In this document: positions 1 through 64,000 of the stretch, piece after piece | Position numbering within the stretch: position 1 is the stretch's first letter | Layout: the number at the start of each line of letters is the position of its first letter | DNA from: an uncultured Bacteroidales bacterium | Lineage (GTDB): Bacteria > Bacteroidota > Bacteroidia > Bacteroidales > UBA10428 | Direction: 5' to 3' | Assembly (NCBI GenBank): GCA_964592225.1 | Contig: CAZQCO010000010.1 | Coordinates: 142-64,141 of the forward strand | Length of the DNA: 64,000 bases | Translations under genes and position numbers: made by a program | Notes under the pieces: model-generated | What the model saw: the letters and a program-made list of their open reading frames with translations, nothing else | Databases searched by the model: none | Told to the model about the DNA's origin: nothing

Positions 1-45
1 TTGTCGTTATCCGTCATCTGATAGCTAAAATGAAAATTAGATAAA

Positions 46-471
46 ATGAAAAATTTAATGCTTATCTCTTTGTTAATTTGTACTTTGTCTTCTTGTACAA
101 AGGACGAAAAATTTGATTCTAAACAATATCCTCAAAAATGGCAGCTCATAAAAATGACTGGACAGATACCTAACTCTGAAACAACAGGAGCTGACATGGA
201 ATGGCAAGAATCCTATCTGCTAAATTCAGATGGCACATTTACTAAATCTAGAGAACGAAGCGGTATATTGACGGAGGTATCTGGAACTTTTGTGTTTAAA
301 GATTTATCTGATGGAAAATTTTTGGAACTAACCTATGAAACAGATAATGATATAATAGGAAGTTGTTATGCAGATCATACTGAAAGCCTTTGGTTAAAGT
401 CTGAAAGCAAATTAATGGGAACGTGGTCTTATTGTGATGGTCCTGGATTAGAATATGAAAGAGTAAAATAA
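46..471 (+). CDS. Putative lipoprotein, function unknown
   Basis: 141-aa ORF. The N-terminal signal peptide ends in a lipobox-like LSSC. No catalytic motif recognised. Confidence 0.55.
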   Translation: MKNLMLISLLICTLSSCTKDEKFDSKQYPQKWQLIKMTGQIPNSETTGADMEWQESYLLNSDGTFTKSRERSGILTEVSGTFVFKDLSDGKFLELTYETDNDIIGSCYADHTESLWLKSESKLMGTWSYCDGPGLEYERVK

Positions 472-489
472 ACTGCTTAGAACACGCTG

Positions 490-717
490 TATAGCCAGTA
501 AGGAGTTCAGTGGTCTGCGAAGCGTAGTAGCCCGCTTAAAAGTTTGTAACGATGAATACAAATGCAGCTCCGCAATCCTTTACTGGCCATACCACTGAAA
601 CGTCAGACTGTCTAATAACCTAAACTGATGAATTTAAAATTCGGATACCTGTATGTAACTTTACAAGAACATGAAAACCTCAGAAAGTTTAGAAAAGTTT
701 TTAGACTAGCTGACGTT
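490..717. other. Intergenic segment with three long-range complementary pairs (candidate structured RNA or decayed repeat element)
   Basis: A (490-504, tatagccagtaagga) pairs with A' (576-591, tcctttactggccata): 14 bp, 1 mismatch, 1 bulge. B (506-514, ttcagtggt) pairs perfectly with B' (591-599, accactgaa). C (599-615, aacgtcagactgtctaa) pairs with C' (701-717, ttagactagctgacgtt): 8+5 bp around a small internal loop. No ORF is present on either strand. Confidence 0.3.
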
Positions 718-746
718 AGCGGCAATAGTTTTCGCAGTTGCTAACT

Positions 747-1949
747 CTATTCATCCGAACTATCATTTCCTTCCCGGGTAACGTTTGATTTCAGGTGCGC
801 ATTGCAAAGATTGATCATCTTCAGTGCCCATTGTATTTTTTCTTCGTCGGCCATTTTCAGTACCAGTTCGTAATATTTCAGAAAGTACTGTCGTGCCTCG
901 TTGTATTCTTCTTCGCGGGTGAGGGCCACTCCCAGTTCGCTGTATATTTCGGGTAGTTCCTGGTCGGCAAAGGATGCGGCTTTCTTCAGGTACTTTATTA
1001 TTTCCCGGTTTGATTCGGGGGTGTTGGCAATTTTCATATATATTTTTGCTTTCAGCAGGTAATCGGTACTGTTGGCAATCTGATACCCGGCCAGCAGATT
1101 AATATAATCGAGCGATTTTTGATAATGATAGCTGTAATATTCCTGCCATGCTGTATAAGCAATTATCCCGGCCGTGGCATGGATAAGTTCATAGTCGTTA
1201 AAGGGTACAAAACCGGAGCTATTTTCGTACTCATTGATAAACCGGTCTGTAATAAGCTGTACCCTTTTTTTAGTATTGGCCGAATAGATAGCGCCTAGTT
1301 GTCCCAGTTCCGAACCGGATTCACTATTGGCATTATCCAGGTTACTGTCGAGCAGGACATGTGCCACAGCTTCAGACATAATCCGAAACAACTCGCGTTC
1401 GCTGGTGGTTTCAGCAATAAGCTGGCTTGAGATGAGCAGGGTGCCATTATCAAAAGCATAACATACTTTCTGGTCGGAATTGAGGATCTTGACTGTGAGA
1501 AACTGATCGCGTCCTTTCCAGATCTGCGGGTAGTGGATTCGTTGCACGATCCGTTGCAAATAATCTTCGGCATATTTATCGTGAAATATTTTTTTCTCCG
1601 ATTCCAGTTTGGCTAAATAATTAAGAGTTTGCTGCTCCAGCTGTTTTCGCTGTTCAGGCTGCCAGCCTTTCCTGCTGATGGAATAGGAAGTGTAATAAAA
1701 TTGCTGCAGCTCCCAAAAATCCACTTCATCGAATAACAGCCGGATGGCGGAGGAAGGAATCATTCTGTCCGATTGTTGTAAGCGATAATACAAGATCTTC
1801 TCATTCGGATTTTCGTGTGCACCACAAAATGTTAGTGTATCGCCTTTCCGGGTTGTTTCCGTATTTTCGAGTACTACACCCTTCATGCACACCTGGGCAT
1901 TGCCTGTCAGCGAGGCAAAAATCATTATAGTAAAAACAAGGTATTTCAT
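747..1949 (-). CDS. Secreted M48-peptidase-like protein with degenerate active site and C-terminal TPR-like repeats (BepA-like architecture)
   Basis: 400 aa with a signal peptide (ASLTGNAQ). The segment YAFDNGTLLISSQLIAETTSERELFRIMSEAVAHV follows the M48 core pattern as I recall it (NAFA..GG.I.V..GLL....EL..V..HE..H). The HExxH position reads EAVAH. The C-terminal ~150 aa are helical-repeat-like. Confidence 0.6.
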   Translation of the reverse strand: MKYLVFTIMIFASLTGNAQVCMKGVVLENTETTRKGDTLTFCGAHENPNEKILYYRLQQSDRMIPSSAIRLLFDEVDFWELQQFYYTSYSISRKGWQPEQRKQLEQQTLNYLAKLESEKKIFHDKYAEDYLQRIVQRIHYPQIWKGRDQFLTVKILNSDQKVCYAFDNGTLLISSQLIAETTSERELFRIMSEAVAHVLLDSNLDNANSESGSELGQLGAIYSANTKKRVQLITDRFINEYENSSGFVPFNDYELIHATAGIIAYTAWQEYYSYHYQKSLDYINLLAGYQIANSTDYLLKAKIYMKIANTPESNREIIKYLKKAASFADQELPEIYSELGVALTREEEYNEARQYFLKYYELVLKMADEEKIQWALKMINLCNAHLKSNVTREGNDSSDE

Positions 1950-2077
1950 TTTCTACAGATTAAATATTAACCAGTCTAAGCCTCAAAAACAGTGCCGCGG
2001 GCGATGATAATACTTTAAAACTAAACAAGAAGCAACTGTATTTGTTAATCTGTTGCGTGACATTTTAAAAGATTGTT

Positions 2078-2713
2078 GTGAGACATTTAATTATAAAGGC
2101 ACTACACCGCAATGAAAGCTTTCTTGCCGAGGGAGTGGAAAAATTAATTACGACACTTCAGAATTCGGGAGCTATAGTAAATGTGAGAGATCTGTACGAT
2201 CAGAGTTTTCAGCCCGTGTTGAGTAAGGATGATTTTGAAGCACAGAATAAAAATCAACTTCCGAACGATATTATTCTTGAACAGGAGTATATCCGTATTT
2301 CAGACATTCTCTGGGTAGTATTTCCTGTTTGGTGGACCAGCATGCCGGCTATTTTAAAGGGTTATATCGATCGGATATTCCTTAGTGGCTTTGCCTATAA
2401 CATGCAGGAAGACAAACCTGTTGGATTATTGACCGGTAAAAAAGCAGTTATACTGAATTCGATGGGTATGTCGAAGGAAGATTATTCGGATTCCGGTATG
2501 TTTGATGCGCTCCGGCTGACAATTGATAAGGGGATCTTTGAATTCAGCGGGATTCAGGTACTGGAACATCGTTATTTCACTTCTATAATGTCGGCAACGG
2601 AAAAAGAACGAAATACCTACCTGAATGAGATTGTTGAGTTGGCAAACAGACTCTCATCTGCAACATATACTCATCTGAGAACTTCGGAGAATAAAGCAGC
2701 ACAAATCGGATAG
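2078..2713 (+). CDS. NAD(P)H dehydrogenase (quinone) / flavodoxin-like-fold FMN reductase family
   Basis: 211 aa with a GTG start. The N-terminus (LIIKALHRNESF) and the segment WVVFPVWWTSMPAILKGYIDRIF are typical of the NQO1/MdaB-like Flavodoxin_2 family. Confidence 0.75.
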   Translation: MRHLIIKALHRNESFLAEGVEKLITTLQNSGAIVNVRDLYDQSFQPVLSKDDFEAQNKNQLPNDIILEQEYIRISDILWVVFPVWWTSMPAILKGYIDRIFLSGFAYNMQEDKPVGLLTGKKAVILNSMGMSKEDYSDSGMFDALRLTIDKGIFEFSGIQVLEHRYFTSIMSATEKERNTYLNEIVELANRLSSATYTHLRTSENKAAQIG

Positions 2714-2759
2714 TGAGATAATATGGCAATTATAACTTATAAATGTTGAAGATATAACC

Positions 2760-3461
2760 ATGGAAATTATAAGGGCAGACGAACGAGGCTATTTCGATCA
2801 TGGATGGCTGAAAACATACCATACATTCAGCTTTGCCGATTATTATAATCCTGAAAGGATGAATTTTGGCATGCTTCGGGTGCTTAACGACGATGTTGTC
2901 GATGGACATCAGGGTTTTGGACTTCATTCGCATCAGAATATGGAAATCATTTCCATTCCTTTGACCGGGAAAATGGAGCATCAGGATTCTACGGGCAAAG
3001 GCGGAATAATTGAACCGGATGAGGTACAGGTTATGTCGGCAGGTATCGGAGTGCAGCATTCGGAGAAAAATCCGGAAGCAGAGACTCTGAATTTTTTACA
3101 GATCTGGATATTCCCCAATACCCGGAATGTAAGGCCACGCTATGAACAAAAAAAATTTGACCAATCCGGGTGCGAAAATCAATTTCAACTGCTGGTTTCA
3201 CCCAATTCAGCGAAAGGAAGCCTTAGGATATACCAGAATGCTTTCCTTTCGCGCATTACTATTACAAACCGGAAGCCTGTCAGCTATACTCCTTATGACA
3301 CTGCAAATGGTGTATTTTTATTTGTACTGGAAGGTAGTATTCAGCTTGACAATATAACATGCAATCGTCGCGATTCCTTACTTCTTAAACCCGGAGAAAC
3401 CCTGGAAGTTATTCCTTTCAGCGAAGCCCGGCTACTTGTTATCGAGGTACCCTTTTCCTGA
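2760..3461 (+). CDS. Pirin family protein (cupin)
   Basis: 233 aa. Contains RADERGYFDHGWLKTYHTFSFADYYNP and the metal-binding motif GFGLHSHQNMEIISIPL, characteristic of YhhW/pirin proteins. Confidence 0.9.
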   Translation: MEIIRADERGYFDHGWLKTYHTFSFADYYNPERMNFGMLRVLNDDVVDGHQGFGLHSHQNMEIISIPLTGKMEHQDSTGKGGIIEPDEVQVMSAGIGVQHSEKNPEAETLNFLQIWIFPNTRNVRPRYEQKKFDQSGCENQFQLLVSPNSAKGSLRIYQNAFLSRITITNRKPVSYTPYDTANGVFLFVLEGSIQLDNITCNRRDSLLLKPGETLEVIPFSEARLLVIEVPFS

Positions 3462-3559
3462 GAGTACCTGAATAATTTTTTTCTATTTCTCTTGTTGAAC
3501 ATTTTCCCGGCAGCTAAAAATTTCATAATTTGCATAGCAGTAGAAACGCTTACTAAAAA

Positions 3560-3988
3560 ATGACCCTATTTACCCATCGACCAAATCAGGTAAAAGCATT
3601 TCTGAAGCTGCTTTTAATACTTTGCTTAACATTTGCCTGTCACTCACAAAGAAGGACTATTGCCATTGAGGTGAATGAAAACTTCGATGAGTTTTATTCA
3701 AAATTTCATACCGACAGCCTTTTTCAGATACAACGAATCATTTTTCCATTGGAAGGAGGTAGATACGATTACAATACCGAAGAAACATGGACACCCGAAA
3801 ACTGGTGTATAAAGAAAGTCAGCGTTTACCAGGTCGATTCAGCAGAGTTTTCCGTCGAATTTAATAAGAATGATACCTTGGTCTTTGAACGGATCTATCT
3901 TCCTAATTCAGGTTTTGATTTTCAGTGTCGTTACCGGCTCATCAGTGGAAAATGGTACCTGGTGTATTGCCTCGACCAGAATCTTTGA
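3560..3988 (+). CDS. Hypothetical secreted protein or lipoprotein (possibly DUF4348-like, from memory)
   Basis: 142 aa. A hydrophobic signal sequence ends in LTFAC. No other motifs recognised. Confidence 0.5.
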   Translation: MTLFTHRPNQVKAFLKLLLILCLTFACHSQRRTIAIEVNENFDEFYSKFHTDSLFQIQRIIFPLEGGRYDYNTEETWTPENWCIKKVSVYQVDSAEFSVEFNKNDTLVFERIYLPNSGFDFQCRYRLISGKWYLVYCLDQNL

Positions 3989-4063
3989 AATAGCTGATTC
4001 TAAAGTCCGACAATTCTCTTACTATCAATATCTCATTCTTAATTATTCATTCATAATTAATAA

Positions 4064-5344
4064 TTAAAAATACTGTCCCCATCCTACTACCAATCCTCCT
4101 TTATCGCGTTGGAGTATATCAAATCCGTAGTCGATGGTTAAAATGGCATTGTAAGCTTTTTTATAAATAATACGCAGACCAGGGCCCAGGAATAATTGTA
4201 CGGGTTCAATATCGGTCGGATTTAAGGAATTTTCAAATAGTTGGGAGATCAAACCGGCATCGGAGAATGTCACAAGCTGAATTCCTGCGAAACGATTTTC
4301 AAAACAGGTGTACCTGAATTCCGCATTGATAAGTGCCATAGCATTCCCACGGAAAACGTGGTAACCTATACCTCTGAAAGAATAATAACTGTCGGCCAAA
4401 AAAGGATAAAATGCTTTTTCTTTTTCGGATGAAATACCTGCCATAATTCGCAAAGCAACATTCCCTCTCTGTCCTGTGTGGGCAAAGAACTTTAGTTCAT
4501 CGTAAAAAGTTGCCACAGGATTATGATTGGAATTATAGGGCATTTGAAATGAAAGATTTACCAGGTTTCTCCATCCTTTGATATAAAAGTTCCGGCAGGT
4601 AAGTTTTCGTATTTCGTGCCGAAAGAAAAAAACCTGTGCTGAACGCTCAATATCAATAAGCGCTTCCTCTGTCGATCTGATAAAATTTATATTCTCAGCT
4701 GCCAGGCGCCGAAAAGAAGTACCCAATGCTATTTCATTCTCAAAACGAAATTCGTAACGGACAGCCAGACTCAGATCGAAATACCGGTTCAGAATTTGAG
4801 TACTATTGTCAAAGTTTTCAATGCTGGGTAAGTTTCGCAGTTGTAACTCGATACCCCATGGTGAGGCAAAAATATAGGGATTGCGAAAAATCAGGTGTAA
4901 AGTATGTCGCAAATTATACTGGTAATAGCCATAGGCATACATTCCCTTGCCGGCCAGGTTCGATTCCATAAGACCTCCTCCAATCCAGAAATTGTCCCGG
5001 GTAATACCAAAATCACCGACAGGCAGTAAGGTATACCGCTCGTTGATGGCATAGGTAAGCGATATACCGGAATCGGAAGCAACAAGAAAAGCTTCGGCAT
5101 CCATTACCGGCGCCAGATAGCGCAGCTTGCGGAGATCGTCGGCAATCTTTTGAGAATCGGGAACCTCTCTGGTTTCTGATTGTATGAACCGTTGAAGGTA
5201 GGAACTCTTTGTCCTGGTATTTCCTTCGAAATTTATGTCGCTTACGATATATTGTGAATGACCTGATCTGCCGGAACACATAATAACCACCAGCAGTATC
5301 AGGGATCGTATAAGCTTTATCCTATTTATTTCTTTATTAACCAA
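4064..5344 (-). CDS. Omp85/BamA-family outer-membrane protein with a single POTRA-like domain
   Basis: 426 aa with a TTG start and a signal peptide. It has a POTRA-like N-terminus (INFEGNTRTKSSYLQRFI...LRKLRYL). The beta-rich C-terminal domain ends in GLVVGWGQYF, an aromatic terminal residue. Confidence 0.7.
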   Translation of the reverse strand: MVNKEINRIKLIRSLILLVVIMCSGRSGHSQYIVSDINFEGNTRTKSSYLQRFIQSETREVPDSQKIADDLRKLRYLAPVMDAEAFLVASDSGISLTYAINERYTLLPVGDFGITRDNFWIGGGLMESNLAGKGMYAYGYYQYNLRHTLHLIFRNPYIFASPWGIELQLRNLPSIENFDNSTQILNRYFDLSLAVRYEFRFENEIALGTSFRRLAAENINFIRSTEEALIDIERSAQVFFFRHEIRKLTCRNFYIKGWRNLVNLSFQMPYNSNHNPVATFYDELKFFAHTGQRGNVALRIMAGISSEKEKAFYPFLADSYYSFRGIGYHVFRGNAMALINAEFRYTCFENRFAGIQLVTFSDAGLISQLFENSLNPTDIEPVQLFLGPGLRIIYKKAYNAILTIDYGFDILQRDKGGLVVGWGQYF

Positions 5345-5358
5345 ATCGCTTAACTGAT

Positions 5359-5388
5359 TATACAGATAACGTTTTTTCTCTCTGTATA
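5359..5388. repeat. Perfect 8-bp inverted repeat (TATACAGA-N14-TCTGTATA) between the 666-aa gene and the Omp85-like gene
   Basis: tatacaga at 5359-5366 and tctgtata at 5381-5388. The repeat lies in the 89-nt gap between two co-directional genes. No U-run follows on the minus strand, so it is not a classical terminator. Confidence 0.4.
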
Positions 5389-5433
5389 TTGAGTTCGCCT
5401 AAGCACCTTCCAACCGGTGTTCGCAGCTGAAAA

Positions 5434-7434
5434 TTATTCTGTTTCTTCAGTTCCCTTATCAAATAACTTTTCTTCGATCAGGTTCCCTTTCTCATCATAA
5501 TACTTCCAGGAGCCCTCGGGCAAATCATCTTTAAACCTGCCACGTACCTTAAGCGTTCCATCGGGGTAATATTCTTTAAAATTACCATGTTTTAACCCGT
5601 TTTTTAAATCGACTTCATAGTGTACTTTACCGTCTTCGTATAGTACGGTCATTTTCTTGTCATCGAGGTCGTTGATTACAATTTCCGGTTCATACCACAG
5701 AGGCTCATTCTTCGGAAGTAAACTTTCGGAGTCACTGATATTGAACAACTTCAAAAAAGTGTTGGTATCATAATGCTTCAGGAAGAAATCGTCGGTAATT
5801 TCTTCATATTTCGCTTTAATAATAAGGTGCAGGAGGTTGTCTTTATTATCGATCTGAATTCCAGCCTGGGAAAAATGGGTTATGTAGGGTTTGTTTTTAT
5901 TGAGCTTTTGCCAGGTTTCAGTGCCGACAAATGTTTTCAGGTTATTGTAAATGACCGGTACATCGATATAGGTATAGGCACTGCTTCTCCGGGCAAATTG
6001 CCGGGCAAAGTCGTTATATCGCATCGAATTTGCCAGGGTATTTCCACTCACAAAATCATCGATAATATTTTTTAGTGTTTGGGGATGGTTGCTGAAAATA
6101 ACATATTCATTTATTTGTGTAAAGTAGGGTTTTTCGATTTTTTCCAGCATTTTACCAAACAGTAATTTTATAAGGCCCGGGAACGAAATATAACTGATAG
6201 TATAACCCTGGTAAGGCACTGTTTTGACTTTTACCGGGGAATTTCTTTCAATCTGGCGGCAGATAAATTCCATATTCTTCTCAGGAGATCTCCTGTTTTT
6301 GGCTTTTATAACGGCAGCAAATTCGTTGTTTTTTCCCAGGTTTGAAGGCTGAGTTTGCAACAATACAATTTCATCACCAATCCAGCTTAGAATATTTTCA
6401 TCAACGCTAATCTTAAACTTTTTCTCCAGTTTCTGGAGGGTTTTAGTATAATCGTCATATTCTTTAGCATCAAGTTTATGTAAAGAGTTTTTAAAATATT
6501 CCGGAGCATCTTCGATACTTATTTTCAACATCGACGCAACTCTGGCCGGTATAACTTCCAGGCTCTTTAATCCTCCATTTCCGGCTTCCAGAATAGATGA
6601 ATAGAAACCGGGAGTCGAATTATTCACTCCGGTATAACCTTCAAGAATAATTAAACCTTCGGTAGTAATTGAGAATGAAAATGCCGAATAGGTCAGTTCA
6701 TTACTAAGTCTACTGATGCTTTCCGGAGTTTTGCCAAGTACCGACTCCAGGTAGGAAGGCAAGTACTTATAGCACAGGTAAACATTGAACAATCCTTTGC
6801 CTGAAATGCGTTTCGATACATCGATAAACTCAAGATCGCGACCGAGGGTCATTTTATCCGCTTCATCGAGCGATGCCTCTACTAACAGGTAGTTGGTGGA
6901 AAAGATCAGCTTTTCATGTACAAAGCTGAATATGTACATTTCGCCCGAATTTCGGTCGGACATTTCATAAATAAGCTGGCCGTTATACATGCGTTTGGTG
7001 ACGGGGTAGTCTTTTCCCAGCAACGAGGCTAAAATCTTCTCCGGATTGCGCAGACGGGTAATTTTACCCATATTAATTATATAAAGATAATCATATTTAC
7101 CCGGGAGGTATTGATGAATACTCATCATAACATTACGATGGCCAAGAGTCCGAAGTAAAAACATTTTATCGCTCAGGAGGGAATCCAGGTATTGAATTTC
7201 ATGGTTCAATTCTGCCAGGGCATCGATATTACTTACGGTTTTCCACGCGTTGCTGTGAATTATTTTCTTCCATGCATCGAATACTGCATCCGATTCAATT
7301 ATGAGAGATGCATTATCAGGTACATGATATATCGACCGATAGGATGATTTTCCCGAAAGGAAATAGCGATAGACCCCAAAAAGAATCCCGGCAATAAGTA
7401 CCAGGTAGATAAGTATACGGATAAACTTTTTCAT
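5434..7434 (-). CDS. Membrane-anchored DUF3352-like protein with C-terminal MORN-variant (YwqK-like) repeats
   Basis: 666 aa with an N-terminal hydrophobic segment (ILIYLVLIAGILFGV). Residues ~35-230 align by eye with the N-terminal region of the 924-aa ORF at 20680; shared blocks are I[QK]Y[LI]DSL, S.H and R.Y.G..IY. The C-terminal segment YEDGKVHYEVDLKNGLKHGNFKEYYPDGTLKVRGRFKDDLPEGSWKYYDEKGNL forms MORN-variant repeats. Confidence 0.7.
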   Translation of the reverse strand: MKKFIRILIYLVLIAGILFGVYRYFLSGKSSYRSIYHVPDNASLIIESDAVFDAWKKIIHSNAWKTVSNIDALAELNHEIQYLDSLLSDKMFLLRTLGHRNVMMSIHQYLPGKYDYLYIINMGKITRLRNPEKILASLLGKDYPVTKRMYNGQLIYEMSDRNSGEMYIFSFVHEKLIFSTNYLLVEASLDEADKMTLGRDLEFIDVSKRISGKGLFNVYLCYKYLPSYLESVLGKTPESISRLSNELTYSAFSFSITTEGLIILEGYTGVNNSTPGFYSSILEAGNGGLKSLEVIPARVASMLKISIEDAPEYFKNSLHKLDAKEYDDYTKTLQKLEKKFKISVDENILSWIGDEIVLLQTQPSNLGKNNEFAAVIKAKNRRSPEKNMEFICRQIERNSPVKVKTVPYQGYTISYISFPGLIKLLFGKMLEKIEKPYFTQINEYVIFSNHPQTLKNIIDDFVSGNTLANSMRYNDFARQFARRSSAYTYIDVPVIYNNLKTFVGTETWQKLNKNKPYITHFSQAGIQIDNKDNLLHLIIKAKYEEITDDFFLKHYDTNTFLKLFNISDSESLLPKNEPLWYEPEIVINDLDDKKMTVLYEDGKVHYEVDLKNGLKHGNFKEYYPDGTLKVRGRFKDDLPEGSWKYYDEKGNLIEEKLFDKGTEETE

Positions 7435-7452
7435 ATATGCTCAATCAGTTGT

Positions 7453-7460
7453 CAAATTTA
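7453..7460 (-). promoter_or_regulatory. Candidate Bacteroidota -7 promoter box TAAATTTG (consensus TAnnTTTG)
   Basis: The plus strand reads caaattta. The box lies 18 nt upstream of the ATG at 7434. Confidence 0.45.
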
Positions 7461-7524
7461 ATTTTAATTCGCACACCAGGTACCATTAAAAGAGTTACTA
7501 TTTCTGCTTTTGTAAAAAAGGCAT

Positions 7525-8163
7525 TTACTTTAAAAAAGCTACTGCGCGTACAGGAGAAGCATCGGACCGATTTATTTTCAGAGGGAAGCAGGCAAACAGC
7601 ACTTCTTCCGAATTAATCTGGTTCAGTTTACACAAATTCTCAACCAGTATAAATCCGCTTTTTAACAATATCTTATGGTTCGGTAAATCGATACTGTTCA
7701 ACGAATCGTACGACGGTGCGTCTATACCCACTCCGTTAAGAGGTAGCAGGGCAATATATTCGGCCGCTTCTTTGCTCAGTAGGGGATAATTATCAAAATA
7801 TTTTGAGATTGACCAATATCGATCCCAACCTGTATGAAAAAGAAGGAACTGAGGAATTTCTTTTTCTGATACCGAATTTTCCAAAAGTTTTCTTTCAATG
7901 ATACTATGGCCTGTACAATCGATTACAAGTGCTTTTCCGAAAAAAGCATTTATATCATAGATATCGAGGGTTTTGCCATTACCAAGAATATGGTATGGAG
8001 CATCGATATGAGTGCCGGTATGAGTAGAACAGGTTAAGCCGAATTCGTTATATCCATGTTTTTCTATTGAGGCAACATTATGTATAACAGGCTTTTCCGA
8101 ACCCGGGTATACGGTCATAGATTCACTTATCGTATGGCTCAGATCAATTATTTTCTCTGACAT
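7525..8163 (-). CDS. Cyclase family protein (kynurenine formamidase-like)
   Basis: 212 aa. Contains the HTGTHIDAPYH motif typical of the putative cyclase / arylformamidase family. Confidence 0.8.
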   Translation of the reverse strand: MSEKIIDLSHTISESMTVYPGSEKPVIHNVASIEKHGYNEFGLTCSTHTGTHIDAPYHILGNGKTLDIYDINAFFGKALVIDCTGHSIIERKLLENSVSEKEIPQFLLFHTGWDRYWSISKYFDNYPLLSKEAAEYIALLPLNGVGIDAPSYDSLNSIDLPNHKILLKSGFILVENLCKLNQINSEEVLFACFPLKINRSDASPVRAVAFLK

Positions 8164-8171
8164 GAGTTAAA

Positions 8172-8179
8172 TATCTTTG
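8172..8179 (+). promoter_or_regulatory. Candidate -7 promoter box TATCTTTG
   Basis: Matches TAnnTTTG and lies 36 nt upstream of the ATG at 8216. The TTG start at 8177 in the ORF track sits inside this box. Confidence 0.5.
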
Positions 8180-8215
8180 CAGGTAAACAATACAAAGGTG
8201 GAAAAACTCTCCGAA

Positions 8216-8392
8216 ATGCCCAATATTGGACATGAACTTGAAAAACGTCTTATTGATGTCGGAATTTCATGCCCGTTGAAACTGCAAGAAATGGGGAGCA
8301 TAGCTGCTTTTCAGCTTTTACATGCAGCCGACCAGCATGTTTGTATTAATATGTTGTTCGCACTCGAAAGAGCCATACGGAATATACGTTGA
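8216..8392 (+). CDS. TfoX/Sxy C-terminal (helix-hairpin-helix) domain protein, ended by a TGA at a position I recall as a conserved Trp
   Basis: MPNIGHELEKRLIDVGISCPLKLQEMGSIAAFQLL...CINMLFALERAIRNIR matches the TfoX_C pattern. The same frame continues after the TGA (8390-8392) as HKLEKNAKQELQFYYKEIKQSG up to the TAA at 8459-8461. Confidence 0.65.
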   Translation: MPNIGHELEKRLIDVGISCPLKLQEMGSIAAFQLLHAADQHVCINMLFALERAIRNIR

Positions 8393-8511
8393 CATAAACT
8401 GGAGAAAAATGCTAAACAGGAATTACAATTTTACTACAAGGAAATAAAACAATCGGGATAAGAAACGGTTATACTTTAAATAAGTTTATTTATTAGTGGT
8501 AGTTAATCGAT

Positions 8512-8811
8512 TTAATCCTCCTCATCTGGAGCATCATCGGCTATTTGCAGATTATCGAGATTTTCAAAATTATCAGAATCAGATTCACTATTATCATAAT
8601 CGTCATCTTCTTCCGGAGCAACAGATTTAGGCATCCTGATCAGATAGTATGTATCATCTGTTTCAAGGGGTAAACCTGATGCAAGTTCACCGGTGGCAGT
8701 CTGAAATGTAATTAAATTGTCTTCAAATCCGTCAGGGTAATTACTCTTGATGAGTTCAAGCATCTCAACTGACAACTGTTCAAACTTCTTGATTATTCTT
8801 TTTTTTACCAC
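8512..8811 (-). CDS. Conserved hypothetical protein with acidic C-terminal tail
   Basis: 99 aa with a GTG start. A globular N-terminal half (YPDGFEDNLITFQTATGE...TYYLIRMP) is followed by a D/E/S-rich tail. Confidence 0.55.
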   Translation of the reverse strand: MVKKRIIKKFEQLSVEMLELIKSNYPDGFEDNLITFQTATGELASGLPLETDDTYYLIRMPKSVAPEEDDDYDNSESDSDNFENLDNLQIADDAPDEED

Positions 8812-8869
8812 GTTTTTAAAAGAAAACGGTTAAACATAATTATTAAAGTTCTTTCTATGTTCGTCTGAC

Positions 8870-8877
8870 CAAATGTA
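8870..8877 (-). promoter_or_regulatory. Candidate -7 promoter box TACATTTG
   Basis: The plus strand reads caaatgta. The box lies 58 nt upstream of the GTG at 8811. Confidence 0.4.
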
Positions 8878-9064
8878 TATAATTTTTTTTTTCAAAAAAT
8901 AGCTCTCCATGAGGAAAAATAAATGATTTATGTTATCAGAACATCTAATTTACTAAACATTAGGTTTTTATTAAATAAAAAATCTTTTATTTGAGTAAAA
9001 TTTTCTTTCTAAAAGTCTATATGGGTATGCAGGTAGATGATAATGAATGCTAATAGCTTTTTTA

Positions 9065-9072
9065 TATATTTG
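9065..9072 (+). promoter_or_regulatory. Candidate -7 promoter box TATATTTG
   Basis: Matches TAnnTTTG and lies 29 nt upstream of the ATG at 9102, at the end of a 290-bp AT-rich intergenic region. Confidence 0.5.
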
Positions 9073-9101
9073 CAACGCTTTTTAATATTGATTCAATTTA
9101 C

Positions 9102-9398
9102 ATGAAACTACCTTCACATTTTAAATCCATTGAGGAGATTCGTAAGGCAATAGATACAATCGATAAGGAGATAATTGAACTTCTGGGGAAAAGGTATGGA
9201 TATGTAAAAGAAGTTATTCGGTTTAAAGAGCCCAATGAAAAAAGTATTGTGGCAAAAGAGAGGTTCGATTCTGTTATTGAATCGCGCAGGGAAATGGCGG
9301 TGAAAGAAGGTCTTGATCCTGATATTATAGAAAGAATCTACCGTGACCTTTTAAATCATTTTATTTCTGAAGAACGAAGGTTAATTAACAACAAGTAA
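9102..9398 (+). CDS. Chorismate mutase, AroQ (type II) class
   Basis: 98 aa. IEEIRKAIDTIDKEIIELLGKRYGYVKEVIRFK...ERFDSVIESRR...IYRDLLNHFISEE is the typical small all-helical AroQ pattern. Confidence 0.85.
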   Translation: MKLPSHFKSIEEIRKAIDTIDKEIIELLGKRYGYVKEVIRFKEPNEKSIVAKERFDSVIESRREMAVKEGLDPDIIERIYRDLLNHFISEERRLINNK

Positions 9399-9418
9399 TT
9401 AATTAAAATTTTCCAGAC

Positions 9419-10366
9419 ATGTTTAGAGAAGAGATCAAAGTATTGGATTGTACTATACGCGATGGTGGACTCATGAATAAATGGCAATTTACTGATGATT
9501 TTGTCAAGGCTGTTTATCAGGCCTGTGTTGAGTCGGGAATAGATTATATGGAAATTGGATATAAAAGCAGTGAAAAGGCCTTTTCGCGCGATGAAGTTGG
9601 TTGCTGGAAATTTTGTGATGATAAGGACCTGAGACGTATTGTGGGTGACAATAATACCAATCTAAAACTATCAGCAATGGCTGATATCGGGCGTATTGAA
9701 CCTGACGATATTCTCCCTGCCGAGGATAGTTTATTGGATATGATTCGGGTTGCAGCCTACGTTCATCAGATCGACAAGGCTATATGGCTGGCGGATCATT
9801 GTGTCGATAAAGGATATGAGGCTACCATCAATCTGATGGCTGTATCAACTGTGATGGAACGGGATTTGGAAGAAGCTCTTGAGGATGTGGCCAAATCAAA
9901 AATAGGGGTGTTTTATCTGGTCGACAGTTTCGGTAGTATGTACTGTGAGCAGATCGAACGACTTGTAAAAAAATACCAGAAATACCTTCCGGGTAAAACG
10001 ATTGGTGTTCATATGCATAATAACATGCAATTGGCCTTTTCCAATACGGTTTCAGGCATAATATACAATTGCAATATGCTCGATGCCACTTTCTTGGGAA
10101 TTGGTCGGGGAGCTGGGAATTGTCCTCTCGAATTGCTTTTATCTTTTCTTAAAAATCCCAAATTTAAAACCCGACCTGTACTGAAGGTTATCCAGGAGTA
10201 TATGCTCGATATGCAGAAGGAAATTGATTGGGGATATCATATACCTTACTTAATTACCGGTTCCATGAATCAGCATCCACGAAGTGCAATGAAATGGATG
10301 GACGGGGAGAATAAAAATGATCTGGTCGCTTTTTTTAACCAGATAAACGACAAACAGGATCTTTAA
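9419..10366 (+). CDS. HMGL-like / DRE-TIM metallolyase (aldolase catalytic domain protein)
   Basis: 315 aa. Contains the LDCTIRDGG motif and the GVHMHNNMQLAFSNT metal-binding motif. It starts 20 nt after the chorismate mutase stop. Confidence 0.8.
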   Translation: MFREEIKVLDCTIRDGGLMNKWQFTDDFVKAVYQACVESGIDYMEIGYKSSEKAFSRDEVGCWKFCDDKDLRRIVGDNNTNLKLSAMADIGRIEPDDILPAEDSLLDMIRVAAYVHQIDKAIWLADHCVDKGYEATINLMAVSTVMERDLEEALEDVAKSKIGVFYLVDSFGSMYCEQIERLVKKYQKYLPGKTIGVHMHNNMQLAFSNTVSGIIYNCNMLDATFLGIGRGAGNCPLELLLSFLKNPKFKTRPVLKVIQEYMLDMQKEIDWGYHIPYLITGSMNQHPRSAMKWMDGENKNDLVAFFNQINDKQDL

Positions 10367-10429
10367 CATTAGTTGGAGCAATAAATTTTCTCCATCTCCT
10401 TCATAATTTATAGAAAACATTTTTCAGTC

Positions 10430-10984
10430 TTACTCTTGTTGTAAAATCGTATTGACAAAGGGAGCGATACTTTTATTAAAGAATTGGGTCCAGTCTTCAG
10501 GATCAGAAAAATAGAATCCCTGGAGTAAAAGCTGATAGGTAATATTTTTATACCGGAATTGAAAGTAATTCCCGACAGGTTCATTATCCGTTAGCCACAA
10601 ATACAATACTGATTCTTCACCAAAATGAAATCCTTCCAATGGGATTAATTTTGAGTTAATAACTGTACTTAAATTAATCGATTCTTCCTTGGTAACGTAG
10701 GTCTCTTCGGCATCGCCTGCATTTCTGTCAGTTGTTATTGTATTCGATAGGTAGAAGTATGAAGAATCTAAAGCATAACCCTTGTAGGAATATCTGATTT
10801 CGATGGCTCCATCAGGTAATTGATATTTTGAATATTTCCCCTGAGGTGCATCAGGGAAAGTAAATCCATAATCGGTAAATGCTTTCTCACTAAGTAATAA
10901 TTGTTTTTCATCTTCAGAAATTTCCAAACCCGAGCAGGATAATAACTGGAGTATTACCAGAATAAAGCCTATATGATTTCGCAT
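10430..10984 (-). CDS. Putative lipoprotein, last gene of the TetR/ABC-2 operon
   Basis: 184 aa. The signal peptide has an LLSC lipobox. It starts 3 nt after the upstream permease stop. Confidence 0.55.
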   Translation of the reverse strand: MRNHIGFILVILQLLSCSGLEISEDEKQLLLSEKAFTDYGFTFPDAPQGKYSKYQLPDGAIEIRYSYKGYALDSSYFYLSNTITTDRNAGDAEETYVTKEESINLSTVINSKLIPLEGFHFGEESVLYLWLTDNEPVGNYFQFRYKNITYQLLLQGFYFSDPEDWTQFFNKSIAPFVNTILQQE

Positions 10985-10987
10985 GGC

Positions 10988-11695
10988 TTAAGTTTGATTT
11001 CGCCTCATGAACAAATATAATGCAGCTGAAATGTAAAGTAAATGAATTAAAATACCAATGGATAAAGGGAGTATTCTTTCAACAAAAGTATGAGCTTCCC
11101 AAAGAGAAGCGAAAACCCAGTAAAAAGGTATAATACCTGCCACCAACCGTGCCGGATGTGTAATAAATAGCGCAATAAGCGGGAGTATCATAAAAAAACT
11201 GAGTAATTTAAAATAGGTCATACCTTCAATTTTGTTATTTGCCAAACTAACAATTAGAAGGGTATTTGCCGGACCTGATAAAGAACACAGCAAAGAAAAA
11301 AGTATAATTTCCGGAGTTGAAAGTTTTACAAAATCTGATCCCAGTATTAAAATAACTGAGAAAATAAAACCCGATACGATAATGGTACCCATTCTGTATT
11401 GTATCAGTCGATTAAAGGATACTGGCATAACCTGGAATACTTGAAAAAGGTGTTGATCTTTTTCGTCGAGCATAACAAAAGCCAGCAGAAAACCTGCCAT
11501 AGAAGTACTCACAAGGCATAGGGCTGCAAGGATTAATGGTCTGTAAATAATTGTTTCAGGGAAGAATGATTCATAAATAGGAGGAACAATCCGCAAAAGG
11601 GCGATAAACATTAATGGAATAAACAGGATGATGATTAATGTTCTGTCGCGCAGAATATTCTTTAAATCAGTTTGTATTATAGTTACTACTCTCAT
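10988..11695 (-). CDS. ABC-2-type transporter permease (second subunit)
   Basis: 235 aa, polytopic (~6 hydrophobic helices). It overlaps the upstream permease gene by 4 nt. Confidence 0.7.
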   Translation of the reverse strand: MRVVTIIQTDLKNILRDRTLIIILFIPLMFIALLRIVPPIYESFFPETIIYRPLILAALCLVSTSMAGFLLAFVMLDEKDQHLFQVFQVMPVSFNRLIQYRMGTIIVSGFIFSVILILGSDFVKLSTPEIILFSLLCSLSGPANTLLIVSLANNKIEGMTYFKLLSFFMILPLIALFITHPARLVAGIIPFYWVFASLWEAHTFVERILPLSIGILIHLLYISAALYLFMRRNQT

Positions 11696-12381
11696 TTGTA
11701 CAACGATTTTTTAAAATTATAGTTGGCATAGGCATAAGCCAGGTATGTCCATAATCCCAGGTACAGCAGGTTCAGTATTTCTTTAAAATTGAATACATGG
11801 CTGACTGTTTGCTCCAGAAGGTAAAGTGTTGAATGAGTTGGAATCACCCAGAATATACTCAGATTTGTCAAGCCGTAAAAATTGATCAGGGGCAGACACA
11901 TAGGCGGCAAAAACAAGGGAATCAGAATGATATATTGATTGAGGGTTCGTACTTTAATTGCGCCTGCCAGACCAATGAATGTAAAAATCAGAGAGGACAA
12001 AACAACGCAGGCTATGAAAGGTATTGGGCGAAAGTGTACGCCTCTGGCAGCAATTATCATTGCCAAACTACCAATGAGAGCCGGTACCAGGAGAGCAATG
12101 GCTTTCGACCATAAATAATGAGATGTTCTCATGGGAGTTACTGCTTGTGCTTCCAGGGTATTATCACCCTTTTCAAAGAGGATCATGGCTCCAATGAAAA
12201 TAAAACCAAGCATGGTAGGATCAGAAAAGATCATCGTCAGGTAGACCTTATCGATTTGAAGAACAGGCAGAAGTTTAATAGCAAGTGTATATCCGGCTGC
12301 AATGACAAAAGCTATGGTAAGTATCTGGTATTTGGCCAGTAATTTGATCTGCCACCAGGTAAATTGTAGCATACTGCTCAT
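11692..12381 (-). CDS. ABC-2-type transporter permease (first subunit)
   Basis: 229 aa, polytopic. It starts 6 nt downstream of the ATPase gene. Confidence 0.7.
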   Translation of the reverse strand: MSSMLQFTWWQIKLLAKYQILTIAFVIAAGYTLAIKLLPVLQIDKVYLTMIFSDPTMLGFIFIGAMILFEKGDNTLEAQAVTPMRTSHYLWSKAIALLVPALIGSLAMIIAARGVHFRPIPFIACVVLSSLIFTFIGLAGAIKVRTLNQYIILIPLFLPPMCLPLINFYGLTNLSIFWVIPTHSTLYLLEQTVSHVFNFKEILNLLYLGLWTYLAYAYANYNFKKSLYK

Positions 12382-12387
12382 GATTTC

Positions 12388-13239
12388 TTAATTAAGATTG
12401 AATCCTGTAATTTTTATAAAAACATCGTCAAGCTCCGCTTCTTTACTATGAATTGAAATGATCTTCTCTTTACGGATCAGCAACAGAAATTCTTTGTTTT
12501 CTCCCAGCTTGTCAAGAGGAAATTCGACCGATTTTATAATATTCGTGCCATAGTCGATCTTTACGGAACGCTCGCCGTTTATTAGCTTTAAATTATGGGG
12601 TGATTCAGTCATTTTTAATTCACCATTGGCTATAAAAGAAACTCTGTCGCATAGTTCTTCGGCATCGTGCATATTATGTGTAGTAAGGAAAATAGTTTTC
12701 CCCTGGTTTTTCAGGTCAAGGATAATATCCTTTATTCTTCGGGCATTGGCCGGATCGAGTCCTGCAGTGGGTTCATCAAGGAACAGAACATTGGGATTGT
12801 GCATTATGGCCCGAATGAAGTTAAGCCTCATCTTCATGCCTTTTGAATAATTCTCGGTCTTTTTATTGGCATCTTTTTCAAGACCGACCATTTCAAACAG
12901 TTTCATTAAGGGTTGAACGGGCCTGGTATAAAATGCAGAAAAGAATTTCATATTTTCCAACGCAGTAAGTTTTGCATAATGATTGGGTAATTCGAATCCA
13001 ACACCTATATGATTGTAATAATCCGATCCCCATGAAGAAAGATCTTTATTTTCCAGCCGGACTTCACCCTTATAGTTTCTGATAATTCGGGTCAGTATTT
13101 TTTGGGTTGTACTTTTCCCCGCTCCACTAGGTCCCAGAAAACCGAATATTTCGCCACGCTCTATGTCAAAACTAATATTCCGGATGGTTAATTCTTCCGC
13201 TTTAGGGTAAGTATATTCAAGGTTTTTAACATGTATCAT
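12388..13239 (-). CDS. ABC transporter ATP-binding protein
   Basis: 283 aa. Motifs present: Walker A (GPSGAGKST), signature (YSKGMKMRL), Walker B (LFLDEPTAGLD) and H-loop (TTHNM). Confidence 0.9.
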   Translation of the reverse strand: MIHVKNLEYTYPKAEELTIRNISFDIERGEIFGFLGPSGAGKSTTQKILTRIIRNYKGEVRLENKDLSSWGSDYYNHIGVGFELPNHYAKLTALENMKFFSAFYTRPVQPLMKLFEMVGLEKDANKKTENYSKGMKMRLNFIRAIMHNPNVLFLDEPTAGLDPANARRIKDIILDLKNQGKTIFLTTHNMHDAEELCDRVSFIANGELKMTESPHNLKLINGERSVKIDYGTNIIKSVEFPLDKLGENKEFLLLIRKEKIISIHSKEAELDDVFIKITGFNLN

Positions 13240-13243
13240 AATG

Positions 13244-13903
13244 CTATGTATTTTTTGCGATTCCGTTTTTTAAAATAGTAATGAACGATTGTATGATATG
13301 CTCTATATCTTTCTGATGAACCGTGTATAGTGTTTTTCCCTGGCGAATATTTTCCAGTAAATCATCGCCGTAACGTATGGTAAAATAATCGAACAATCCC
13401 ACTTGTATCTGAACAATGATAAATGCGATAATGTAAGGATCAATATTTTCCCGGATTGAATTATTAAACCGATTTTCAATTAATCCGGCAACTTTCTCCG
13501 TCAGTTCTTTTTTCATCTGAATTTCAAGATCTCCTAATTCCTCGTTGGACCGTTCACGAAAAACCCTGTACTGAAAAGCACTCTCCAGAGGATTATTTTT
13601 CTCAAATTCAATTTTATCCTTCCAGTTGACCATTAGAAGCGTATACAAATCCATATCAGGGTCCTGCAAGCGTTTTTCCAGAGTGCTGAAACGTTCTGCA
13701 GTCGCGTTTTCCAGCAAATAGAAATATAATTCCTTCTTTGAATTAAAATACCGGTAAAAACTTCCTTTAGCCAGTGAGAGCTGTTTTATTATAGTTGAAA
13801 GGGAGGCTGATTTATAATCATTAAGAATGAATTCTTTATAGGCCACCTCAAGGATTTCACGTTGCCGTTCCGGTGCTAAATTAGTATATGTTATTTTTGG
13901 CAT
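13244..13903 (-). CDS. TetR/AcrR family transcriptional regulator
   Basis: 219 aa. The N-terminal HTH reads SLSTIIKQLSLAKGSFYRYFNSKKELYFYLL. Confidence 0.85.
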   Translation of the reverse strand: MPKITYTNLAPERQREILEVAYKEFILNDYKSASLSTIIKQLSLAKGSFYRYFNSKKELYFYLLENATAERFSTLEKRLQDPDMDLYTLLMVNWKDKIEFEKNNPLESAFQYRVFRERSNEELGDLEIQMKKELTEKVAGLIENRFNNSIRENIDPYIIAFIIVQIQVGLFDYFTIRYGDDLLENIRQGKTLYTVHQKDIEHIIQSFITILKNGIAKNT

Positions 13904-13909
13904 AATTTA

Positions 13910-13927
13910 AGCGACTACCCGGTCGCT
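13910..13927. promoter_or_regulatory. Palindrome AGCGAC-N6-GTCGCT, candidate TetR operator
   Basis: The arms are at 13910-13915 and 13922-13927, extendable to 8 of 9 matches over 13907-13930. The palindrome begins 6 nt upstream of the TetR ATG (13903). Confidence 0.4.
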
Positions 13928-14016
13928 AAATTACAATTTTTTTTATAAAATCAATTTATTATGCAACTTTTTAACAATTTTAGACTCTTTCGGAGTAGAA
14001 ACAAAAAATAGAAGTT

Positions 14017-15192
14017 ATGAGGAGAATATTACTTTTATTATGTATAGCTGTGCTAGTATCATCTACTGAAGCTCAAACCGATTCATTAACTATTCATCCC
14101 CTACAGATTTCATTCTTATATCCTTTTGGTACGGCAGGAACGCATTCTATCGACTATGGTTATATTTTTTCTCTTAATATGATTGCCGGAGTAACCGGTG
14201 CGGCAAATGGAGTTGAAATAGGAGGTATAACCAATGCCAATACATATTACAATAACGGACTGCAGTTGGCTGGTATATGCAACATTACTGGTACTACAAA
14301 TACCGGAGCGCAAATTGCGGGGATCTGTAATGTTATCGGAGGTTCAACTCGGGGGGCTCAGTTGGCAGGGATAACTAATTTGTCCGGAGGCGCTATGACA
14401 GGAGTTCAGGCAGCAGGTATTTTAAACGCTAATGAAGATAGTGCAACAGGTGCTCAGTTAGCAGGAATTGCCAATATTGCAGGGTCGATCGAAGGTTTGC
14501 AGGCAGCAGGTATTTCGAATGTGGCAGGAAGTACGGAGGGATGCCAGATAGCTGGAATAGCTAATATTTCAGGGGATGCCAATGTTCAGGCTGCTGGTAT
14601 CGGGAATATTTCCGGATCGGTTGATGGGGTTCAAATTGGAGGTATTTTCAATGTTGCCGGATATGTTAAAGGAGTACAACTGGCCGGAATAATTAACATT
14701 TGCGATTCAATAGATGGAGTACCCTTAGCCATGATCAGTATTGTGGGAAAAAATGGCTATCGAAGATGGGACATCTGGGGAAGCGAAGCTTTTTATGTCA
14801 ATGTTTCCTATAAGATTGGGATCAGACAACTTTATACGATTTTCAGTCTGGGATATAAGGCGGGTGACCTGCATAATAATACGGGTTTTGGAATGGGCCT
14901 TGGAACTAATATTCCCTTTCGGGAAAAATCCAGTATCGATGTGGAAGCTCATATGTATCAAATAAGTCGTTATTTGTGGATGGAAGAAGATAATTTCATG
15001 TATACTTTAAGGATTAATTATGTACAACATTTTGGCAAACGCATGGCACTGTTTGCTGGTCCGGCTTTTAATATGTTAAGTACTGATTATTTATCTGATG
15101 CCTATGAAATAGCTCCCGGATATGGGATAGAGTTTAAAGGTTCGAATACCTGGCAGTACTGGCTGGGTTTTAATGTGGGTATCCGGCTGTAG
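14017..15192 (+). CDS. Secreted repeat protein: 11 x G-x-Q-x-[AG]-G-I-x-N repeats plus a beta-rich C-terminal domain
   Basis: 391 aa with a signal peptide (VSSTEAQ). Repeat units start at residues 65, 81, 97, 113, 129, 145, 160, 175, 189, 204 and 219, with a partial unit at 234. The C-terminal ~150 aa have an alternating beta-strand pattern and end in WLGFNVGIRL. Confidence 0.7.
   Translation: MRRILLLLCIAVLVSSTEAQTDSLTIHPLQISFLYPFGTAGTHSIDYGYIFSLNMIAGVTGAANGVEIGGITNANTYYNNGLQLAGICNITGTTNTGAQIAGICNVIGGSTRGAQLAGITNLSGGAMTGVQAAGILNANEDSATGAQLAGIANIAGSIEGLQAAGISNVAGSTEGCQIAGIANISGDANVQAAGIGNISGSVDGVQIGGIFNVAGYVKGVQLAGIINICDSIDGVPLAMISIVGKNGYRRWDIWGSEAFYVNVSYKIGIRQLYTIFSLGYKAGDLHNNTGFGMGLGTNIPFREKSSIDVEAHMYQISRYLWMEEDNFMYTLRINYVQHFGKRMALFAGPAFNMLSTDYLSDAYEIAPGYGIEFKGSNTWQYWLGFNVGIRL
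14209..14724 (+). repeat. Degenerate in-frame tandem repeat (45-48 nt period) encoding the G-x-Q-x-A-G-I-x-N units
   Basis: The repeats are conserved at protein level (GAQIAGICN, GAQLAGITN, GVQAAGILN, GAQLAGIAN, GLQAAGISN, GCQIAGIAN and others) but diverged at DNA level. Confidence 0.7.
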
Positions 15193-15245
15193 TAAGTTTT
15201 TAGTATTATCGATTATTAGAAAGTTTACTTTATAGCAGAAGCAAT

Positions 15246-15923
15246 CTAAATTTTCCAGTCAATTGCCGGCAATTCTTGTTTCAGTAATAGTTCGTTTGTC
15301 TTTGAAAAATGACGGCACCCGAAGAACCCATTATAGGCTGAAAAAGGGGAGGGATGGGCTGCCTTAAGAATATAATGATTTTGTGTGTCGATCAGGGTTT
15401 CTTTGGCCTGGGCATATCGCCCCCAGAGAATAAATACAACACCTGAACGGGTATCAGAGATTTTTCGTATTACAGCATCGGTAAATTGTTCCCAGCCTTT
15501 TCCCTGGTGCGAACCTGCCTGGTTGGCCCTTACAGTTAGTGTAGCATTAAGAAGTAAAACTCCCTGATTAGTCCAGTGCTCTAAATTACCATGATTGGGT
15601 ATGGGTATGCCTAAATCGGTATGTAATTCTTTGAATATATTAACCAGTGAGGGAGGCTGAGCAATCCCCTTTGGAACAGAGAAGCATAATCCATGAGCTT
15701 GTCCGGGTCCATGATAGGGATCCTGACCGAGAATAACCACCCTGACCTTATCGACAGGAGTATGATCGAAGGCATTGAAAATTTTACTGCCCGGTGGATA
15801 CAAGGTGTATTTTTTCTTTTCCTCTACCAGAAATTCTTTAAGTGATGCAAAATAATCTGCATTAAACTCATTGGTCAGAGCTTCTTTCCAGCTGGCTTCA
15901 ATTTGTGGATTTATCTGGCTCAT
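15246..15923 (-). CDS. ung: Uracil-DNA glycosylase
   Basis: 225 aa. Contains VVILGQDPYHGPGQAHGLCFSV and the HPSPFSA motif of family-1 UDG. Confidence 0.95.
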   Translation of the reverse strand: MSQINPQIEASWKEALTNEFNADYFASLKEFLVEEKKKYTLYPPGSKIFNAFDHTPVDKVRVVILGQDPYHGPGQAHGLCFSVPKGIAQPPSLVNIFKELHTDLGIPIPNHGNLEHWTNQGVLLLNATLTVRANQAGSHQGKGWEQFTDAVIRKISDTRSGVVFILWGRYAQAKETLIDTQNHYILKAAHPSPFSAYNGFFGCRHFSKTNELLLKQELPAIDWKI

Positions 15924-18018
15924 GGGTTTTATTCTTTTTTGTGGTTCCCTTGCTAAAGATTATAATACGTGAAGTATTCATAGCATGGCTGCTTATTACA
16001 CGTAATAAAGTTATTATTTCAAGGTGAGTTTTACTGCTTGAAATGGTGCTTTCCACCTTATCTTTCAGACGATCGTAGTGTTGTTGTTCCAGTTCAAAAT
16101 ATTCCTCTCTGTATTGATTGTACTGCAATCGTAAGCGCTTGGCGGTTTTTAGGTCGAAATCTTCAAAAACCTTCAGCGATTGTATAATAATATTCAATGT
16201 ATGCTCGTGATAATGTATAATTTCATTCTTTCCTTCCTGAGAGAATTGATACGGGTTGTTGCACCAGCTATAAGCTTTCTCCATTAACTGGTGAGAATTG
16301 ATATCAGCAATTTGTTCAAATTCACGTACGGCATTCATCATCATAAAAGCTTCCTGGGTAATATCGGCAGCTAAATTGTTCTGCGTTATTTTAATTAAAT
16401 AATCAACAATGCGATCGCGCAGAAAATTGATCTCATTTTCGGTGTATTCTATTTCGTGTAAAATTTCAGATTTCTTATCAAGAAAAGGGCGAATGATTTT
16501 TTCAGTCATATAGTAGACTTTTTTTATCATCCGGACCAATTCGAGCCGGGCGACATTAATTGCCAGTACTGGAGTTTTAAGCAGGTTATTATCGAGATAG
16601 CGTACTTTGAAAGGCTCCTCTTCTTCAAACCTGGTAGGGTAGATCCAATTAATGAAGCGGGAATAAGTATTAGTAATTGGAATAAAAAGGGAACAAAGAA
16701 CGATATTATAAATAGTATGCGCATTGGCTATTTGCCTCGGACTGGCAATTAGCTGAACCTGATTTATACCTGTTGTAGTGGACTCGTATGTGATTAAATG
16801 TATAAGCCTGATAAAAGAAGGAATAAAAAAAACAAAAATAACTGCTCCGGTAATTTTAAACAGCGTGTGAGCCAGGGCAACTTGCTTTGCCTCCCTCGAA
16901 CCATTCAGAGATGCGAGAATAGCGGTTACAGAAGTGCCAACATTTGCTCCAATCAGGAGCGGTATAGCTGCATTGAGTGTTAGCAATCCCTGCATCGATA
17001 AAATGATAAGAATTCCAATAAAAGCACTGCTACTCTGAATCAAGGCGGTGAGTAATGCTCCGATGAGAATTCCTATGGCCGGATTTTGCAAATGGACAAT
17101 AATCTGTAAAAAGGGATCGTAGGTTCGCAGGGGGTGCATTGATTCGGACATGACATACATGCCATAAAAAAGGATTCCAAAACCGAGTATGGCTTTCCCT
17201 ATTTCTTTCACTCCCTGTTTGTGACCCATATACTGAATAGCCAATCCTGTTGCTACAAATAGAAGTGCATAATCGGTAAGTTTGAAAGCGATGATCTGGG
17301 CAGTAATGGTTGTGCCAATTGCAGCGCCAAGCATGACACCGATGGTTTGCCTGAACCTCATAAGTTTTGAATTAACAAAACTTATCAGCATTACATTTGT
17401 GGCACTGCTGCTTTGAATTACCATAGTAACCAAAGCGCCCAATCCCAGGGCAACAAATCGGTTATGAGTCAACTTGCTGAGAATACTTCGCATTCGGTTT
17501 CCTGCGGAGTTTTGCATTCCCTCACTCATCATACTCATCCCAAAAAGAAAAAGCGCAAGTCCTCCCGAAAGGCCTATTATTAATATAAAAACCCAGTTTG
17601 CTCTTCTTACATGAAGTTCAAATAGCTGCGGATTGCAATGCGCTTTTTCACTACACGTTACTAAAATCTCATAATCTCCTGATTCTTTGATCCTATCGAT
17701 GTGTACTGCGGCCATACCCATCGAATCGGTATAAACAGGATCTTTGATTTTAAAATCTGGAACCTCGGTACCGCTTTGATTTAGCAGTAAAAAGTGAATG
17801 GGAAAATTTACGGCAGGCTGGTTGATACTATCATAGATTCTTACTTTCAGTGGATAATTAAATGGATTGCCTGAACGTGTGTGCTGATTATTTCCGGAAA
17901 CAATCTCGATGGTATATTCAGTCAGTTGGCAATGATGACAGCTATCGTTCAAATCGGTACCACAAACGATACTAACTATAAAGAACAGGTGAAACCAGAC
18001 GAATAGAAATTTCAGCAC
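15898..18018 (-). CDS. Na+/phosphate (NaPi-II type) cotransporter family protein with N-terminal Ig-like extension and C-terminal PhoU-like domain
   Basis: 706 aa with a GTG start. The duplicated NaPi core contains LGAAIGTTITAQ and LIGANVGTSVTA. The helical C-terminal half resembles PhoU. Residues ~21-135 (IEIVSGNNQ...PLKVRIYD...PAVNFPIHF) look like a bacterial Ig-like domain. The gene overlaps ung by 26 nt. Confidence 0.85.
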   Translation of the reverse strand: MLKFLFVWFHLFFIVSIVCGTDLNDSCHHCQLTEYTIEIVSGNNQHTRSGNPFNYPLKVRIYDSINQPAVNFPIHFLLLNQSGTEVPDFKIKDPVYTDSMGMAAVHIDRIKESGDYEILVTCSEKAHCNPQLFELHVRRANWVFILIIGLSGGLALFLFGMSMMSEGMQNSAGNRMRSILSKLTHNRFVALGLGALVTMVIQSSSATNVMLISFVNSKLMRFRQTIGVMLGAAIGTTITAQIIAFKLTDYALLFVATGLAIQYMGHKQGVKEIGKAILGFGILFYGMYVMSESMHPLRTYDPFLQIIVHLQNPAIGILIGALLTALIQSSSAFIGILIILSMQGLLTLNAAIPLLIGANVGTSVTAILASLNGSREAKQVALAHTLFKITGAVIFVFFIPSFIRLIHLITYESTTTGINQVQLIASPRQIANAHTIYNIVLCSLFIPITNTYSRFINWIYPTRFEEEEPFKVRYLDNNLLKTPVLAINVARLELVRMIKKVYYMTEKIIRPFLDKKSEILHEIEYTENEINFLRDRIVDYLIKITQNNLAADITQEAFMMMNAVREFEQIADINSHQLMEKAYSWCNNPYQFSQEGKNEIIHYHEHTLNIIIQSLKVFEDFDLKTAKRLRLQYNQYREEYFELEQQHYDRLKDKVESTISSSKTHLEIITLLRVISSHAMNTSRIIIFSKGTTKKNKTHEPDKSTN

Positions 18019-18090
18019 GGATTCGGAATTTGTCTATAAAAATAGAATATTTTACAGACCAGACACTCTTCTGTACTCTATTAAAAATTA

Positions 18091-20496
18091 TTAATACCTG
18101 ATGCGTAATGTTCCAATGAAATTAATGCCGGGAGAAGCCACAGCCGTTGCAAAGGTTTTGTAGAAATTGTCCATGACATTTTCCAGGGCAAATTGAATGG
18201 AGATGTTCTGATCAATCTGATAATTCGTCCGGAAGTTAATTGTGTACCATCCCTGGAAGCCATATTTTGTAGCTTCTTCAGCATTATCCTCTCCGGTAGT
18301 TGTCATATCCTCAATTTTTTTCCAACCGCTGTAAGTAAAATAAAATTCATTAGTGAATTTTTTTATTTCGTAGCTTATATAAGCCATACCAAAAACAGGA
18401 GGAATGTGAGATAAGGGTTCATCCTGACTTAAATCGCGACCGTATGTATAATTCAATGTTCCTTTGAAACTTATATTGGAATTAAGATCGGAAATCAGGC
18501 TCAGGCTAAATCCATGGATGATCCCTTCGTTCGAATTATCGTTTACAAATGTTTTTAACCATTCTCCATCGTAGAACATTGTATCGGAACCATTTTCGAA
18601 AGTATAGGGAACACGAACAATAACATTAGTGAGGAAGGAAACAAAATAGTTGCCGTTTATTTGAATATATCCGTCGAACGTTTTTGAAATTCCTAACTCA
18701 GCGTTATAGGTATATTCCGGGTCGACATAGGGATTTGGGAATGTTATCTGGTCACCTTTGGCCCTGATCTTTGCCAGGTCATCCAGATTTGGGACCCTGT
18801 ATCCGGTAGAGAGTAACAGGCTTGTTTTCAGATCCTCCGACGGGAGAAAAATAAGTCCGAGAGAGCCGGTATAAGAACTATTCTGAATGGCAATCGATTT
18901 ATAGGGAATGGTATCGGATACAAAATCACTGTACCTGGCATTAAGATTAGAGTAACTGTATCTTACACCGATAGAAGTGATGAATTTACTGCTCAGTTCA
19001 CTTTTAAGGCTCAAATAGGAAGCATAAGAGGCTGTACTGCTACCATCATCGGGATATCTAGATAAGGCTCTCGACTCTTCCTCTGTTACAATGTTTCTCA
19101 TATAAGCTTCGGAAGCGATCCAGTTGAAATTGGTTTCAAAACCATAAATAAGCCGATGGCTTTTGCTCAGCTCTTTAATCATATCGATATTTAGTGTATA
19201 AATATTTACTTTCTCCAGTTGGGTTGTTTCACTATTACTCCTGTATTTTCTGTCGATACGGCTTTCCTGGATATTTTGATAAGAATTAGTAGCAGTTAAA
19301 TTATTGAAGAAGAAATTATTTGAAGTAAAAACCGATTTTAACGAGCCAAATATCCGGTTTTGCGGGCCATAATTCCATACAGCATACTTGAGATCGCCAT
19401 TGTCGCTTGTATCGTTGAGCATATCGTACCGGGGAATATCGGAGGATGTTGAATATTGCAGATTTGCAATCAGATCGACTTTTGAAGATGGTTTATATCG
19501 GAACTTTTGGAAAAAGTCAATCTGGCTGTATCCGGTATGTCTCTGAATATTGGGATCATCATTTTCGACAATTGAATCCATACCATTGATCCGCTCCATG
19601 TAGTAAAAACATTTGCCGTAATCTTCAAGAAAAGGATCGCGGCGCGTTCCCATCCTGATATCGCCATAATCAGCATAAGTAATACTTGTAAGTGATCCGA
19701 AATGCTTTGAAGCCACATTAAAGTTAATGTGTGTTTTCCATGAACTATTGGCTGAAGCAAGCTGTAAATAGGCCTCCGCATTTGTGATAAATTCTTCCTC
19801 TTCGCTGGCAAGTTGTGGATCGCGCGTTATATAATGTATCACTCCTCCAAGGGCATCGCTTCCGTACATTAAAGCATTCGGGCCATAAATAATTTCTGTT
19901 TTCTCCAGTATGGAATTATCGATGGTTATGGAATTCTGTAAATGTCCGCTTCTGTATATAGCGTTATTCATTCGTACGCCATCAATCACCAACAGTATTT
20001 TATTTGCTTCAAAACCTCGTAAAACAGGGCTGCCTCCACCTCCCTGCGATTTTTGTACCATAACATTTCCTGTCGATGAGAGTATATCTGCTGAGGTCTG
20101 GGAAGTGAGCAGTGTAAATTGTTTTGGGGTAATGACATCAATCATATGCGGTACAAATCGTTGGTTCTCCTGATATTTGGAGGCCGAGATCACATATTCA
20201 GGTAAGATAATCACTTTTCTTGTAAGGTGTATGGTTCCGGATGAAACAGCTTCTTTATATGTATAATTTACACGTACAAATGATGGATGTTGAAAATTAA
20301 GGGTATCCGATTCGGAAAAATCATGTACAGAAGCTTTTCCGTTTTCATCGGTTAAAATAGATTTTGTCCCGGTCTGATTAAAAATTGCGACGTGTTCGAT
20401 GGGTTCATATGTGGTAGAGTTTATAATCTTAATTTCCTGTGAATATGATAAATAGGAAATGATACTACCAATTAGTAGAATAAAAACAGCTCTCAT
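18091..20496 (-). CDS. TonB-dependent receptor with N-terminal carboxypeptidase-regulatory-like domain
   Basis: 801 aa with a signal peptide. The plug region reads SPVLRGFEANKILLVIDGVRMNN...LGGVIHY. A long beta-barrel region ends in GTLRIRY. Confidence 0.9.
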   Translation of the reverse strand: MRAVFILLIGSIISYLSYSQEIKIINSTTYEPIEHVAIFNQTGTKSILTDENGKASVHDFSESDTLNFQHPSFVRVNYTYKEAVSSGTIHLTRKVIILPEYVISASKYQENQRFVPHMIDVITPKQFTLLTSQTSADILSSTGNVMVQKSQGGGGSPVLRGFEANKILLVIDGVRMNNAIYRSGHLQNSITIDNSILEKTEIIYGPNALMYGSDALGGVIHYITRDPQLASEEEEFITNAEAYLQLASANSSWKTHINFNVASKHFGSLTSITYADYGDIRMGTRRDPFLEDYGKCFYYMERINGMDSIVENDDPNIQRHTGYSQIDFFQKFRYKPSSKVDLIANLQYSTSSDIPRYDMLNDTSDNGDLKYAVWNYGPQNRIFGSLKSVFTSNNFFFNNLTATNSYQNIQESRIDRKYRSNSETTQLEKVNIYTLNIDMIKELSKSHRLIYGFETNFNWIASEAYMRNIVTEEESRALSRYPDDGSSTASYASYLSLKSELSSKFITSIGVRYSYSNLNARYSDFVSDTIPYKSIAIQNSSYTGSLGLIFLPSEDLKTSLLLSTGYRVPNLDDLAKIRAKGDQITFPNPYVDPEYTYNAELGISKTFDGYIQINGNYFVSFLTNVIVRVPYTFENGSDTMFYDGEWLKTFVNDNSNEGIIHGFSLSLISDLNSNISFKGTLNYTYGRDLSQDEPLSHIPPVFGMAYISYEIKKFTNEFYFTYSGWKKIEDMTTTGEDNAEEATKYGFQGWYTINFRTNYQIDQNISIQFALENVMDNFYKTFATAVASPGINFIGTLRIRY

Positions 20497-20649
20497 GGAT
20501 AATATTTTTTAGGTCAAACAAACAGTGGGTTTTCAGGGCTTGAAAATCACTTTTAATTACAAAAATCGCGCCATATACCACAAGTATTTTTACCTGTGTA
20601 TTCATTTTATTTGTTAGTAAGTCAGGAATAGCTTAAAAGATGTTTTAAT

Positions 20650-20657
20650 TAAATTTG
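20650..20657 (+). promoter_or_regulatory. Candidate -7 promoter box TAAATTTG
   Basis: Matches TAnnTTTG and lies 22 nt upstream of the ATG at 20680. Confidence 0.5.
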
Positions 20658-20679
20658 ATAAAGAGAGAAACAAGCATTT

Positions 20680-23454
20680 ATGCCAAAAAGGGTAATAATA
20701 TTCACTACAGTGCTTTTGTTAGCAATTGTGGTTATAATAGGATTTCGATTTGTACACCGGAAAAGCAAATCGTTGTCCAATCCTTTTCAGGCGATTCCTA
20801 CTGATGTTGCATTTGTTTTGCAGATTAATGATTTTCATGGTCTGGCAACCAACCTGTTTGGGAAAAATAAAGTATTTGGCAGTTTGAAAACAATTTCGCC
20901 CTTCAAAGAATTAACAAACAACATTAAGTATATCGATTCTTTGGCGTTACAGGTTAATAATTTGGCTGAATTCCTGTTTCGGAACAGGATTTTCATTTCA
21001 GGGCATTTCATTGGCGGACGAAAGACTGAATTTCTCTTTCTGATTGAGCATTCCCAAGGTGAAAATGAAAAATATGCTATTGAGGTACTGGCAGATATCA
21101 CAGGACAGACTATTAAAAAAACGGAAAGAAAGTATGAAGGAAAATCGATATATACACTAAAAATTCAGAACGATTCTCCTGTTACTTATTATATTTCGCT
21201 TCTCGAAGGGAATATTCTTGTAAGTAAATCGGTAATACTTATTGAAAATGCGATACGGCAGTATAGCCTGCCCAATTCACTGTTAACTGAAAAGGAGTTT
21301 GTTGAGATCATATCAACGGCCGGGAAGAGTAAGGAAGCCAATCTATTTATTGATCTGCGTAAGTTTAATGAAATGACCTCGGCAATTGCCAGTGATGAAT
21401 TTAATAAAAAGATAAAGGGCTATACTAATTTTGGAGGATGGATGGAACTTGATATGAATTCGACAGAAAAACTGCTTTTTCTGAATGGATTTCTAACATC
21501 AGGGGATCAGCAAAAAAGCTTTAATTCCATTTTTTCGGGAAATGATCCGGTAAATATTTCGGTCGATAAAATACTTCCTGCTTCTGTTTCTTCATTTGTA
21601 TCAATAGGTGCTGAAAACCTGGACAGGCTTCATGAGCAATATTTGCTTTACCTTAAGGAGGAGGGTAAGTTTGATGCGAGGAAAACCCGGTTGACGAAGT
21701 TGGAGAATAAATATAATCTTCGGTTTGAGGAAATATTTCTTTCCCTTATCGATAAAGAAATATCGGTGGCATACGGAGGTATTAAAGAAGGAACGTTAAA
21801 TGATCCCTCGGTATACGTTCTGATGAAATGCAGAAGTGGGACACAGGCAGAAAAAAAATTAAAAGAAATTATCAATAAAACTGGAAGCATTACGGGCAAA
21901 ACATATTCCCAGCTCACAAGCACATATATTATAGATGCAGACACAAAATATACATTGGTCGAGTTTCCGCTGGAGGATATAACCGGCTTGCTTTTTGGTG
22001 GTTTATTCTCAATATCAGGCAAAAGCTACTATACCACCATAGGAAATTATCTGGTTTTTGCCGACTCAAAAAATGCTCTTGGAGAATTTATTTATAACAA
22101 TATTCTTAGCAAGACTCTTTCTACCAATGAGTCGTATAAAGCATTTAACAATAACAGAGCTCAAAATTCCTTTTTGATTTTTTATACCAATTTAGGTCGC
22201 TCTTCACGGGTATTCAACAGATTTCTTCATCCTGATATTATTGAAACCTGGGAAAAAAATTACGATCTTTTTCAGCGTATACAACCTCTGGGAATGCAAA
22301 TTACAGAAGTTAGCGGAATGAATTATTGCAACCTGACTGTTCAGTATCTTGATGATTTCAAAGGTAAACCACAAACTACCTGGGAGAGCTTACTTGATAC
22401 TGCTTTCATATGTAAACCTCATCTTGTGGAAAACCATTATTCCAAGCAAAAAGAAATTTTCATTCAGGACTTAAGCAATACCATTTATTTGATAAATAAA
22501 GCAGGTAGAATTTTATGGAAACAAAAGATCACAGAGCCGATCAACTCAAAAGTATATCAAATCGATTATTATAAAAATGGAAAACTCCAGCTTATTTTCA
22601 GTACGGAGAATTATTTGCATTTGATCGACCGGAACGGGAATTATGTCGAAAGGTATCCGGTACGATTACGTGAACGGGCAACAGCAGGTATGGCATTATT
22701 TGATTATGAAAACAACCGGAACTATCGCATTTTTATACCCTGTGCCGATAATAAATTATATGCCTACACCAAGGATGGAAGTCTGATAAGCGGATGGATG
22801 TTCGAAGGAACGGATTATCCTGTTCTTCAGCCCCCTGAACATTTTCGGATTGAGGACAAAGATTTTATTGTTTTCGGCGATAAGTATTATGCATATATTC
22901 TCGACAGGAGAGGCAATGTAAGAGTACCGGTGGAAAGAATAATTTCAAAATCACCAAATAACCTATTTTACCTTGATGATAAAGGGAGCATTGAAAAATC
23001 GAGGATAGTTACTACCGATACAGCAGGTACCATCATAAAGATTGATTTCAACGGGCATGTTACTTCTACATTGCTTGGTAAGTATTCCAGCCAGCACTTC
23101 TTTGATTTTAAAGATATAAATGCTGATGGACAGAAAGATTATATTTTTCTGGACGGTAATATTCTTGCAGCATTTAATATGGATAAGACCGAGATTTTAA
23201 ATTTCAGTTTTTCCAACGATATAAAGCAAACTCCTATTTATTTTAATTTTTCCTATTCCGACAGGAAAATAGGAGTTGTTGATGATACAGAACATAAAAT
23301 CTACCTGTTGAATCAGGATGGCTCACTTTTTAAAGGTTTTCCCCTCGAAGGGTCGACACTTTTCAGTATTGGATATCTTGAAACTCAGGATGGTGTATTC
23401 GACCTGATTGTAGGAGGAAGAAATAACTTTTTATATAACTACTCCGTACAATAA
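20680..23454 (+). CDS. Membrane-anchored DUF3352-like protein with C-terminal 7-8-bladed beta-propeller-like repeats
   Basis: 924 aa with an N-terminal hydrophobic segment (VIIFTTVLLLAIVVIIGF). The N-terminal region is paralogous to the ORF at 5434-7434. The C-terminal ~350 aa contain repeated units such as IYLINKAGRILWK, LHLIDRNGNYVERYP, LYAYTKDGSLISGW, AYILDRRGNVRVP and IYLLNQDGSLFKGFP. Confidence 0.7.
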   Translation: MPKRVIIFTTVLLLAIVVIIGFRFVHRKSKSLSNPFQAIPTDVAFVLQINDFHGLATNLFGKNKVFGSLKTISPFKELTNNIKYIDSLALQVNNLAEFLFRNRIFISGHFIGGRKTEFLFLIEHSQGENEKYAIEVLADITGQTIKKTERKYEGKSIYTLKIQNDSPVTYYISLLEGNILVSKSVILIENAIRQYSLPNSLLTEKEFVEIISTAGKSKEANLFIDLRKFNEMTSAIASDEFNKKIKGYTNFGGWMELDMNSTEKLLFLNGFLTSGDQQKSFNSIFSGNDPVNISVDKILPASVSSFVSIGAENLDRLHEQYLLYLKEEGKFDARKTRLTKLENKYNLRFEEIFLSLIDKEISVAYGGIKEGTLNDPSVYVLMKCRSGTQAEKKLKEIINKTGSITGKTYSQLTSTYIIDADTKYTLVEFPLEDITGLLFGGLFSISGKSYYTTIGNYLVFADSKNALGEFIYNNILSKTLSTNESYKAFNNNRAQNSFLIFYTNLGRSSRVFNRFLHPDIIETWEKNYDLFQRIQPLGMQITEVSGMNYCNLTVQYLDDFKGKPQTTWESLLDTAFICKPHLVENHYSKQKEIFIQDLSNTIYLINKAGRILWKQKITEPINSKVYQIDYYKNGKLQLIFSTENYLHLIDRNGNYVERYPVRLRERATAGMALFDYENNRNYRIFIPCADNKLYAYTKDGSLISGWMFEGTDYPVLQPPEHFRIEDKDFIVFGDKYYAYILDRRGNVRVPVERIISKSPNNLFYLDDKGSIEKSRIVTTDTAGTIIKIDFNGHVTSTLLGKYSSQHFFDFKDINADGQKDYIFLDGNILAAFNMDKTEILNFSFSNDIKQTPIYFNFSYSDRKIGVVDDTEHKIYLLNQDGSLFKGFPLEGSTLFSIGYLETQDGVFDLIVGGRNNFLYNYSVQ

Positions 23455-23474
23455 ATGAATTAAAAAATACAGTC

Positions 23475-24128
23475 ATGAAACTGATTAAATTTACGCCTTT
23501 ACTACTCCTTATTTTCAGCGTTATAACCTGTATTGAGGATACCATTCAACTGGAAGATGTATCCCCTGAAATGAATGTTACGAAGGAACTTGCCTTTCCT
23601 GCAATTAATATTTCTTTGAAGTTTGATGATATAGCCGGACATGGTTATGATTCTTTAATTTTTAGGAGTGGCGATACGATATTTCTATACCTGCTGGAAG
23701 ATATCAGGCTGGAAGACACAATAGAATTGGGCGGAATAGGAGAAAATATGGAATTTGTTTTTTTGAATTTGCATTATAAAATAACCAATTATTTTCCAGT
23801 TGGGCTGGACTTAAAGTTATATTTATATGATGATGCTACCGGGCAAAATATTGACACCATTTGGTTTAGCGATCCGAATGAACTGTTTATTGACCCTGCA
23901 CCCAGCGATGTCAACGGATTAGCGATTGACGATCAGGTTGTAACAGATAGCAGTTATATTGCCTTGTCGCAAAATGTACTGGATAATTTATTCAATGAGA
24001 CTACCCAATTAGTTCTTTTTATCGAGGTGCCCTCAACAGGAGGATTTGTTAAAGTTTTGAATACTAGCAGGCTCAATATTCATTTCGGAATTGATGTGCA
24101 ATGGAGAAACGTATCGGATGATAACTAA
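23475..24128 (+). CDS. Putative lipoprotein, function unknown
   Basis: 217 aa. The signal peptide ends in FSVITC (lipobox Cys19). It starts 20 nt after the upstream stop. The C-terminus is ...NVSDDN. Confidence 0.6.
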   Translation: MKLIKFTPLLLLIFSVITCIEDTIQLEDVSPEMNVTKELAFPAINISLKFDDIAGHGYDSLIFRSGDTIFLYLLEDIRLEDTIELGGIGENMEFVFLNLHYKITNYFPVGLDLKLYLYDDATGQNIDTIWFSDPNELFIDPAPSDVNGLAIDDQVVTDSSYIALSQNVLDNLFNETTQLVLFIEVPSTGGFVKVLNTSRLNIHFGIDVQWRNVSDDN

Positions 24129-24143
24129 CAAAAACGCGGACCT

Positions 24144-25616
24144 ATGAACCAGAAAAAGACATCACTGATTTTACTGATACTGATTATGGCCACCCTTGGG
24201 GTTACGGCTCAGAGTAACACGATGTATTATCTTACCGGGGCGCCACAGTCATACAGGCTTAATCCGGCAACCCAGCCCCAATGCAGGTTTTTTCTTGGGC
24301 TCCCGGTTGTAAATTCATTTTACATGGAAACCTATAATACCTCGTTTGGAATTACCGATATGTTATGGAACGACCCGGAAACCGGACAGGTTATTTATCC
24401 ATTTCATTCCGATGCTGCTTTGGATGAGTTTTTAGGCATGTTAGATGATGAAAATACCCTTTCGCTTGATCTGGCAATTAGCCCGATTTCGATGGGTCTG
24501 GGAATTAAGGAGATGTATTTTACTTTCGATATAACTTTCAAAATAGATCAGGGCCTTTACTATCCAAGTGATTTTTTCCCTGTATTTATACCTCGTATCC
24601 CTGATGGATCAACTTTCGATTTTAGTAGCCTGGGATTCCAGGTAACCAGTTATGTTGAATATGCTTTTGGAGTTTCACGCAAGTTTATGGATGATATGTT
24701 GCAGGTTGGTATCAGGCCTAAATTAATTACAGGAATTGGGACTATATCTTCAACGGACAACAATATTACCTTGGATGCTTCCACTGATATTTATGAGCTT
24801 AATTCACAGATGGAACTTCAGATATGTGCTCCGGGATTTATTTTACCTTTGGATGAAGAAGGCGATTTCGATCTTTCGGAAGGATTTATATTTGATTCTA
24901 CTCTCTCTTCAGTTTCCGATTACAGGAAATTGTTTATGACAAACAAAGGTTTAGGAGTGGACATTGGAGTGCATGTTAAACCTATCGAAGGATTAACTCT
25001 GTCGGCAAGTCTTATCGATTTAGGGTATATAAAATGGAAAGAATATGTTCACACGTTAACTCTTGAAGGTTCAGTAGAATTCAATGGGATTGATATACAA
25101 ACGGATTCAGATACCAGCGATTTTGCCGAAAATTTACTGGATTCAATTACCAATAGTTTTGATTTTCATACCACTTCTGGAGAACCCTTCAAAACAAGCC
25201 TTGAGCCTAAATTATTCATTGGAGGATCATACGCTTTACTGCCTAAGTTGGATGTTGGACTGCTTTCCCGTTTCGATTTTACGAAATCAGGTACAAAAGC
25301 CAATGTAATGATACATGCTAACTGGCATCCTTCCAGTGCTTTCAATCTTACTGCTAACTATAGTCCTTTTGGTGGCCGTGCTTCAACATTTGGTTTGGGT
25401 TTCGCAGTCCGGGGAGGTCCAATCAGTTTTTATACGGTGGCTGACTACAGGGCTTTCAGATACAATCTTTATAAGTATGAATCGATACCTGTTTTTTTGG
25501 CTCCTTCAAACCGACATAGATTTAACATTCAGATTGGTTTTAATCTTGTATTCGGATGTAACATGAAAAAGAGACTGATGAAAGATAAGCCCATGTATTT
25601 TTCCGATGATAATTAG
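24144..25616 (+). CDS. Outer-membrane beta-barrel protein, PorP/SprF-like (possibly DUF5723, from memory)
   Basis: 490 aa with a signal peptide (GVTAQS). The mature N-terminus, NTMYYLTGAPQSYRLNPATQP, resembles the PorP/SprF N-terminal Y..[LI]NP motif. The last beta-strand, IQIGFNLVF, is followed by a 20-aa basic tail ending in SDDN. Confidence 0.6.
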   Translation: MNQKKTSLILLILIMATLGVTAQSNTMYYLTGAPQSYRLNPATQPQCRFFLGLPVVNSFYMETYNTSFGITDMLWNDPETGQVIYPFHSDAALDEFLGMLDDENTLSLDLAISPISMGLGIKEMYFTFDITFKIDQGLYYPSDFFPVFIPRIPDGSTFDFSSLGFQVTSYVEYAFGVSRKFMDDMLQVGIRPKLITGIGTISSTDNNITLDASTDIYELNSQMELQICAPGFILPLDEEGDFDLSEGFIFDSTLSSVSDYRKLFMTNKGLGVDIGVHVKPIEGLTLSASLIDLGYIKWKEYVHTLTLEGSVEFNGIDIQTDSDTSDFAENLLDSITNSFDFHTTSGEPFKTSLEPKLFIGGSYALLPKLDVGLLSRFDFTKSGTKANVMIHANWHPSSAFNLTANYSPFGGRASTFGLGFAVRGGPISFYTVADYRAFRYNLYKYESIPVFLAPSNRHRFNIQIGFNLVFGCNMKKRLMKDKPMYFSDDN

Positions 25617-25624
25617 TACATTTG
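25617..25624 (+). promoter_or_regulatory. Candidate -7 promoter box TACATTTG
   Basis: Lies 24 nt upstream of the ATG at 25649. The TTG start at 25622 in the ORF track lies inside this box. Confidence 0.5.
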
Positions 25625-25648
25625 CAACTTCATGAATCGTTAATTCAG

Positions 25649-25885
25649 ATGTTTTTTATCAGGGCATTACTACTTTTTATATTATTTTATCTTTTAATCC
25701 GGTTGATTGGAAGAATATTGTTCGGATTTCAGCGAAATTCGGTAAATTCTTCCGGAAGCAACTTTAATCCTCGCAAAAAAAAGGAAGGTGAAATTTTTAT
25801 TGATTATCAGCGGGCTAATAAAAAGAAAAAAATAAACAAGGAAGATGGCGAGTATGTTAAATACGAGGAAGTCAAGGACGATTAA
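25649..25885 (+). CDS. Small membrane protein (DUF4834-like, from memory)
   Basis: 78 aa counted from the ATG. One TM helix (ALLLFILFYLLIRLIGRILF) is followed by a charged tail ending in GEYVKYEEVKDD. Confidence 0.6.
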   Translation: MFFIRALLLFILFYLLIRLIGRILFGFQRNSVNSSGSNFNPRKKKEGEIFIDYQRANKKKKINKEDGEYVKYEEVKDD

Positions 25886-25905
25886 ACATACTGCAATATA
25901 ATTTA

Positions 25906-26658
25906 CTACAGTTTTTCTTTTATTTTCTTTGCCAGATTTGATGCAAACACAAATTCATTCAGATTTTTATCGGTAGAATCAAGAATATCATCTTTAGTCC
26001 CTTCCCAATCTTTAAAGCCTTCATAAATAAACATAACCTTTTCGCCTATTTCCATAACGGAATTCATATCGTGGGTATTAATTATTGTGGTCATATTAAA
26101 CTCATGTGTAATATCGCTTATCAGGTTGTCAATGACAATAGCTGTTATCGGATCGAGCCCTGAATTGGGTTCGTCACAAAAAAGGTATTTTGGATTTTGA
26201 ACAATTGCCCTGGCAATAGCAGCACGTTTTTGCATGCCGCCGCTGAGTTCGGCCGGATAAAGTTTATGGGCTGTAGGCAAATGTACGCGATCGAGACAAA
26301 AATCGACTCTCTCCTTTTTTTCTCCGGTTGTGAGTGTTGAAAACATATCAAGAGGGAACTTGATATTTTCTTCAACAGTGAGTGAATCGAATAGTGCCCC
26401 ACCCTGAAAAAGGTTTCCCATTTCACGTCGTAATTGTTGCCGTTCTTTCACAGACATTGTTACAAGGTTCCTGTCATGAAAATAGATACTACCTTCATCG
26501 ACCTCATGTAATCCATTGATACATTTTACCAGAACGGTTTTTCCCGAACCACTCTGGCCAATAATGAGATTGGTCTTGCCTTCATCGAAACTCACAGAAA
26601 TATCATGGAGAACCTGCTCGTTATTAAATGATTTACTGACATGTTCAACTCGAATCAT
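25906..26658 (-). CDS. mlaF: ABC transporter ATP-binding protein, MlaF-like
   Basis: 250 aa. Motifs present: Walker A (GQSGSGKT), signature (LSGGMQKR) and Walker B (LFCDEPNSGLDP). Its start overlaps the stop of the MlaE-like gene by 1 nt (TAATG). Confidence 0.8.
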   Translation of the reverse strand: MIRVEHVSKSFNNEQVLHDISVSFDEGKTNLIIGQSGSGKTVLVKCINGLHEVDEGSIYFHDRNLVTMSVKERQQLRREMGNLFQGGALFDSLTVEENIKFPLDMFSTLTTGEKKERVDFCLDRVHLPTAHKLYPAELSGGMQKRAAIARAIVQNPKYLFCDEPNSGLDPITAIVIDNLISDITHEFNMTTIINTHDMNSVMEIGEKVMFIYEGFKDWEGTKDDILDSTDKNLNEFVFASNLAKKIKEKL

Positions 26659-27461
26659 TAGGCTAAAAGTAATTGAGTTAATATAACATTAAATAACAGG
26701 ATAAGAATACTGCTTGTGACGACTCCCTTTGTACTGGCTCTACCCACTTCAAGAGCACCTCCCTTTACATAGTATCCGAAGTAGGCTGGTACTGTTGTAA
26801 TAATAATGGCAAATACAACAGTTTTCACCAGAGAATAGGTTATATAAAACGGAACGAACCAGTATTGAATCCCATAAATATAATCCATTGATGAAAGTGC
26901 TCCTGTTGCAACGGAGGCAAGCCATCCTCCAAAAACTCCGACAAACATACTAATTAGAGTCAGTATAGGATTGAAAATGACAGCTGCGATAACTTTTGGA
27001 AGGACCAGATAACTTGCCGAGTTGACGCCCATTATTTCCAACGCATCAATCTGTTCTGTAATACGCATATGACCAATCTCTGAGGCAATATTTGAACCCA
27101 CTTTCCCGGCCAATATCAGACCTACAATGGTAGATGAAAACTCGAGTAACATGGTATCCCGGGCAGTAAGTCCTATCAAATACAATGGTATGAGCGGATT
27201 CTCCAGATTATATCTGGTTTGAAGCGTAATAACAGCTCCCATGAAAATCGAAATAATAATTACAATACCTATTGAATTAATTCCCAGAGTTTCTATTTCA
27301 CTGACAACTTGTTTATAGTAAATTTTAGTTTTCTCAGGGCGGGAAATAACCCTTCCCATCAGTATAAAATATTCTCCAACAGGTTTTAAGATTTTCATAC
27401 TTCCTGAATTTGAGCGAAAATACAAATAAAATGCAAAATGAAAAGATGATTTTAATACCAT
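26658..27461 (-). CDS. mlaE: MlaE-family ABC transporter permease
   Basis: 267 aa in the ORF track. A more typical start is the internal ATG at 27398 (MKILKPVGEYF..., 246 aa). Polytopic. The size and pairing with the ATPase are typical of MlaE. Confidence 0.75.
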   Translation of the reverse strand: MVLKSSFHFAFYLYFRSNSGSMKILKPVGEYFILMGRVISRPEKTKIYYKQVVSEIETLGINSIGIVIIISIFMGAVITLQTRYNLENPLIPLYLIGLTARDTMLLEFSSTIVGLILAGKVGSNIASEIGHMRITEQIDALEIMGVNSASYLVLPKVIAAVIFNPILTLISMFVGVFGGWLASVATGALSSMDYIYGIQYWFVPFYITYSLVKTVVFAIIITTVPAYFGYYVKGGALEVGRASTKGVVTSSILILLFNVILTQLLLA

Positions 27462-27546
27462 AAACCAGTATATATATCAAAATACTCTTCTATTCTATTT
27501 CAATTTTAGTAAATTCGGATTCTGAGAAAAGAAACATATTGTTATT

Positions 27547-28641
27547 ATGGATAAAAAGAATTTTTGTGTTATTATGGCCGGAGGTATAGGCAGCAGATTC
27601 TGGCCATTGAGCCGGACCAGAAAACCCAAACAATTTTTAGATATTTTGGGGATTGGAAAAACACTGTTACAGCAAACATTTGAGCGATTTGCACAAATTA
27701 TCCCGGAGGAAAACATACTTATAGTATCGAATGAAGAGTATCAGGATTTAATACTAAAGCAGTTGCCCGGAATAAAACCTGAACAGGTTCTACTCGAACC
27801 TATGCGAAGAAATACAGCTCCCTGTATAGCCTATGCTAATTATAAAATACGTGAAATTGAACCTGAAGCGAACATTGTAGTTGCTCCTTCCGACCATTTA
27901 ATTATGAAAGAAGCAGATTTTCTGGGTGTTGTAGAAAAGGGACTTGAATATATAGCCAAAAATGATGCACTTCTCACTTTAGGAATTCAACCCAGTCGAC
28001 CTGAAACAGGTTATGGGTATATTCAAATTAATGGGAATAAAGATGCTATAGTAGTAAATGAAAGTTTTCGGAAAGTAAAAACATTCACTGAAAAACCTGA
28101 TCTAAAAATGGCTACTTTATTTTTGGAAAGTGGTGATTTCTTTTGGAATTCCGGAATTTTCTTCTGGTCGTTAAAGACAATTTCGGAGGCTTTTAAAAAG
28201 TATTTAAACGAAGTTGATAGCTTGTTTCAAGAGGGAATTGGTATATACAATACTTCAGATGAACACGATTTTATTGCAAAATCATATCCGAAATGTAAAA
28301 ACATATCAATTGACTATGGTATAATGGAGAAAGCTGAAAATGTTTATGTTCTGTGTGCCGATTTTGGTTGGTCTGACCTGGGGACCTGGGGTTCACTTTA
28401 CGATATGTCGAATAAGGATAAAAATTTAAATGCAGTTCAGGGGAAAAATGTGTCCCTTTACGATTCAACAAATTGCATTATTAATTTACCTAATGATAAG
28501 CTTGCCGTTATCCAGGGACTTGATGACTATATTATTGTCGATTCCGATAACATTCTTTTAATTTGCAGGAAAGATGATGAACAGAAAATTAAAAATTTTG
28601 TGAATGATGTAAAGCTTGAAAAGGGAGAGAATTATATCTAA
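27547..28641 (+). CDS. Mannose-1-phosphate guanylyltransferase (nucleotidyltransferase domain only)
   Basis: 364 aa. Contains the CVIMAGGIGSRFWPLSR N-terminal motif, EPMRRNTAPCIAYA and GWSDLGTWGSLY. Confidence 0.85.
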   Translation: MDKKNFCVIMAGGIGSRFWPLSRTRKPKQFLDILGIGKTLLQQTFERFAQIIPEENILIVSNEEYQDLILKQLPGIKPEQVLLEPMRRNTAPCIAYANYKIREIEPEANIVVAPSDHLIMKEADFLGVVEKGLEYIAKNDALLTLGIQPSRPETGYGYIQINGNKDAIVVNESFRKVKTFTEKPDLKMATLFLESGDFFWNSGIFFWSLKTISEAFKKYLNEVDSLFQEGIGIYNTSDEHDFIAKSYPKCKNISIDYGIMEKAENVYVLCADFGWSDLGTWGSLYDMSNKDKNLNAVQGKNVSLYDSTNCIINLPNDKLAVIQGLDDYIIVDSDNILLICRKDDEQKIKNFVNDVKLEKGENYI

Positions 28642-28665
28642 ATTTTCTGAAATATATTAAAAGAA

Positions 28666-28699
28666 AAGAGGCTGTCGAATCCGGCGGCCTCTTTTTTAT
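28666..28699. terminator. Bidirectional rho-independent terminator between convergent manC-like and gldN genes
   Basis: The stem aagaggc (28666-28672) / gcctctt (28687-28693) has further inner pairs. It is followed by a T-run on the plus strand, and by ttttctttt on the minus strand. Confidence 0.65.
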
Positions 28700-28717
28700 T
28701 CTGATCGATTAAATATT

Positions 28718-29581
28718 TTAATATTCCCAAAGATCATGCTCCATATTAAACAGCCATTCTTTCTGCATCTCAGCCTCCATTAAAGCATCGACACCCTGTG
28801 TATACATGTTATTCCAACGATTATCATACACATTGGATACTGCAAATATATGACTGTCGAATCGTCGTTGCATAAAGAAATCATCGAATGATATTCTTTG
28901 AGAATCGTTCATACGATTAAAAACTTCATGATTTGCCAATATGGGACGAATTTCGGGGAAGTATACCCAAAATGTCTGTTTCTGAAGAATTTCTTCAGTT
29001 GGCATACCCTCTTCATCGAGACGATTGTATACCCTGATTGGACTAATTCCAATTATTCTTACTTTCATTACCGAGTGATTCTTATCGAAGAACCATTTTT
29101 CCTTCACCAGGAGCTTCTTAATTTCATAGGTTTTTCTTGGATTTTCAACAACTACCTCTACAAGTTGACCGGTAGTAGGGTCAGTCGTTTTTGTTGTATC
29201 AATTCCGGCATCAAATGCATTATCAACCTGGTCAATAGTCATTTGAGCTGTAAATTCGTTGAGAGGATCATTGGCCGAAAAAGCCCTGACTCCTTCATTA
29301 TCGACTCCCCAGAGAACAAGATCAACAAAATTCATTCTTCCTCCGATAGGTTTTGTAGGGTAATATAAGGGCAGGTTTTTTTTCTGTCGAAGATCAATCA
29401 TGCGGTAGATAATTTTCGACCACATTACATCGGCTTCCCTGATGTATTCATATGGAACCGGACTTTTATGCGGAATGTGTTCCCTCACATATACTTCTCT
29501 CAAATTATCCTGTGCATTCAGCTTATAGGAGAATACCAGAATCATAATTCCAATTAGCAAAAACACAATCTTTTTCATCAT
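28718..29581 (-). CDS. gldN: T9SS / gliding motility protein GldN (PorN)
   Basis: 287 aa with a signal peptide. It is the last gene of the porP-gldKLMN operon, 15 nt after gldM. Size and position are typical of GldN. Confidence 0.85.
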   Translation of the reverse strand: MMKKIVFLLIGIMILVFSYKLNAQDNLREVYVREHIPHKSPVPYEYIREADVMWSKIIYRMIDLRQKKNLPLYYPTKPIGGRMNFVDLVLWGVDNEGVRAFSANDPLNEFTAQMTIDQVDNAFDAGIDTTKTTDPTTGQLVEVVVENPRKTYEIKKLLVKEKWFFDKNHSVMKVRIIGISPIRVYNRLDEEGMPTEEILQKQTFWVYFPEIRPILANHEVFNRMNDSQRISFDDFFMQRRFDSHIFAVSNVYDNRWNNMYTQGVDALMEAEMQKEWLFNMEHDLWEY

Positions 29582-29596
29582 ATCTAATTTAAAAGT

Positions 29597-31243
29597 TTAA
29601 TTCAATTTAAAATTAATGGTCGATAAAGGTCGTGTTGACCCATCGGGACCGACAGCTTTAATATCTTGAATATATACATTATTCCCGCGATTAAGATTTT
29701 TAAGAAGATTCATTTGTTCGGGAGTAAATCGATTTGATTTTGAAGTAAATTCCCGAACAAAACCCTGTACAACAGCGGAAACAGTAAATTCGGTAATCGT
29801 AAATTTCAGGTCGAAATCAAAATCTTCTCCCATTTCGGCAACAACACCAAGCTGGGCAAGCAAGACACTCTGGTTGATATGACCACCCTTTTGTCCGTTT
29901 ACCATGGCATAAGGACTAGGTACTGTTTTAACACGAAATTCCTTTCGACCCATCTCCCTTCTTTGACCATCGATATTCGCATATACAACTACAAAAGCAT
30001 TTCCCGGTCGAATAGGTTTGATAATATAGGAAGATCCTTGTTTTACATGACGTGCATTGGTAACACTAATATCAATTTTATTAGGTTGCACTCCTGCTAC
30101 AGATACATCGACAGGATTATCAACACCCAGATAGAAAACATTCATCTTAGTGGGAGCAACTGTTATGGAACCTTCTGCGACAAGGTAGCTTTTCTTAAAT
30201 GGTTTTGTAATAGTCCCGGTAGGTCCGGTAAGTTCAATTATACCTCCCCACTTTTTGATACCTAGCGACGATGCAGGTACAGAATAAATACCTTTTCCCG
30301 ATCCTCTTGATACTTTTAGACTATCATATTTTACTCCGGGACGAAGCGTGTACATTGGAACTCCATCAACAACAGTTGAATCATAGGGTCGTGGATCGGT
30401 TGTAACATAAATTTTTGGTGAAGCTGTTGTATCACTGGCAGCAAGAAAAACTTCCGCCTTGTAATCATTTCCTCTGATAATATAGCTGGAATTTGGAATA
30501 ACGGTGGCATTGAGCTGGTTAAATTTGAAAGATCCGGCATCAATTTGACCATACAAGTATTTTAGCGCTTCCGATTCTGCGTTTCTTACATTGATTTGTA
30601 AACCAGTCATTATGGTTAATACACCTGAAAGAGGGAGGTGTTCAAAATGTTCCCGTTCCCATTCATGCAACTCAGTGTCACCTTCTCCATGAGCAGAGGG
30701 ACCTGTATTTAATCCCGATTCAATCGAAGCTCGAATTAAGGATGCATTTTCTGCATTTACCACCTCATTAATCAGGTAATTACGATAATCCTCAATGAGC
30801 AGCTTCAGTTCTTTTCCTGCTTTATCGTTGTTATCACCAATCATAATGAAAGCAGGATGATCAGTATTATCTTTATTCTTAATAAATTTAGTGTCAACAT
30901 TATTTTCTGCATCGTAAGCTTCATCATCTTTTGATAGCTTAAGTATCTCGATTTTCTTAAGCTGTATGAATTCCACGATTTGGTCAGCCATTTCCTGAAC
31001 CTTAATGGCTTTATCTTTCCATGGCTCGACCTTTGCAGGATTAAGTTCATACTGAATATCAAAATCGCCAAGTACTTTACTATTTGTTGCTTCGAGAGTT
31101 TCGATGGTTTTTTTAAGTCCCTGATCAAGCACATCGAAAGCATTAAGTACTTCGTTTGATACATTCAGTGCTAACATGGCCATCAGCACCAAATACATCA
31201 TGCCGATCATCTTTTGTCTTGGGGTTTCTTTACCGTGGGCCAT
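29597..31243 (-). CDS. gldM: T9SS / gliding motility protein GldM (PorM)
   Basis: 548 aa. The N-terminus, MAHGKETPRQKMIGMMYLVLMAMLALNVS, is the hallmark GldM start with its single TM helix. Confidence 0.92.
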   Translation of the reverse strand: MAHGKETPRQKMIGMMYLVLMAMLALNVSNEVLNAFDVLDQGLKKTIETLEATNSKVLGDFDIQYELNPAKVEPWKDKAIKVQEMADQIVEFIQLKKIEILKLSKDDEAYDAENNVDTKFIKNKDNTDHPAFIMIGDNNDKAGKELKLLIEDYRNYLINEVVNAENASLIRASIESGLNTGPSAHGEGDTELHEWEREHFEHLPLSGVLTIMTGLQINVRNAESEALKYLYGQIDAGSFKFNQLNATVIPNSSYIIRGNDYKAEVFLAASDTTASPKIYVTTDPRPYDSTVVDGVPMYTLRPGVKYDSLKVSRGSGKGIYSVPASSLGIKKWGGIIELTGPTGTITKPFKKSYLVAEGSITVAPTKMNVFYLGVDNPVDVSVAGVQPNKIDISVTNARHVKQGSSYIIKPIRPGNAFVVVYANIDGQRREMGRKEFRVKTVPSPYAMVNGQKGGHINQSVLLAQLGVVAEMGEDFDFDLKFTITEFTVSAVVQGFVREFTSKSNRFTPEQMNLLKNLNRGNNVYIQDIKAVGPDGSTRPLSTINFKLN

Positions 31244-31284
31244 AAATTATTGAGATCTGCTAATTTCTTATTATTAAAACGGTA

Positions 31285-32226
31285 TTATGGCTTAGTAAGC
31301 ACATCCATTGTGGTGAGCATATTGCCATAAATAGAATTCAATGAAGAAATACTCTCCTTAAGTTTTGCTATTTCTTCCTTGTATTTATTGGTCTCATCAA
31401 CTGATTCTTTCAGGTTCTTTATCATCGATTGTAAACCAGAATAGAGTTCTATTGTGCCTTTCATATGACCTTGGCCTTCACGAATCTGAGTTTCATAAAC
31501 TGAATTAAGTTCAGCGAGGCTTTTATTAAGCTTTTCAATATGAGTTTCATGTTCTTTGCTTCCAAGCGAGATATTCTTTTGTTCTTCCTGAATGGTGGCA
31601 GCAATCGATTGATACGAGTCGGCAATTTCATTGCCAGAAAGCACAATTTTATTGGCTGCTTCGAAATATGCCGAAGTAAGATTCTTTGTTGAATCTTTAA
31701 TTGAATCAGTTGTTGATGTGTAAGTATCTGCCAATCCGTTAACCGATGAAGCAGCTCCTTGCAAGTTACTGACAAACTCTTTGGTTGCAACCGTTGCTTC
31801 AGATATATCTGATAATCCTTTGGCTGTTTTATTTAGCTTACTGAATCCTTCTCCCAACTGTATTAATGCCTCCGGGTCAACACCGGTATGTCCAAGAATT
31901 TGCTCAATTCTTTCAACAGGACGGGATGATCCTTCTTCTAGTAGTTTTCTTTCTTTGAAGTTTTCAATTTCATCCGGATCTGAAAGTCCGGCCAATTCAG
32001 GATAGACAAGAGTCCAGTCGAGCTCTTCGTGTAATGGTTCGAAGGCTGAAAAGAAAAAGATAATAGACTCAGTAACAAGGCCGAAAGTAATAATTAGTGC
32101 ACCTCCTGGCCAATGATTGATTTTAAACAGCGCTCCAATAATGACAACTGAAGCACCCCAACCATAAAGTTTGGCCATAAAATTTCTCCAGCCTGAACTT
32201 TGAACAATATCGGTTACATTGATCAT
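31285..32226 (-). CDS. gldL: T9SS / gliding motility protein GldL (PorL)
   Basis: 313 aa. Two N-terminal TM helices (KLYGWGASVVIIGALFKINHWPGG... and ESIIFFFSAFEP) are followed by a long helical cytoplasmic region. Confidence 0.9.
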   Translation of the reverse strand: MINVTDIVQSSGWRNFMAKLYGWGASVVIIGALFKINHWPGGALIITFGLVTESIIFFFSAFEPLHEELDWTLVYPELAGLSDPDEIENFKERKLLEEGSSRPVERIEQILGHTGVDPEALIQLGEGFSKLNKTAKGLSDISEATVATKEFVSNLQGAASSVNGLADTYTSTTDSIKDSTKNLTSAYFEAANKIVLSGNEIADSYQSIAATIQEEQKNISLGSKEHETHIEKLNKSLAELNSVYETQIREGQGHMKGTIELYSGLQSMIKNLKESVDETNKYKEEIAKLKESISSLNSIYGNMLTTMDVLTKP

Positions 32227-32259
32227 AATAAGAAAGTTTTATTCTGTGAGAATTGCTTA

Positions 32260-33600
32260 TTAATTAGAACCAAGATAGGATCTTACACATCTGAATCCGA
32301 TATAGGATTTTGCAGTGTCCTGATACTCATAAGTACGTGCACCACATTGGAGAAAGTACCCAATATCTTTCCAGGAACCTCCACGAATAACCTTCCTTTT
32401 TAATACAGGAGGATCATCCGGCAATGCATTGTATTTATAATCAGGATTCAAATCGTGTGAGAAGATGTAAGCTGATTCATCATATGCATTAGCTGTCCAT
32501 TCAGCAACATTTCCAGACATATCATACAAACCGTATTCATTAGGCTGATATGTACCAACAGCTAAAGTTACAGAGCCACCATCATCGATATAGTTACCTC
32601 TGAGAGGTTTAAAATTGGCAAGAAAACAACCTTCTTTATTACGGGTATAATATCCACCCCAAGGATACATCGAATGTTCAAGTCCGCCACGTGCTGCATA
32701 TTCCCATTCCGATTCTATCGGTAAACGGTACTCGTGCACAGGGGGTTGACCAGCAGCAGAAAGCGAAGCATTAAAAAATTCTGTACGCCAGATACAAAAT
32801 GCTGAAGCTTGTTTCCAGGTAACGCCGACAACAGGATAATTATCATATGCAGGATGCCAGAAATATCGTGTTGTCATGGGTTCATTAAATGAATATGTAA
32901 AGTCGGCAATCCAGCAAAGCGTATCGGGATAAATATTAACAACGTCACGGATGATGAAATTTGAACGATCTTGTATTTCAATTCTTTCGCCATCGCTGTT
33001 AGTAACATATCCCTCGTATTTTTTTGTTTGATAATTATAACGATTAGTCTTTCTTGCAGCTTGCTTTAAATCAACCCAGAAATATTCATACATTAACTTC
33101 CGAGTATCAATTTCTTTTCTGCCATAAAAGCGTTCCTGATCGTTATAATATAATTCATTTAATGTCTCATTGACTTCTTCGTCTCTGAAATCAATTCTAA
33201 TGTCCCAATTCAATTGTGGTGGGTCGATGGGATTTCCAAACTGATCTTCAGAAATTACATAATCGTCGAGTACTTCGCCGAGCATACGTCTCATGATGGA
33301 ATCGCGCACCCAATATACAAATTGGCGGTATTCGTTGTTAGTTATTTCTGTTTCATCCATCCAGAAAGGATCGACAGTAATAGTGCGCGAATAAGTATTT
33401 TGTGCCCATGGCACATCCTGATCGTTAAGCCCCATAACAAAACTACCCTGAGGAACGAAAATCATTCCAAAAGGATCAGGTTCAAAATATCTTGCTCTTC
33501 CGGGGACTCCGGTAAGTTCGCCACCACGGTAATTTGAACAGCTACTAATTACGAGAATAGCGAAAATGAAACCAAAAGAAATTATCTTTTTCATAATCAA
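32260..33600 (-). CDS. gldK: T9SS / gliding motility lipoprotein GldK (PorK), FGE-sulfatase (SUMF1) fold
   Basis: 446 aa with lipobox ISSC. SUMF1-type motifs are present: VTWKQASAFCIW, YRLPIESEWEYAARGG, GNVAEWT and RGGSW. Confidence 0.92.
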   Translation of the reverse strand: MIMKKIISFGFIFAILVISSCSNYRGGELTGVPGRARYFEPDPFGMIFVPQGSFVMGLNDQDVPWAQNTYSRTITVDPFWMDETEITNNEYRQFVYWVRDSIMRRMLGEVLDDYVISEDQFGNPIDPPQLNWDIRIDFRDEEVNETLNELYYNDQERFYGRKEIDTRKLMYEYFWVDLKQAARKTNRYNYQTKKYEGYVTNSDGERIEIQDRSNFIIRDVVNIYPDTLCWIADFTYSFNEPMTTRYFWHPAYDNYPVVGVTWKQASAFCIWRTEFFNASLSAAGQPPVHEYRLPIESEWEYAARGGLEHSMYPWGGYYTRNKEGCFLANFKPLRGNYIDDGGSVTLAVGTYQPNEYGLYDMSGNVAEWTANAYDESAYIFSHDLNPDYKYNALPDDPPVLKRKVIRGGSWKDIGYFLQCGARTYEYQDTAKSYIGFRCVRSYLGSN

Positions 33601-33666
33601 AGGAATTTATCTGAAATCACAATTTTTTCCTAGTAAAATAAAACTTATATAAATTTAATTAATTTT

Positions 33667-34617
33667 TTATAAATACCTAATGCTCTTATATTTTTGAGGA
33701 GCCTTTTCAACACCGATCTTAAAACAATAATTCAGCACAAATTCGTGCGAACCCTGAGTATGGTTAATCAATGCACTTGTTTGCACATCGTATGAATATC
33801 CGATCTTAAATCCTTCGAAAAGCTCTATACCTATCATTCCTACTACAGCTTCTCCGGTTCTATAGGTAACGCCTCCCCAGATCTTTTTATTGTACAAGCA
33901 TGTGAGATTCAAATCCATATCTGTTTCAATTCCATCAGATTTTAAAAGAACAGCCGGCTTTAATTCCCATGCCGGATTTGAAAGCTGCATATTATATCCT
34001 GCGGTTACGTAATATTGGCGATTAAGGTTATACTTTGATTCATAATTTCCAGGTTCGGTGGCTACTGTAGTTACTTCCGGATTGTTTAAGTGCAAGGCAG
34101 AGACACCAAAGTAGATATCTTCGGCACGATAAAAAATTCCGGCACCCATGGTCAGTGTCATACCTTCCGGATCGCCCTGGGGAATAAATTCATCTGCCAC
34201 AGAACCATCGCTTGTTATCCAGTTAAAACCTTCAATTGTATTATCGACAAAACCAGCTTCAATGCCTATTCCAAGTGAACCATCGCCAATGTTGAAACGA
34301 AAAGCATAGGTAAGATTAAGATTGATATCGGAATTAAATCCCAGGACATCCTGGTATACAGAAAGACCTACTCCGTGTTGGGCTCCCAATAATGAAAACG
34401 GAGCTTCGGCATTGAAAAAGAAACTTTCAGGATTTCCGGGGAAACCTACCATTTGTTGTCGTATTATGCCGGTTAAACACACCATATCCATACTACCTGC
34501 ACTGCCTGGATTTATTCGCAGATAATCATATGTGAAATGCGATACCTGTGGCAATTGAATTGCACTGGCAGAAAAATGCATCGCGATTACAACAATTAAT
34601 ATGGGTATTTTTTTCAT
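33667..34617 (-). CDS. porP: PorP/SprF family T9SS outer-membrane protein
   Basis: 316 aa with a signal peptide. Contains the N-terminal motif QVSHFTYDYLRINPGSAG and RQQMVGFPGNP. The barrel ends in HEFVLNYCF followed by a 17-aa basic tail. The gene sits directly upstream of gldK. Confidence 0.85.
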   Translation of the reverse strand: MKKIPILIVVIAMHFSASAIQLPQVSHFTYDYLRINPGSAGSMDMVCLTGIIRQQMVGFPGNPESFFFNAEAPFSLLGAQHGVGLSVYQDVLGFNSDINLNLTYAFRFNIGDGSLGIGIEAGFVDNTIEGFNWITSDGSVADEFIPQGDPEGMTLTMGAGIFYRAEDIYFGVSALHLNNPEVTTVATEPGNYESKYNLNRQYYVTAGYNMQLSNPAWELKPAVLLKSDGIETDMDLNLTCLYNKKIWGGVTYRTGEAVVGMIGIELFEGFKIGYSYDVQTSALINHTQGSHEFVLNYCFKIGVEKAPQKYKSIRYL

Positions 34618-34680
34618 TTATTCTCCTTTGAGTATAAAAACCCGCTTATAGCAAGGTCTTTATATAGAAAGTAAAATAAG

Positions 34681-34688
34681 CAAAAATA
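34681..34688 (-). promoter_or_regulatory. Candidate -7 promoter box TATTTTTG for the porP-gldKLMN operon
   Basis: The plus strand reads caaaaata. The box lies 63 nt upstream of the porP ATG (34617). Confidence 0.4.
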
Positions 34689-34897
34689 TTGTACTCATAC
34701 AAGATGAATAATCAACAATGCCTTTTAACATGGTATTTATACTCATTTTTGCATATCAAGGTTACTCTTTATTGGAATAAAATGAAGGAGAGAGTTTTTT
34801 GCCGTGAGTTGAAATTAAATTTACTGTTTAAGGAGTTTATATCTTATCAGATAACCAGTGTAAAAAAGAAAACGGGGAAAATCTTATAATAATCCAG

Positions 34898-36046
34898 TTA
34901 AGAAAGTTTTTGAAACGATTTCCACCAAAGATCGGGAACTTCTTGCTCGCACGCCTTTTGATAATCGGAATAGGAACAGGATACCATTACAGAAGTTTTA
35001 CTTTTTGGACTGGGGACTTCCATCCACCAGCGTTCACTTACCAGACTTTTATAGAATGTCATCTCGTAATCCAGATCAGTATGGCCAACGATGAAGGTTT
35101 TAAAGTTCTTGTTTTCACTATCGGGGAATTCCGGATTACGACATGAAAATCCATCGAGAAAATACCAGATAATCTGGGCGGCAAGGTTCGAAGTCTGGTC
35201 TATTACATCATGTTTAGGATTAACTTCAAATAAACCGAAAACCATTACACGGTCGCTAATGCCTGAATATCGACTCAACTGACAGGCCTCTTCAGCATAG
35301 AAGCCACTTGGTGAGGGATTTACATGAGCCGGTGCATCAGCCTGACGGACGGCACTAATGTCAAAACTTACTATATCGCTATCGCGCAGAATGGGTTCAA
35401 CAGCACTTATATTTGAACGAACTTCTCCCAGACGATAAATATCATGATATAATTTTCCTATTAGGTCGATATTTTCTTTATCGGTAACATGTATTTGATG
35501 TCCAAGATTACAATATTTAAATAGAAGGCGTTTTTTAAATATAAGTTCGGTAAGATACGATTCAGCTGTAGGCTTTATCAGATCTTTCACGATATCAATT
35601 GTTCTGTCGATAGTGGTAAGATTAATAGTGGTCCTGAAAGATTCAAGGAGATGAAAAACAGGTAAGGTTAATTCCTGTGTACCACCAATAAGAATTACTA
35701 TTATATTATTCGATAATAAAATTCTTACTACTTCTTTCAGTGCAATGTATGTATCGTCATATGTATTTCCTTGTTTTAAATTTCCAAGATCGATTATTTT
35801 ACAATTAATTTTAAATAACTGAAAGAGTTTCGCCCTGATTTTTTCAGGAGCCAGAGATGCCCCTCTGTTAAGTGAATTTCTATCTTCGGGGACTCCTAAC
35901 AGGGCAATCTGATAATTATCTGATATTTCAGGCCTGTGATCCGGGGTATGTATTTCGATATTTTTTCCAAAAATATTTGGATTTGATATAAGATGTTCCT
36001 CAGGTTTTTCAAGGCTTACGGGATCGAGAAAATCATACAGTTCCAT
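34898..36046 (-). CDS. Arginase/formimidoylglutamase family protein
   Basis: 382 aa. The ureohydrolase-like core contains GGTQELT and DISAVRQADAP segments. It starts 3 nt after the topA stop. Confidence 0.65.
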   Translation of the reverse strand: MELYDFLDPVSLEKPEEHLISNPNIFGKNIEIHTPDHRPEISDNYQIALLGVPEDRNSLNRGASLAPEKIRAKLFQLFKINCKIIDLGNLKQGNTYDDTYIALKEVVRILLSNNIIVILIGGTQELTLPVFHLLESFRTTINLTTIDRTIDIVKDLIKPTAESYLTELIFKKRLLFKYCNLGHQIHVTDKENIDLIGKLYHDIYRLGEVRSNISAVEPILRDSDIVSFDISAVRQADAPAHVNPSPSGFYAEEACQLSRYSGISDRVMVFGLFEVNPKHDVIDQTSNLAAQIIWYFLDGFSCRNPEFPDSENKNFKTFIVGHTDLDYEMTFYKSLVSERWWMEVPSPKSKTSVMVSCSYSDYQKACEQEVPDLWWKSFQKLS

Positions 36047-36049
36047 GTA

Positions 36050-38377
36050 CTATTTTTTTGATTTTTTTGAGTCAGGTGCTGCACTGATAATTTTCATGCA
36101 ATCATCTTTAGTCAGTTCCGAAGGAGTCACTTTTTTCGGAATCCTGTAGTTTTTCTTGTTGTAGGAAATATAAGGACCCCAGCGGCCATTTAAAATCTGC
36201 AGATCAGGTTCGTCGGAGAATGTTTTGATAACCCGGTTTTTATCCTGTTCGATCTTTTCATTTATCAGTTCAATAGCTCTCTTCTGATCAATTTCATAAG
36301 GATCATCAATTCCTTTCTTCAGCGAATAAAACTTGTTGTTGTGCCGGACATAAGGACCAAACCGACCTATTCCTACTACCATTTCATTGCCTTCAAATTC
36401 ACCAAGGCTTCTTGGCAGTTGAAATAAGGTTAAAGCTTCTTCAAGGCTTATAGTTTCAAGTTGTTGACCTTTTAGTAAGCTGGCATACCTTGGCTTTTCA
36501 TCCGATTCGGTATCGGCAATTCCTATCTGAACAATCGGACCATACCTCCCCATTCTTGCAACAACTGGTTTTCCTGTACCAGGATCAATTCCGATCTCTC
36601 GTTCTCCTTTCGAATAATTTGAAACCTCAATGGTTTTCTCAACTGTTTTATGGAAAGGTTTATAAAAACTGTCGATCATTTTTGTCCATTCTATTTTACC
36701 GGATGCAATTTCATCAAACTCCTTTTCTACAGTGGCGGTGAAATTATAGTCCATAATTTCCTTAAAATATTCAACAAGAAAATCATTTACAATCATTCCA
36801 ATATTATCAGGAAATAGTTTCGCTTTTTCCCGATTATAGAATTCTGATTGTTCAGACTTCGTAATATTCTTATTTTTCAAAGTAAGGACAATGAATTTCC
36901 GTTCTTTTCCTTCGCGGTCTTCTTTAATTACGTAACCCCTGTTCTGGATTGTCGATATTGTGGGAGCATAAGTTGAAGGACGCCCTATGCCTAATTCTTC
37001 AAGCTTTTTTACCAGGCTGGCTTCGGTATAGCGTGGCGGTGGAGAAGTAAAGCGCTGGATGGCTGATATGGTTTCATTTATCAGAAGTTGATCTGATTTT
37101 AAGGGAGGTAGGAACCCTTTGGTTTCGTCTTCACTGGTTTCATCATCACTTGATTCAATATAAAGTTTTAAGAACCCATCAAATTTAAGCACTTCACCCT
37201 GGGCAACGAAATTTTCTTCAGCGGTTGATATATCGATAGTAACCGTAGTTTTTTCGAACTGCGCATCGCTCATTTGTGAAGCAAGAGTGCGCTTCCAGAT
37301 AAGCTCATATAAGCGTTTTTCGGCATTTGGGCCATCAATGCTTTTGTTTTCGACGTATGTAGGCCGGATTGCTTCATGTGCCTCTTGCGCCCCTTTCGAT
37401 TTAGTTACATAATTCTTCCGGTTGGAGTATTTTTCTCCAAACTCATCAGCAATCACTTTCTTAGTTGTATTTAATGCCAGCTGTGATAGGTTTACCGAAT
37501 CAGTTCTCATGTATGTAATATGACCTGCCTCATATAGGCGCTGTGCAACTGTCATGGTTTGTGAAACGGAAAATCCAAGTTTCCGGCTGGCTTCCTGTTG
37601 CAATGTTGAAGTAGTAAATGGAGGAGAAGGAGATTTTTTCGTGGGTTTTTTAACAATATCGATAACCTTAAATTCTCCTTTACTACATTTTTCAAGAAAT
37701 GCTAGCGCCTCCTTTTCATCTTTGAATCGCTTGTTTGCTTCGGCTGTAAATGAATAAATCTTGCCTTTTTCGATTCCTTCTGTTTTGAAAAGACCTGTGA
37801 CACGAAAACCCGAATTGGAAGAAAAGCCTGTTATTTCTCTTTCACGCTCAACAATCAGACGTACTGCAACCGATTGAACTCTTCCTGCCGATAAGGAAGG
37901 TCTAACTTTTTTCCATAAAACAGGCGAAAGCTCAAAACCTACCAGTCGATCAAGAATGCGACGGGCTTGCTGGGCGTTAACCAAATTTTGATTGATAGTT
38001 CGATAATTTTTAATGGAATTCTGAATAGCATCTTTTGTAATCTCACTAAAAACAATACGCCGCGTTTTATCCTGACCAAGTTTCAGTACTTCACTCAGGT
38101 GCCATGCTATGGCTTCTCCTTCGCGATCTTCATCGGAAGCCAGCCAGACAGTTTTAGCTTCTTTAGCCAGCTTTTTCAAATCCGATACTACTTTCTTTTT
38201 ATCATTTGGGATAATATATGCAGGCGAATAGTTGTTATTAATATCTATTCCGAAGTCCTTTTTCGAGAGATCACGAATATGGCCCATGCTCGATGCAACA
38301 TGAAACTCTTTACCCAGAAACTTTTCGATCGTTTTTGCTTTGGCAGGCGATTCAACAATTACCAGATTATCGATCAT
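36050..38377 (-). CDS. topA: DNA topoisomerase I
   Basis: 775 aa. Has a TOPRIM N-terminus (LVIVESPAKAKTIEKFLG), the active-site region GHITYMRTDS and C-terminal repeats GR[YFW]GP[IY]. Confidence 0.97.
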   Translation of the reverse strand: MIDNLVIVESPAKAKTIEKFLGKEFHVASSMGHIRDLSKKDFGIDINNNYSPAYIIPNDKKKVVSDLKKLAKEAKTVWLASDEDREGEAIAWHLSEVLKLGQDKTRRIVFSEITKDAIQNSIKNYRTINQNLVNAQQARRILDRLVGFELSPVLWKKVRPSLSAGRVQSVAVRLIVEREREITGFSSNSGFRVTGLFKTEGIEKGKIYSFTAEANKRFKDEKEALAFLEKCSKGEFKVIDIVKKPTKKSPSPPFTTSTLQQEASRKLGFSVSQTMTVAQRLYEAGHITYMRTDSVNLSQLALNTTKKVIADEFGEKYSNRKNYVTKSKGAQEAHEAIRPTYVENKSIDGPNAEKRLYELIWKRTLASQMSDAQFEKTTVTIDISTAEENFVAQGEVLKFDGFLKLYIESSDDETSEDETKGFLPPLKSDQLLINETISAIQRFTSPPPRYTEASLVKKLEELGIGRPSTYAPTISTIQNRGYVIKEDREGKERKFIVLTLKNKNITKSEQSEFYNREKAKLFPDNIGMIVNDFLVEYFKEIMDYNFTATVEKEFDEIASGKIEWTKMIDSFYKPFHKTVEKTIEVSNYSKGEREIGIDPGTGKPVVARMGRYGPIVQIGIADTESDEKPRYASLLKGQQLETISLEEALTLFQLPRSLGEFEGNEMVVGIGRFGPYVRHNNKFYSLKKGIDDPYEIDQKRAIELINEKIEQDKNRVIKTFSDEPDLQILNGRWGPYISYNKKNYRIPKKVTPSELTKDDCMKIISAAPDSKKSKK

Positions 38378-38414
38378 AAATATTTATTTTATTGAACAAC
38401 AAAGAAACATCATT

Positions 38415-38422
38415 CAAATTTA
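38415..38422 (-). promoter_or_regulatory. Candidate -7 promoter box TAAATTTG for topA
   Basis: The plus strand reads caaattta. The box lies 37 nt upstream of the topA ATG (38377). Confidence 0.5.
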
Positions 38423-38480
38423 CGTTCAAAAAAATTAATTTAAATAATTAATACATTTACGATAAAAAGCAACACATATT

Positions 38481-40850
38481 ATGTCAGATCAAAGAAATCC
38501 TTTCTTTAAATATACACGTATCTTATGGATTTTGTTCGCATTACCTTTTTTAGGATTATTCATGCTGATTTTCCTGGCAGCTACTGGTAATCTGGGCTAC
38601 ATGCCAAAAATCGAAGATCTTGAAAATCCGAAAATTAATCTGGCAACTCACCTGATTTCAGCCGATGGAGAGATTTTAGGCAATATTTATTTTGGAAATC
38701 AGAACAGGACTCATGTCGATTACGACCGGTTGCCTAAACACCTTATCGATGCGCTTATAGCTACCGAGGATATTCGTTTTTACCAGCATTCGGGGATCGA
38801 TGTAAAAGGACTTGTACGTGCTTTCATCCTGCGTGGTATCCTGCGTAAGAAAAGTGCCGGGGGAGGAAGTACACTTACCCAGCAATTTGCAAAATTGCTT
38901 TTCCACGAACAGGCAAAAACAAAAATGGAACGTTTGAAACAGAAAATTAATGAATGGGTTATCGCCGTTAAGTTGGAAAGAGCATATACTAAGGAAGAAA
39001 TTATTGCATTGTATTTCAACCAGTACGATTTTCTCTATAATGCCGTGGGCATTCAATCAGCGGCACAGGTTTATTTTAATACATCTCTCGATTCCCTGAA
39101 AATTGAACAATCGGCCATGCTGGTGGGTATGGCTAAAAACTCGGCACTTTACAATCCCAAAAGGTTTCCTGATATTGCTCTACGAAGAAGAAATACTGTT
39201 TTAAGCCAGATGGGGAAATACGGATACATTTCAAAAACTGAAGCAGACTCACTCAAAGCACTGCCACTTACAATTAATTTTCAGCGACTAAGTCATAATA
39301 TAGGTTTGGCAACCTATTTCAGAGAATACTTACGACAAACTATGAGTGCTAAAGAACCCCAACGAAAAAATTACAGTAAATGGAATTATAGTAAATACCA
39401 GGAAGATTCGGCCCGCTGGATCAGGGATCCTCTATACGGATGGTGCAATAAAAATCTGAAACCCGACGGGAACCCTTACGATCTTTATACGGATGGACTC
39501 CGAATATACACTACCATTGATTCGCGTATGCAGGCTTATGCCGAAGCGGCTGTTACCAAACATTTGGGGGAAGAACTTCAGCCAGCATTTTTTAAGGAAA
39601 AGAAAGGCCGCAGGCGTGCCCCTTTTTCCACTGATCTGAAAAACTCGGAAATTGATCAGATAATCCGGCATGCCATAAGATATTCCGACAGAGGCTCAAA
39701 ATTGTATAACCAGGGTATATCGTGGGATTCAATCTATCACACATTTCGCAAACCAGTGCAAATGACTATTTTTAGCTGGAAAGGCGAGAGAGATACCATA
39801 ATGAGTCCGCTCGATTCCATTTTATATTATAAACATTTTCTGAACTGTGGATTCATGGCCATGGAGCCTTATACGGGTTTTGTTAAAGCTTATGTTGGAG
39901 GCATTAATTTTCAATATTTTAAATATGACCATGTCACTCAGGGAAAACGACAATCAGGTTCAACTTTTAAGCCATTTCTTTATATTCTTGCTATGCAGGA
40001 GGGATATTCACCTTGCCGGGAAGTTCCTGTGTCGCCTATTACTTTTTATGTCAATGATACAACCTGGTCGCCACGAACAACTGCAAAGCCTGAAGATATC
40101 AATACCTATAAGCCTTTGAAATGGGGTTTAGCAAAGTCAGAGAATTATGTATCGGCTTGGCTTGTCGATAGGTTCAAACCTCAAGCTATTGCTGATATTG
40201 CCTATAAAATGGGGATAAAAAGCCATATCGATCCGGTACCCTCAATGATATATGGGCCAAGCGATATGTCGGTTGAAGAGATGGTTGCTGCTTATACTTC
40301 TTTTGCCAATAAGGGTATTCATATTGAACCTTCTTACGTGACGCGTATTGAAGATAAATTTGGTAATGTGCTGGCTACTTTTCTTCCTGAAACCTGGGAA
40401 TCGATCAGTGAAGAAACGGCTTATCTGATGCTTAATTTATTGGAAGGAGTGGTTAATTATGGGACCGCTGCCCGGTTACGGGGATCGAAATATCAATTTA
40501 CGGCGACCATTGCAGCCAAAACAGGTACAAGCAATAACAATTCCGATGGCTGGTTTATGGGAATTACTCCTAAACTTGTTGCAGGTGGTTGGGTAGGAGC
40601 AGAGGACCGATCGGTGCATTTTGATCGGACTGCAATGGGTTCGGGATCAAATACTGTTCTTCCCATCTGGGCTGACTTTATGACAAGAATATATACCGAC
40701 TCAACTCTTAATATTACGCAATTGGACGATTTTGAAAAACCCGAAGGTTTCGAAATATCACTCGACTGTAACGATGAGAAATACCTGGAGAATTTAAACA
40801 GGGAAGAAGAATATGAAATGCCAAGCTTCGTAGATGATTACGACGATTGA
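38481..40850 (+). CDS. mrcA: Penicillin-binding protein 1A (bifunctional transglycosylase/transpeptidase)
   Basis: 789 aa. GT51 motifs are ATEDIRFYQHSGID and GGSTLTQQ. Transpeptidase motifs are SGSTFKP and KTGTSNN. Confidence 0.95.
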   Translation: MSDQRNPFFKYTRILWILFALPFLGLFMLIFLAATGNLGYMPKIEDLENPKINLATHLISADGEILGNIYFGNQNRTHVDYDRLPKHLIDALIATEDIRFYQHSGIDVKGLVRAFILRGILRKKSAGGGSTLTQQFAKLLFHEQAKTKMERLKQKINEWVIAVKLERAYTKEEIIALYFNQYDFLYNAVGIQSAAQVYFNTSLDSLKIEQSAMLVGMAKNSALYNPKRFPDIALRRRNTVLSQMGKYGYISKTEADSLKALPLTINFQRLSHNIGLATYFREYLRQTMSAKEPQRKNYSKWNYSKYQEDSARWIRDPLYGWCNKNLKPDGNPYDLYTDGLRIYTTIDSRMQAYAEAAVTKHLGEELQPAFFKEKKGRRRAPFSTDLKNSEIDQIIRHAIRYSDRGSKLYNQGISWDSIYHTFRKPVQMTIFSWKGERDTIMSPLDSILYYKHFLNCGFMAMEPYTGFVKAYVGGINFQYFKYDHVTQGKRQSGSTFKPFLYILAMQEGYSPCREVPVSPITFYVNDTTWSPRTTAKPEDINTYKPLKWGLAKSENYVSAWLVDRFKPQAIADIAYKMGIKSHIDPVPSMIYGPSDMSVEEMVAAYTSFANKGIHIEPSYVTRIEDKFGNVLATFLPETWESISEETAYLMLNLLEGVVNYGTAARLRGSKYQFTATIAAKTGTSNNNSDGWFMGITPKLVAGGWVGAEDRSVHFDRTAMGSGSNTVLPIWADFMTRIYTDSTLNITQLDDFEKPEGFEISLDCNDEKYLENLNREEEYEMPSFVDDYDD

Positions 40851-40861
40851 TTGGAAAATTG

Positions 40862-42244
40862 TCAGGCTTCGTTTTTTGATTTATTTGAAAAAATTTCCCG
40901 AATTGCCTCTTCTATTTTTGAAAGAGTTAATACCCGTATATCTCGGTGCGATTTGCTATACTGTTTCGATTTTGTAAAATCTGGAATAATAATCTTTTTA
41001 AAACCCAATCGTAAAGCTTCCTCAATTCTTTGATCAATACGCATTACTGGTTTTAGTTCACCTGTAAGACTTATTTCTGCCGCAAAACATGTATCAGGAT
41101 CAATTGGGTGATCGAATGTTGAGGAGAGAATGGCACATGCAACAGCCAGATCGGTGGCAGGATCCTGCACTTTCAATCCACCGGCAATATTCAGAAAAAC
41201 ATCTTTTGCGGCAAGGTTGAAACCCGCTTTTCGTTCAAGCACCGCAAGCAGCATATTGAGTCGCTTGGTATCATAGCCTGTGGCTGTACGTTGCGGAGTA
41301 CCATAAACGGCCGAACTAACCAATGCCTGGGCTTCAATAAGAAAAGGACGGGTACCGTCAATAGTCGATGCGATGGCCACACCGCTCTGGGGAATATTGT
41401 TTCTGCTAAGAAATATTTCAGAAGGATTTTTAACTTCATGAAGCCCATCAGCTTCCATTTCGAAAATGGCTAATTCTGAAGTAGACCCAAAACGATTTTT
41501 AAGCGAACGTAGTACACGATATACATATTGATTATCGCCCTCGAACTGTAAAACTGCGTCAACAATATGTTCTAGTAATTTCGGTCCGGCCAGCATTCCA
41601 TCTTTCGTAATATGCCCAATCAGAAGGGTTGGGATCCGGGTAATTTTTGAAAGTTTAAGAAGGCGCGCAGCACATTCACGGATTTGTGTTATACTTCCGG
41701 GACTGGCATCAATTATATCGGTAGTGAGGGTTTGAATAGAATCGATCACTAATAAACCGGGTTTTTCCTGTTCTACCTGGTTCATAATGTTTTCAAGGTT
41801 TACCTCATTGTATACCAGGCATTGCGGATTTTTCATAGAAAGGCGCTCCGCCCTCATACTCAATTGCTCAAGGCTTTCTTCACCTGAAACATACAGGACT
41901 TTCATGTTAATGCCAAGGGCAATTTGTAATGCAAGGGTAGATTTGCCTATTCCGGGTTCGCCACCGAGCAATATCAATGAACCTTGCACGATGCCTCCTC
42001 CAAGCAAGCGGTCTAATTCTTTTATGGAACTGGGAATACGGGCCGCTTTTTCAGGTTCTATATTACCCAATGGAAGAGGTTTTGAAGATGCAGCTTTTGA
42101 GATAGAACTTGGATCGGTTTTAGAAACTATAATTTTTTCCTCAACATAAGTATTCCATTGATTGCATGAAGGACAGCGTCCAATCCATTTTGGAGAATCG
42201 ACACCGCAGTTACGACAAACGAAAACTGTCTTAACTTTTGCCAT
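40862..42244 (-). CDS. radA: DNA repair protein RadA
   Basis: 460 aa. Has an N-terminal zinc finger (CRNCG...CPSC), Walker A (GGEPGIGKST), the KNRFG motif and a Lon-like C-terminal domain. Confidence 0.97.
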   Translation of the reverse strand: MAKVKTVFVCRNCGVDSPKWIGRCPSCNQWNTYVEEKIIVSKTDPSSISKAASSKPLPLGNIEPEKAARIPSSIKELDRLLGGGIVQGSLILLGGEPGIGKSTLALQIALGINMKVLYVSGEESLEQLSMRAERLSMKNPQCLVYNEVNLENIMNQVEQEKPGLLVIDSIQTLTTDIIDASPGSITQIRECAARLLKLSKITRIPTLLIGHITKDGMLAGPKLLEHIVDAVLQFEGDNQYVYRVLRSLKNRFGSTSELAIFEMEADGLHEVKNPSEIFLSRNNIPQSGVAIASTIDGTRPFLIEAQALVSSAVYGTPQRTATGYDTKRLNMLLAVLERKAGFNLAAKDVFLNIAGGLKVQDPATDLAVACAILSSTFDHPIDPDTCFAAEISLTGELKPVMRIDQRIEEALRLGFKKIIIPDFTKSKQYSKSHRDIRVLTLSKIEEAIREIFSNKSKNEA

Positions 42245-42245
42245 A

Positions 42246-42743
42246 TTATAATTTCAGGGTATCTGTCTTATTAATTATACCTGTTGTGGAATAACCTTTA
42301 ATGAATTCCAGTGTAACGACCTGACCACCTTTAGCTTTTACCAGATCGTATCCTACAATATCTTCAATTTTGTAATCGCCTCCTTTAACCAATACATCCG
42401 GTTGAACTTTTTCTATAAGTTTATAGGGCGTGTCCTCATCGAATAGAGTAACTGCGTGAACAAAATTCAATGACGCCAAAATCATGGCCCGGGCATTCTC
42501 ATCCTGAACAGGTCGTGAGGGCCCTTTCAGACGGCGAACGGAATTATCGGTATTCAATCCAATGATAAGAACATCACCATATCCGGCTGCTTTTGACAGG
42601 TATTCAATATGACCCCGGTGCAGAATATCAAAACAACCGTTAGTGAATACTATTTTTTGTTCAAGAAAGCGCCAGATAGCAAGCTGTCTGCTTAGATGTA
42701 CGCTATCCAGAATTTTGGTTCTGATGGGTTCTAATTTATCCAT
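42246..42743 (-). CDS. D-glycero-beta-D-manno-heptose-1-phosphate adenylyltransferase-like cytidylyltransferase (RfaE domain II type)
   Basis: 165 aa. Contains the TNGCFDILHRGHIEYL (HxGH) motif and the C-terminal STTGII. Confidence 0.8.
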   Translation of the reverse strand: MDKLEPIRTKILDSVHLSRQLAIWRFLEQKIVFTNGCFDILHRGHIEYLSKAAGYGDVLIIGLNTDNSVRRLKGPSRPVQDENARAMILASLNFVHAVTLFDEDTPYKLIEKVQPDVLVKGGDYKIEDIVGYDLVKAKGGQVVTLEFIKGYSTTGIINKTDTLKL

Positions 42744-42812
42744 AAAGCTTCACTTTACAGGTAAAAATAATAAACTAAAACCGGATTTAGGATGAATAAT
42801 GCAATTGAACGA

Positions 42813-43163
42813 TTATTGAAGGGTATTTGTCTCGGAGTTCGGGAATATAATCCGGGGTTTGAAATTTTTGGCTTCTTTGAATTCAAGGCTGGCAAATGAG
42901 AGGATAATAATTATGTCGCCGACGGCTACTTTACGGGCTGCAGGGCCATTAAGACAAATTTCTCCGGAGCCTCTTTTCCCCTTGATAACGTAGGTATCCA
43001 ACCGCTCACCATTGTTAACGTTCATCACCTGCACTTTTTCATTCTCAATTAAGTTAGCTGCATCCATCAAATCCTCATCAATAGTAATGCTGCCAACGTA
43101 ATGTAAATTAGCCTCAGTAACCTTAACCTGGTGAATTTTCGATTTAACTACCTCTATAAACAT
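42813..43163 (-). CDS. panD: Aspartate 1-decarboxylase
   Basis: 116 aa. [23 protein letters not shown] contains the self-processing G-S site. Confidence 0.95.
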
Positions 43164-43175
43164 CGCATTGCAAAT

Positions 43176-44021
43176 TTACGAAATTAATTGGATATTATCT
43201 ATGAGTCGAACACTATCTGCAAATACCGCAATACAAGCAGTGACGGGTATTTCAGGCGTTAATTCCTTAATTTGACTGAGGGTGAAAGTATCGACAATCT
43301 GAAAATACTCAAGTTTTAAAAGTGAACTGGCATTAATTGTCGCTTCGACGAAGGAATTAATTGTAGGAATATCGTTCCGGTAAATCATTTCGTTTACTTT
43401 ATATAAAGTCTCGTATATCATAGGGGCAGCTTTTCGTTGATCGGGCGTAAGGAGAGCATTTCTGGAACTCATGGCAAGTCCGTCAGCTTCGCGTATTATC
43501 GGACATTCAACAATTTCAATAGAATAATTTAAATCGTGTATAAGTTTCCTTATGATGCTAAGTTGCTGAAAATCCTTCCTGCCAAAATAAGCTCTATGAG
43601 GATTGACCGCATCAAATAATTTGGTAACAATTTGTGCAACACCGTTGAAATGGCCCGGACGATATTTTCCTTCCATTATTGTTCCCATCATTCCAAAGTC
43701 GAACTCACGTGTGTCTGCTGAAGGATACATTTCATCGTCGCCGGGAAGGAAAACTATATGGCAGCCGTTTTCTTTCAAGAGATCCAAGTCGCTCTGAAAA
43801 TTTCTCGGATAGTTACGAAAGTCGTTCTTGTCATTGAATTGTGAAGGATTCACATAAATACTGACAACTGAAATATCATCTTTTGCAAGGCATTGCTTTA
43901 GCAATGATAAATGTCCTTTATGCAATGCTCCCATTGTGGGGACAAACCCAATTTGATAGTTCTTGCTGCGATATTCTCTCAGCGCAGATTGAAGTGATAT
44001 TATTGTTGTATATATTTTCAT
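43176..44021 (-). CDS. panC: Pantoate--beta-alanine ligase
   Basis: 281 aa. Contains VPTMGALHKGHLSL, GKYRPGHFNGV and FGRKDFQQL. Confidence 0.95.
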   Translation of the reverse strand: MKIYTTIISLQSALREYRSKNYQIGFVPTMGALHKGHLSLLKQCLAKDDISVVSIYVNPSQFNDKNDFRNYPRNFQSDLDLLKENGCHIVFLPGDDEMYPSADTREFDFGMMGTIMEGKYRPGHFNGVAQIVTKLFDAVNPHRAYFGRKDFQQLSIIRKLIHDLNYSIEIVECPIIREADGLAMSSRNALLTPDQRKAAPMIYETLYKVNEMIYRNDIPTINSFVEATINASSLLKLEYFQIVDTFTLSQIKELTPEIPVTACIAVFADSVRLIDNIQLIS

Positions 44022-44034
44022 ATTGAAAATCGCG

Positions 44035-44042
44035 CAAATTTA
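44035..44042 (-). promoter_or_regulatory. Candidate -7 promoter box TAAATTTG for the panC operon
   Basis: The plus strand reads caaattta. The box lies only 13 nt upstream of the panC ATG, which implies a very short leader, so this call is weaker. Confidence 0.3.
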
Positions 44043-44170
44043 AATAATTTCTGAACGGGACAGTAGCGATCATTCATCAAAACATAGTTATTCGGGACTT
44101 CGGCGACCTGGTTTAGTCAAAATAAAATAAGCTCATTATCTTGTTGGTTCACTATTGAAAATATTTTTCG

Positions 44171-44178
44171 TAATTTTG
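44171..44178 (+). promoter_or_regulatory. Candidate -7 promoter box TAATTTTG
   Basis: Lies 29 nt upstream of the ATG at 44208. Confidence 0.5.
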
Positions 44179-44207
44179 CAGCTAGTTTCGGAAATATAGA
44201 GCAGCAG

Positions 44208-45035
44208 ATGGAAAGTAAAAAAGTATTGTTTATTTCACAAGAAATCACTCCCTATCTTCCAGAATCAGAATTATCGCTTATTGGCCGAAATCTTCCTCAG
44301 GGTATACAGGACAAAGGGAAAGAAATCCGTACTTTCATGCCCAGGTTTGGCTGTATAAACGAACGCAGAAATCAACTTCACGAAGTGATTCGCTTATCGG
44401 GGATGAATTTGATTATTGATGATACGGACCATCCATTAATAATAAAAGTAGCATCTATTCAGGCTGCACGGATGCAGGTTTATTTTATAGATAATGATGA
44501 ATATTTTCAGAGGAAATCGATGCTCAAGGATACAAAAGGTGTTTTATGCAAGGATAATGATGAACGAGCCATATTTTTTGCCCGCGGAGTAATTGAAACT
44601 GTGAAGAAATTACAATGGGCACCCGACCTGATACATTGTCAGGGTTGGTTTACCAGCCTGGTACCCTTGTATATTAAAAAGTTTTATCACGACGATCCGC
44701 TATTTATGGATTCGAGCGTAGTGACCTCAATTTACGATTATGATTTTCAAGGTTCGCTAGACAGCAGGATGATTCAGAAGTTAGTGTGGGATGGTATTGA
44801 TATCAAAGATCTGGAAGTTATTAAGACTGCCAACTATATAAATTTAATGAAACTGGCAATCAAATTTTCAGATGGCCTTATAATGGGAAGTGAAAAAATT
44901 AACGGGGATGTACAACAATTTGCTTCAAAATCCGATTTACCTATATTGGAGTATCAACCAGAAGATGCATATGTTGAAGCATACTCAGATTTTTATGATA
45001 AAATACTAAGTGAAGTAGTTGATGGAGCAAAATAA
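44208..45035 (+). CDS. Half-size glycogen/starch synthase-like protein (N-terminal GT5 domain only)
   Basis: 275 aa. KVLFISQEITPY...FMPRFG...YFIDNDEYF...RAIFFARG...PDLIHCQGWFTSL matches the N-terminal half of GlgA. No C-terminal Rossmann half is present. Confidence 0.7.
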   Translation: MESKKVLFISQEITPYLPESELSLIGRNLPQGIQDKGKEIRTFMPRFGCINERRNQLHEVIRLSGMNLIIDDTDHPLIIKVASIQAARMQVYFIDNDEYFQRKSMLKDTKGVLCKDNDERAIFFARGVIETVKKLQWAPDLIHCQGWFTSLVPLYIKKFYHDDPLFMDSSVVTSIYDYDFQGSLDSRMIQKLVWDGIDIKDLEVIKTANYINLMKLAIKFSDGLIMGSEKINGDVQQFASKSDLPILEYQPEDAYVEAYSDFYDKILSEVVDGAK

Positions 45036-46416
45036 TCCTTTCTCAAAATTCTGGCAATTAATAACAATTGTCTTACTTTCTTTCATTACATTTTCTATCC
45101 TGATAAATTGTACTGAAAAACCTCTTCAGATTGATCCAAATGATATTTTACCTGATAATGACATGCTGGATGTAATTATCGATTCAATTCCTGTTGAATT
45201 ATATACAGTTAGTCTTGAAGCTCTTGAAACCAGATCCATAGGATATAGTCCGTTAGGATGTGTTAATGACACTGTTATAGGCATAATTGAGACTGATTTT
45301 ATATGTGATATTATTTATGCTAATGAAGTAAGTTTTAGAAATGATTTAAACCCCGATAGTACAGAGATCCTCGATCTTACAATTGAATTGTATTATACAA
45401 CGGTTTATGGCGATTCAATGGATATTGATTTCAATGTTTTTGAACTGTACGAACCGATGCCGGCTTATTCCAAATCTGATTATATTTTATTCTCGCATAT
45501 GTACAGCCCGGAACCTATAAATGACGGTCCCCCTTATAAAGGCAGGTTGGAATTAAGAGAAGACGATACAATTACTGTTTATTCCATAAAGTTAAAAAAA
45601 GAGTTTGCTGAACGATTTATTGATACAAATTTAATTAATGAAGGCATTTACGGTTTGTACGATCAGGATATTTTCAAAGAATATTTCAAAGGTTTTTACT
45701 TTGCTGTTGAACCTCGTGCAGAATCGGGAGGAGGGATTATCAAGGTAGATCACAGCACTTCTTTAATGACCCTTCGAACTCTTGAATGGAATTCCGACTC
45801 TGCTGTATGGGATACGGTTAGTAATGTATTCTATTTAGGTAATCCTGATTCCGATTTTGATGAAGGAGGCGCACATCTTAACCTGTACCGCAGTACGCTG
45901 AATGCTAAGTTACAGCATTTAGTAAACGACACGGTAACTAGCTATAGTTCGGCGTATGTTCAATCACTTGCCGGCACAAAAGTGTATCTCAAACTTCCTA
46001 CACTTGCTGCCTTACGAGAAACTCTCAACAATGCAGTATCGGTAAACATTGCCCAGCTTATTCTGCCAGTGGACTCAGTTCGTTTTCTGCGCGATGTGGA
46101 ACTGTATCCTCCTCCTTCGAATCTGGGAATATATGATAGTAAAACAAATGCTGCAATTCTTGATGATCAACTTGTGGAAAATTATCTTTGGGGATATTTT
46201 GATAGCTACAATTATCAATACGTATTAAATATAGGAAATCATATTCACGAATATCTTCGTGATGATAACAGCACATTAAGCGATGCTTTTTATTTATTTG
46301 CTTCCAAAGGGTCACCAGTAACATATGTGGAATATACTCCTTCCAGAGTTGTACTTAACGGGAGTAAAACTTCCCGCCCTCCATTTGTCCGAATTATTTA
46401 TTCTAAAATACCTTAG
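45022..46416 (+). CDS. Lipoprotein of unknown function (DUF4270-like, from memory)
   Basis: 464 aa counted from the ATG at 45022 (the ORF-track TTG is at 45019). The signal peptide has an ILINC lipobox. It overlaps the upstream gene by 14 nt. Confidence 0.6.
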   Translation: MEQNNPFSKFWQLITIVLLSFITFSILINCTEKPLQIDPNDILPDNDMLDVIIDSIPVELYTVSLEALETRSIGYSPLGCVNDTVIGIIETDFICDIIYANEVSFRNDLNPDSTEILDLTIELYYTTVYGDSMDIDFNVFELYEPMPAYSKSDYILFSHMYSPEPINDGPPYKGRLELREDDTITVYSIKLKKEFAERFIDTNLINEGIYGLYDQDIFKEYFKGFYFAVEPRAESGGGIIKVDHSTSLMTLRTLEWNSDSAVWDTVSNVFYLGNPDSDFDEGGAHLNLYRSTLNAKLQHLVNDTVTSYSSAYVQSLAGTKVYLKLPTLAALRETLNNAVSVNIAQLILPVDSVRFLRDVELYPPPSNLGIYDSKTNAAILDDQLVENYLWGYFDSYNYQYVLNIGNHIHEYLRDDNSTLSDAFYLFASKGSPVTYVEYTPSRVVLNGSKTSRPPFVRIIYSKIP

Positions 46417-46421
46417 TCATT

Positions 46422-48257
46422 ATGTGTGGTATTGTTGGTTACATAGGTGACCGTGAAGCACTCCCCGTGTTAATAAACGGATTAAAAAGACTTGAATATC
46501 GTGGCTATGATTCTGCTGGTATAGCCATTCTTGGTAGTAAGACCAATGTATTTAAGTGTAAAGGGAAAGTTACTGATCTTGAAAAACATTTAAATGGAAA
46601 AGATACAAAGGGATCTGTCGGAATAGGTCACACCCGTTGGGCAACCCATGGCGAACCTAATGATATCAATGCACATCCTCATGTTTCCTTTCATGGTAAA
46701 TTTATTATAATTCATAATGGTATAATTGAAAATTATACTCGTTTGCGTGATAAATTGGAGACCAGGGGAGTTAATTTTAAAAGTGAAACTGATACGGAAG
46801 TGCTTGCAAATCTCATTGAATATATTTACGAATATGGCAAAGTAGATGCAGAACTCGCTGTCCGCTTAGCATTATCGAAAGTAATAGGAGCCTACGGACT
46901 TGTGGTTATGTGTGTTGATGAACCTGATAAGTTAATAGCTGCACGTAAGGGCAGTCCGCTTGTTATTGGAGTTGGTAATGATGAATATTTTGTGGCATCG
47001 GATGCCACTCCTATTGTAGAGTATACAAAAAGCGTAATTTATCTGAACGACGGGGATGTTGCAATAATAAGGAAAGAGCAATTAATTCTTAAAACAACTA
47101 GTCAGGATATTTCAACTCCGACTGTTCAGGAACTGACTTTCGATATTGGTGAAATAGACAAAGGGGGCTATGAACATTTTATGCTGAAAGAAATTTTCGA
47201 ACAACCCCGTTCCATTGAAGATACTTTCAGAGGGCGTGTAAATTCGAAAAATGGAGAACTCCGTCTGGGAGGATTATTTCAGGTATTACCCGGATTAATT
47301 GAGGCTAAACGAATAATTATTATTGGTTGCGGTACCTCCTGGCACGCGGGTCTGGTTGGGGAATATCTCTTTGAGGATCTGGCACGCATTTCAGTTGAAG
47401 TTGAATATGCTTCGGAATTCAGGTATCGGAATCCTGTTATTAATGAAGGAGATATTGTGATCGCCATAAGTCAGAGTGGTGAAACAGCCGATACCCTGGC
47501 TGCAATAAAAATGGCGAAAGAAAAAGGAGCAATGGTTTTGGGCATATGTAATGTTGTAGGGTCGTCAATACCAAGAGAGACCGATGCCGGTGTTTATACT
47601 CATGCCGGGCCTGAAATAGGAGTTGCCTCAACAAAAGCATTTACATGCCAGGTAACCGTGCTGGCCATGATGGCTATACTTATCGGTAAAAAGAAAGGAC
47701 TAATAACTGATGATCGGTATAAGGCTCTTATTCAGGAGTTCGCGCTTGTACCCGGGAAAATTGAAAAAATTCTTACCAAGGCTGATCTGTTAAAAAAACT
47801 TGCCACACTTTACAAAGAGGCCAATAACGCTCTTTACCTGGGGCGTGGATATCTGTTCCCTGTTGCTCTTGAAGGAGCACTCAAACTTAAAGAAATATCC
47901 TATATTCATGCAGAAGGTTACCCTGCTGCTGAAATGAAACATGGACCGATAGCGCTTATTGATAATAAGATGCCTGTTGTGGTTGTAGCTTCCAGGGACT
48001 CATCCTATGAAAAAATAGTAAGTAACATTCAGGAGGTAAAAGCACGGAATGGGATTGTTATAGCAGTGGTTACCGAAGGAGATACTACTATTCACGATAT
48101 GGCCGATCATGTTATTGAGATTCCTGAAGTTGAAAATGTTTTTGCACCACTCCTCGCAGTCATACCGCTGCAACTTTTCTCATACTATATTGCAGTAATA
48201 AGGGGATGCAATGTCGATCAGCCCCGAAATCTGGCTAAATCGGTTACGGTAGAATAA
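46422..48257 (+). CDS. glmS: Glutamine--fructose-6-phosphate aminotransferase
   Basis: 611 aa. Has the MCGIVGY N-terminal nucleophile and two SIS domains, and ends in AKSVTVE. Confidence 0.97.
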   Translation: MCGIVGYIGDREALPVLINGLKRLEYRGYDSAGIAILGSKTNVFKCKGKVTDLEKHLNGKDTKGSVGIGHTRWATHGEPNDINAHPHVSFHGKFIIIHNGIIENYTRLRDKLETRGVNFKSETDTEVLANLIEYIYEYGKVDAELAVRLALSKVIGAYGLVVMCVDEPDKLIAARKGSPLVIGVGNDEYFVASDATPIVEYTKSVIYLNDGDVAIIRKEQLILKTTSQDISTPTVQELTFDIGEIDKGGYEHFMLKEIFEQPRSIEDTFRGRVNSKNGELRLGGLFQVLPGLIEAKRIIIIGCGTSWHAGLVGEYLFEDLARISVEVEYASEFRYRNPVINEGDIVIAISQSGETADTLAAIKMAKEKGAMVLGICNVVGSSIPRETDAGVYTHAGPEIGVASTKAFTCQVTVLAMMAILIGKKKGLITDDRYKALIQEFALVPGKIEKILTKADLLKKLATLYKEANNALYLGRGYLFPVALEGALKLKEISYIHAEGYPAAEMKHGPIALIDNKMPVVVVASRDSSYEKIVSNIQEVKARNGIVIAVVTEGDTTIHDMADHVIEIPEVENVFAPLLAVIPLQLFSYYIAVIRGCNVDQPRNLAKSVTVE

Positions 48258-48273
48258 TTAGTATCGCTATAAA

Positions 48274-49332
48274 CTAACGGTCGGTATATTGTTTCTGGTA
48301 ATATTTTTCGTATTCACCCGATGTAATATTTTCAATCCAAACTTCATTAGCAAGATACCAGTCGACGGTTTTTTCCAATCCTTCCTCGAAAGTAACAGAG
48401 GGTTTCCATCCAAGTTCCTTCCTCAGTTTTCCGGAGTCAATAGCATAACGTAAATCATGACCAGCTCTGTCCTTTACAAAAGTGATCAGTCTTGCTGAAG
48501 TACCATCTGTTCTGCCAAGTTTTTTATCCATAACTTTACAAAGCAAGCGGATGAGGTCAATATTTTTCCATTCATTATTTCCACCAATATTGTATGTGCT
48601 CCCATTTTTCCCTTTATGGAAAATAAGATCGATAGCTTTGGCATGGTCAATAACATAGAGCCAATCGCGGATATTTTTGCCTTTTCCGTATATGGGAATG
48701 GTTATATTTTTTTTAATGTTGTTTATGGAAAGGGGGATTAATTTTTCCGGAAACTGGTTGGGGCCATAGTTATTTGAACAATTTGAGATTACAACAGGCA
48801 ATTCATAGGTGTTCTGATAGGCCCGGATAAAATGATCACTACTGGCTTTCGATGCGGAATAGGGACTGCGAGGATCATAAGGTGTAGTTTCCTGAAAATA
48901 GCCTCCATCTTCAATAGAACCATATACCTCATCGGTTGAAATATGATAAAAACGTTTATCCTGCAGATTATTTTTCCAGTATTTGCAGCATGCGTTGAGA
49001 AGGTTCACCGTACCTATGATATTGGCATTGATGAATTCCATGGGGTTGGATATAGAGCGATCGACATGCGATTCTGCCGCAAGATGTATTATACCGTCAA
49101 TTTTATTATCTCCGAAAAGTGAATCGACAGCTTTCTGATCAACAATATCCAGTTTGATAAATTTATAGTTCGGAGAAGTCTCTATATCCTTGAGGTTTTC
49201 AAGATTACCGGCATAGGTAAGTTTATCGACATTGAGGATAAGATATTCCGGATAATTCGTTACAAACTGCCGGATAACGTGTGATCCAATAAATCCGGCA
49301 CCACCGGTAATAACTATTGTCTTCTTCGTCAT
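48274..49332 (-). CDS. rfbB: dTDP-glucose 4,6-dehydratase
   Basis: 352 aa. Contains TGGAGFIGS, HLAAESHVDRS, STDEVYG and YSASKASSDH. Confidence 0.95.
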   Translation of the reverse strand: MTKKTIVITGGAGFIGSHVIRQFVTNYPEYLILNVDKLTYAGNLENLKDIETSPNYKFIKLDIVDQKAVDSLFGDNKIDGIIHLAAESHVDRSISNPMEFINANIIGTVNLLNACCKYWKNNLQDKRFYHISTDEVYGSIEDGGYFQETTPYDPRSPYSASKASSDHFIRAYQNTYELPVVISNCSNNYGPNQFPEKLIPLSINNIKKNITIPIYGKGKNIRDWLYVIDHAKAIDLIFHKGKNGSTYNIGGNNEWKNIDLIRLLCKVMDKKLGRTDGTSARLITFVKDRAGHDLRYAIDSGKLRKELGWKPSVTFEEGLEKTVDWYLANEVWIENITSGEYEKYYQKQYTDR

Positions 49333-49340
49333 AAATTATT

Positions 49341-50363
49341 CTATTGAATATTTCTGATTTTTTTCTCCCAGTTCCATGCTGTAAGTAAAGTTTCTTCCAG
49401 TGGAGTATCGGCTTTCCAACCTAATACTTTGTTTGCATGGGTTGTATCGGCCCATACTTTTTCTATATCACCTTCCCTGCGATCAACAATTTCGTATGCA
49501 ACTTTGAGTCCTGTAGCTTTTTCGAAAGTTTTAATAATTTCCATCACTGATCTGCCCTTACCTGTGCCCAGATTAAAAATTTCGTAGTTCGATTTATTTT
49601 GGTTTTCCAGTAATCGTTTTACTGAAACCACATGTGCCTTTGCAAGATCGACAACATAAATATAATCACGTACCGGAGTGCCATCGGGAGTATTGTAATC
49701 TTCACCGAAAACCCTGAGTTTTTCGCGAATTCCGGCAACAGTTTGTGTCACAAATGGGACAAGATTTTGCGGGATACCTCTGGGTAATTCGCCAATATTA
49801 GCTGTGAAATGGGCTCCGATAGGATTAAAGTATCGCAGTGAAATAGCCCTTATGCCAGGTACCACATGAATGGTATCCTGGATAATTTCTTCCGCTATTT
49901 GTTTTGTATTTCCATAAGGTGCCAGGGCTTTTTTAATCGGAGCATTTTCGGTTACAGGAAGTTCATCAGGCTGACCGTATACAGTACAGGATGAAGAGAA
50001 AACCAAACAAGATGTGTTGTATTTCTTCATCGATTCCAACAGGATAATCAGCGATTCAAGATTATTATGATAGTATTCCAGTGGTTTTTCGATGGATTCA
50101 TTTACGGCTTTAAGAGCAGCAAAATGAATGATCGCATCTATTTTATATTTCCGGAACAAAGCATGTACTTTACCTCTATCACAGAGGTCAAATTGCTCGA
50201 AAGCAGGGCGTTTCCCGGTAATTGTTTCAATTCCGTCGAGTACTTCGATCTGAGAATTAGAAAGATTGTCGACAATCACGACATTGTAACCGCTAGTCAT
50301 AAGCTCAACTGCTGTATGCGAGCCGATATATCCCGTTCCGCCTGTTACTAAAATAGTATCCAC
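49341..50363 (-). CDS. galE: UDP-glucose 4-epimerase
   Basis: 340 aa with a GTG start. Contains VTGGTGYIGSH, SSSCTVYG, YGNTK and LRYFNPIGAH. Confidence 0.92.
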   Translation of the reverse strand: MDTILVTGGTGYIGSHTAVELMTSGYNVVIVDNLSNSQIEVLDGIETITGKRPAFEQFDLCDRGKVHALFRKYKIDAIIHFAALKAVNESIEKPLEYYHNNLESLIILLESMKKYNTSCLVFSSSCTVYGQPDELPVTENAPIKKALAPYGNTKQIAEEIIQDTIHVVPGIRAISLRYFNPIGAHFTANIGELPRGIPQNLVPFVTQTVAGIREKLRVFGEDYNTPDGTPVRDYIYVVDLAKAHVVSVKRLLENQNKSNYEIFNLGTGKGRSVMEIIKTFEKATGLKVAYEIVDRREGDIEKVWADTTHANKVLGWKADTPLEETLLTAWNWEKKIRNIQ

Positions 50364-50365
50364 AA

Positions 50366-50941
50366 TCAGATTTTTATTACTTGATGGTTTTCTAATTTAT
50401 ATTTTTCCTTGCCTTCCGGACATATAGCAATCCCTTCACTATTGAAATTTAATGTATGTCCATATTCGCTGACCCAGCCTATCTGTTTAGCAGGATTTCC
50501 AACGACAAGCGCATAATTTAACACTTCTTTTGTTACAACAGCACCAGCTCCAATGAGAGCATATTCACCGATAGTATTTCCACATATCAATGTTGCATTG
50601 GCTCCGATTGTTGCACCTTTTTTCACCCATGTTTTAACATATTGGTCGCGTCGCACAACTGCACTACGTGGATTGATTATATTGGTAAATACCATTGACG
50701 GACCAAGGAAGACATCATTTTCGCAAATAACTCCGGAATAGATCGATACATTATTTTGTACTTTTACATTATTTCCCAGTACAACTCCTGGCGATACCAC
50801 TACATTTTGCCCCAGATTACAGTTGTCTCCGATTACAGAACCAGACATAATATGTGTAAAATGCCAGATTTTCGTTCCAGGTCCAATAGTACTTCCTTCG
50901 TCTATAATTGCTGAGGGATGAACAAAATAATCCTTCGACAT
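50366..50941 (-). CDS. Left-handed beta-helix (hexapeptide) sugar N-acetyltransferase, WbpD/FdtC-like
   Basis: 191 aa. Hexapeptide repeats run throughout ([26 protein letters not shown]). The gene is adjacent to the DegT aminotransferase. Confidence 0.8.
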
Positions 50942-50950
50942 AATTTAATT

Positions 50951-52057
50951 TTAAATGAAATTTTCAATGGTATTGCATATATAATCCTGTTCAGCTTCAG
51001 TAAGCTCAGTATGCATAGGTAATGAAAGTACAGTTTTTGCCAGAATATTCGACACAGTATAGTTGCCTTGTGCATGAAATGCTTTTTGCGCATGCATGGG
51101 AACGGGATAATATATCATGCTGGGTATACCTTTTTCAGTAAGATAATTTTTTAAAGCATCACGATCGCCGGCATATTTGATAGTATACTGATGGTATACA
51201 TGGCTTGTATATTGAGGAACGATTGGAGTGGAGATTCCTTCAAGTTTTGAAAGCCTCCGGGTGTAATAAGCAGCAGCCTTTTGACGGGCCGAGGCATATT
51301 CATCGAGGTATTTAAGTTTTACATTGAGGATAGCAGCCTGTAAAGTGTCAAGTCGTGAGTTAACACCAATTTCATCGTGATAATATTTTACTTTAGCACC
51401 ATGATTCGCAATACTTCGCATTCTTTCGGCAAGCCTGTCGTCATTAGTCATCATCGCTCCTCCATCACCATAAGCCCCCAGGTTTTTTGAAGGGAAAAAG
51501 GATGTACAGCCAATAGTGCCTAATGTACCTGCTTTACCTGATATATTTCCGTCATTATAATCAGCACCGAGAGCTTGTGCTGTATCTTCGATAATGGCTA
51601 TTTTGTTTTCTTCACATATTGGAATCAGTTCACCTGTATTAGCACATAATCCATAAAGATGAACGGGGATAATGGCTTTGGTTCTTGGAGTTATGGCTTT
51701 TTTAACCTGTTGGATATCAATAGTAAAGGTATTAGGGTCAACATCAACAATAACAGGTTTTAGACCTAGTAATGAAATTACCTCAACAGTTGCAATAAAA
51801 GTAAAATCTGGTGAAATAACTTCATCGCCGGGTTTAAGATCAAGTGACATAAGAGCAATTTGGAGAGCATCGGTGCCATTAGCGCATCCTATAACATGTT
51901 TTATATTAAGATATTTTGCTAATTCGGTATTAAATTCTTTAACAGCGGGTCCGTTAATAAAAGCAGTTGAATCTAAAACTTTCTGAATTGCTGCATCAAT
52001 GTCCTTCTTTATTCGAAGGTACTGTCCATGCAGATCCACCATCTTTATTTGTTGCAT
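50951..52057 (-). CDS. DegT/DnrJ/EryC1/StrS family sugar aminotransferase
   Basis: 368 aa. Contains GCANGTDALQIAL and the PLP-lysine region SFFPSKNLGAYGDGG. Confidence 0.9.
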   Translation of the reverse strand: MQQIKMVDLHGQYLRIKKDIDAAIQKVLDSTAFINGPAVKEFNTELAKYLNIKHVIGCANGTDALQIALMSLDLKPGDEVISPDFTFIATVEVISLLGLKPVIVDVDPNTFTIDIQQVKKAITPRTKAIIPVHLYGLCANTGELIPICEENKIAIIEDTAQALGADYNDGNISGKAGTLGTIGCTSFFPSKNLGAYGDGGAMMTNDDRLAERMRSIANHGAKVKYYHDEIGVNSRLDTLQAAILNVKLKYLDEYASARQKAAAYYTRRLSKLEGISTPIVPQYTSHVYHQYTIKYAGDRDALKNYLTEKGIPSMIYYPVPMHAQKAFHAQGNYTVSNILAKTVLSLPMHTELTEAEQDYICNTIENFI

Positions 52058-52194
52058 GAATATTATTGTTTTCAGCGAAATTAAGATTTTCGATTCAACC
52101 TACCTAGAGAGTACTTACTTTTCTTTGAATTACTCAATTTTGGGTGGATAATAGGATTGTCTAGTGTTTATAAATAATTCCAGTCAATAATTTA

Positions 52195-52202
52195 TATTTT
52201 TG
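52195..52202 (+). promoter_or_regulatory. Candidate -7 promoter box TATTTTTG
   Basis: Lies 36 nt upstream of the TTG start at 52239. Confidence 0.4.
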
Positions 52203-52238
52203 TGAGCTAGCTTATTTTTAAAGCCAAATAATTTTTGC

Positions 52239-53237
52239 TTGGATATTACACCCTTTATACGTGAGTTGATTCTGCTGAACGAATGTGTCATTCTGCGTGG
52301 AATTGGCGGATTTGAAACAACCTATAAAAATGCTATTTACAGGAAGGCCAAGAAAATAATTGTTCCGCCAAGCAAGCGAATACAATTTCAACCCGAATGG
52401 ATTAAGGATAATGGTGTACTTGAAAATCATTTGGTAAAATCGTTGGGTATCAGTAATGAAAAGGCATCGGAACATATAGATAATTACGTGCAGGAGTTTC
52501 ACAATCAGATACGAAAGGAAGGGAAGGTTTTACTAGAGGGGATTGGTGAGTTTGCTATTGATAAGGAGCAAAGAATACATTTCAAAGAACTTGAAGATGC
52601 TAATTATCTTGCAGACTCTTTCGGACTTGATGTGCTTAATATTGAACCGGATATAGAAAATTATAGTAAACCGGTTACTACAAACTTAACACCACTGACT
52701 CCGGGACCCAGGAAGCTTTCAGGGTTGTATATAGCCATAGGTATACTACTGCTAATGATATCCATTACATTTATCATTCTGATTTCCGAAGGGAAAGAAG
52801 TTCGTTTGTTCAATATCAAAAAGAATTCCGGATCGACCGATGAAGTTGTGATTTTTGGGCCCTCATCTGACCTTGTGGCTGATTCAATTTCACGGGCAGT
52901 TGAACAGGTTTTGGATCATAAAACAACAACGAGAAATGCATTGACATTAGAAAAGACTTCGGTACCAGATAACAGAGAGGTTGTTACTGAAATTTCCGGA
53001 GACAAAATTGCATATTACCTGGTAGCCGGGAGCTTTAAAACTATGCGGAATGCCGAAATTTTAAAAGAGCAGCTGGTACGTAAAGGATTTTCGCCGGAGA
53101 TTTTACATACCGGGAACATGCAATACAGGGTGGTTGTGGGAACATATTACGAACACCGGCGTGCCATTGAGGAACTGCGAAGGATCCGGATTCAGCTCGA
53201 TCAGTCGGTTTGGCTTCTCGAAGCTCAGCAGAATTAG
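52239..53237 (+). CDS. HU-like N-terminal domain / SPOR C-terminal domain protein
   Basis: 332 aa with a TTG start. An N-terminal duplicated HU-like segment ([10 protein letters not shown] and VLLEGIGEF) is followed by a TM helix. The C-terminal SPOR pattern reads [21 protein letters not shown]...YRVVVGTY. Confidence 0.75.
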
Positions 53238-55282
53238 CTGACTCCGCTTCCGGGGCTGACCTTCCCGGAGGGGGCAACAAATTTGAGGCAACCATCTTCT
53301 TCTTCGGCCATCAGTATCATCCCCTTCGATTCGATTCCCTTTATCGTTCGCGGTTCCAGGTTCATCAACACACAAACCTGATTTCCTACGATGGATTCAG
53401 GATCGAAATATTCAGCAATACCCGAAACAACAGTTCGTTGATCGACTCCCGTATCGATTTTTAATTTCAGTAATTTTTGCGTTTTCGGAACTTTTTCGGC
53501 TTCGAGAATGGTACCTACGCGAATATCCATCCGGGAAAAATCATCGTAAGTAATTTCATCTTTCTGTGGTTTCACATTACTATTTTTTAAAGTGTTTTGT
53601 TCTTTGGTCATTCTTAATTTTTCGAGCTGTTGTTCAATAGCATCATCTTCTATTTTTTCGAAAAGTAATCCGGTTTTACCCAATTGATGATCCGGTAGTA
53701 ATAATTCAGTCTTCCCTATTTTGTTCCATGGAATTGGATCGATATTCAGGAATTCACATAGTTTTTTCGCCGAATTGGGTAAAAACGGGGAAATTAATGT
53801 TGAAAGATTTGCCGTGATCTGTAAGGAAATATTCATAATGGTCTTTACCCGTTCGGGATCCGATTTCTGAAGATTCCAGGGTTCGGTATCGGCCAGGTAT
53901 TTGTTACCAAGCCGAGCCAGATCCATTGCATTTTTGAGCGATTCGCGTAACCGGAAATTTTCCAGACTGCTTTCAACAGAGGTTTTGATAACGGAAATCT
54001 CTGCTAGAACCTGCGCATCAAGATCAGTTTGTTTTGTAATTGCAGGTACCTTTCCATGATAGAATTTTTGGGTAAGAACAACTGAACGGTTAACAAAATT
54101 ACCCAGAATAGCTACCAGTTCATTATTATTCCTGGCCTGCAGATCTTTCCATGTGAAATCGTTGTCCTTGGTTTCGGGGGCGTTGGCACACAGAGTATAT
54201 CGCAGAACATCTTCTTTTCCGGGAAAATCTTCCAGGTATTCATGCAACCAAACCGCCCAGTTCCGTGAAGTGGATATTTTATCGCCTTCAAGATTCAGGA
54301 ATTCGTTAGCCGGAACATTCTGGGGCAATATGTATTTTCCGTGTGTTTTAAGCATAACGGGGAAAATAATGCAATGAAAAACAATGTTGTCTTTCCCTAT
54401 AAAATGAACCATACAGGTTTCTTCATCCTGCCAGTATTTTTTCCAGTCCTTTTGTTCTTTTTCCGCCCACTCAATAGTATTTGAAATATATCCTATGGGA
54501 GCATCAAACCATACGTATAATACTTTTCCTTCTGCTCCTTCAACCGGAACTTTCACACCCCAATCGAGGTCACGTGTTACGGCCCTGGGTTCGAGGCCTA
54601 TGTCCTTAATCCACGATTTACACTGTCCGTAAACGTTTACTTTCCATTCCTTATGCCCCTTAAGAATCCATTCTTCCAGGAAGCCGGTATACTTGTCGAG
54701 AGGCAGGTACCAGTGTTTTGTTTCTTTCAGAACAGGCTGGCCGCCGCTAATCATTGACTTTGGGTTAATAAGGTCGGTAGGGGTTAAGGATGTACCGCAT
54801 TTTTCACACTGGTCGCCATAAGCACCTTCATTATTACAGTGAGGACAGGTTCCGGTTATATAGCGATCGGCCAGGAACTGGTTAGCTTCGGTATCGAAAT
54901 ATTGTTGTGAGGTTTTTTCAATAAATATTTTCTTGTCATAAAGTGTCTGGAAAAATTCCGAAGCTGTTTCAGCATGAATTTTAGATGTGGTACGTGAATA
55001 AATATCGAAGGATATACCAAAATCGGAGAATGCTTTTTTATTGATTCCATGATAACGGTCGACAATATCTTTCGGACTTACTCCTTCCTGTCTTGCTTTC
55101 AGTGTGATCGGGATACCATGTTCATCGGAGCCGCATACAAATACAACATCTTCACCTCTTAGTCGCAGATACCGGACATAGATATCGGCAGGAACATATA
55201 CGCCGGCAAGATGCCCGATATGAACCGGTCCGTTAGCATAGGGTAAAGCTGCTGTAATTAAAAACCGTTTATATTTTCTCAT
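53234..55282 (-). CDS. metG: Methionine--tRNA ligase
   Basis: 682 aa. Has the HIGH motif (PVHIGHLAG), a zinc knuckle ([18 protein letters not shown]), a KMSKS-like motif (KISTSRN) and a C-terminal tRNA-binding domain. Confidence 0.97.
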
Positions 55283-55359
55283 TTCAACTTTCCGATTTTT
55301 CAGTAAATTGTCATCTGTTGCTTTGCAGATTATTAATGATCTTTTGAAGGATAGTCCCG

Positions 55360-55367
55360 CAAAGATA
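55360..55367 (-). promoter_or_regulatory. Candidate -7 promoter box TATCTTTG for metG
   Basis: The plus strand reads caaagata. The box lies 77 nt upstream of the metG ATG (55282). Confidence 0.35.
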
Positions 55368-55410
55368 TGTAAAAGCAGTATTTTAGGAAATAATTACTAG
55401 TCGAACTAAT

Positions 55411-56325
55411 ATGGGCTCTATAAAATTTCCACCGAAGTTAAAAAAAGGCGATGCCATTGGAATTGTTGCACCTGCCAGCAGGGTTGAAAAAAGCTATATC
55501 GAACAGACGATAAAATCATTGACTCAACTGGGCTATGAGGTAATATCCGGAGAAAATATTTTCAGTGAGTATAACCAGTTCGCGGGCACCGATAAGCAAC
55601 GTCTGGATGATTTTCAGACGGCACTGGATAACAAGAATATAAAAGCTATTTTCTGTGCCCGTGGTGGTTATGGATCAATACGCATTGCCGATGCTCTGGA
55701 TTTTTCCGGATTTCGAAGATTTCCTAAATGGATTGTCGGATTTAGTGATATAACAGTATTTCATTCCCTGTTAAATGGGAAATATCAGATTCCTTCGATA
55801 CATGCACCCATGCCGGTGAATTTTAGCAGCCCTTACTTTCAGGAAAATCTTCTGCAACTCGATTCCATACTGAAGGGAGAAATGCCCGAAGTCAGAATAA
55901 ATGGCAATACGCTCAACCGAATGGGAACTTGCCGGGGCAAACTAGTCGGCGGAAATTTATCTATTTTATACAGTCTTCAATCGACATCTTTTGAGATCGA
56001 CACAAAAGATAATATACTGTTCATCGAAGATGTGGGAGAACAATTATACCATCTCGACCGCATGCTGAATAACCTGCGTTTATCGGGGAAATTAAAGGGT
56101 CTAAAGGGGCTGATAACGGGGGGTATGACAGCTATGGAGGATAAAAAACGGCCCTTTGGTAAAAGTCCATATGAGATCATCGGTGAAGCCGTAAAAAACT
56201 ACAATTTCCCGGTGGCTTTTGATTTTCCGGCCGGACATATCGATAATAATGTGCCCTTCATACTGGGAACAGAAATTGAATTGAGTGTAAACGGGGATAC
56301 CAGTTATGTTAAATATATACCATAA
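55411..56325 (+). CDS. LD-carboxypeptidase (S66 family, LdcA-like)
   Basis: 304 aa. Contains GIVAPAS, CARGGYGS, the nucleophile segment GFSDIT and the C-terminal GH region. Confidence 0.85.
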   Translation: MGSIKFPPKLKKGDAIGIVAPASRVEKSYIEQTIKSLTQLGYEVISGENIFSEYNQFAGTDKQRLDDFQTALDNKNIKAIFCARGGYGSIRIADALDFSGFRRFPKWIVGFSDITVFHSLLNGKYQIPSIHAPMPVNFSSPYFQENLLQLDSILKGEMPEVRINGNTLNRMGTCRGKLVGGNLSILYSLQSTSFEIDTKDNILFIEDVGEQLYHLDRMLNNLRLSGKLKGLKGLITGGMTAMEDKKRPFGKSPYEIIGEAVKNYNFPVAFDFPAGHIDNNVPFILGTEIELSVNGDTSYVKYIP

Positions 56326-56351
56326 ATCGATCAGGATAAAATTTTGTATTA

Positions 56352-56708
56352 ATGGCGCATCATAACGAAATAGGTGAAAAGGGTGAAAAGTTAGCTGCCG
56401 AATACCTGGTTGGTAAGAAATATAAAATAGTGAAGCTGAACTGGCGCTACAAGCATAAAGAAATTGACATTATTGCTTATGATAAGGATTGGCTGGTTAT
56501 TGTAGAAGTAAAATTGCGCAGTACCGATTATTTCGGCGATCCCTCCGAATTTGTCACAAAAAAGAAACAACGTTACCTCATTGAAGCTGCCGAGGCTTAT
56601 TTGAACACCATTCCTTCAGCCCCTGAAGTCCGTTTTGATATTGTTTCAATTATTGGATCAGAAGGGCATTACGAGATCGATCATATAACAGATGCTTTTA
56701 ATCCCTGA
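56352..56708 (+). CDS. YraN family (UPF0102) endonuclease-like protein
   Basis: 118 aa. Contains GEKGEKLAAEYL...EIDIIAYDKDWLVIVEVK...RFDIV. Confidence 0.85.
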   Translation: MAHHNEIGEKGEKLAAEYLVGKKYKIVKLNWRYKHKEIDIIAYDKDWLVIVEVKLRSTDYFGDPSEFVTKKKQRYLIEAAEAYLNTIPSAPEVRFDIVSIIGSEGHYEIDHITDAFNP

Positions 56709-56819
56709 TAATTGTTTTGATACAATTCATCTACAATTAATAGAATATTTCTTATTATTTTCAGAGGGAAACATGCAACTCCTTTCCTGGGAAGCTGTCT
56801 ATAAGGCTAAACCAAAACC

Positions 56820-59168
56820 ATGATCAAAGTAATTATTTTTTTCACAGCATTTTTTTCACTTTTTTGTTGGCAGTCTGAGGCACAGGTACCGGTCCAAACT
56901 GTTCGCGGAACTGTTTTTGAGAGGGAGACTGAATTTCCTTTACCGGGAGCAACAATTGTAATTTTAAATACGGACCCTCAATTGGTAACGATCAGTGATC
57001 CGAACGGAAAGTTCAAAATCGAACAAGTACCGGTAGGAAGATACAATATACAAATCAGCTTTTTGGGTTACGAACCTCATATTATTCCTGAGATTATGTT
57101 AGGATCTGCTAAGGAGGTTGTTATCAACGCAGGTTTGTCCGAGTCGGTCATAAAACTTGATGCCGTTGAGATACATGCAGATATCAAAAAGGATCGGCCC
57201 TTGAATAATATGGCATCTATCAGTGCCCGGATGATGAACATGGACGAGGCACATCGTTATGCCGGAGGATTCGATGATCCGGCCAGGCTTGCTTCTTCGT
57301 TTGCCGGCGTAGCTACGGGATATATGGAGGATAATTCCATAGTAGTGCGAGGGAATGCTCCAAAAGGACTTTTATGGAGATTGGAAGGAGTGGAGATTCC
57401 AAATCCCAATCACTTTGCCGATATGGCTGCGTTAGGTGGAGGAGGGATCACTCTTTTTAGCAGTCAGATGCTTGCTAATTCTGATTTTTATACCAGCGCT
57501 TTTCCGGCAGAGTATGGCAATGTTTTGTCGGGAGTGTTTGACATAAAATTGCGAAATGGCAACAATGAGCAGTATGAACATGCCTTTCAGATTGGTGCAA
57601 TGGGATTGGATATATCTTCGGAGGGCCCTTTTGTTAAAGGTAAGAATGCTTCATACCTGTTCAATTATCGTTACTCAACTTTTGGTTTGATTAAATATGT
57701 ATTACCCGATGATACTAATTTACCGGTATACCAGGATCTTTGCTTTAAAATAAATCTTCCAACTGCGAAGGCAGGCACATTTTCACTTTGGGGAATTGGA
57801 GGAATCGATGAAATAAATGGATATGCAAAAATGGATTCCAGTGAATGGGAAACCTTTAATGATAGGGAAAACATGGAAGGGAAAATAAACCTGGGTGCGG
57901 TAGGATTTAATCATAAAATTACCCTAAGTAGAAATTTTTTTGTTGAATCTATTCTTAGTGCCTCGGCCAATGAAACAAGTTTTGATGAGAGCTATCTGAC
58001 AATGGATCTCATAAATGAATACCCGAAACAAAGTGTACAAGACTTAAATTGGAAATATACCTTCTCAAGTAAATTAAACACAAAATTCAGTGCAAAACAT
58101 ACAAATCGCACGGGTATTATAATCAATAAATTATATTATAATTCCGATTTACAGGCCAGCTTTACAGAAGGAGCCTCACTGACCCAATTAGTAAAGGAAG
58201 AAGGGGGTACAGAACTCTATCAGATCTTTTCGCAATCGAGATTTGAGTTTATACCTGGATTAACCATTAATGCAGGTGCTCATTTGTTCTATCTGGCATT
58301 GAACGATGAAATTTTATTTGAACCAAGGCTTGGACTGTCTTATAAACTTCCAACAGGAATGACATTCAGTATGGGATATGGTAAGCATAGTCAACTGGAA
58401 CCCCTAGGGGTATATCTGGCTGAAGTTGAAAACAATGGTAATATCACGAAACCTAATACCAATTTACGAATGACAAAATCGCACCACATGGTCGTGGGAA
58501 TGGATTATAGTTTTACTCCTTACCTCAGATTAAAAATCGAACCCTACATTCAATACCTCTATGATGTACCGGTAATTCCCGATAGTGCTTATTCCACAAT
58601 AAATATGGACAGAGCCTGGTATCTGGCATCAGAGCTCACTAATGAAGGAACAGGGCTTAATTATGGAATTGATGTAACCTTGGAAAGATTCCTGCATAAA
58701 GGTTATTATTACCTTATCACAGCCTCATTGTTCGACTCCAAATATTCAGGAGGTGATGGAATCCAGCGTAGTACCATGTACAACAGGAATTATGTTGTCA
58801 ATCTTTTATTTGGCAAAGAATGGCAGGTACAAAAGAACCATATGCTAAGTGTAAACGGGAGGTTGAATTTTCTGGGAGGAAATCGTCATATTCCGGTTGA
58901 CTATGAAACTTCAGAGGCAGTGCACGATGTGGTTTACGATTATACACATGCCTATGAAGGGCATGACCCGAATATATATCAATTTGATCTTACACTAACC
59001 TATAAAATAAACCGAAAGCATTATTCAAGCAGCTGGGCATTACAGGTATTGAATGTATTTGGAAGAAAAGAATTTTATGGTTTTAATTATAATTATAAAA
59101 CTGCCCGTGTTGAGAGGGATGAAGTTTTGGTTATCGTACCTTCCATAAGTTATAAGATGGATTTTTAA
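56820..59168 (+). CDS. TonB-dependent receptor-like outer-membrane protein with carboxypeptidase-regulatory-like domain
   Basis: 782 aa with a signal peptide. Has a CarbopepD_reg-like N-terminus (VRGTVFE...GATIVIL...GKFKIEQVPVGRYNIQISFLGY) and a plug-like segment (IVVRGNAPKGLLWRLEGVEI). The barrel ends in SISYKMDF. Confidence 0.85.
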   Translation: MIKVIIFFTAFFSLFCWQSEAQVPVQTVRGTVFERETEFPLPGATIVILNTDPQLVTISDPNGKFKIEQVPVGRYNIQISFLGYEPHIIPEIMLGSAKEVVINAGLSESVIKLDAVEIHADIKKDRPLNNMASISARMMNMDEAHRYAGGFDDPARLASSFAGVATGYMEDNSIVVRGNAPKGLLWRLEGVEIPNPNHFADMAALGGGGITLFSSQMLANSDFYTSAFPAEYGNVLSGVFDIKLRNGNNEQYEHAFQIGAMGLDISSEGPFVKGKNASYLFNYRYSTFGLIKYVLPDDTNLPVYQDLCFKINLPTAKAGTFSLWGIGGIDEINGYAKMDSSEWETFNDRENMEGKINLGAVGFNHKITLSRNFFVESILSASANETSFDESYLTMDLINEYPKQSVQDLNWKYTFSSKLNTKFSAKHTNRTGIIINKLYYNSDLQASFTEGASLTQLVKEEGGTELYQIFSQSRFEFIPGLTINAGAHLFYLALNDEILFEPRLGLSYKLPTGMTFSMGYGKHSQLEPLGVYLAEVENNGNITKPNTNLRMTKSHHMVVGMDYSFTPYLRLKIEPYIQYLYDVPVIPDSAYSTINMDRAWYLASELTNEGTGLNYGIDVTLERFLHKGYYYLITASLFDSKYSGGDGIQRSTMYNRNYVVNLLFGKEWQVQKNHMLSVNGRLNFLGGNRHIPVDYETSEAVHDVVYDYTHAYEGHDPNIYQFDLTLTYKINRKHYSSSWALQVLNVFGRKEFYGFNYNYKTARVERDEVLVIVPSISYKMDF

Positions 59169-59178
59169 AAGCTTCAAA

Positions 59179-59200
59179 AGGGTGAAACCGCCCTCTTTAT
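59179..59200 (+). terminator. Candidate rho-independent terminator after the TonB-dependent receptor gene
   Basis: The stem agggtg / cgccct is 6 bp including one G-U pair, with loop aaac, and is followed by ctttattatt. Confidence 0.45.
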
Positions 59201-59244
59201 TATTAAAAAGCCTAATTTTAACTTTTACTATTCCATAGGCTTTA

Positions 59245-59483
59245 ATGAACATTAAATCGTTACGGGAATATTATCTTTAAAAAAAGAAACATCTGAGGGC
59301 TTTCCTTTCGATGACTCAACTCTTGTATTCAAAGTATTTGATAAAATGTTTGCGCTAATGGATCTGAATGGCGATTTGAGTATAAACCTGAAATGTGATC
59401 CGTTAAAAGCATTGGAACTGAGAGAGAAATATCCGACAGTGATGCTAGGATATAATATGAATAAAATCATTATCTCCTTTTAG
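59245..59483 (+). pseudogene. Frameshifted and C-terminally truncated MmcQ/YjbR-family gene remnant
   Basis: The ATG at 59245 gives MNIKSLREYYL and then a TAA at 59278-59280. The -1 frame continues as SLKKETSEGFPFDDSTLVFKVFDKMFALMDLNGDLSINLKCDPLKALELREKYPTVMLGYNMNK..., ending at the TAG at 59481-59483. The junction lies at an A7 run (59279-59285). The joined sequence matches the YjbR pattern as I recall it. Confidence 0.6.
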
Positions 59484-59530
59484 TATGCTGTAAAACAAAT
59501 GAAACCGAAGGAAGCAATCGCCTTATATTC

Positions 59531-60898
59531 TTAAAAGTGATACTTCAGATTAAATATAAACATATCATAGTCCTTCATGTTGGCAAATAAGTTATCGCCT
59601 TTGCCTTCAAAGAGCACTGAGGATAATGAAATTTCAGTATTAACAGTTGCTTTATAAGTTATTACCGGCATATATGCAAGGGCATAATTCTCTTTGATAT
59701 CCTTCCAGTCGGTAATAATGAAAACTCCACTTAGGGGTGAAATTTTAAGCTTGTCATTGAAGAAACTTTTATCATATCTTAAAAAGAAATAGTCATTCAA
59801 TGCATTATTTCCCCTTTCATGAATGAAACCATGTATGTATTGAAGATTTAAGTATGATCCATCTGCAAAATTATAGTCACCACCTACTACAAATTTTATA
59901 AAGGGTTTTGTATCCAAGATAAGTGAATCTACTATTACAGGTTCAGGAGACATAGGAAAAAGGGCTGAGAGATCATTGGTCATGATTAAATCCTCTTTCG
60001 GGATAAATGCAGCGGCTTCTGCCCAGAAACCTATCCCTGCAATGCTTGTAGCCAGATCTGCACCAATGATATGATCCCTTTCATAGGATAGTTGGGCGTT
60101 TATATTCATTCCTCCCTGAGCATCAACCGGAATAAATATATTTCTCGTATTGTTTGGTAAACCGTTCCTGCCCCAAACATAACTCACTGAAAAATCAATC
60201 CCACCAGCGAACCCTTTAAATCTTAAACCTGTTGTAGAGCTTTCCCCAAGATTATATTCCGGCATGAGCATTGTGTCGGAGTATTCCACTAAAACCATGC
60301 CTGGTGGCATTTCCATTGAAGAATTCAGTGCCCCGGCAAAAATGCCCACAGGTAAATTAGCCGGTTGAAAGAATGGAACATACACACCCTGCAACGAAAA
60401 ATCATTATTAAAATAATACTGCAAGTTTATTGCATCAGCACCGCGATGACGACCAAAATCCAGAATGTCTTCCATGTCGTAGGGATTCAGGTTATCTGTT
60501 GGGTTTATCACATCGGCAGTTCCCCAGGCAATTCGTTGACGTCCAATGGTTATATCCAAATTTTTTGTAAGAAAACCATATAGTTGAACATATGCCTCCC
60601 TTATTTCAAGATTATAAGGATCAATTATTCCTTTGTTATATAAATCGCTTGACGAGGTAATATCGGGTAAACCTATGTTTCGAAGCCAGACTTCACTATA
60701 GAATTTTGAATTACCAGTGATTTTTTTGTCCAGTTTAACAGTGAGACGATTTTCGTTCCACACCCAGGGACTTTTTTCCTGAAGAAGGAACCGTTGATCG
60801 GTCATCAACTCTCCTGATAATTGTAACGGATTCTCCTGAGCATATGCAAGTCCTAAGGAAGTCAAAATTAAAATTAGAGATATATTGATCTTATTCAT
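59531..60898 (-). CDS. Outer-membrane beta-barrel protein of unknown function, third gene of the MMPL operon
   Basis: 455 aa with a signal peptide (GLAYAQ). An alternating beta pattern runs throughout and ends in FIFNLKYHF. It starts 14 nt after the LolA-like gene. Confidence 0.6.
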   Translation of the reverse strand: MNKINISLILILTSLGLAYAQENPLQLSGELMTDQRFLLQEKSPWVWNENRLTVKLDKKITGNSKFYSEVWLRNIGLPDITSSSDLYNKGIIDPYNLEIREAYVQLYGFLTKNLDITIGRQRIAWGTADVINPTDNLNPYDMEDILDFGRHRGADAINLQYYFNNDFSLQGVYVPFFQPANLPVGIFAGALNSSMEMPPGMVLVEYSDTMLMPEYNLGESSTTGLRFKGFAGGIDFSVSYVWGRNGLPNNTRNIFIPVDAQGGMNINAQLSYERDHIIGADLATSIAGIGFWAEAAAFIPKEDLIMTNDLSALFPMSPEPVIVDSLILDTKPFIKFVVGGDYNFADGSYLNLQYIHGFIHERGNNALNDYFFLRYDKSFFNDKLKISPLSGVFIITDWKDIKENYALAYMPVITYKATVNTEISLSSVLFEGKGDNLFANMKDYDMFIFNLKYHF

Positions 60899-60912
60899 AT
60901 CTGATGCTATAA

Positions 60913-61647
60913 TTATTGTTTAAGTATTCTTACCGTAAATTCATCGTCAGATAAGCCTGTATCGTATTTAACATCCGACATTTGCATTTTGGTTTTATGG
61001 TTTTTCTTTAGGTCAGTCATTTCAATTTCTATGGCATTCCAGTACTTACCAATTTTTTTGAATGTGTATTTAGCTACTTTAATTTTTGTATTGCTTCTAT
61101 CGTAATACTCCATTAACTCAGGATAATAATTTGCTTTATTGATATATACAATTATTTTGGAATAATCGGATCGTTCTTTTGGTGTTAGCTCCACCACAAA
61201 TACATTTTCTTCCGTTTTAATGAGTTTTGCCGCATATTTTTCGGCATAGGGTTTTGATTCCATATCGTCATAAGAAAAATCGGTACCGGCAAAATTCTGG
61301 TTTTTAATACTGGCAGAGATTCGGCGTTCTTTGTCAAATGCGGGCAAATAAAGGTACATTATATCGTTTGGGAGGGATAAAACGGATATGCCGGCTTGCG
61401 ATGCCGGTGAAGTGAAACGCATGATGCGTTTATCCGTACCTTTTTGCTTGATAGTCGCTTCCCGGATTTCTTGTTTACCGTTTTTATCAATTAAAATAAT
61501 TTTATTTGTTCCTGTCAAATCATTTGGAGCATATAATACATTATCCATATTCTTCAGAATAGTATTGACATCCTGTGCATTTACAATTAATATACTTCCT
61601 ACTATTATTAGTATAGTAATGACTGCTGAATAAATTTTTGTTTTCAT
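60913..61647 (-). CDS. Outer-membrane lipoprotein-sorting (LolA-like) protein
   Basis: 244 aa with a signal peptide. ILKNMDNVLYAPNDLTG...RIMRFTSPASQAGISVL...MYLYLPAFDKERRIS...FAGTDFSYDDM matches the LolA_like family as I recall it. Confidence 0.7.
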   Translation of the reverse strand: MKTKIYSAVITILIIVGSILIVNAQDVNTILKNMDNVLYAPNDLTGTNKIILIDKNGKQEIREATIKQKGTDKRIMRFTSPASQAGISVLSLPNDIMYLYLPAFDKERRISASIKNQNFAGTDFSYDDMESKPYAEKYAAKLIKTEENVFVVELTPKERSDYSKIIVYINKANYYPELMEYYDRSNTKIKVAKYTFKKIGKYWNAIEIEMTDLKKNHKTKMQMSDVKYDTGLSDDEFTVRILKQ

Positions 61648-61665
61648 GTCACTATGTTTAAGGTG

Positions 61666-63924
61666 TTAAAAATTATTTTGCAGATATTTTTTTCTTCTGT
61701 TTGCCAATATTAATATCACAGGCAATAAAGTTAGTGCGCCCAACCCTGAGCCAAACATACTTATCGCAATCAGTAAGCCAAAATTTCGTATAGGGAGTAT
61801 TTGCGCAAACAACAGCACCAAAAATCCTGCGGCTACTGATACTACATTTATAATAACAGCTTTTCCCTTTGCCATAATTGTTTCTTCAATTGCTTTTTCC
61901 ACATTCCCATGATCGTTCAAATGTGTATTAAAACCAGAAATAATATGTATGGAATAGTCGATACCAATACCCAGGGCAATACTGCCTACCAGTACTGTTG
62001 CTATATCGAGCGAGATACCGGTGAAGCCCATAAAACCCAGTAGTATTAAAATTGTAGCGATAATCGGAATAGTAGCGTAAACTCCTTTTGCAAATGAACG
62101 CATTGTGACCCCTACAATTAAAAGTACTAATATAATTGCAATTATAAGGCTGCTGTATTGGCTTTTAACAAGGCTGTCGTTAAGTTTGACATATAAAGGA
62201 GGTATACCGGTAAATTTAATCTTACAGCTTTCGTTCGAATTATCCTCACTAAATTTGTTCATTTTATTAGTAAAGTCTTTTATCTCATCCGTCTCAATAG
62301 AACCAAATTTTGATTGAATAATCGCTTTATCCAGTACATCTGAAACCAGTTGTTGCATAACATCTTGCCCATCAAGAAGAAACCATAATTGTTCAATCTT
62401 AGCTTTTTCATCCGGTATCTTTTCCCCTTCTCCCATCGCATCATTCATTTGTTCAACAAGATCGGCAACGGATTGAGCAGAATAAATATTTGGATCCTCT
62501 ATCATAAAATCTTCGGTTTTAATTATCATATTCAACACTTCCGGTTCCTGTACATCTCCATCAAATTCAATAAAAACAGGTAATGAACCTCCAAATTTTT
62601 TCTGCATTACATTTTCTGATATTCTTGTGGGATTATCTTTTTTAAAATAATCAGTTATGTTTACACTGGTTTTTATTAAGAATATACCGGCTATGCTTAA
62701 TAATAGCAGAATTCCCCATACTATTAAAATGCGTTTTGGATGGTTGAAAAGAAGGTGTACGAGTGGTCGCAGAATAACACGGGTCAATATACTTTTCTTT
62801 TCTGCTTTTTCAGTTTTAATCTTTTTTCTATACATTGATAATGCTGAAATAATTGCCGGGACGAAAAATATTGACAACAACAAAGCGATAAGTATTCCAA
62901 TGGCAGTGCAAATGCCGAAGTCCCTGGTCATTGTAAGGTATGCTCCAAATATAAATGAAACAAAGCCAATGGCGGTTGTAACAGATGCCAGGAATACCGG
63001 GATCGTGGTGTAGGCCATAGCCTTGATTAAAGCCTGCTTTCTGTCTTTTAGGGCATTTAAGTTTATACTGTTTAGAACATGAATTGTATAAGCACTTCCG
63101 ATCGCCAGCAATACAACCGGCATAAAACTAGTTATAATTGTTATCTCATAACCTGAGAATCCCATTATACCCAGTGTCCAGATTACAGTAATCCCGGCTG
63201 TAAGTAAGGGTAACAGCATCCCGCGAAAAGATCTGAAGCTAAATAATAATATTAAAGCAATAACTAAAAAAACGATAGGTATAAGCCATATCATATCAGA
63301 CAGGATCAGATCCGTAACATCGTTCAATAAAAAAGGTAATCCACCAAAATAAACCATCTCTGGTAAGTTCAATGCTTCGACTTTTGTCTTGATATTATTG
63401 GCAATTTCCTGCTTATCTGCATCAGAAAATACTGTAAATAAAATCACGGTAGCTGTTCCATCTTCAGAAACTATAGCCCCTTTATACATTTCTTTAGAAA
63501 AAACATAGCCCTTAAGGCTATCTAATTCTGATTGATCATCAGGCAAATCATACTCATCTACCAGGTTTCCTATTTCAATTCCCCAATCAGAACTTTTGAT
63601 ATCAAGAATATTTGTAAGGCTTGTTACAGTTGATACACCATCAGTAATTCTTAAACTATCAGTAATTTGCTTTATGTGTTGTAATATTTCAGTTTTAAAA
63701 ACATCATTGGTTTCCAAAACGATCATTCCTATTTCATTTCCCCCAAATTGTTTACCTATGTTCTTATATAAAAGTGCTGTTGGATCATCATCAGGCAGGG
63801 TGCTCAATATATCGGAATTTATTTTTAGATACTTGATTTGATAACCAAAAATAAGGGTTAGGCCTAACACAACTACAATGATTACCCATTTCCATTTTAT
63901 AATTCTTAGTGCAAATCTTTCCAT
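61666..63924 (-). CDS. MMPL/RND-superfamily transporter (HpnN-like, two 6-TM bundles)
   Basis: 752 aa. The architecture is duplicated: TM1, a periplasmic loop, then 5 TM, occurring twice. Sterol-sensing-like segments include GIDYSIHIISGF. Confidence 0.85.
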   Translation of the reverse strand: MERFALRIIKWKWVIIVVVLGLTLIFGYQIKYLKINSDILSTLPDDDPTALLYKNIGKQFGGNEIGMIVLETNDVFKTEILQHIKQITDSLRITDGVSTVTSLTNILDIKSSDWGIEIGNLVDEYDLPDDQSELDSLKGYVFSKEMYKGAIVSEDGTATVILFTVFSDADKQEIANNIKTKVEALNLPEMVYFGGLPFLLNDVTDLILSDMIWLIPIVFLVIALILLFSFRSFRGMLLPLLTAGITVIWTLGIMGFSGYEITIITSFMPVVLLAIGSAYTIHVLNSINLNALKDRKQALIKAMAYTTIPVFLASVTTAIGFVSFIFGAYLTMTRDFGICTAIGILIALLLSIFFVPAIISALSMYRKKIKTEKAEKKSILTRVILRPLVHLLFNHPKRILIVWGILLLLSIAGIFLIKTSVNITDYFKKDNPTRISENVMQKKFGGSLPVFIEFDGDVQEPEVLNMIIKTEDFMIEDPNIYSAQSVADLVEQMNDAMGEGEKIPDEKAKIEQLWFLLDGQDVMQQLVSDVLDKAIIQSKFGSIETDEIKDFTNKMNKFSEDNSNESCKIKFTGIPPLYVKLNDSLVKSQYSSLIIAIILVLLIVGVTMRSFAKGVYATIPIIATILILLGFMGFTGISLDIATVLVGSIALGIGIDYSIHIISGFNTHLNDHGNVEKAIEETIMAKGKAVIINVVSVAAGFLVLLFAQILPIRNFGLLIAISMFGSGLGALTLLPVILILANRRKKYLQNNF

Positions 63925-63937
63925 ATTAATTAATTTA

Positions 63938-63962
63938 TTGACTATTTTAGTTTCTTAGTCAA
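63938..63962. promoter_or_regulatory. Perfect 7-bp inverted repeat TTGACTA-N11-TAGTCAA in the MMPL operon leader (candidate operator or leader hairpin)
   Basis: The arms are at 63938-63944 and 63956-63962. The repeat lies between the candidate -7 box (63965-63972) and the ATG (63924). Confidence 0.4.
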
Positions 63963-63964
63963 TG

Positions 63965-63972
63965 CAAAAATA
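63965..63972 (-). promoter_or_regulatory. Candidate -7 promoter box TATTTTTG for the MMPL operon
   Basis: The plus strand reads caaaaata. The box lies 40 nt upstream of the ATG at 63924. Confidence 0.45.
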
Positions 63973-64000
63973 AAGATATAATTTGACCTATTTTGTTTTT

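Follow-up and report, generated by a model that had tools for sequence, protein, structure and literature searches.

Predicted Bacteroidales envelope operon encoding an anchored DUF3352-propeller protein, a lipoprotein and an outer-membrane barrel

Three closely spaced genes in a 64,000-nucleotide stretch of DNA from an uncultured Bacteroidales bacterium (the window) raise the question of whether they belong together, and what their products might do in the cell envelope. A sequence-only reading had placed them on the plus strand behind one promoter box, with a small membrane protein following under a box of its own, and had taken the parts for a trans-envelope machine without assigned function. 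The ORF coordinates (Table 1) agree with this layout, the anchor-protein and lipoprotein genes being 20 nt apart and the lipoprotein and barrel genes 15 nt, and TAAATTTG and TACATTTG are present where they had been described. The motif class TAnnTTTG is not enriched (66 matches over the whole window, 76.6 expected), so the two are plausible promoter boxes by position only. Profile, PDB and literature searches placed none of the parts in a characterised pathway, as had been supposed.

Table 1. Coordinates of the operon, its elements and neighbouring genes in the window.
Feature	Position	Strand	Basis or remark
426-aa POTRA/Omp85 barrel	4064-5344	-	after 666-aa paralogue
666-aa anchor + DUF3352 + MORN_2 protein	5434-7434	-	paralogue of anchor protein
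TonB-dependent receptor, divergent	18091-20496	-	closest to haem/haemoglobin type, below cut-off
TAAATTTG, Bacteroidota -7-like promoter box (plausible)	20650-20657	+	22 nt 5' of ATG of 924-aa ORF
924-aa anchor-protein ORF	20680-23454	+	ORF call
Hydrophobic anchor helix, residues ~5-26	20692-20757	+	AF2 helix at 2-26
DUF3352 alpha/beta region, residues ~35-556	20782-22347	+	PF11832 match; confident AF2 model
Eight-bladed PQQ/BamB-like beta-propeller, residues ~557-924	22348-23451	+	Foldseek, AF2, blade motif
217-aa lipoprotein ORF	23475-24128	+	ORF call
490-aa DUF5723 barrel ORF	24144-25616	+	ORF call
N40-P41-A42, N-terminal pre-barrel segment	24261-24269	+	candidate FadL-type hatch motif
Basic C-terminal tail G-C-x-[KR]-x-D-K-P-M, after last strand	25557-25613	+	barrel consensus
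TACATTTG box (plausible)	25617-25624	+	immediately 3' of barrel stop, 24 nt before small-ORF ATG
78-aa DUF4834-like ORF	25649-25885	+	ATG start
Linked block MlaF, MlaE, then GldN, GldM, GldL, GldK, PorP/SprF	25906-34617	-	
ManC within linked block	27547-28641	+	

Neighbourhood analysis bears out the three-gene synteny. Of 69 informative loci, 61 have a barrel gene downstream of the anchor-protein gene and in the same orientation, with anchor-protein identity ranging from 32 to 94%, and the intergenic gaps among related loci are 7-30 nt on a single strand. Sequence comparison supports the prediction that the three genes are a conserved Bacteroidales operon. Functionally unrelated genes that merely share an inherited order within one bacterial order could give a similar picture: big conserved synteny blocks surround the locus, from UDG and a Na/Pi transporter to an arginase-like gene, so order conservation alone is weak evidence, and either partner occurs without the other. 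The anchor protein has no barrel within 10 kb in the Prolixibacteraceae-type loci L071, L075, L076, L078 and L086, and the lipoprotein-barrel pair is retained even without the anchor protein, as in L098 and L099; the partnership is therefore not obligatory. We nonetheless consider unrelated function very improbable, given the narrow single-strand gaps, the retention of the anchor protein/barrel pairing down to about 28-32% identity while the flanking genes are rearranged, and the envelope character of every product, with complementary predicted locations.

The 924-aa protein is organised much as the sequence-only reading had it. The N-terminal hydrophobic anchor is a helix in the AF2 model (pLDDT 87), which has its alpha/beta region at residues ∼45-556 and its propeller at 565-924, and the large domain matches DUF3352 (PF11832) in a Pfam search (39.6 bits; cut-off 26.8); a profile search of this region against PDB sequences gave zero matches. 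Where seven to eight propeller-like blades had been counted, AF2 and Foldseek together point to an eight-bladed propeller, and six repeats of the blade pattern h-Y-h-h-[DN]-x-x-G were located, at residues 602, 646, 693, 738, 762 and 874; all propeller-type Pfam matches are below cut-off. Foldseek likens the modelled propeller to Cake8, Bagel8, YxaL and BamB (6lyq_B, 8qpv_B and 4imm) with target-normalised TM scores of ∼0.65-0.74, matches that are generic. The family comprises 5629 clusters of 50% identity at E<=1e-3 and 3145 at E<=1e-30, and nearly all of the best 150 are full-length, at ∼920 aa. The propeller is the best-conserved portion of the protein, with a mean column conservation of 0.72 versus 0.56 for the DUF3352 region. 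The topology had been thought impossible to settle by eye because of positive charges on both sides of the helix, and both flanks are indeed positive among 180 homologues (net charge +1.85 on the N side and +1.17 on the C side); however, these family-wide statistics favour an N-in orientation, and the bulk of the protein is most likely periplasmic. The C flank is acidic in distant homologues.

Two known systems resemble this protein in part. BamB and YxaL also have eight propeller blades with a comparable repeat (target-normalised TM ∼0.65) and lie in the periplasm, the location predicted here, although BamB is a lipoprotein of ∼390 aa, whereas the anchor-protein propeller is the C-terminal third of 924 aa and follows a transmembrane anchor and the DUF3352 region. 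The BAM complex of B. thetaiotaomicron apparently has no BamB (PMC12578637). TamB with TamA or TamL, and pairs of that kind, show a matching gene order, a signal-anchored large periplasmic protein and then an outer-membrane barrel, in complementary predicted locations, but a Pfam search detected no AsmA/DUF490-type domain in the anchor protein, its DUF3352 region is mixed alpha/beta in the AF2 model with no beta-taco, and the operon barrel is no Omp85.

The second gene product is a lipoprotein as proposed, with the lipobox Cys at residue 19 followed by I-E-D. No Pfam model matched its family in a Pfam search, and orthologues vary in length (about 220, 550 and 700 aa); the 217-aa protein aligns at 27% identity with residues 343-549 of a 559-aa orthologue in L007, and we read it as a shortened member, reduced to one domain, of a lipoprotein family of ∼550 aa. 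The lipobox Cys is present in all 61 orthologues and at least two acidic residues occupy positions +1 to +6 in 54 of them, an acidic N-terminus that agrees with published surface-export criteria (PMC5080379; PMC12578637). The lipoprotein is probably surface-exposed, and such a signal makes a role as periplasmic bridge improbable. It is missing from the divergent lineage L083, in which the anchor-protein and barrel genes are separated by 7 nt. The proposed trans-envelope composition is upheld for the conserved unit and for the predicted periplasmic bulk of the anchor protein, but not for a lipoprotein that is variable, absent in one lineage and probably on the surface; that the parts may form a single physical trans-envelope machine is something we infer.

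The third gene product is an outer-membrane barrel, as had been stated, with a full-length match to DUF5723 (PF18990) of 264 bits, a signal peptide that ends ...VTA/QS, and an AF2 model (pLDDT 79) that is a beta-barrel of ∼16-18 apparent strands rather than 14. The earlier description of it as PorP-like did not survive: hhalign against the PorP/SprF of the window gave a probability of 0.2%, there is no PorP_SprF Pfam match, and the modelled fold is FadL-like instead. The top Foldseek match is F. johnsoniae BamG (E 7e-8), and three Bacteroidota BAM structures contribute BamG chains (9n2d_B, 9hjm_F and 9hiv_F) to the top fold matches; FadL, TodX and TbuX come next (TM 0.4-0.5, E ∼1e-5), and the query-normalised TM to FadL-type structures is 0.35-0.41. 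FadL NPA mutants are included in the PDB matches, and the FadL hatch motif has a candidate counterpart here, an N-P-A in the N-terminal segment before the barrel. This motif is present throughout the barrel family (across 52 sequences N40 and P41 never vary, and conservation of A42 is at least 90%), and it aligns weakly, with a probability of 32%, with the FNPA of a Toluene_X-type barrel. The likeness to FadL is at the level of the predicted fold only, since the barrel has no Toluene_X Pfam match and its hhalign comparison with E. coli FadL is not significant. The barrel is also larger than FadL, TodX and TbuX and has a conserved basic C-terminal tail, and the operon adds a dedicated lipoprotein and a partner with a predicted inner-membrane anchor. 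The tail motif occurs in ∼51 of 59 anchor-protein-linked barrels and is missing from ∼8. Elsewhere in the family the C-terminal end carries a fused TSP3-OmpA domain, evidence that this end faces the periplasm; the tail is probably periplasmic and a candidate docking peptide.

We tentatively favour, at a probability of roughly 40%, a reading in which the genes encode parts of a single envelope module, with a FadL-like outer-membrane channel at its core, for trans-envelope handling of a hydrophobic or lipid-anchored molecule. In the outer membrane the barrel would form a complex with the lipoprotein, itself probably surface-exposed, comparable to BamG/BamH or SusC/SusD, and the anchor protein, seated in the inner membrane, would extend ∼900 residues into the periplasm. 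Its propeller would dock on the barrel from the periplasmic side, perhaps through the conserved basic tail, and the module would pass or hold its molecule between the periplasm and the outer leaflet by a FadL-type lateral route. The small DUF4834 protein could be an inner-membrane accessory. A 78-aa single-TM protein with its own box was found as described; a TTG start at 25622 would give 87 aa. It scores 21.5 bits against PF16118, below the cut-off of 27.8, while its positional orthologue in L007 scores 40.2 bits, and a small ORF also follows the barrel gene in L083, L087 and L100.

The same channel might instead serve nutrient uptake, the lipoprotein capturing a hydrophobic substrate, the barrel admitting it and the anchor protein receiving it, and the divergent TonB-dependent receptor might be co-regulated with them. 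The FadL-like fold with its N-P-A motif and the surface-type lipoprotein gene directly 5' of the barrel gene are consistent with this, as are the TonB-dependent receptor gene that directly precedes the operon in divergent orientation at 34 of 66 loci and, in some relatives, a second barrel of Toluene_X type after that of the operon (L039). However, the receptor is missing at many loci, genes for catabolism, regulation or inner-membrane transport are absent from the cluster, and the strong conservation of the propeller points to a constant protein partner more than to a ligand that varies. To our knowledge, canonical FadL channels work without a periplasmic or inner-membrane partner, and we judge an uptake function rather improbable.

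We hold to be about as doubtful an auxiliary role in the biogenesis of outer-membrane proteins or surface lipoproteins, in which clients, a particular set of outer-membrane or surface proteins, would be presented by a BamB-like propeller and a BamG/BamH-like pair would help to insert or flip them. The fold matches to BamG and BamB and the surface-export-like signal of the lipoprotein argue for it, and BamG-BamH (9n2d, 9hiv and 9hjm), like the pair predicted here, unites a FadL-like barrel with a surface lipoprotein; the BamG2-BamH2 paralogue pairs known in Bacteroidota show that such pairs duplicate (PMC12611786; PMC12578637). BamG is, however, a protein of ∼390 aa in the Toluene_X family (PMC12578637), to which the barrel does not belong; a PDB profile search found no sequence similarity between the two at E<=10, and their TM of 0.35/0.42 is no better than that to transport-type FadL channels. 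The operon lipoprotein comes from a different and variable family to BamH, and it is absent from L083. The DUF3352 paralogue of the window does adjoin an Omp85 gene, an arrangement at 4064-7434 previously taken for a second copy of the anchor-protein and barrel pair. That label fails, as the second barrel is of POTRA/Omp85 type and not DUF5723, and the adjacency is poorly conserved: it is kept in L089, L094 and L092, close relatives only, and not in L090 or L082, with loss at 61% and 43% identity.

For the favoured channel module, linkage to MlaFE, ManC and T9SS genes makes it most plausible that the cargo or client would be part of a T9SS- or gliding-dependent surface, which is the weakest step of the model. 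The neighbourhood had been called envelope-rich, and the TonB-dependent receptor, MlaF and MlaE, the GDP-mannose pyrophosphorylase ManC and the GldN-M-L-K-PorP genes were all found. Anchor-protein and T9SS core genes adjoin each other in at least four arrangements. The gldKLMN/porP genes lie downstream, upstream or right after the anchor-protein gene depending on the genome; this gene precedes porP-gldKLMN by 250-300 nt, in the same orientation, in L022, L034 and L035, and in Prolixibacteraceae sprA is upstream of it, L071, L075 and L078 having it shortly 3' of sprA and a U32 peptidase gene. The T9SS neighbourhood thus survives rearrangements, although the proximity could reflect inherited macro-synteny shuffled by inversions and not functional coupling.

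These arrangements, and the same T9SS-linked block in the divergent L083, would suit a dedicated T9SS or gliding accessory, in which the anchor protein couples to GldKLMN or SprA, for example as a periplasmic scaffold, and the barrel has a PorV-like part, shuttling or docking some of the cargo or the associated lipoprotein. We know of no such component from the T9SS genetics of P. gingivalis and F. johnsoniae. PorP/SprF and PorV are, like the barrel, outer-membrane barrels encoded close to T9SS genes, and PorV is itself a FadL homologue (PMC12578637). Yet PorV is absent from the best 50 fold matches of the barrel, none of the operon proteins has a terminal T9SS sorting domain (the sole Por_Secre_tail match is internal and below cut-off), the lipoprotein-barrel pairs of L098 and L099 do not adjoin T9SS core genes, and in L086 and L076 no T9SS genes neighbour that of the anchor protein; a dedicated accessory therefore seems unlikely to us. 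The MlaFE genes converge on the operon and form a transcription unit of their own.

Three plus-strand genes form a tightly packed operon, separated in the ORF list by 20 and 15 nt as the sequence-only reading had described, and they encode a 924-aa anchor protein, a 217-aa lipoprotein and a 490-aa barrel. We consider it likely that they constitute a co-functioning envelope module. In kind, the system would be a FadL-like channel with dedicated partners, encoded by a widespread, uncharacterised gene cluster near type IX secretion (T9SS) genes. The two promoter boxes proposed earlier were found at both sites (TAAATTTG and TACATTTG), although the window shows no enrichment of the TAnnTTTG motif class (66 matches versus 76.6 expected), so these boxes are plausible by position alone. 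Scans of the window for sigma-70 promoters and terminators were uninformative. The 78-aa protein encoded after the barrel scores 21.5 bits against the Pfam HMM for DUF4834 (PF16118), below the gathering cut-off of 27.8, and its positional orthologue in a homologous locus (L007) scores 40.2 bits; a DUF4834-type small ORF is often present 3' of the barrel gene among related loci.

Coordinates of the operon, its neighbours and other features of the window
Feature	Coordinates	Strand	Remarks
Omp85-type protein	4064-5344	-	426 aa
DUF3352 paralogue	5434-7434	-	
Cyclase	7525-8163		upstream of paralogue
TonB-dependent receptor	18091-20496	-	
TAAATTTG promoter box	20650-20657		
Anchor-protein ORF	20680-23454	+	924 aa; ORF list
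Lipoprotein ORF	23475-24128	+	217 aa; ORF list
Barrel ORF	24144-25616	+	490 aa; ORF list
TACATTTG promoter box	25617-25624		
Small ORF after barrel	from ATG 25649 or TTG 25622	+	78 aa or 87 aa
MlaF and MlaE	25906-27461	-	
GDP-mannose pyrophosphorylase	27547-28641		
GldN, GldM, GldL, GldK, PorP/SprF	28718-34617	-	
Glycogen-synthase-like gene	44208-45035		
DUF4270 protein	45019-46416	+	
glmS	46422-48257		
CarboxypepD_reg protein	56820-59168	+	782 aa
DUF1302-like barrel	59531-60898	-	triad member
LolA_like protein	60913-61647	-	triad member, after transporter
MMPL/RND-type transporter	61666-63924	-	triad member

The anchor protein is assigned by Pfam to DUF3352 (PF11832; 39.6 bits against a cut-off of 26.8), with some of its orthologues scoring under that cut-off; its Pfam matches to propeller families are all below cut-off, and NCBIfam returned nothing. 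The AlphaFold2 model (pLDDT 87, 37 input sequences) has a helix at residues 2–26, a mixed alpha/beta region at ∼45–556 and a beta-propeller at 565–924. Foldseek comparison of the whole protein to the PDB recovered only eight-bladed propellers (the designed Cake8 and Bagel8, YxaL, and BamB; target-normalised TM ∼0.65–0.74), and a profile search of PDB sequences matched designed propellers only. A viral structure library gave the same propeller-dominated result, and no fold relatives of the DUF3352 part emerged from either whole-protein search. A DUF3352-only profile had no matches among PDB sequences, and hhalign found no relationship of DUF3352 to the LolA-like protein, GldM or GldN of the window. 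The recurring blade motif noticed from sequence does repeat, at six positions (residues 602, 646, 693, 738, 762 and 874), and column conservation in the family is 0.72 in the propeller versus 0.56 in the DUF3352 region.

The topology of this protein had been left undecided. Among 180 family members the anchor helix has net flanking charges of +1.85 on the N-terminal side and +1.17 on the C-terminal side, and in distant members the C-terminal flank is clearly acidic, a pattern that favours an N-in orientation and hence a periplasmic large domain. Clustered at 50% identity, the family counts 5629 clusters when matches up to E≤1e-3 are taken and 3145 when the limit is E≤1e-30; the best 150 are nearly all full-length proteins of ∼920 aa. 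Relatives are encoded in at least 559 GTDB species genomes, and Sunxiuqinia is among the cultured carriers. A third homologue search, with an alignment, added nothing new.

The barrel is a DUF5723 protein (PF18990; Pfam, 264.4 bits against a cut-off of 26.8, spanning profile positions 1–376 of 376) whose signal peptide ends in VTA, followed by QS. It had been labelled PorP-like, but there is no PF11751 match in Pfam and hhalign against the window's PorP/SprF gives a probability of 0.2%, so that label fails. In the AlphaFold2 model (pLDDT 79) an ∼80-residue N-terminal segment precedes the barrel. The top Foldseek match is 9n2d_B from the F. johnsoniae BAM complex (E 7e-8, TM 0.35/0.42), which we take to be BamG from its chain length and the papers' description, and the corresponding chains of the P. 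gingivalis and B. thetaiotaomicron BAM complexes also match. AlgE was matched as well, and TM values to FadL, TodX and TbuX are 0.4–0.5; FadL is 14-stranded, whereas the model here seems to have roughly 16–18 strands. Membership of the BamG/FadL group by sequence is not supported: the family profile has no match at E≤10 among PDB sequences, hhalign of the family with E. coli FadL is not significant, Pfam gives no PF03349 (Toluene_X) match, and a weak N-terminal alignment is all that was recovered. As a rival reading, we regard it as quite improbable that the operon is an uptake channel for hydrophobic nutrients.

FadL channels have a conserved NPA in the hatch. The motif Y-[YF]-M-x2-[VM]-P-Q-x4-N-P-A is present throughout the DUF5723 family, and across 52 diverse barrel sequences N40 and P41 belong to a set of just eleven columns that never vary, with A42 nearly invariant. 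This region aligns weakly (hhalign, probability 32%) with FNPA of a Toluene_X-type barrel in locus L039, and FadL NPA mutants are among the PDB structures that Foldseek matches to the barrel; the N-P-A motif is the one lead that does point to FadL. The L039 protein (17195–18817) is a second barrel of the Toluene_X (FadL) type encoded after the DUF5723 gene, and some other relatives are arranged likewise. At the other end, the basic tail G-C-x-[KR]-x-D-K-P-M is conserved in ∼51 of 59 anchor-protein-linked barrels. Other DUF5723 members, such as P0125 and P0135 (L099 8001–10418), carry a C-terminally fused TSP3-OmpA domain, so the C-terminus of the barrel should be periplasmic. The fused domain is of the peptidoglycan-binding type. 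One lead from the P. gingivalis literature is a table that lists a vesicle DUF5723 protein beside a T9SS cargo.

BamG, itself homologous to FadL, holds the surface lipoprotein BamH (PMC12611786, PMC12578637). It is bound to both BamA and BamH and its extended, conserved N-terminus threads the lateral opening, whereas the likeness of our barrel is one of fold only. Similarly, the anchor-protein propeller resembles BamB (6lyq_B, 8qpv_B and 4imm, target-normalised TM ∼0.64–0.65 by Foldseek); BamB, however, is a ∼40 kDa lipoprotein that binds the BamA POTRA, while the anchor protein has no lipobox and has a transmembrane anchor and a ∼520-aa DUF3352 region. Taking likenesses and differences together, we find it distinctly unlikely that the operon is a BAM-like biogenesis helper.

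The middle gene encodes a lipoprotein, as had been proposed, with a lipobox Cys at residue 19 preceded by LLLLIFSVIT and a lipobox Cys in 61 of 61 orthologues. It has no family match in Pfam or NCBIfam. In most relatives the gene at the same position encodes a lipoprotein of ∼550 aa (∼700 aa in a few), and the 217-aa protein corresponds to the signal peptide, the first residues and the last ∼190 residues of this longer form. The ∼550-aa family (L007 12796–14475 and orthologues, alignment A7), for which Pfam has no model, seems to contain internal repeats, since three distinct regions of it each align with the 217-aa protein. The lipoprotein family profile matches only 4h3w in the PDB, and weakly (E 0.03), and the match to DUF4621 is also weak (E 0.017). 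Starting at the lipidated Cys, the window protein reads C-I-E-D-T-I. Among the 61 orthologues, 43 have K, Q or H at +2 and 55 have D or E at +3; two or more acidic residues occur between +1 and +6 in 54, and 17 match the motif from the literature in a loosened version, [KQ]-x(0-1)-[DE]-[DE]. The surface-export signal of the Bacteroidota is K-(D/E)2, Q-A-(D/E)2, or a minimum of two acidic residues just behind the lipidated Cys (PMC5080379, PMC12578637). The conserved acidic stretch is compatible with such a signal, and we infer from these residues that the lipoprotein is probably surface-exposed.

For the analysis of synteny we took the 80 best loci, 69 of which were informative, and scored a barrel as linked when a DUF5723 gene follows the anchor-protein gene within 3.5 kb and shares its strand. 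The order is kept in 61 of these 69 loci, with anchor proteins 32–94% identical. The closest genome, an uncultured Bacteroidales MAG (L001), has 94–97% protein identity. In a divergent lineage (L083) only 7 nt, and no lipoprotein gene, separate the barrel from an upstream 892-aa anchor-protein orthologue (hhalign E 2e-118); L098 and L099 contain the lipoprotein-barrel pair (hhalign E 1e-45 and 2e-43) with no anchor protein nearby; and Prolixibacteraceae-type loci have the anchor protein without the barrel. The barrel is also missing within L026, L034 and L035, loci which end early and in which a single inversion is a candidate explanation for its absence. Since the pair occurs without the anchor protein, the anchor protein without the barrel, and both without the lipoprotein in L083, the operon is, in gene content, a modular unit. 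On the same grounds the lipoprotein-barrel pair is judged to be widespread, the anchor protein having been added to it in a large Bacteroidales clade. With the conserved order and its exceptions both in mind, we hold it very improbable that the genes are united by synteny alone.

Our preferred but tentative reading, with a probability of roughly 0.4, is a specific mechanism in which a FadL-like barrel, a lipoprotein and a propeller protein handle cargo. The FadL-like barrel and the surface lipoprotein would reside in the outer membrane, where the periplasmic propeller of the inner-membrane-anchored protein would reach them, and the three would jointly handle a molecule that is hydrophobic or anchored to lipid, one possibly destined for the T9SS-dependent surface. 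This retains part of the earlier trans-envelope reading and corrects it on four points: which type of barrel is present, what the lipoprotein is and how much it varies, how the anchor protein is oriented, and the supposed second copy. The statement that the parts have no assigned function still stands after literature and PDB searches, and no functional study turned up in the literature under DUF3352, DUF5723, DUF4834 or the corresponding Pfam numbers.

All of the neighbours named previously (the receptor, MlaF/MlaE, GDP-mannose pyrophosphorylase and the Gld/PorP genes) were found. In the window-type arrangement MlaFE and ManC lie between the operon and gldNMLK-porP, as they do in the divergent L083 lineage. 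Elsewhere porP-gldKLMN is immediately upstream of the anchor-protein gene (L018, L023) or 250–300 nt downstream on the same strand (L022, L026, L034, L035), or sprA and a U32 peptidase gene are upstream (L071, L075, L078); in L086 and L076 the anchor-protein gene has no T9SS neighbours. This proximity is suggestive, but much of it could be accounted for by inversions inside a block that was inherited as a whole. None of the operon products has a C-terminal Por_Secre_tail or a Por, Gld or Spr family match in Pfam, the sole Por_Secre_tail match being internal (residues 122–186, 17.9 bits) and below cut-off. Considering both the proximity and the Pfam results, a dedicated T9SS accessory seems unlikely to us. 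We are also doubtful that the anchor protein, barrel, surface lipoprotein and DUF4834-like protein make up a trans-envelope machine that has so far gone unrecognised and works with the T9SS/gliding apparatus, for example by delivering or anchoring surface material linked to lipid or one class of surface lipoproteins; if true, it would be a missing piece in Bacteroidales outer-surface assembly.

In the Bacteroidota, the locus bears on the route by which lipoproteins and lipid-anchored proteins reach the surface and on the connection of the T9SS to the rest of the envelope, and it is a defined, widely conserved gene set (more than 3,000 anchor-protein clusters at 50% identity). If its parts cooperate, this would give functions to the three large families DUF3352, DUF5723 and DUF4834 and to a lipoprotein family lacking a Pfam model; otherwise, all that is gained is an annotation for one more ordinary hypothetical operon that is conserved.

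Among the neighbouring genes, MlaE/MlaF is a two-gene unit that is tail-to-tail toward the operon in most related genomes, and Pfam identified no MCE (MlaD) gene beside it or in the scanned set of 42 larger ORFs from the window. In the Prolixibacteraceae-type loci L071 (960–12751) and L086 (8631–12769) a U32 peptidase gene is followed by the anchor-protein gene. In three loci of this type the gene for the 2511-aa SprA translocon also precedes, with no DUF5723 gene within 10 kb.

The minus-strand arrangement previously called a second copy of the system is instead a DUF3352 paralogue beside a different barrel family, Omp85, paired in close relatives only. The paralogue has an anchor, DUF3352 (60.6 bits, Pfam) and a C-terminal MORN_2, and is 21–23% identical to the 924-aa protein. 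Its 426-aa neighbour is small, with one POTRA (Pfam, 26.5 versus 21.3), a marginal Omp85 match (24.6 versus 24.0), and BamA and Omp85 NCBIfam matches below cut-off. Their adjacency is found in three relatives at 92–58% identity and is lost at 61% (L090) and 43% (L082); the cyclase gene is a steadier neighbour of the paralogue than is Omp85.

A second inner-membrane/periplasm/outer-membrane triad occupies 59531–63924 on the minus strand. Sizeable ORFs without a Pfam match (391, 400, 184 and 235 aa) lie at 14017–15192 (+), 747–1949 (-) and 10430–11695 (-); the 391-aa ORF has no NCBIfam match either, and related metagenome contigs have a conserved counterpart of the 400-aa ORF. The 782-aa protein has an N-terminal CarboxypepD_reg and no Plug/TonB-receptor barrel match at E≤1e-4. 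The DUF4270 gene lies between the glycogen-synthase-like gene, which it overlaps by 17 nt, and glmS.
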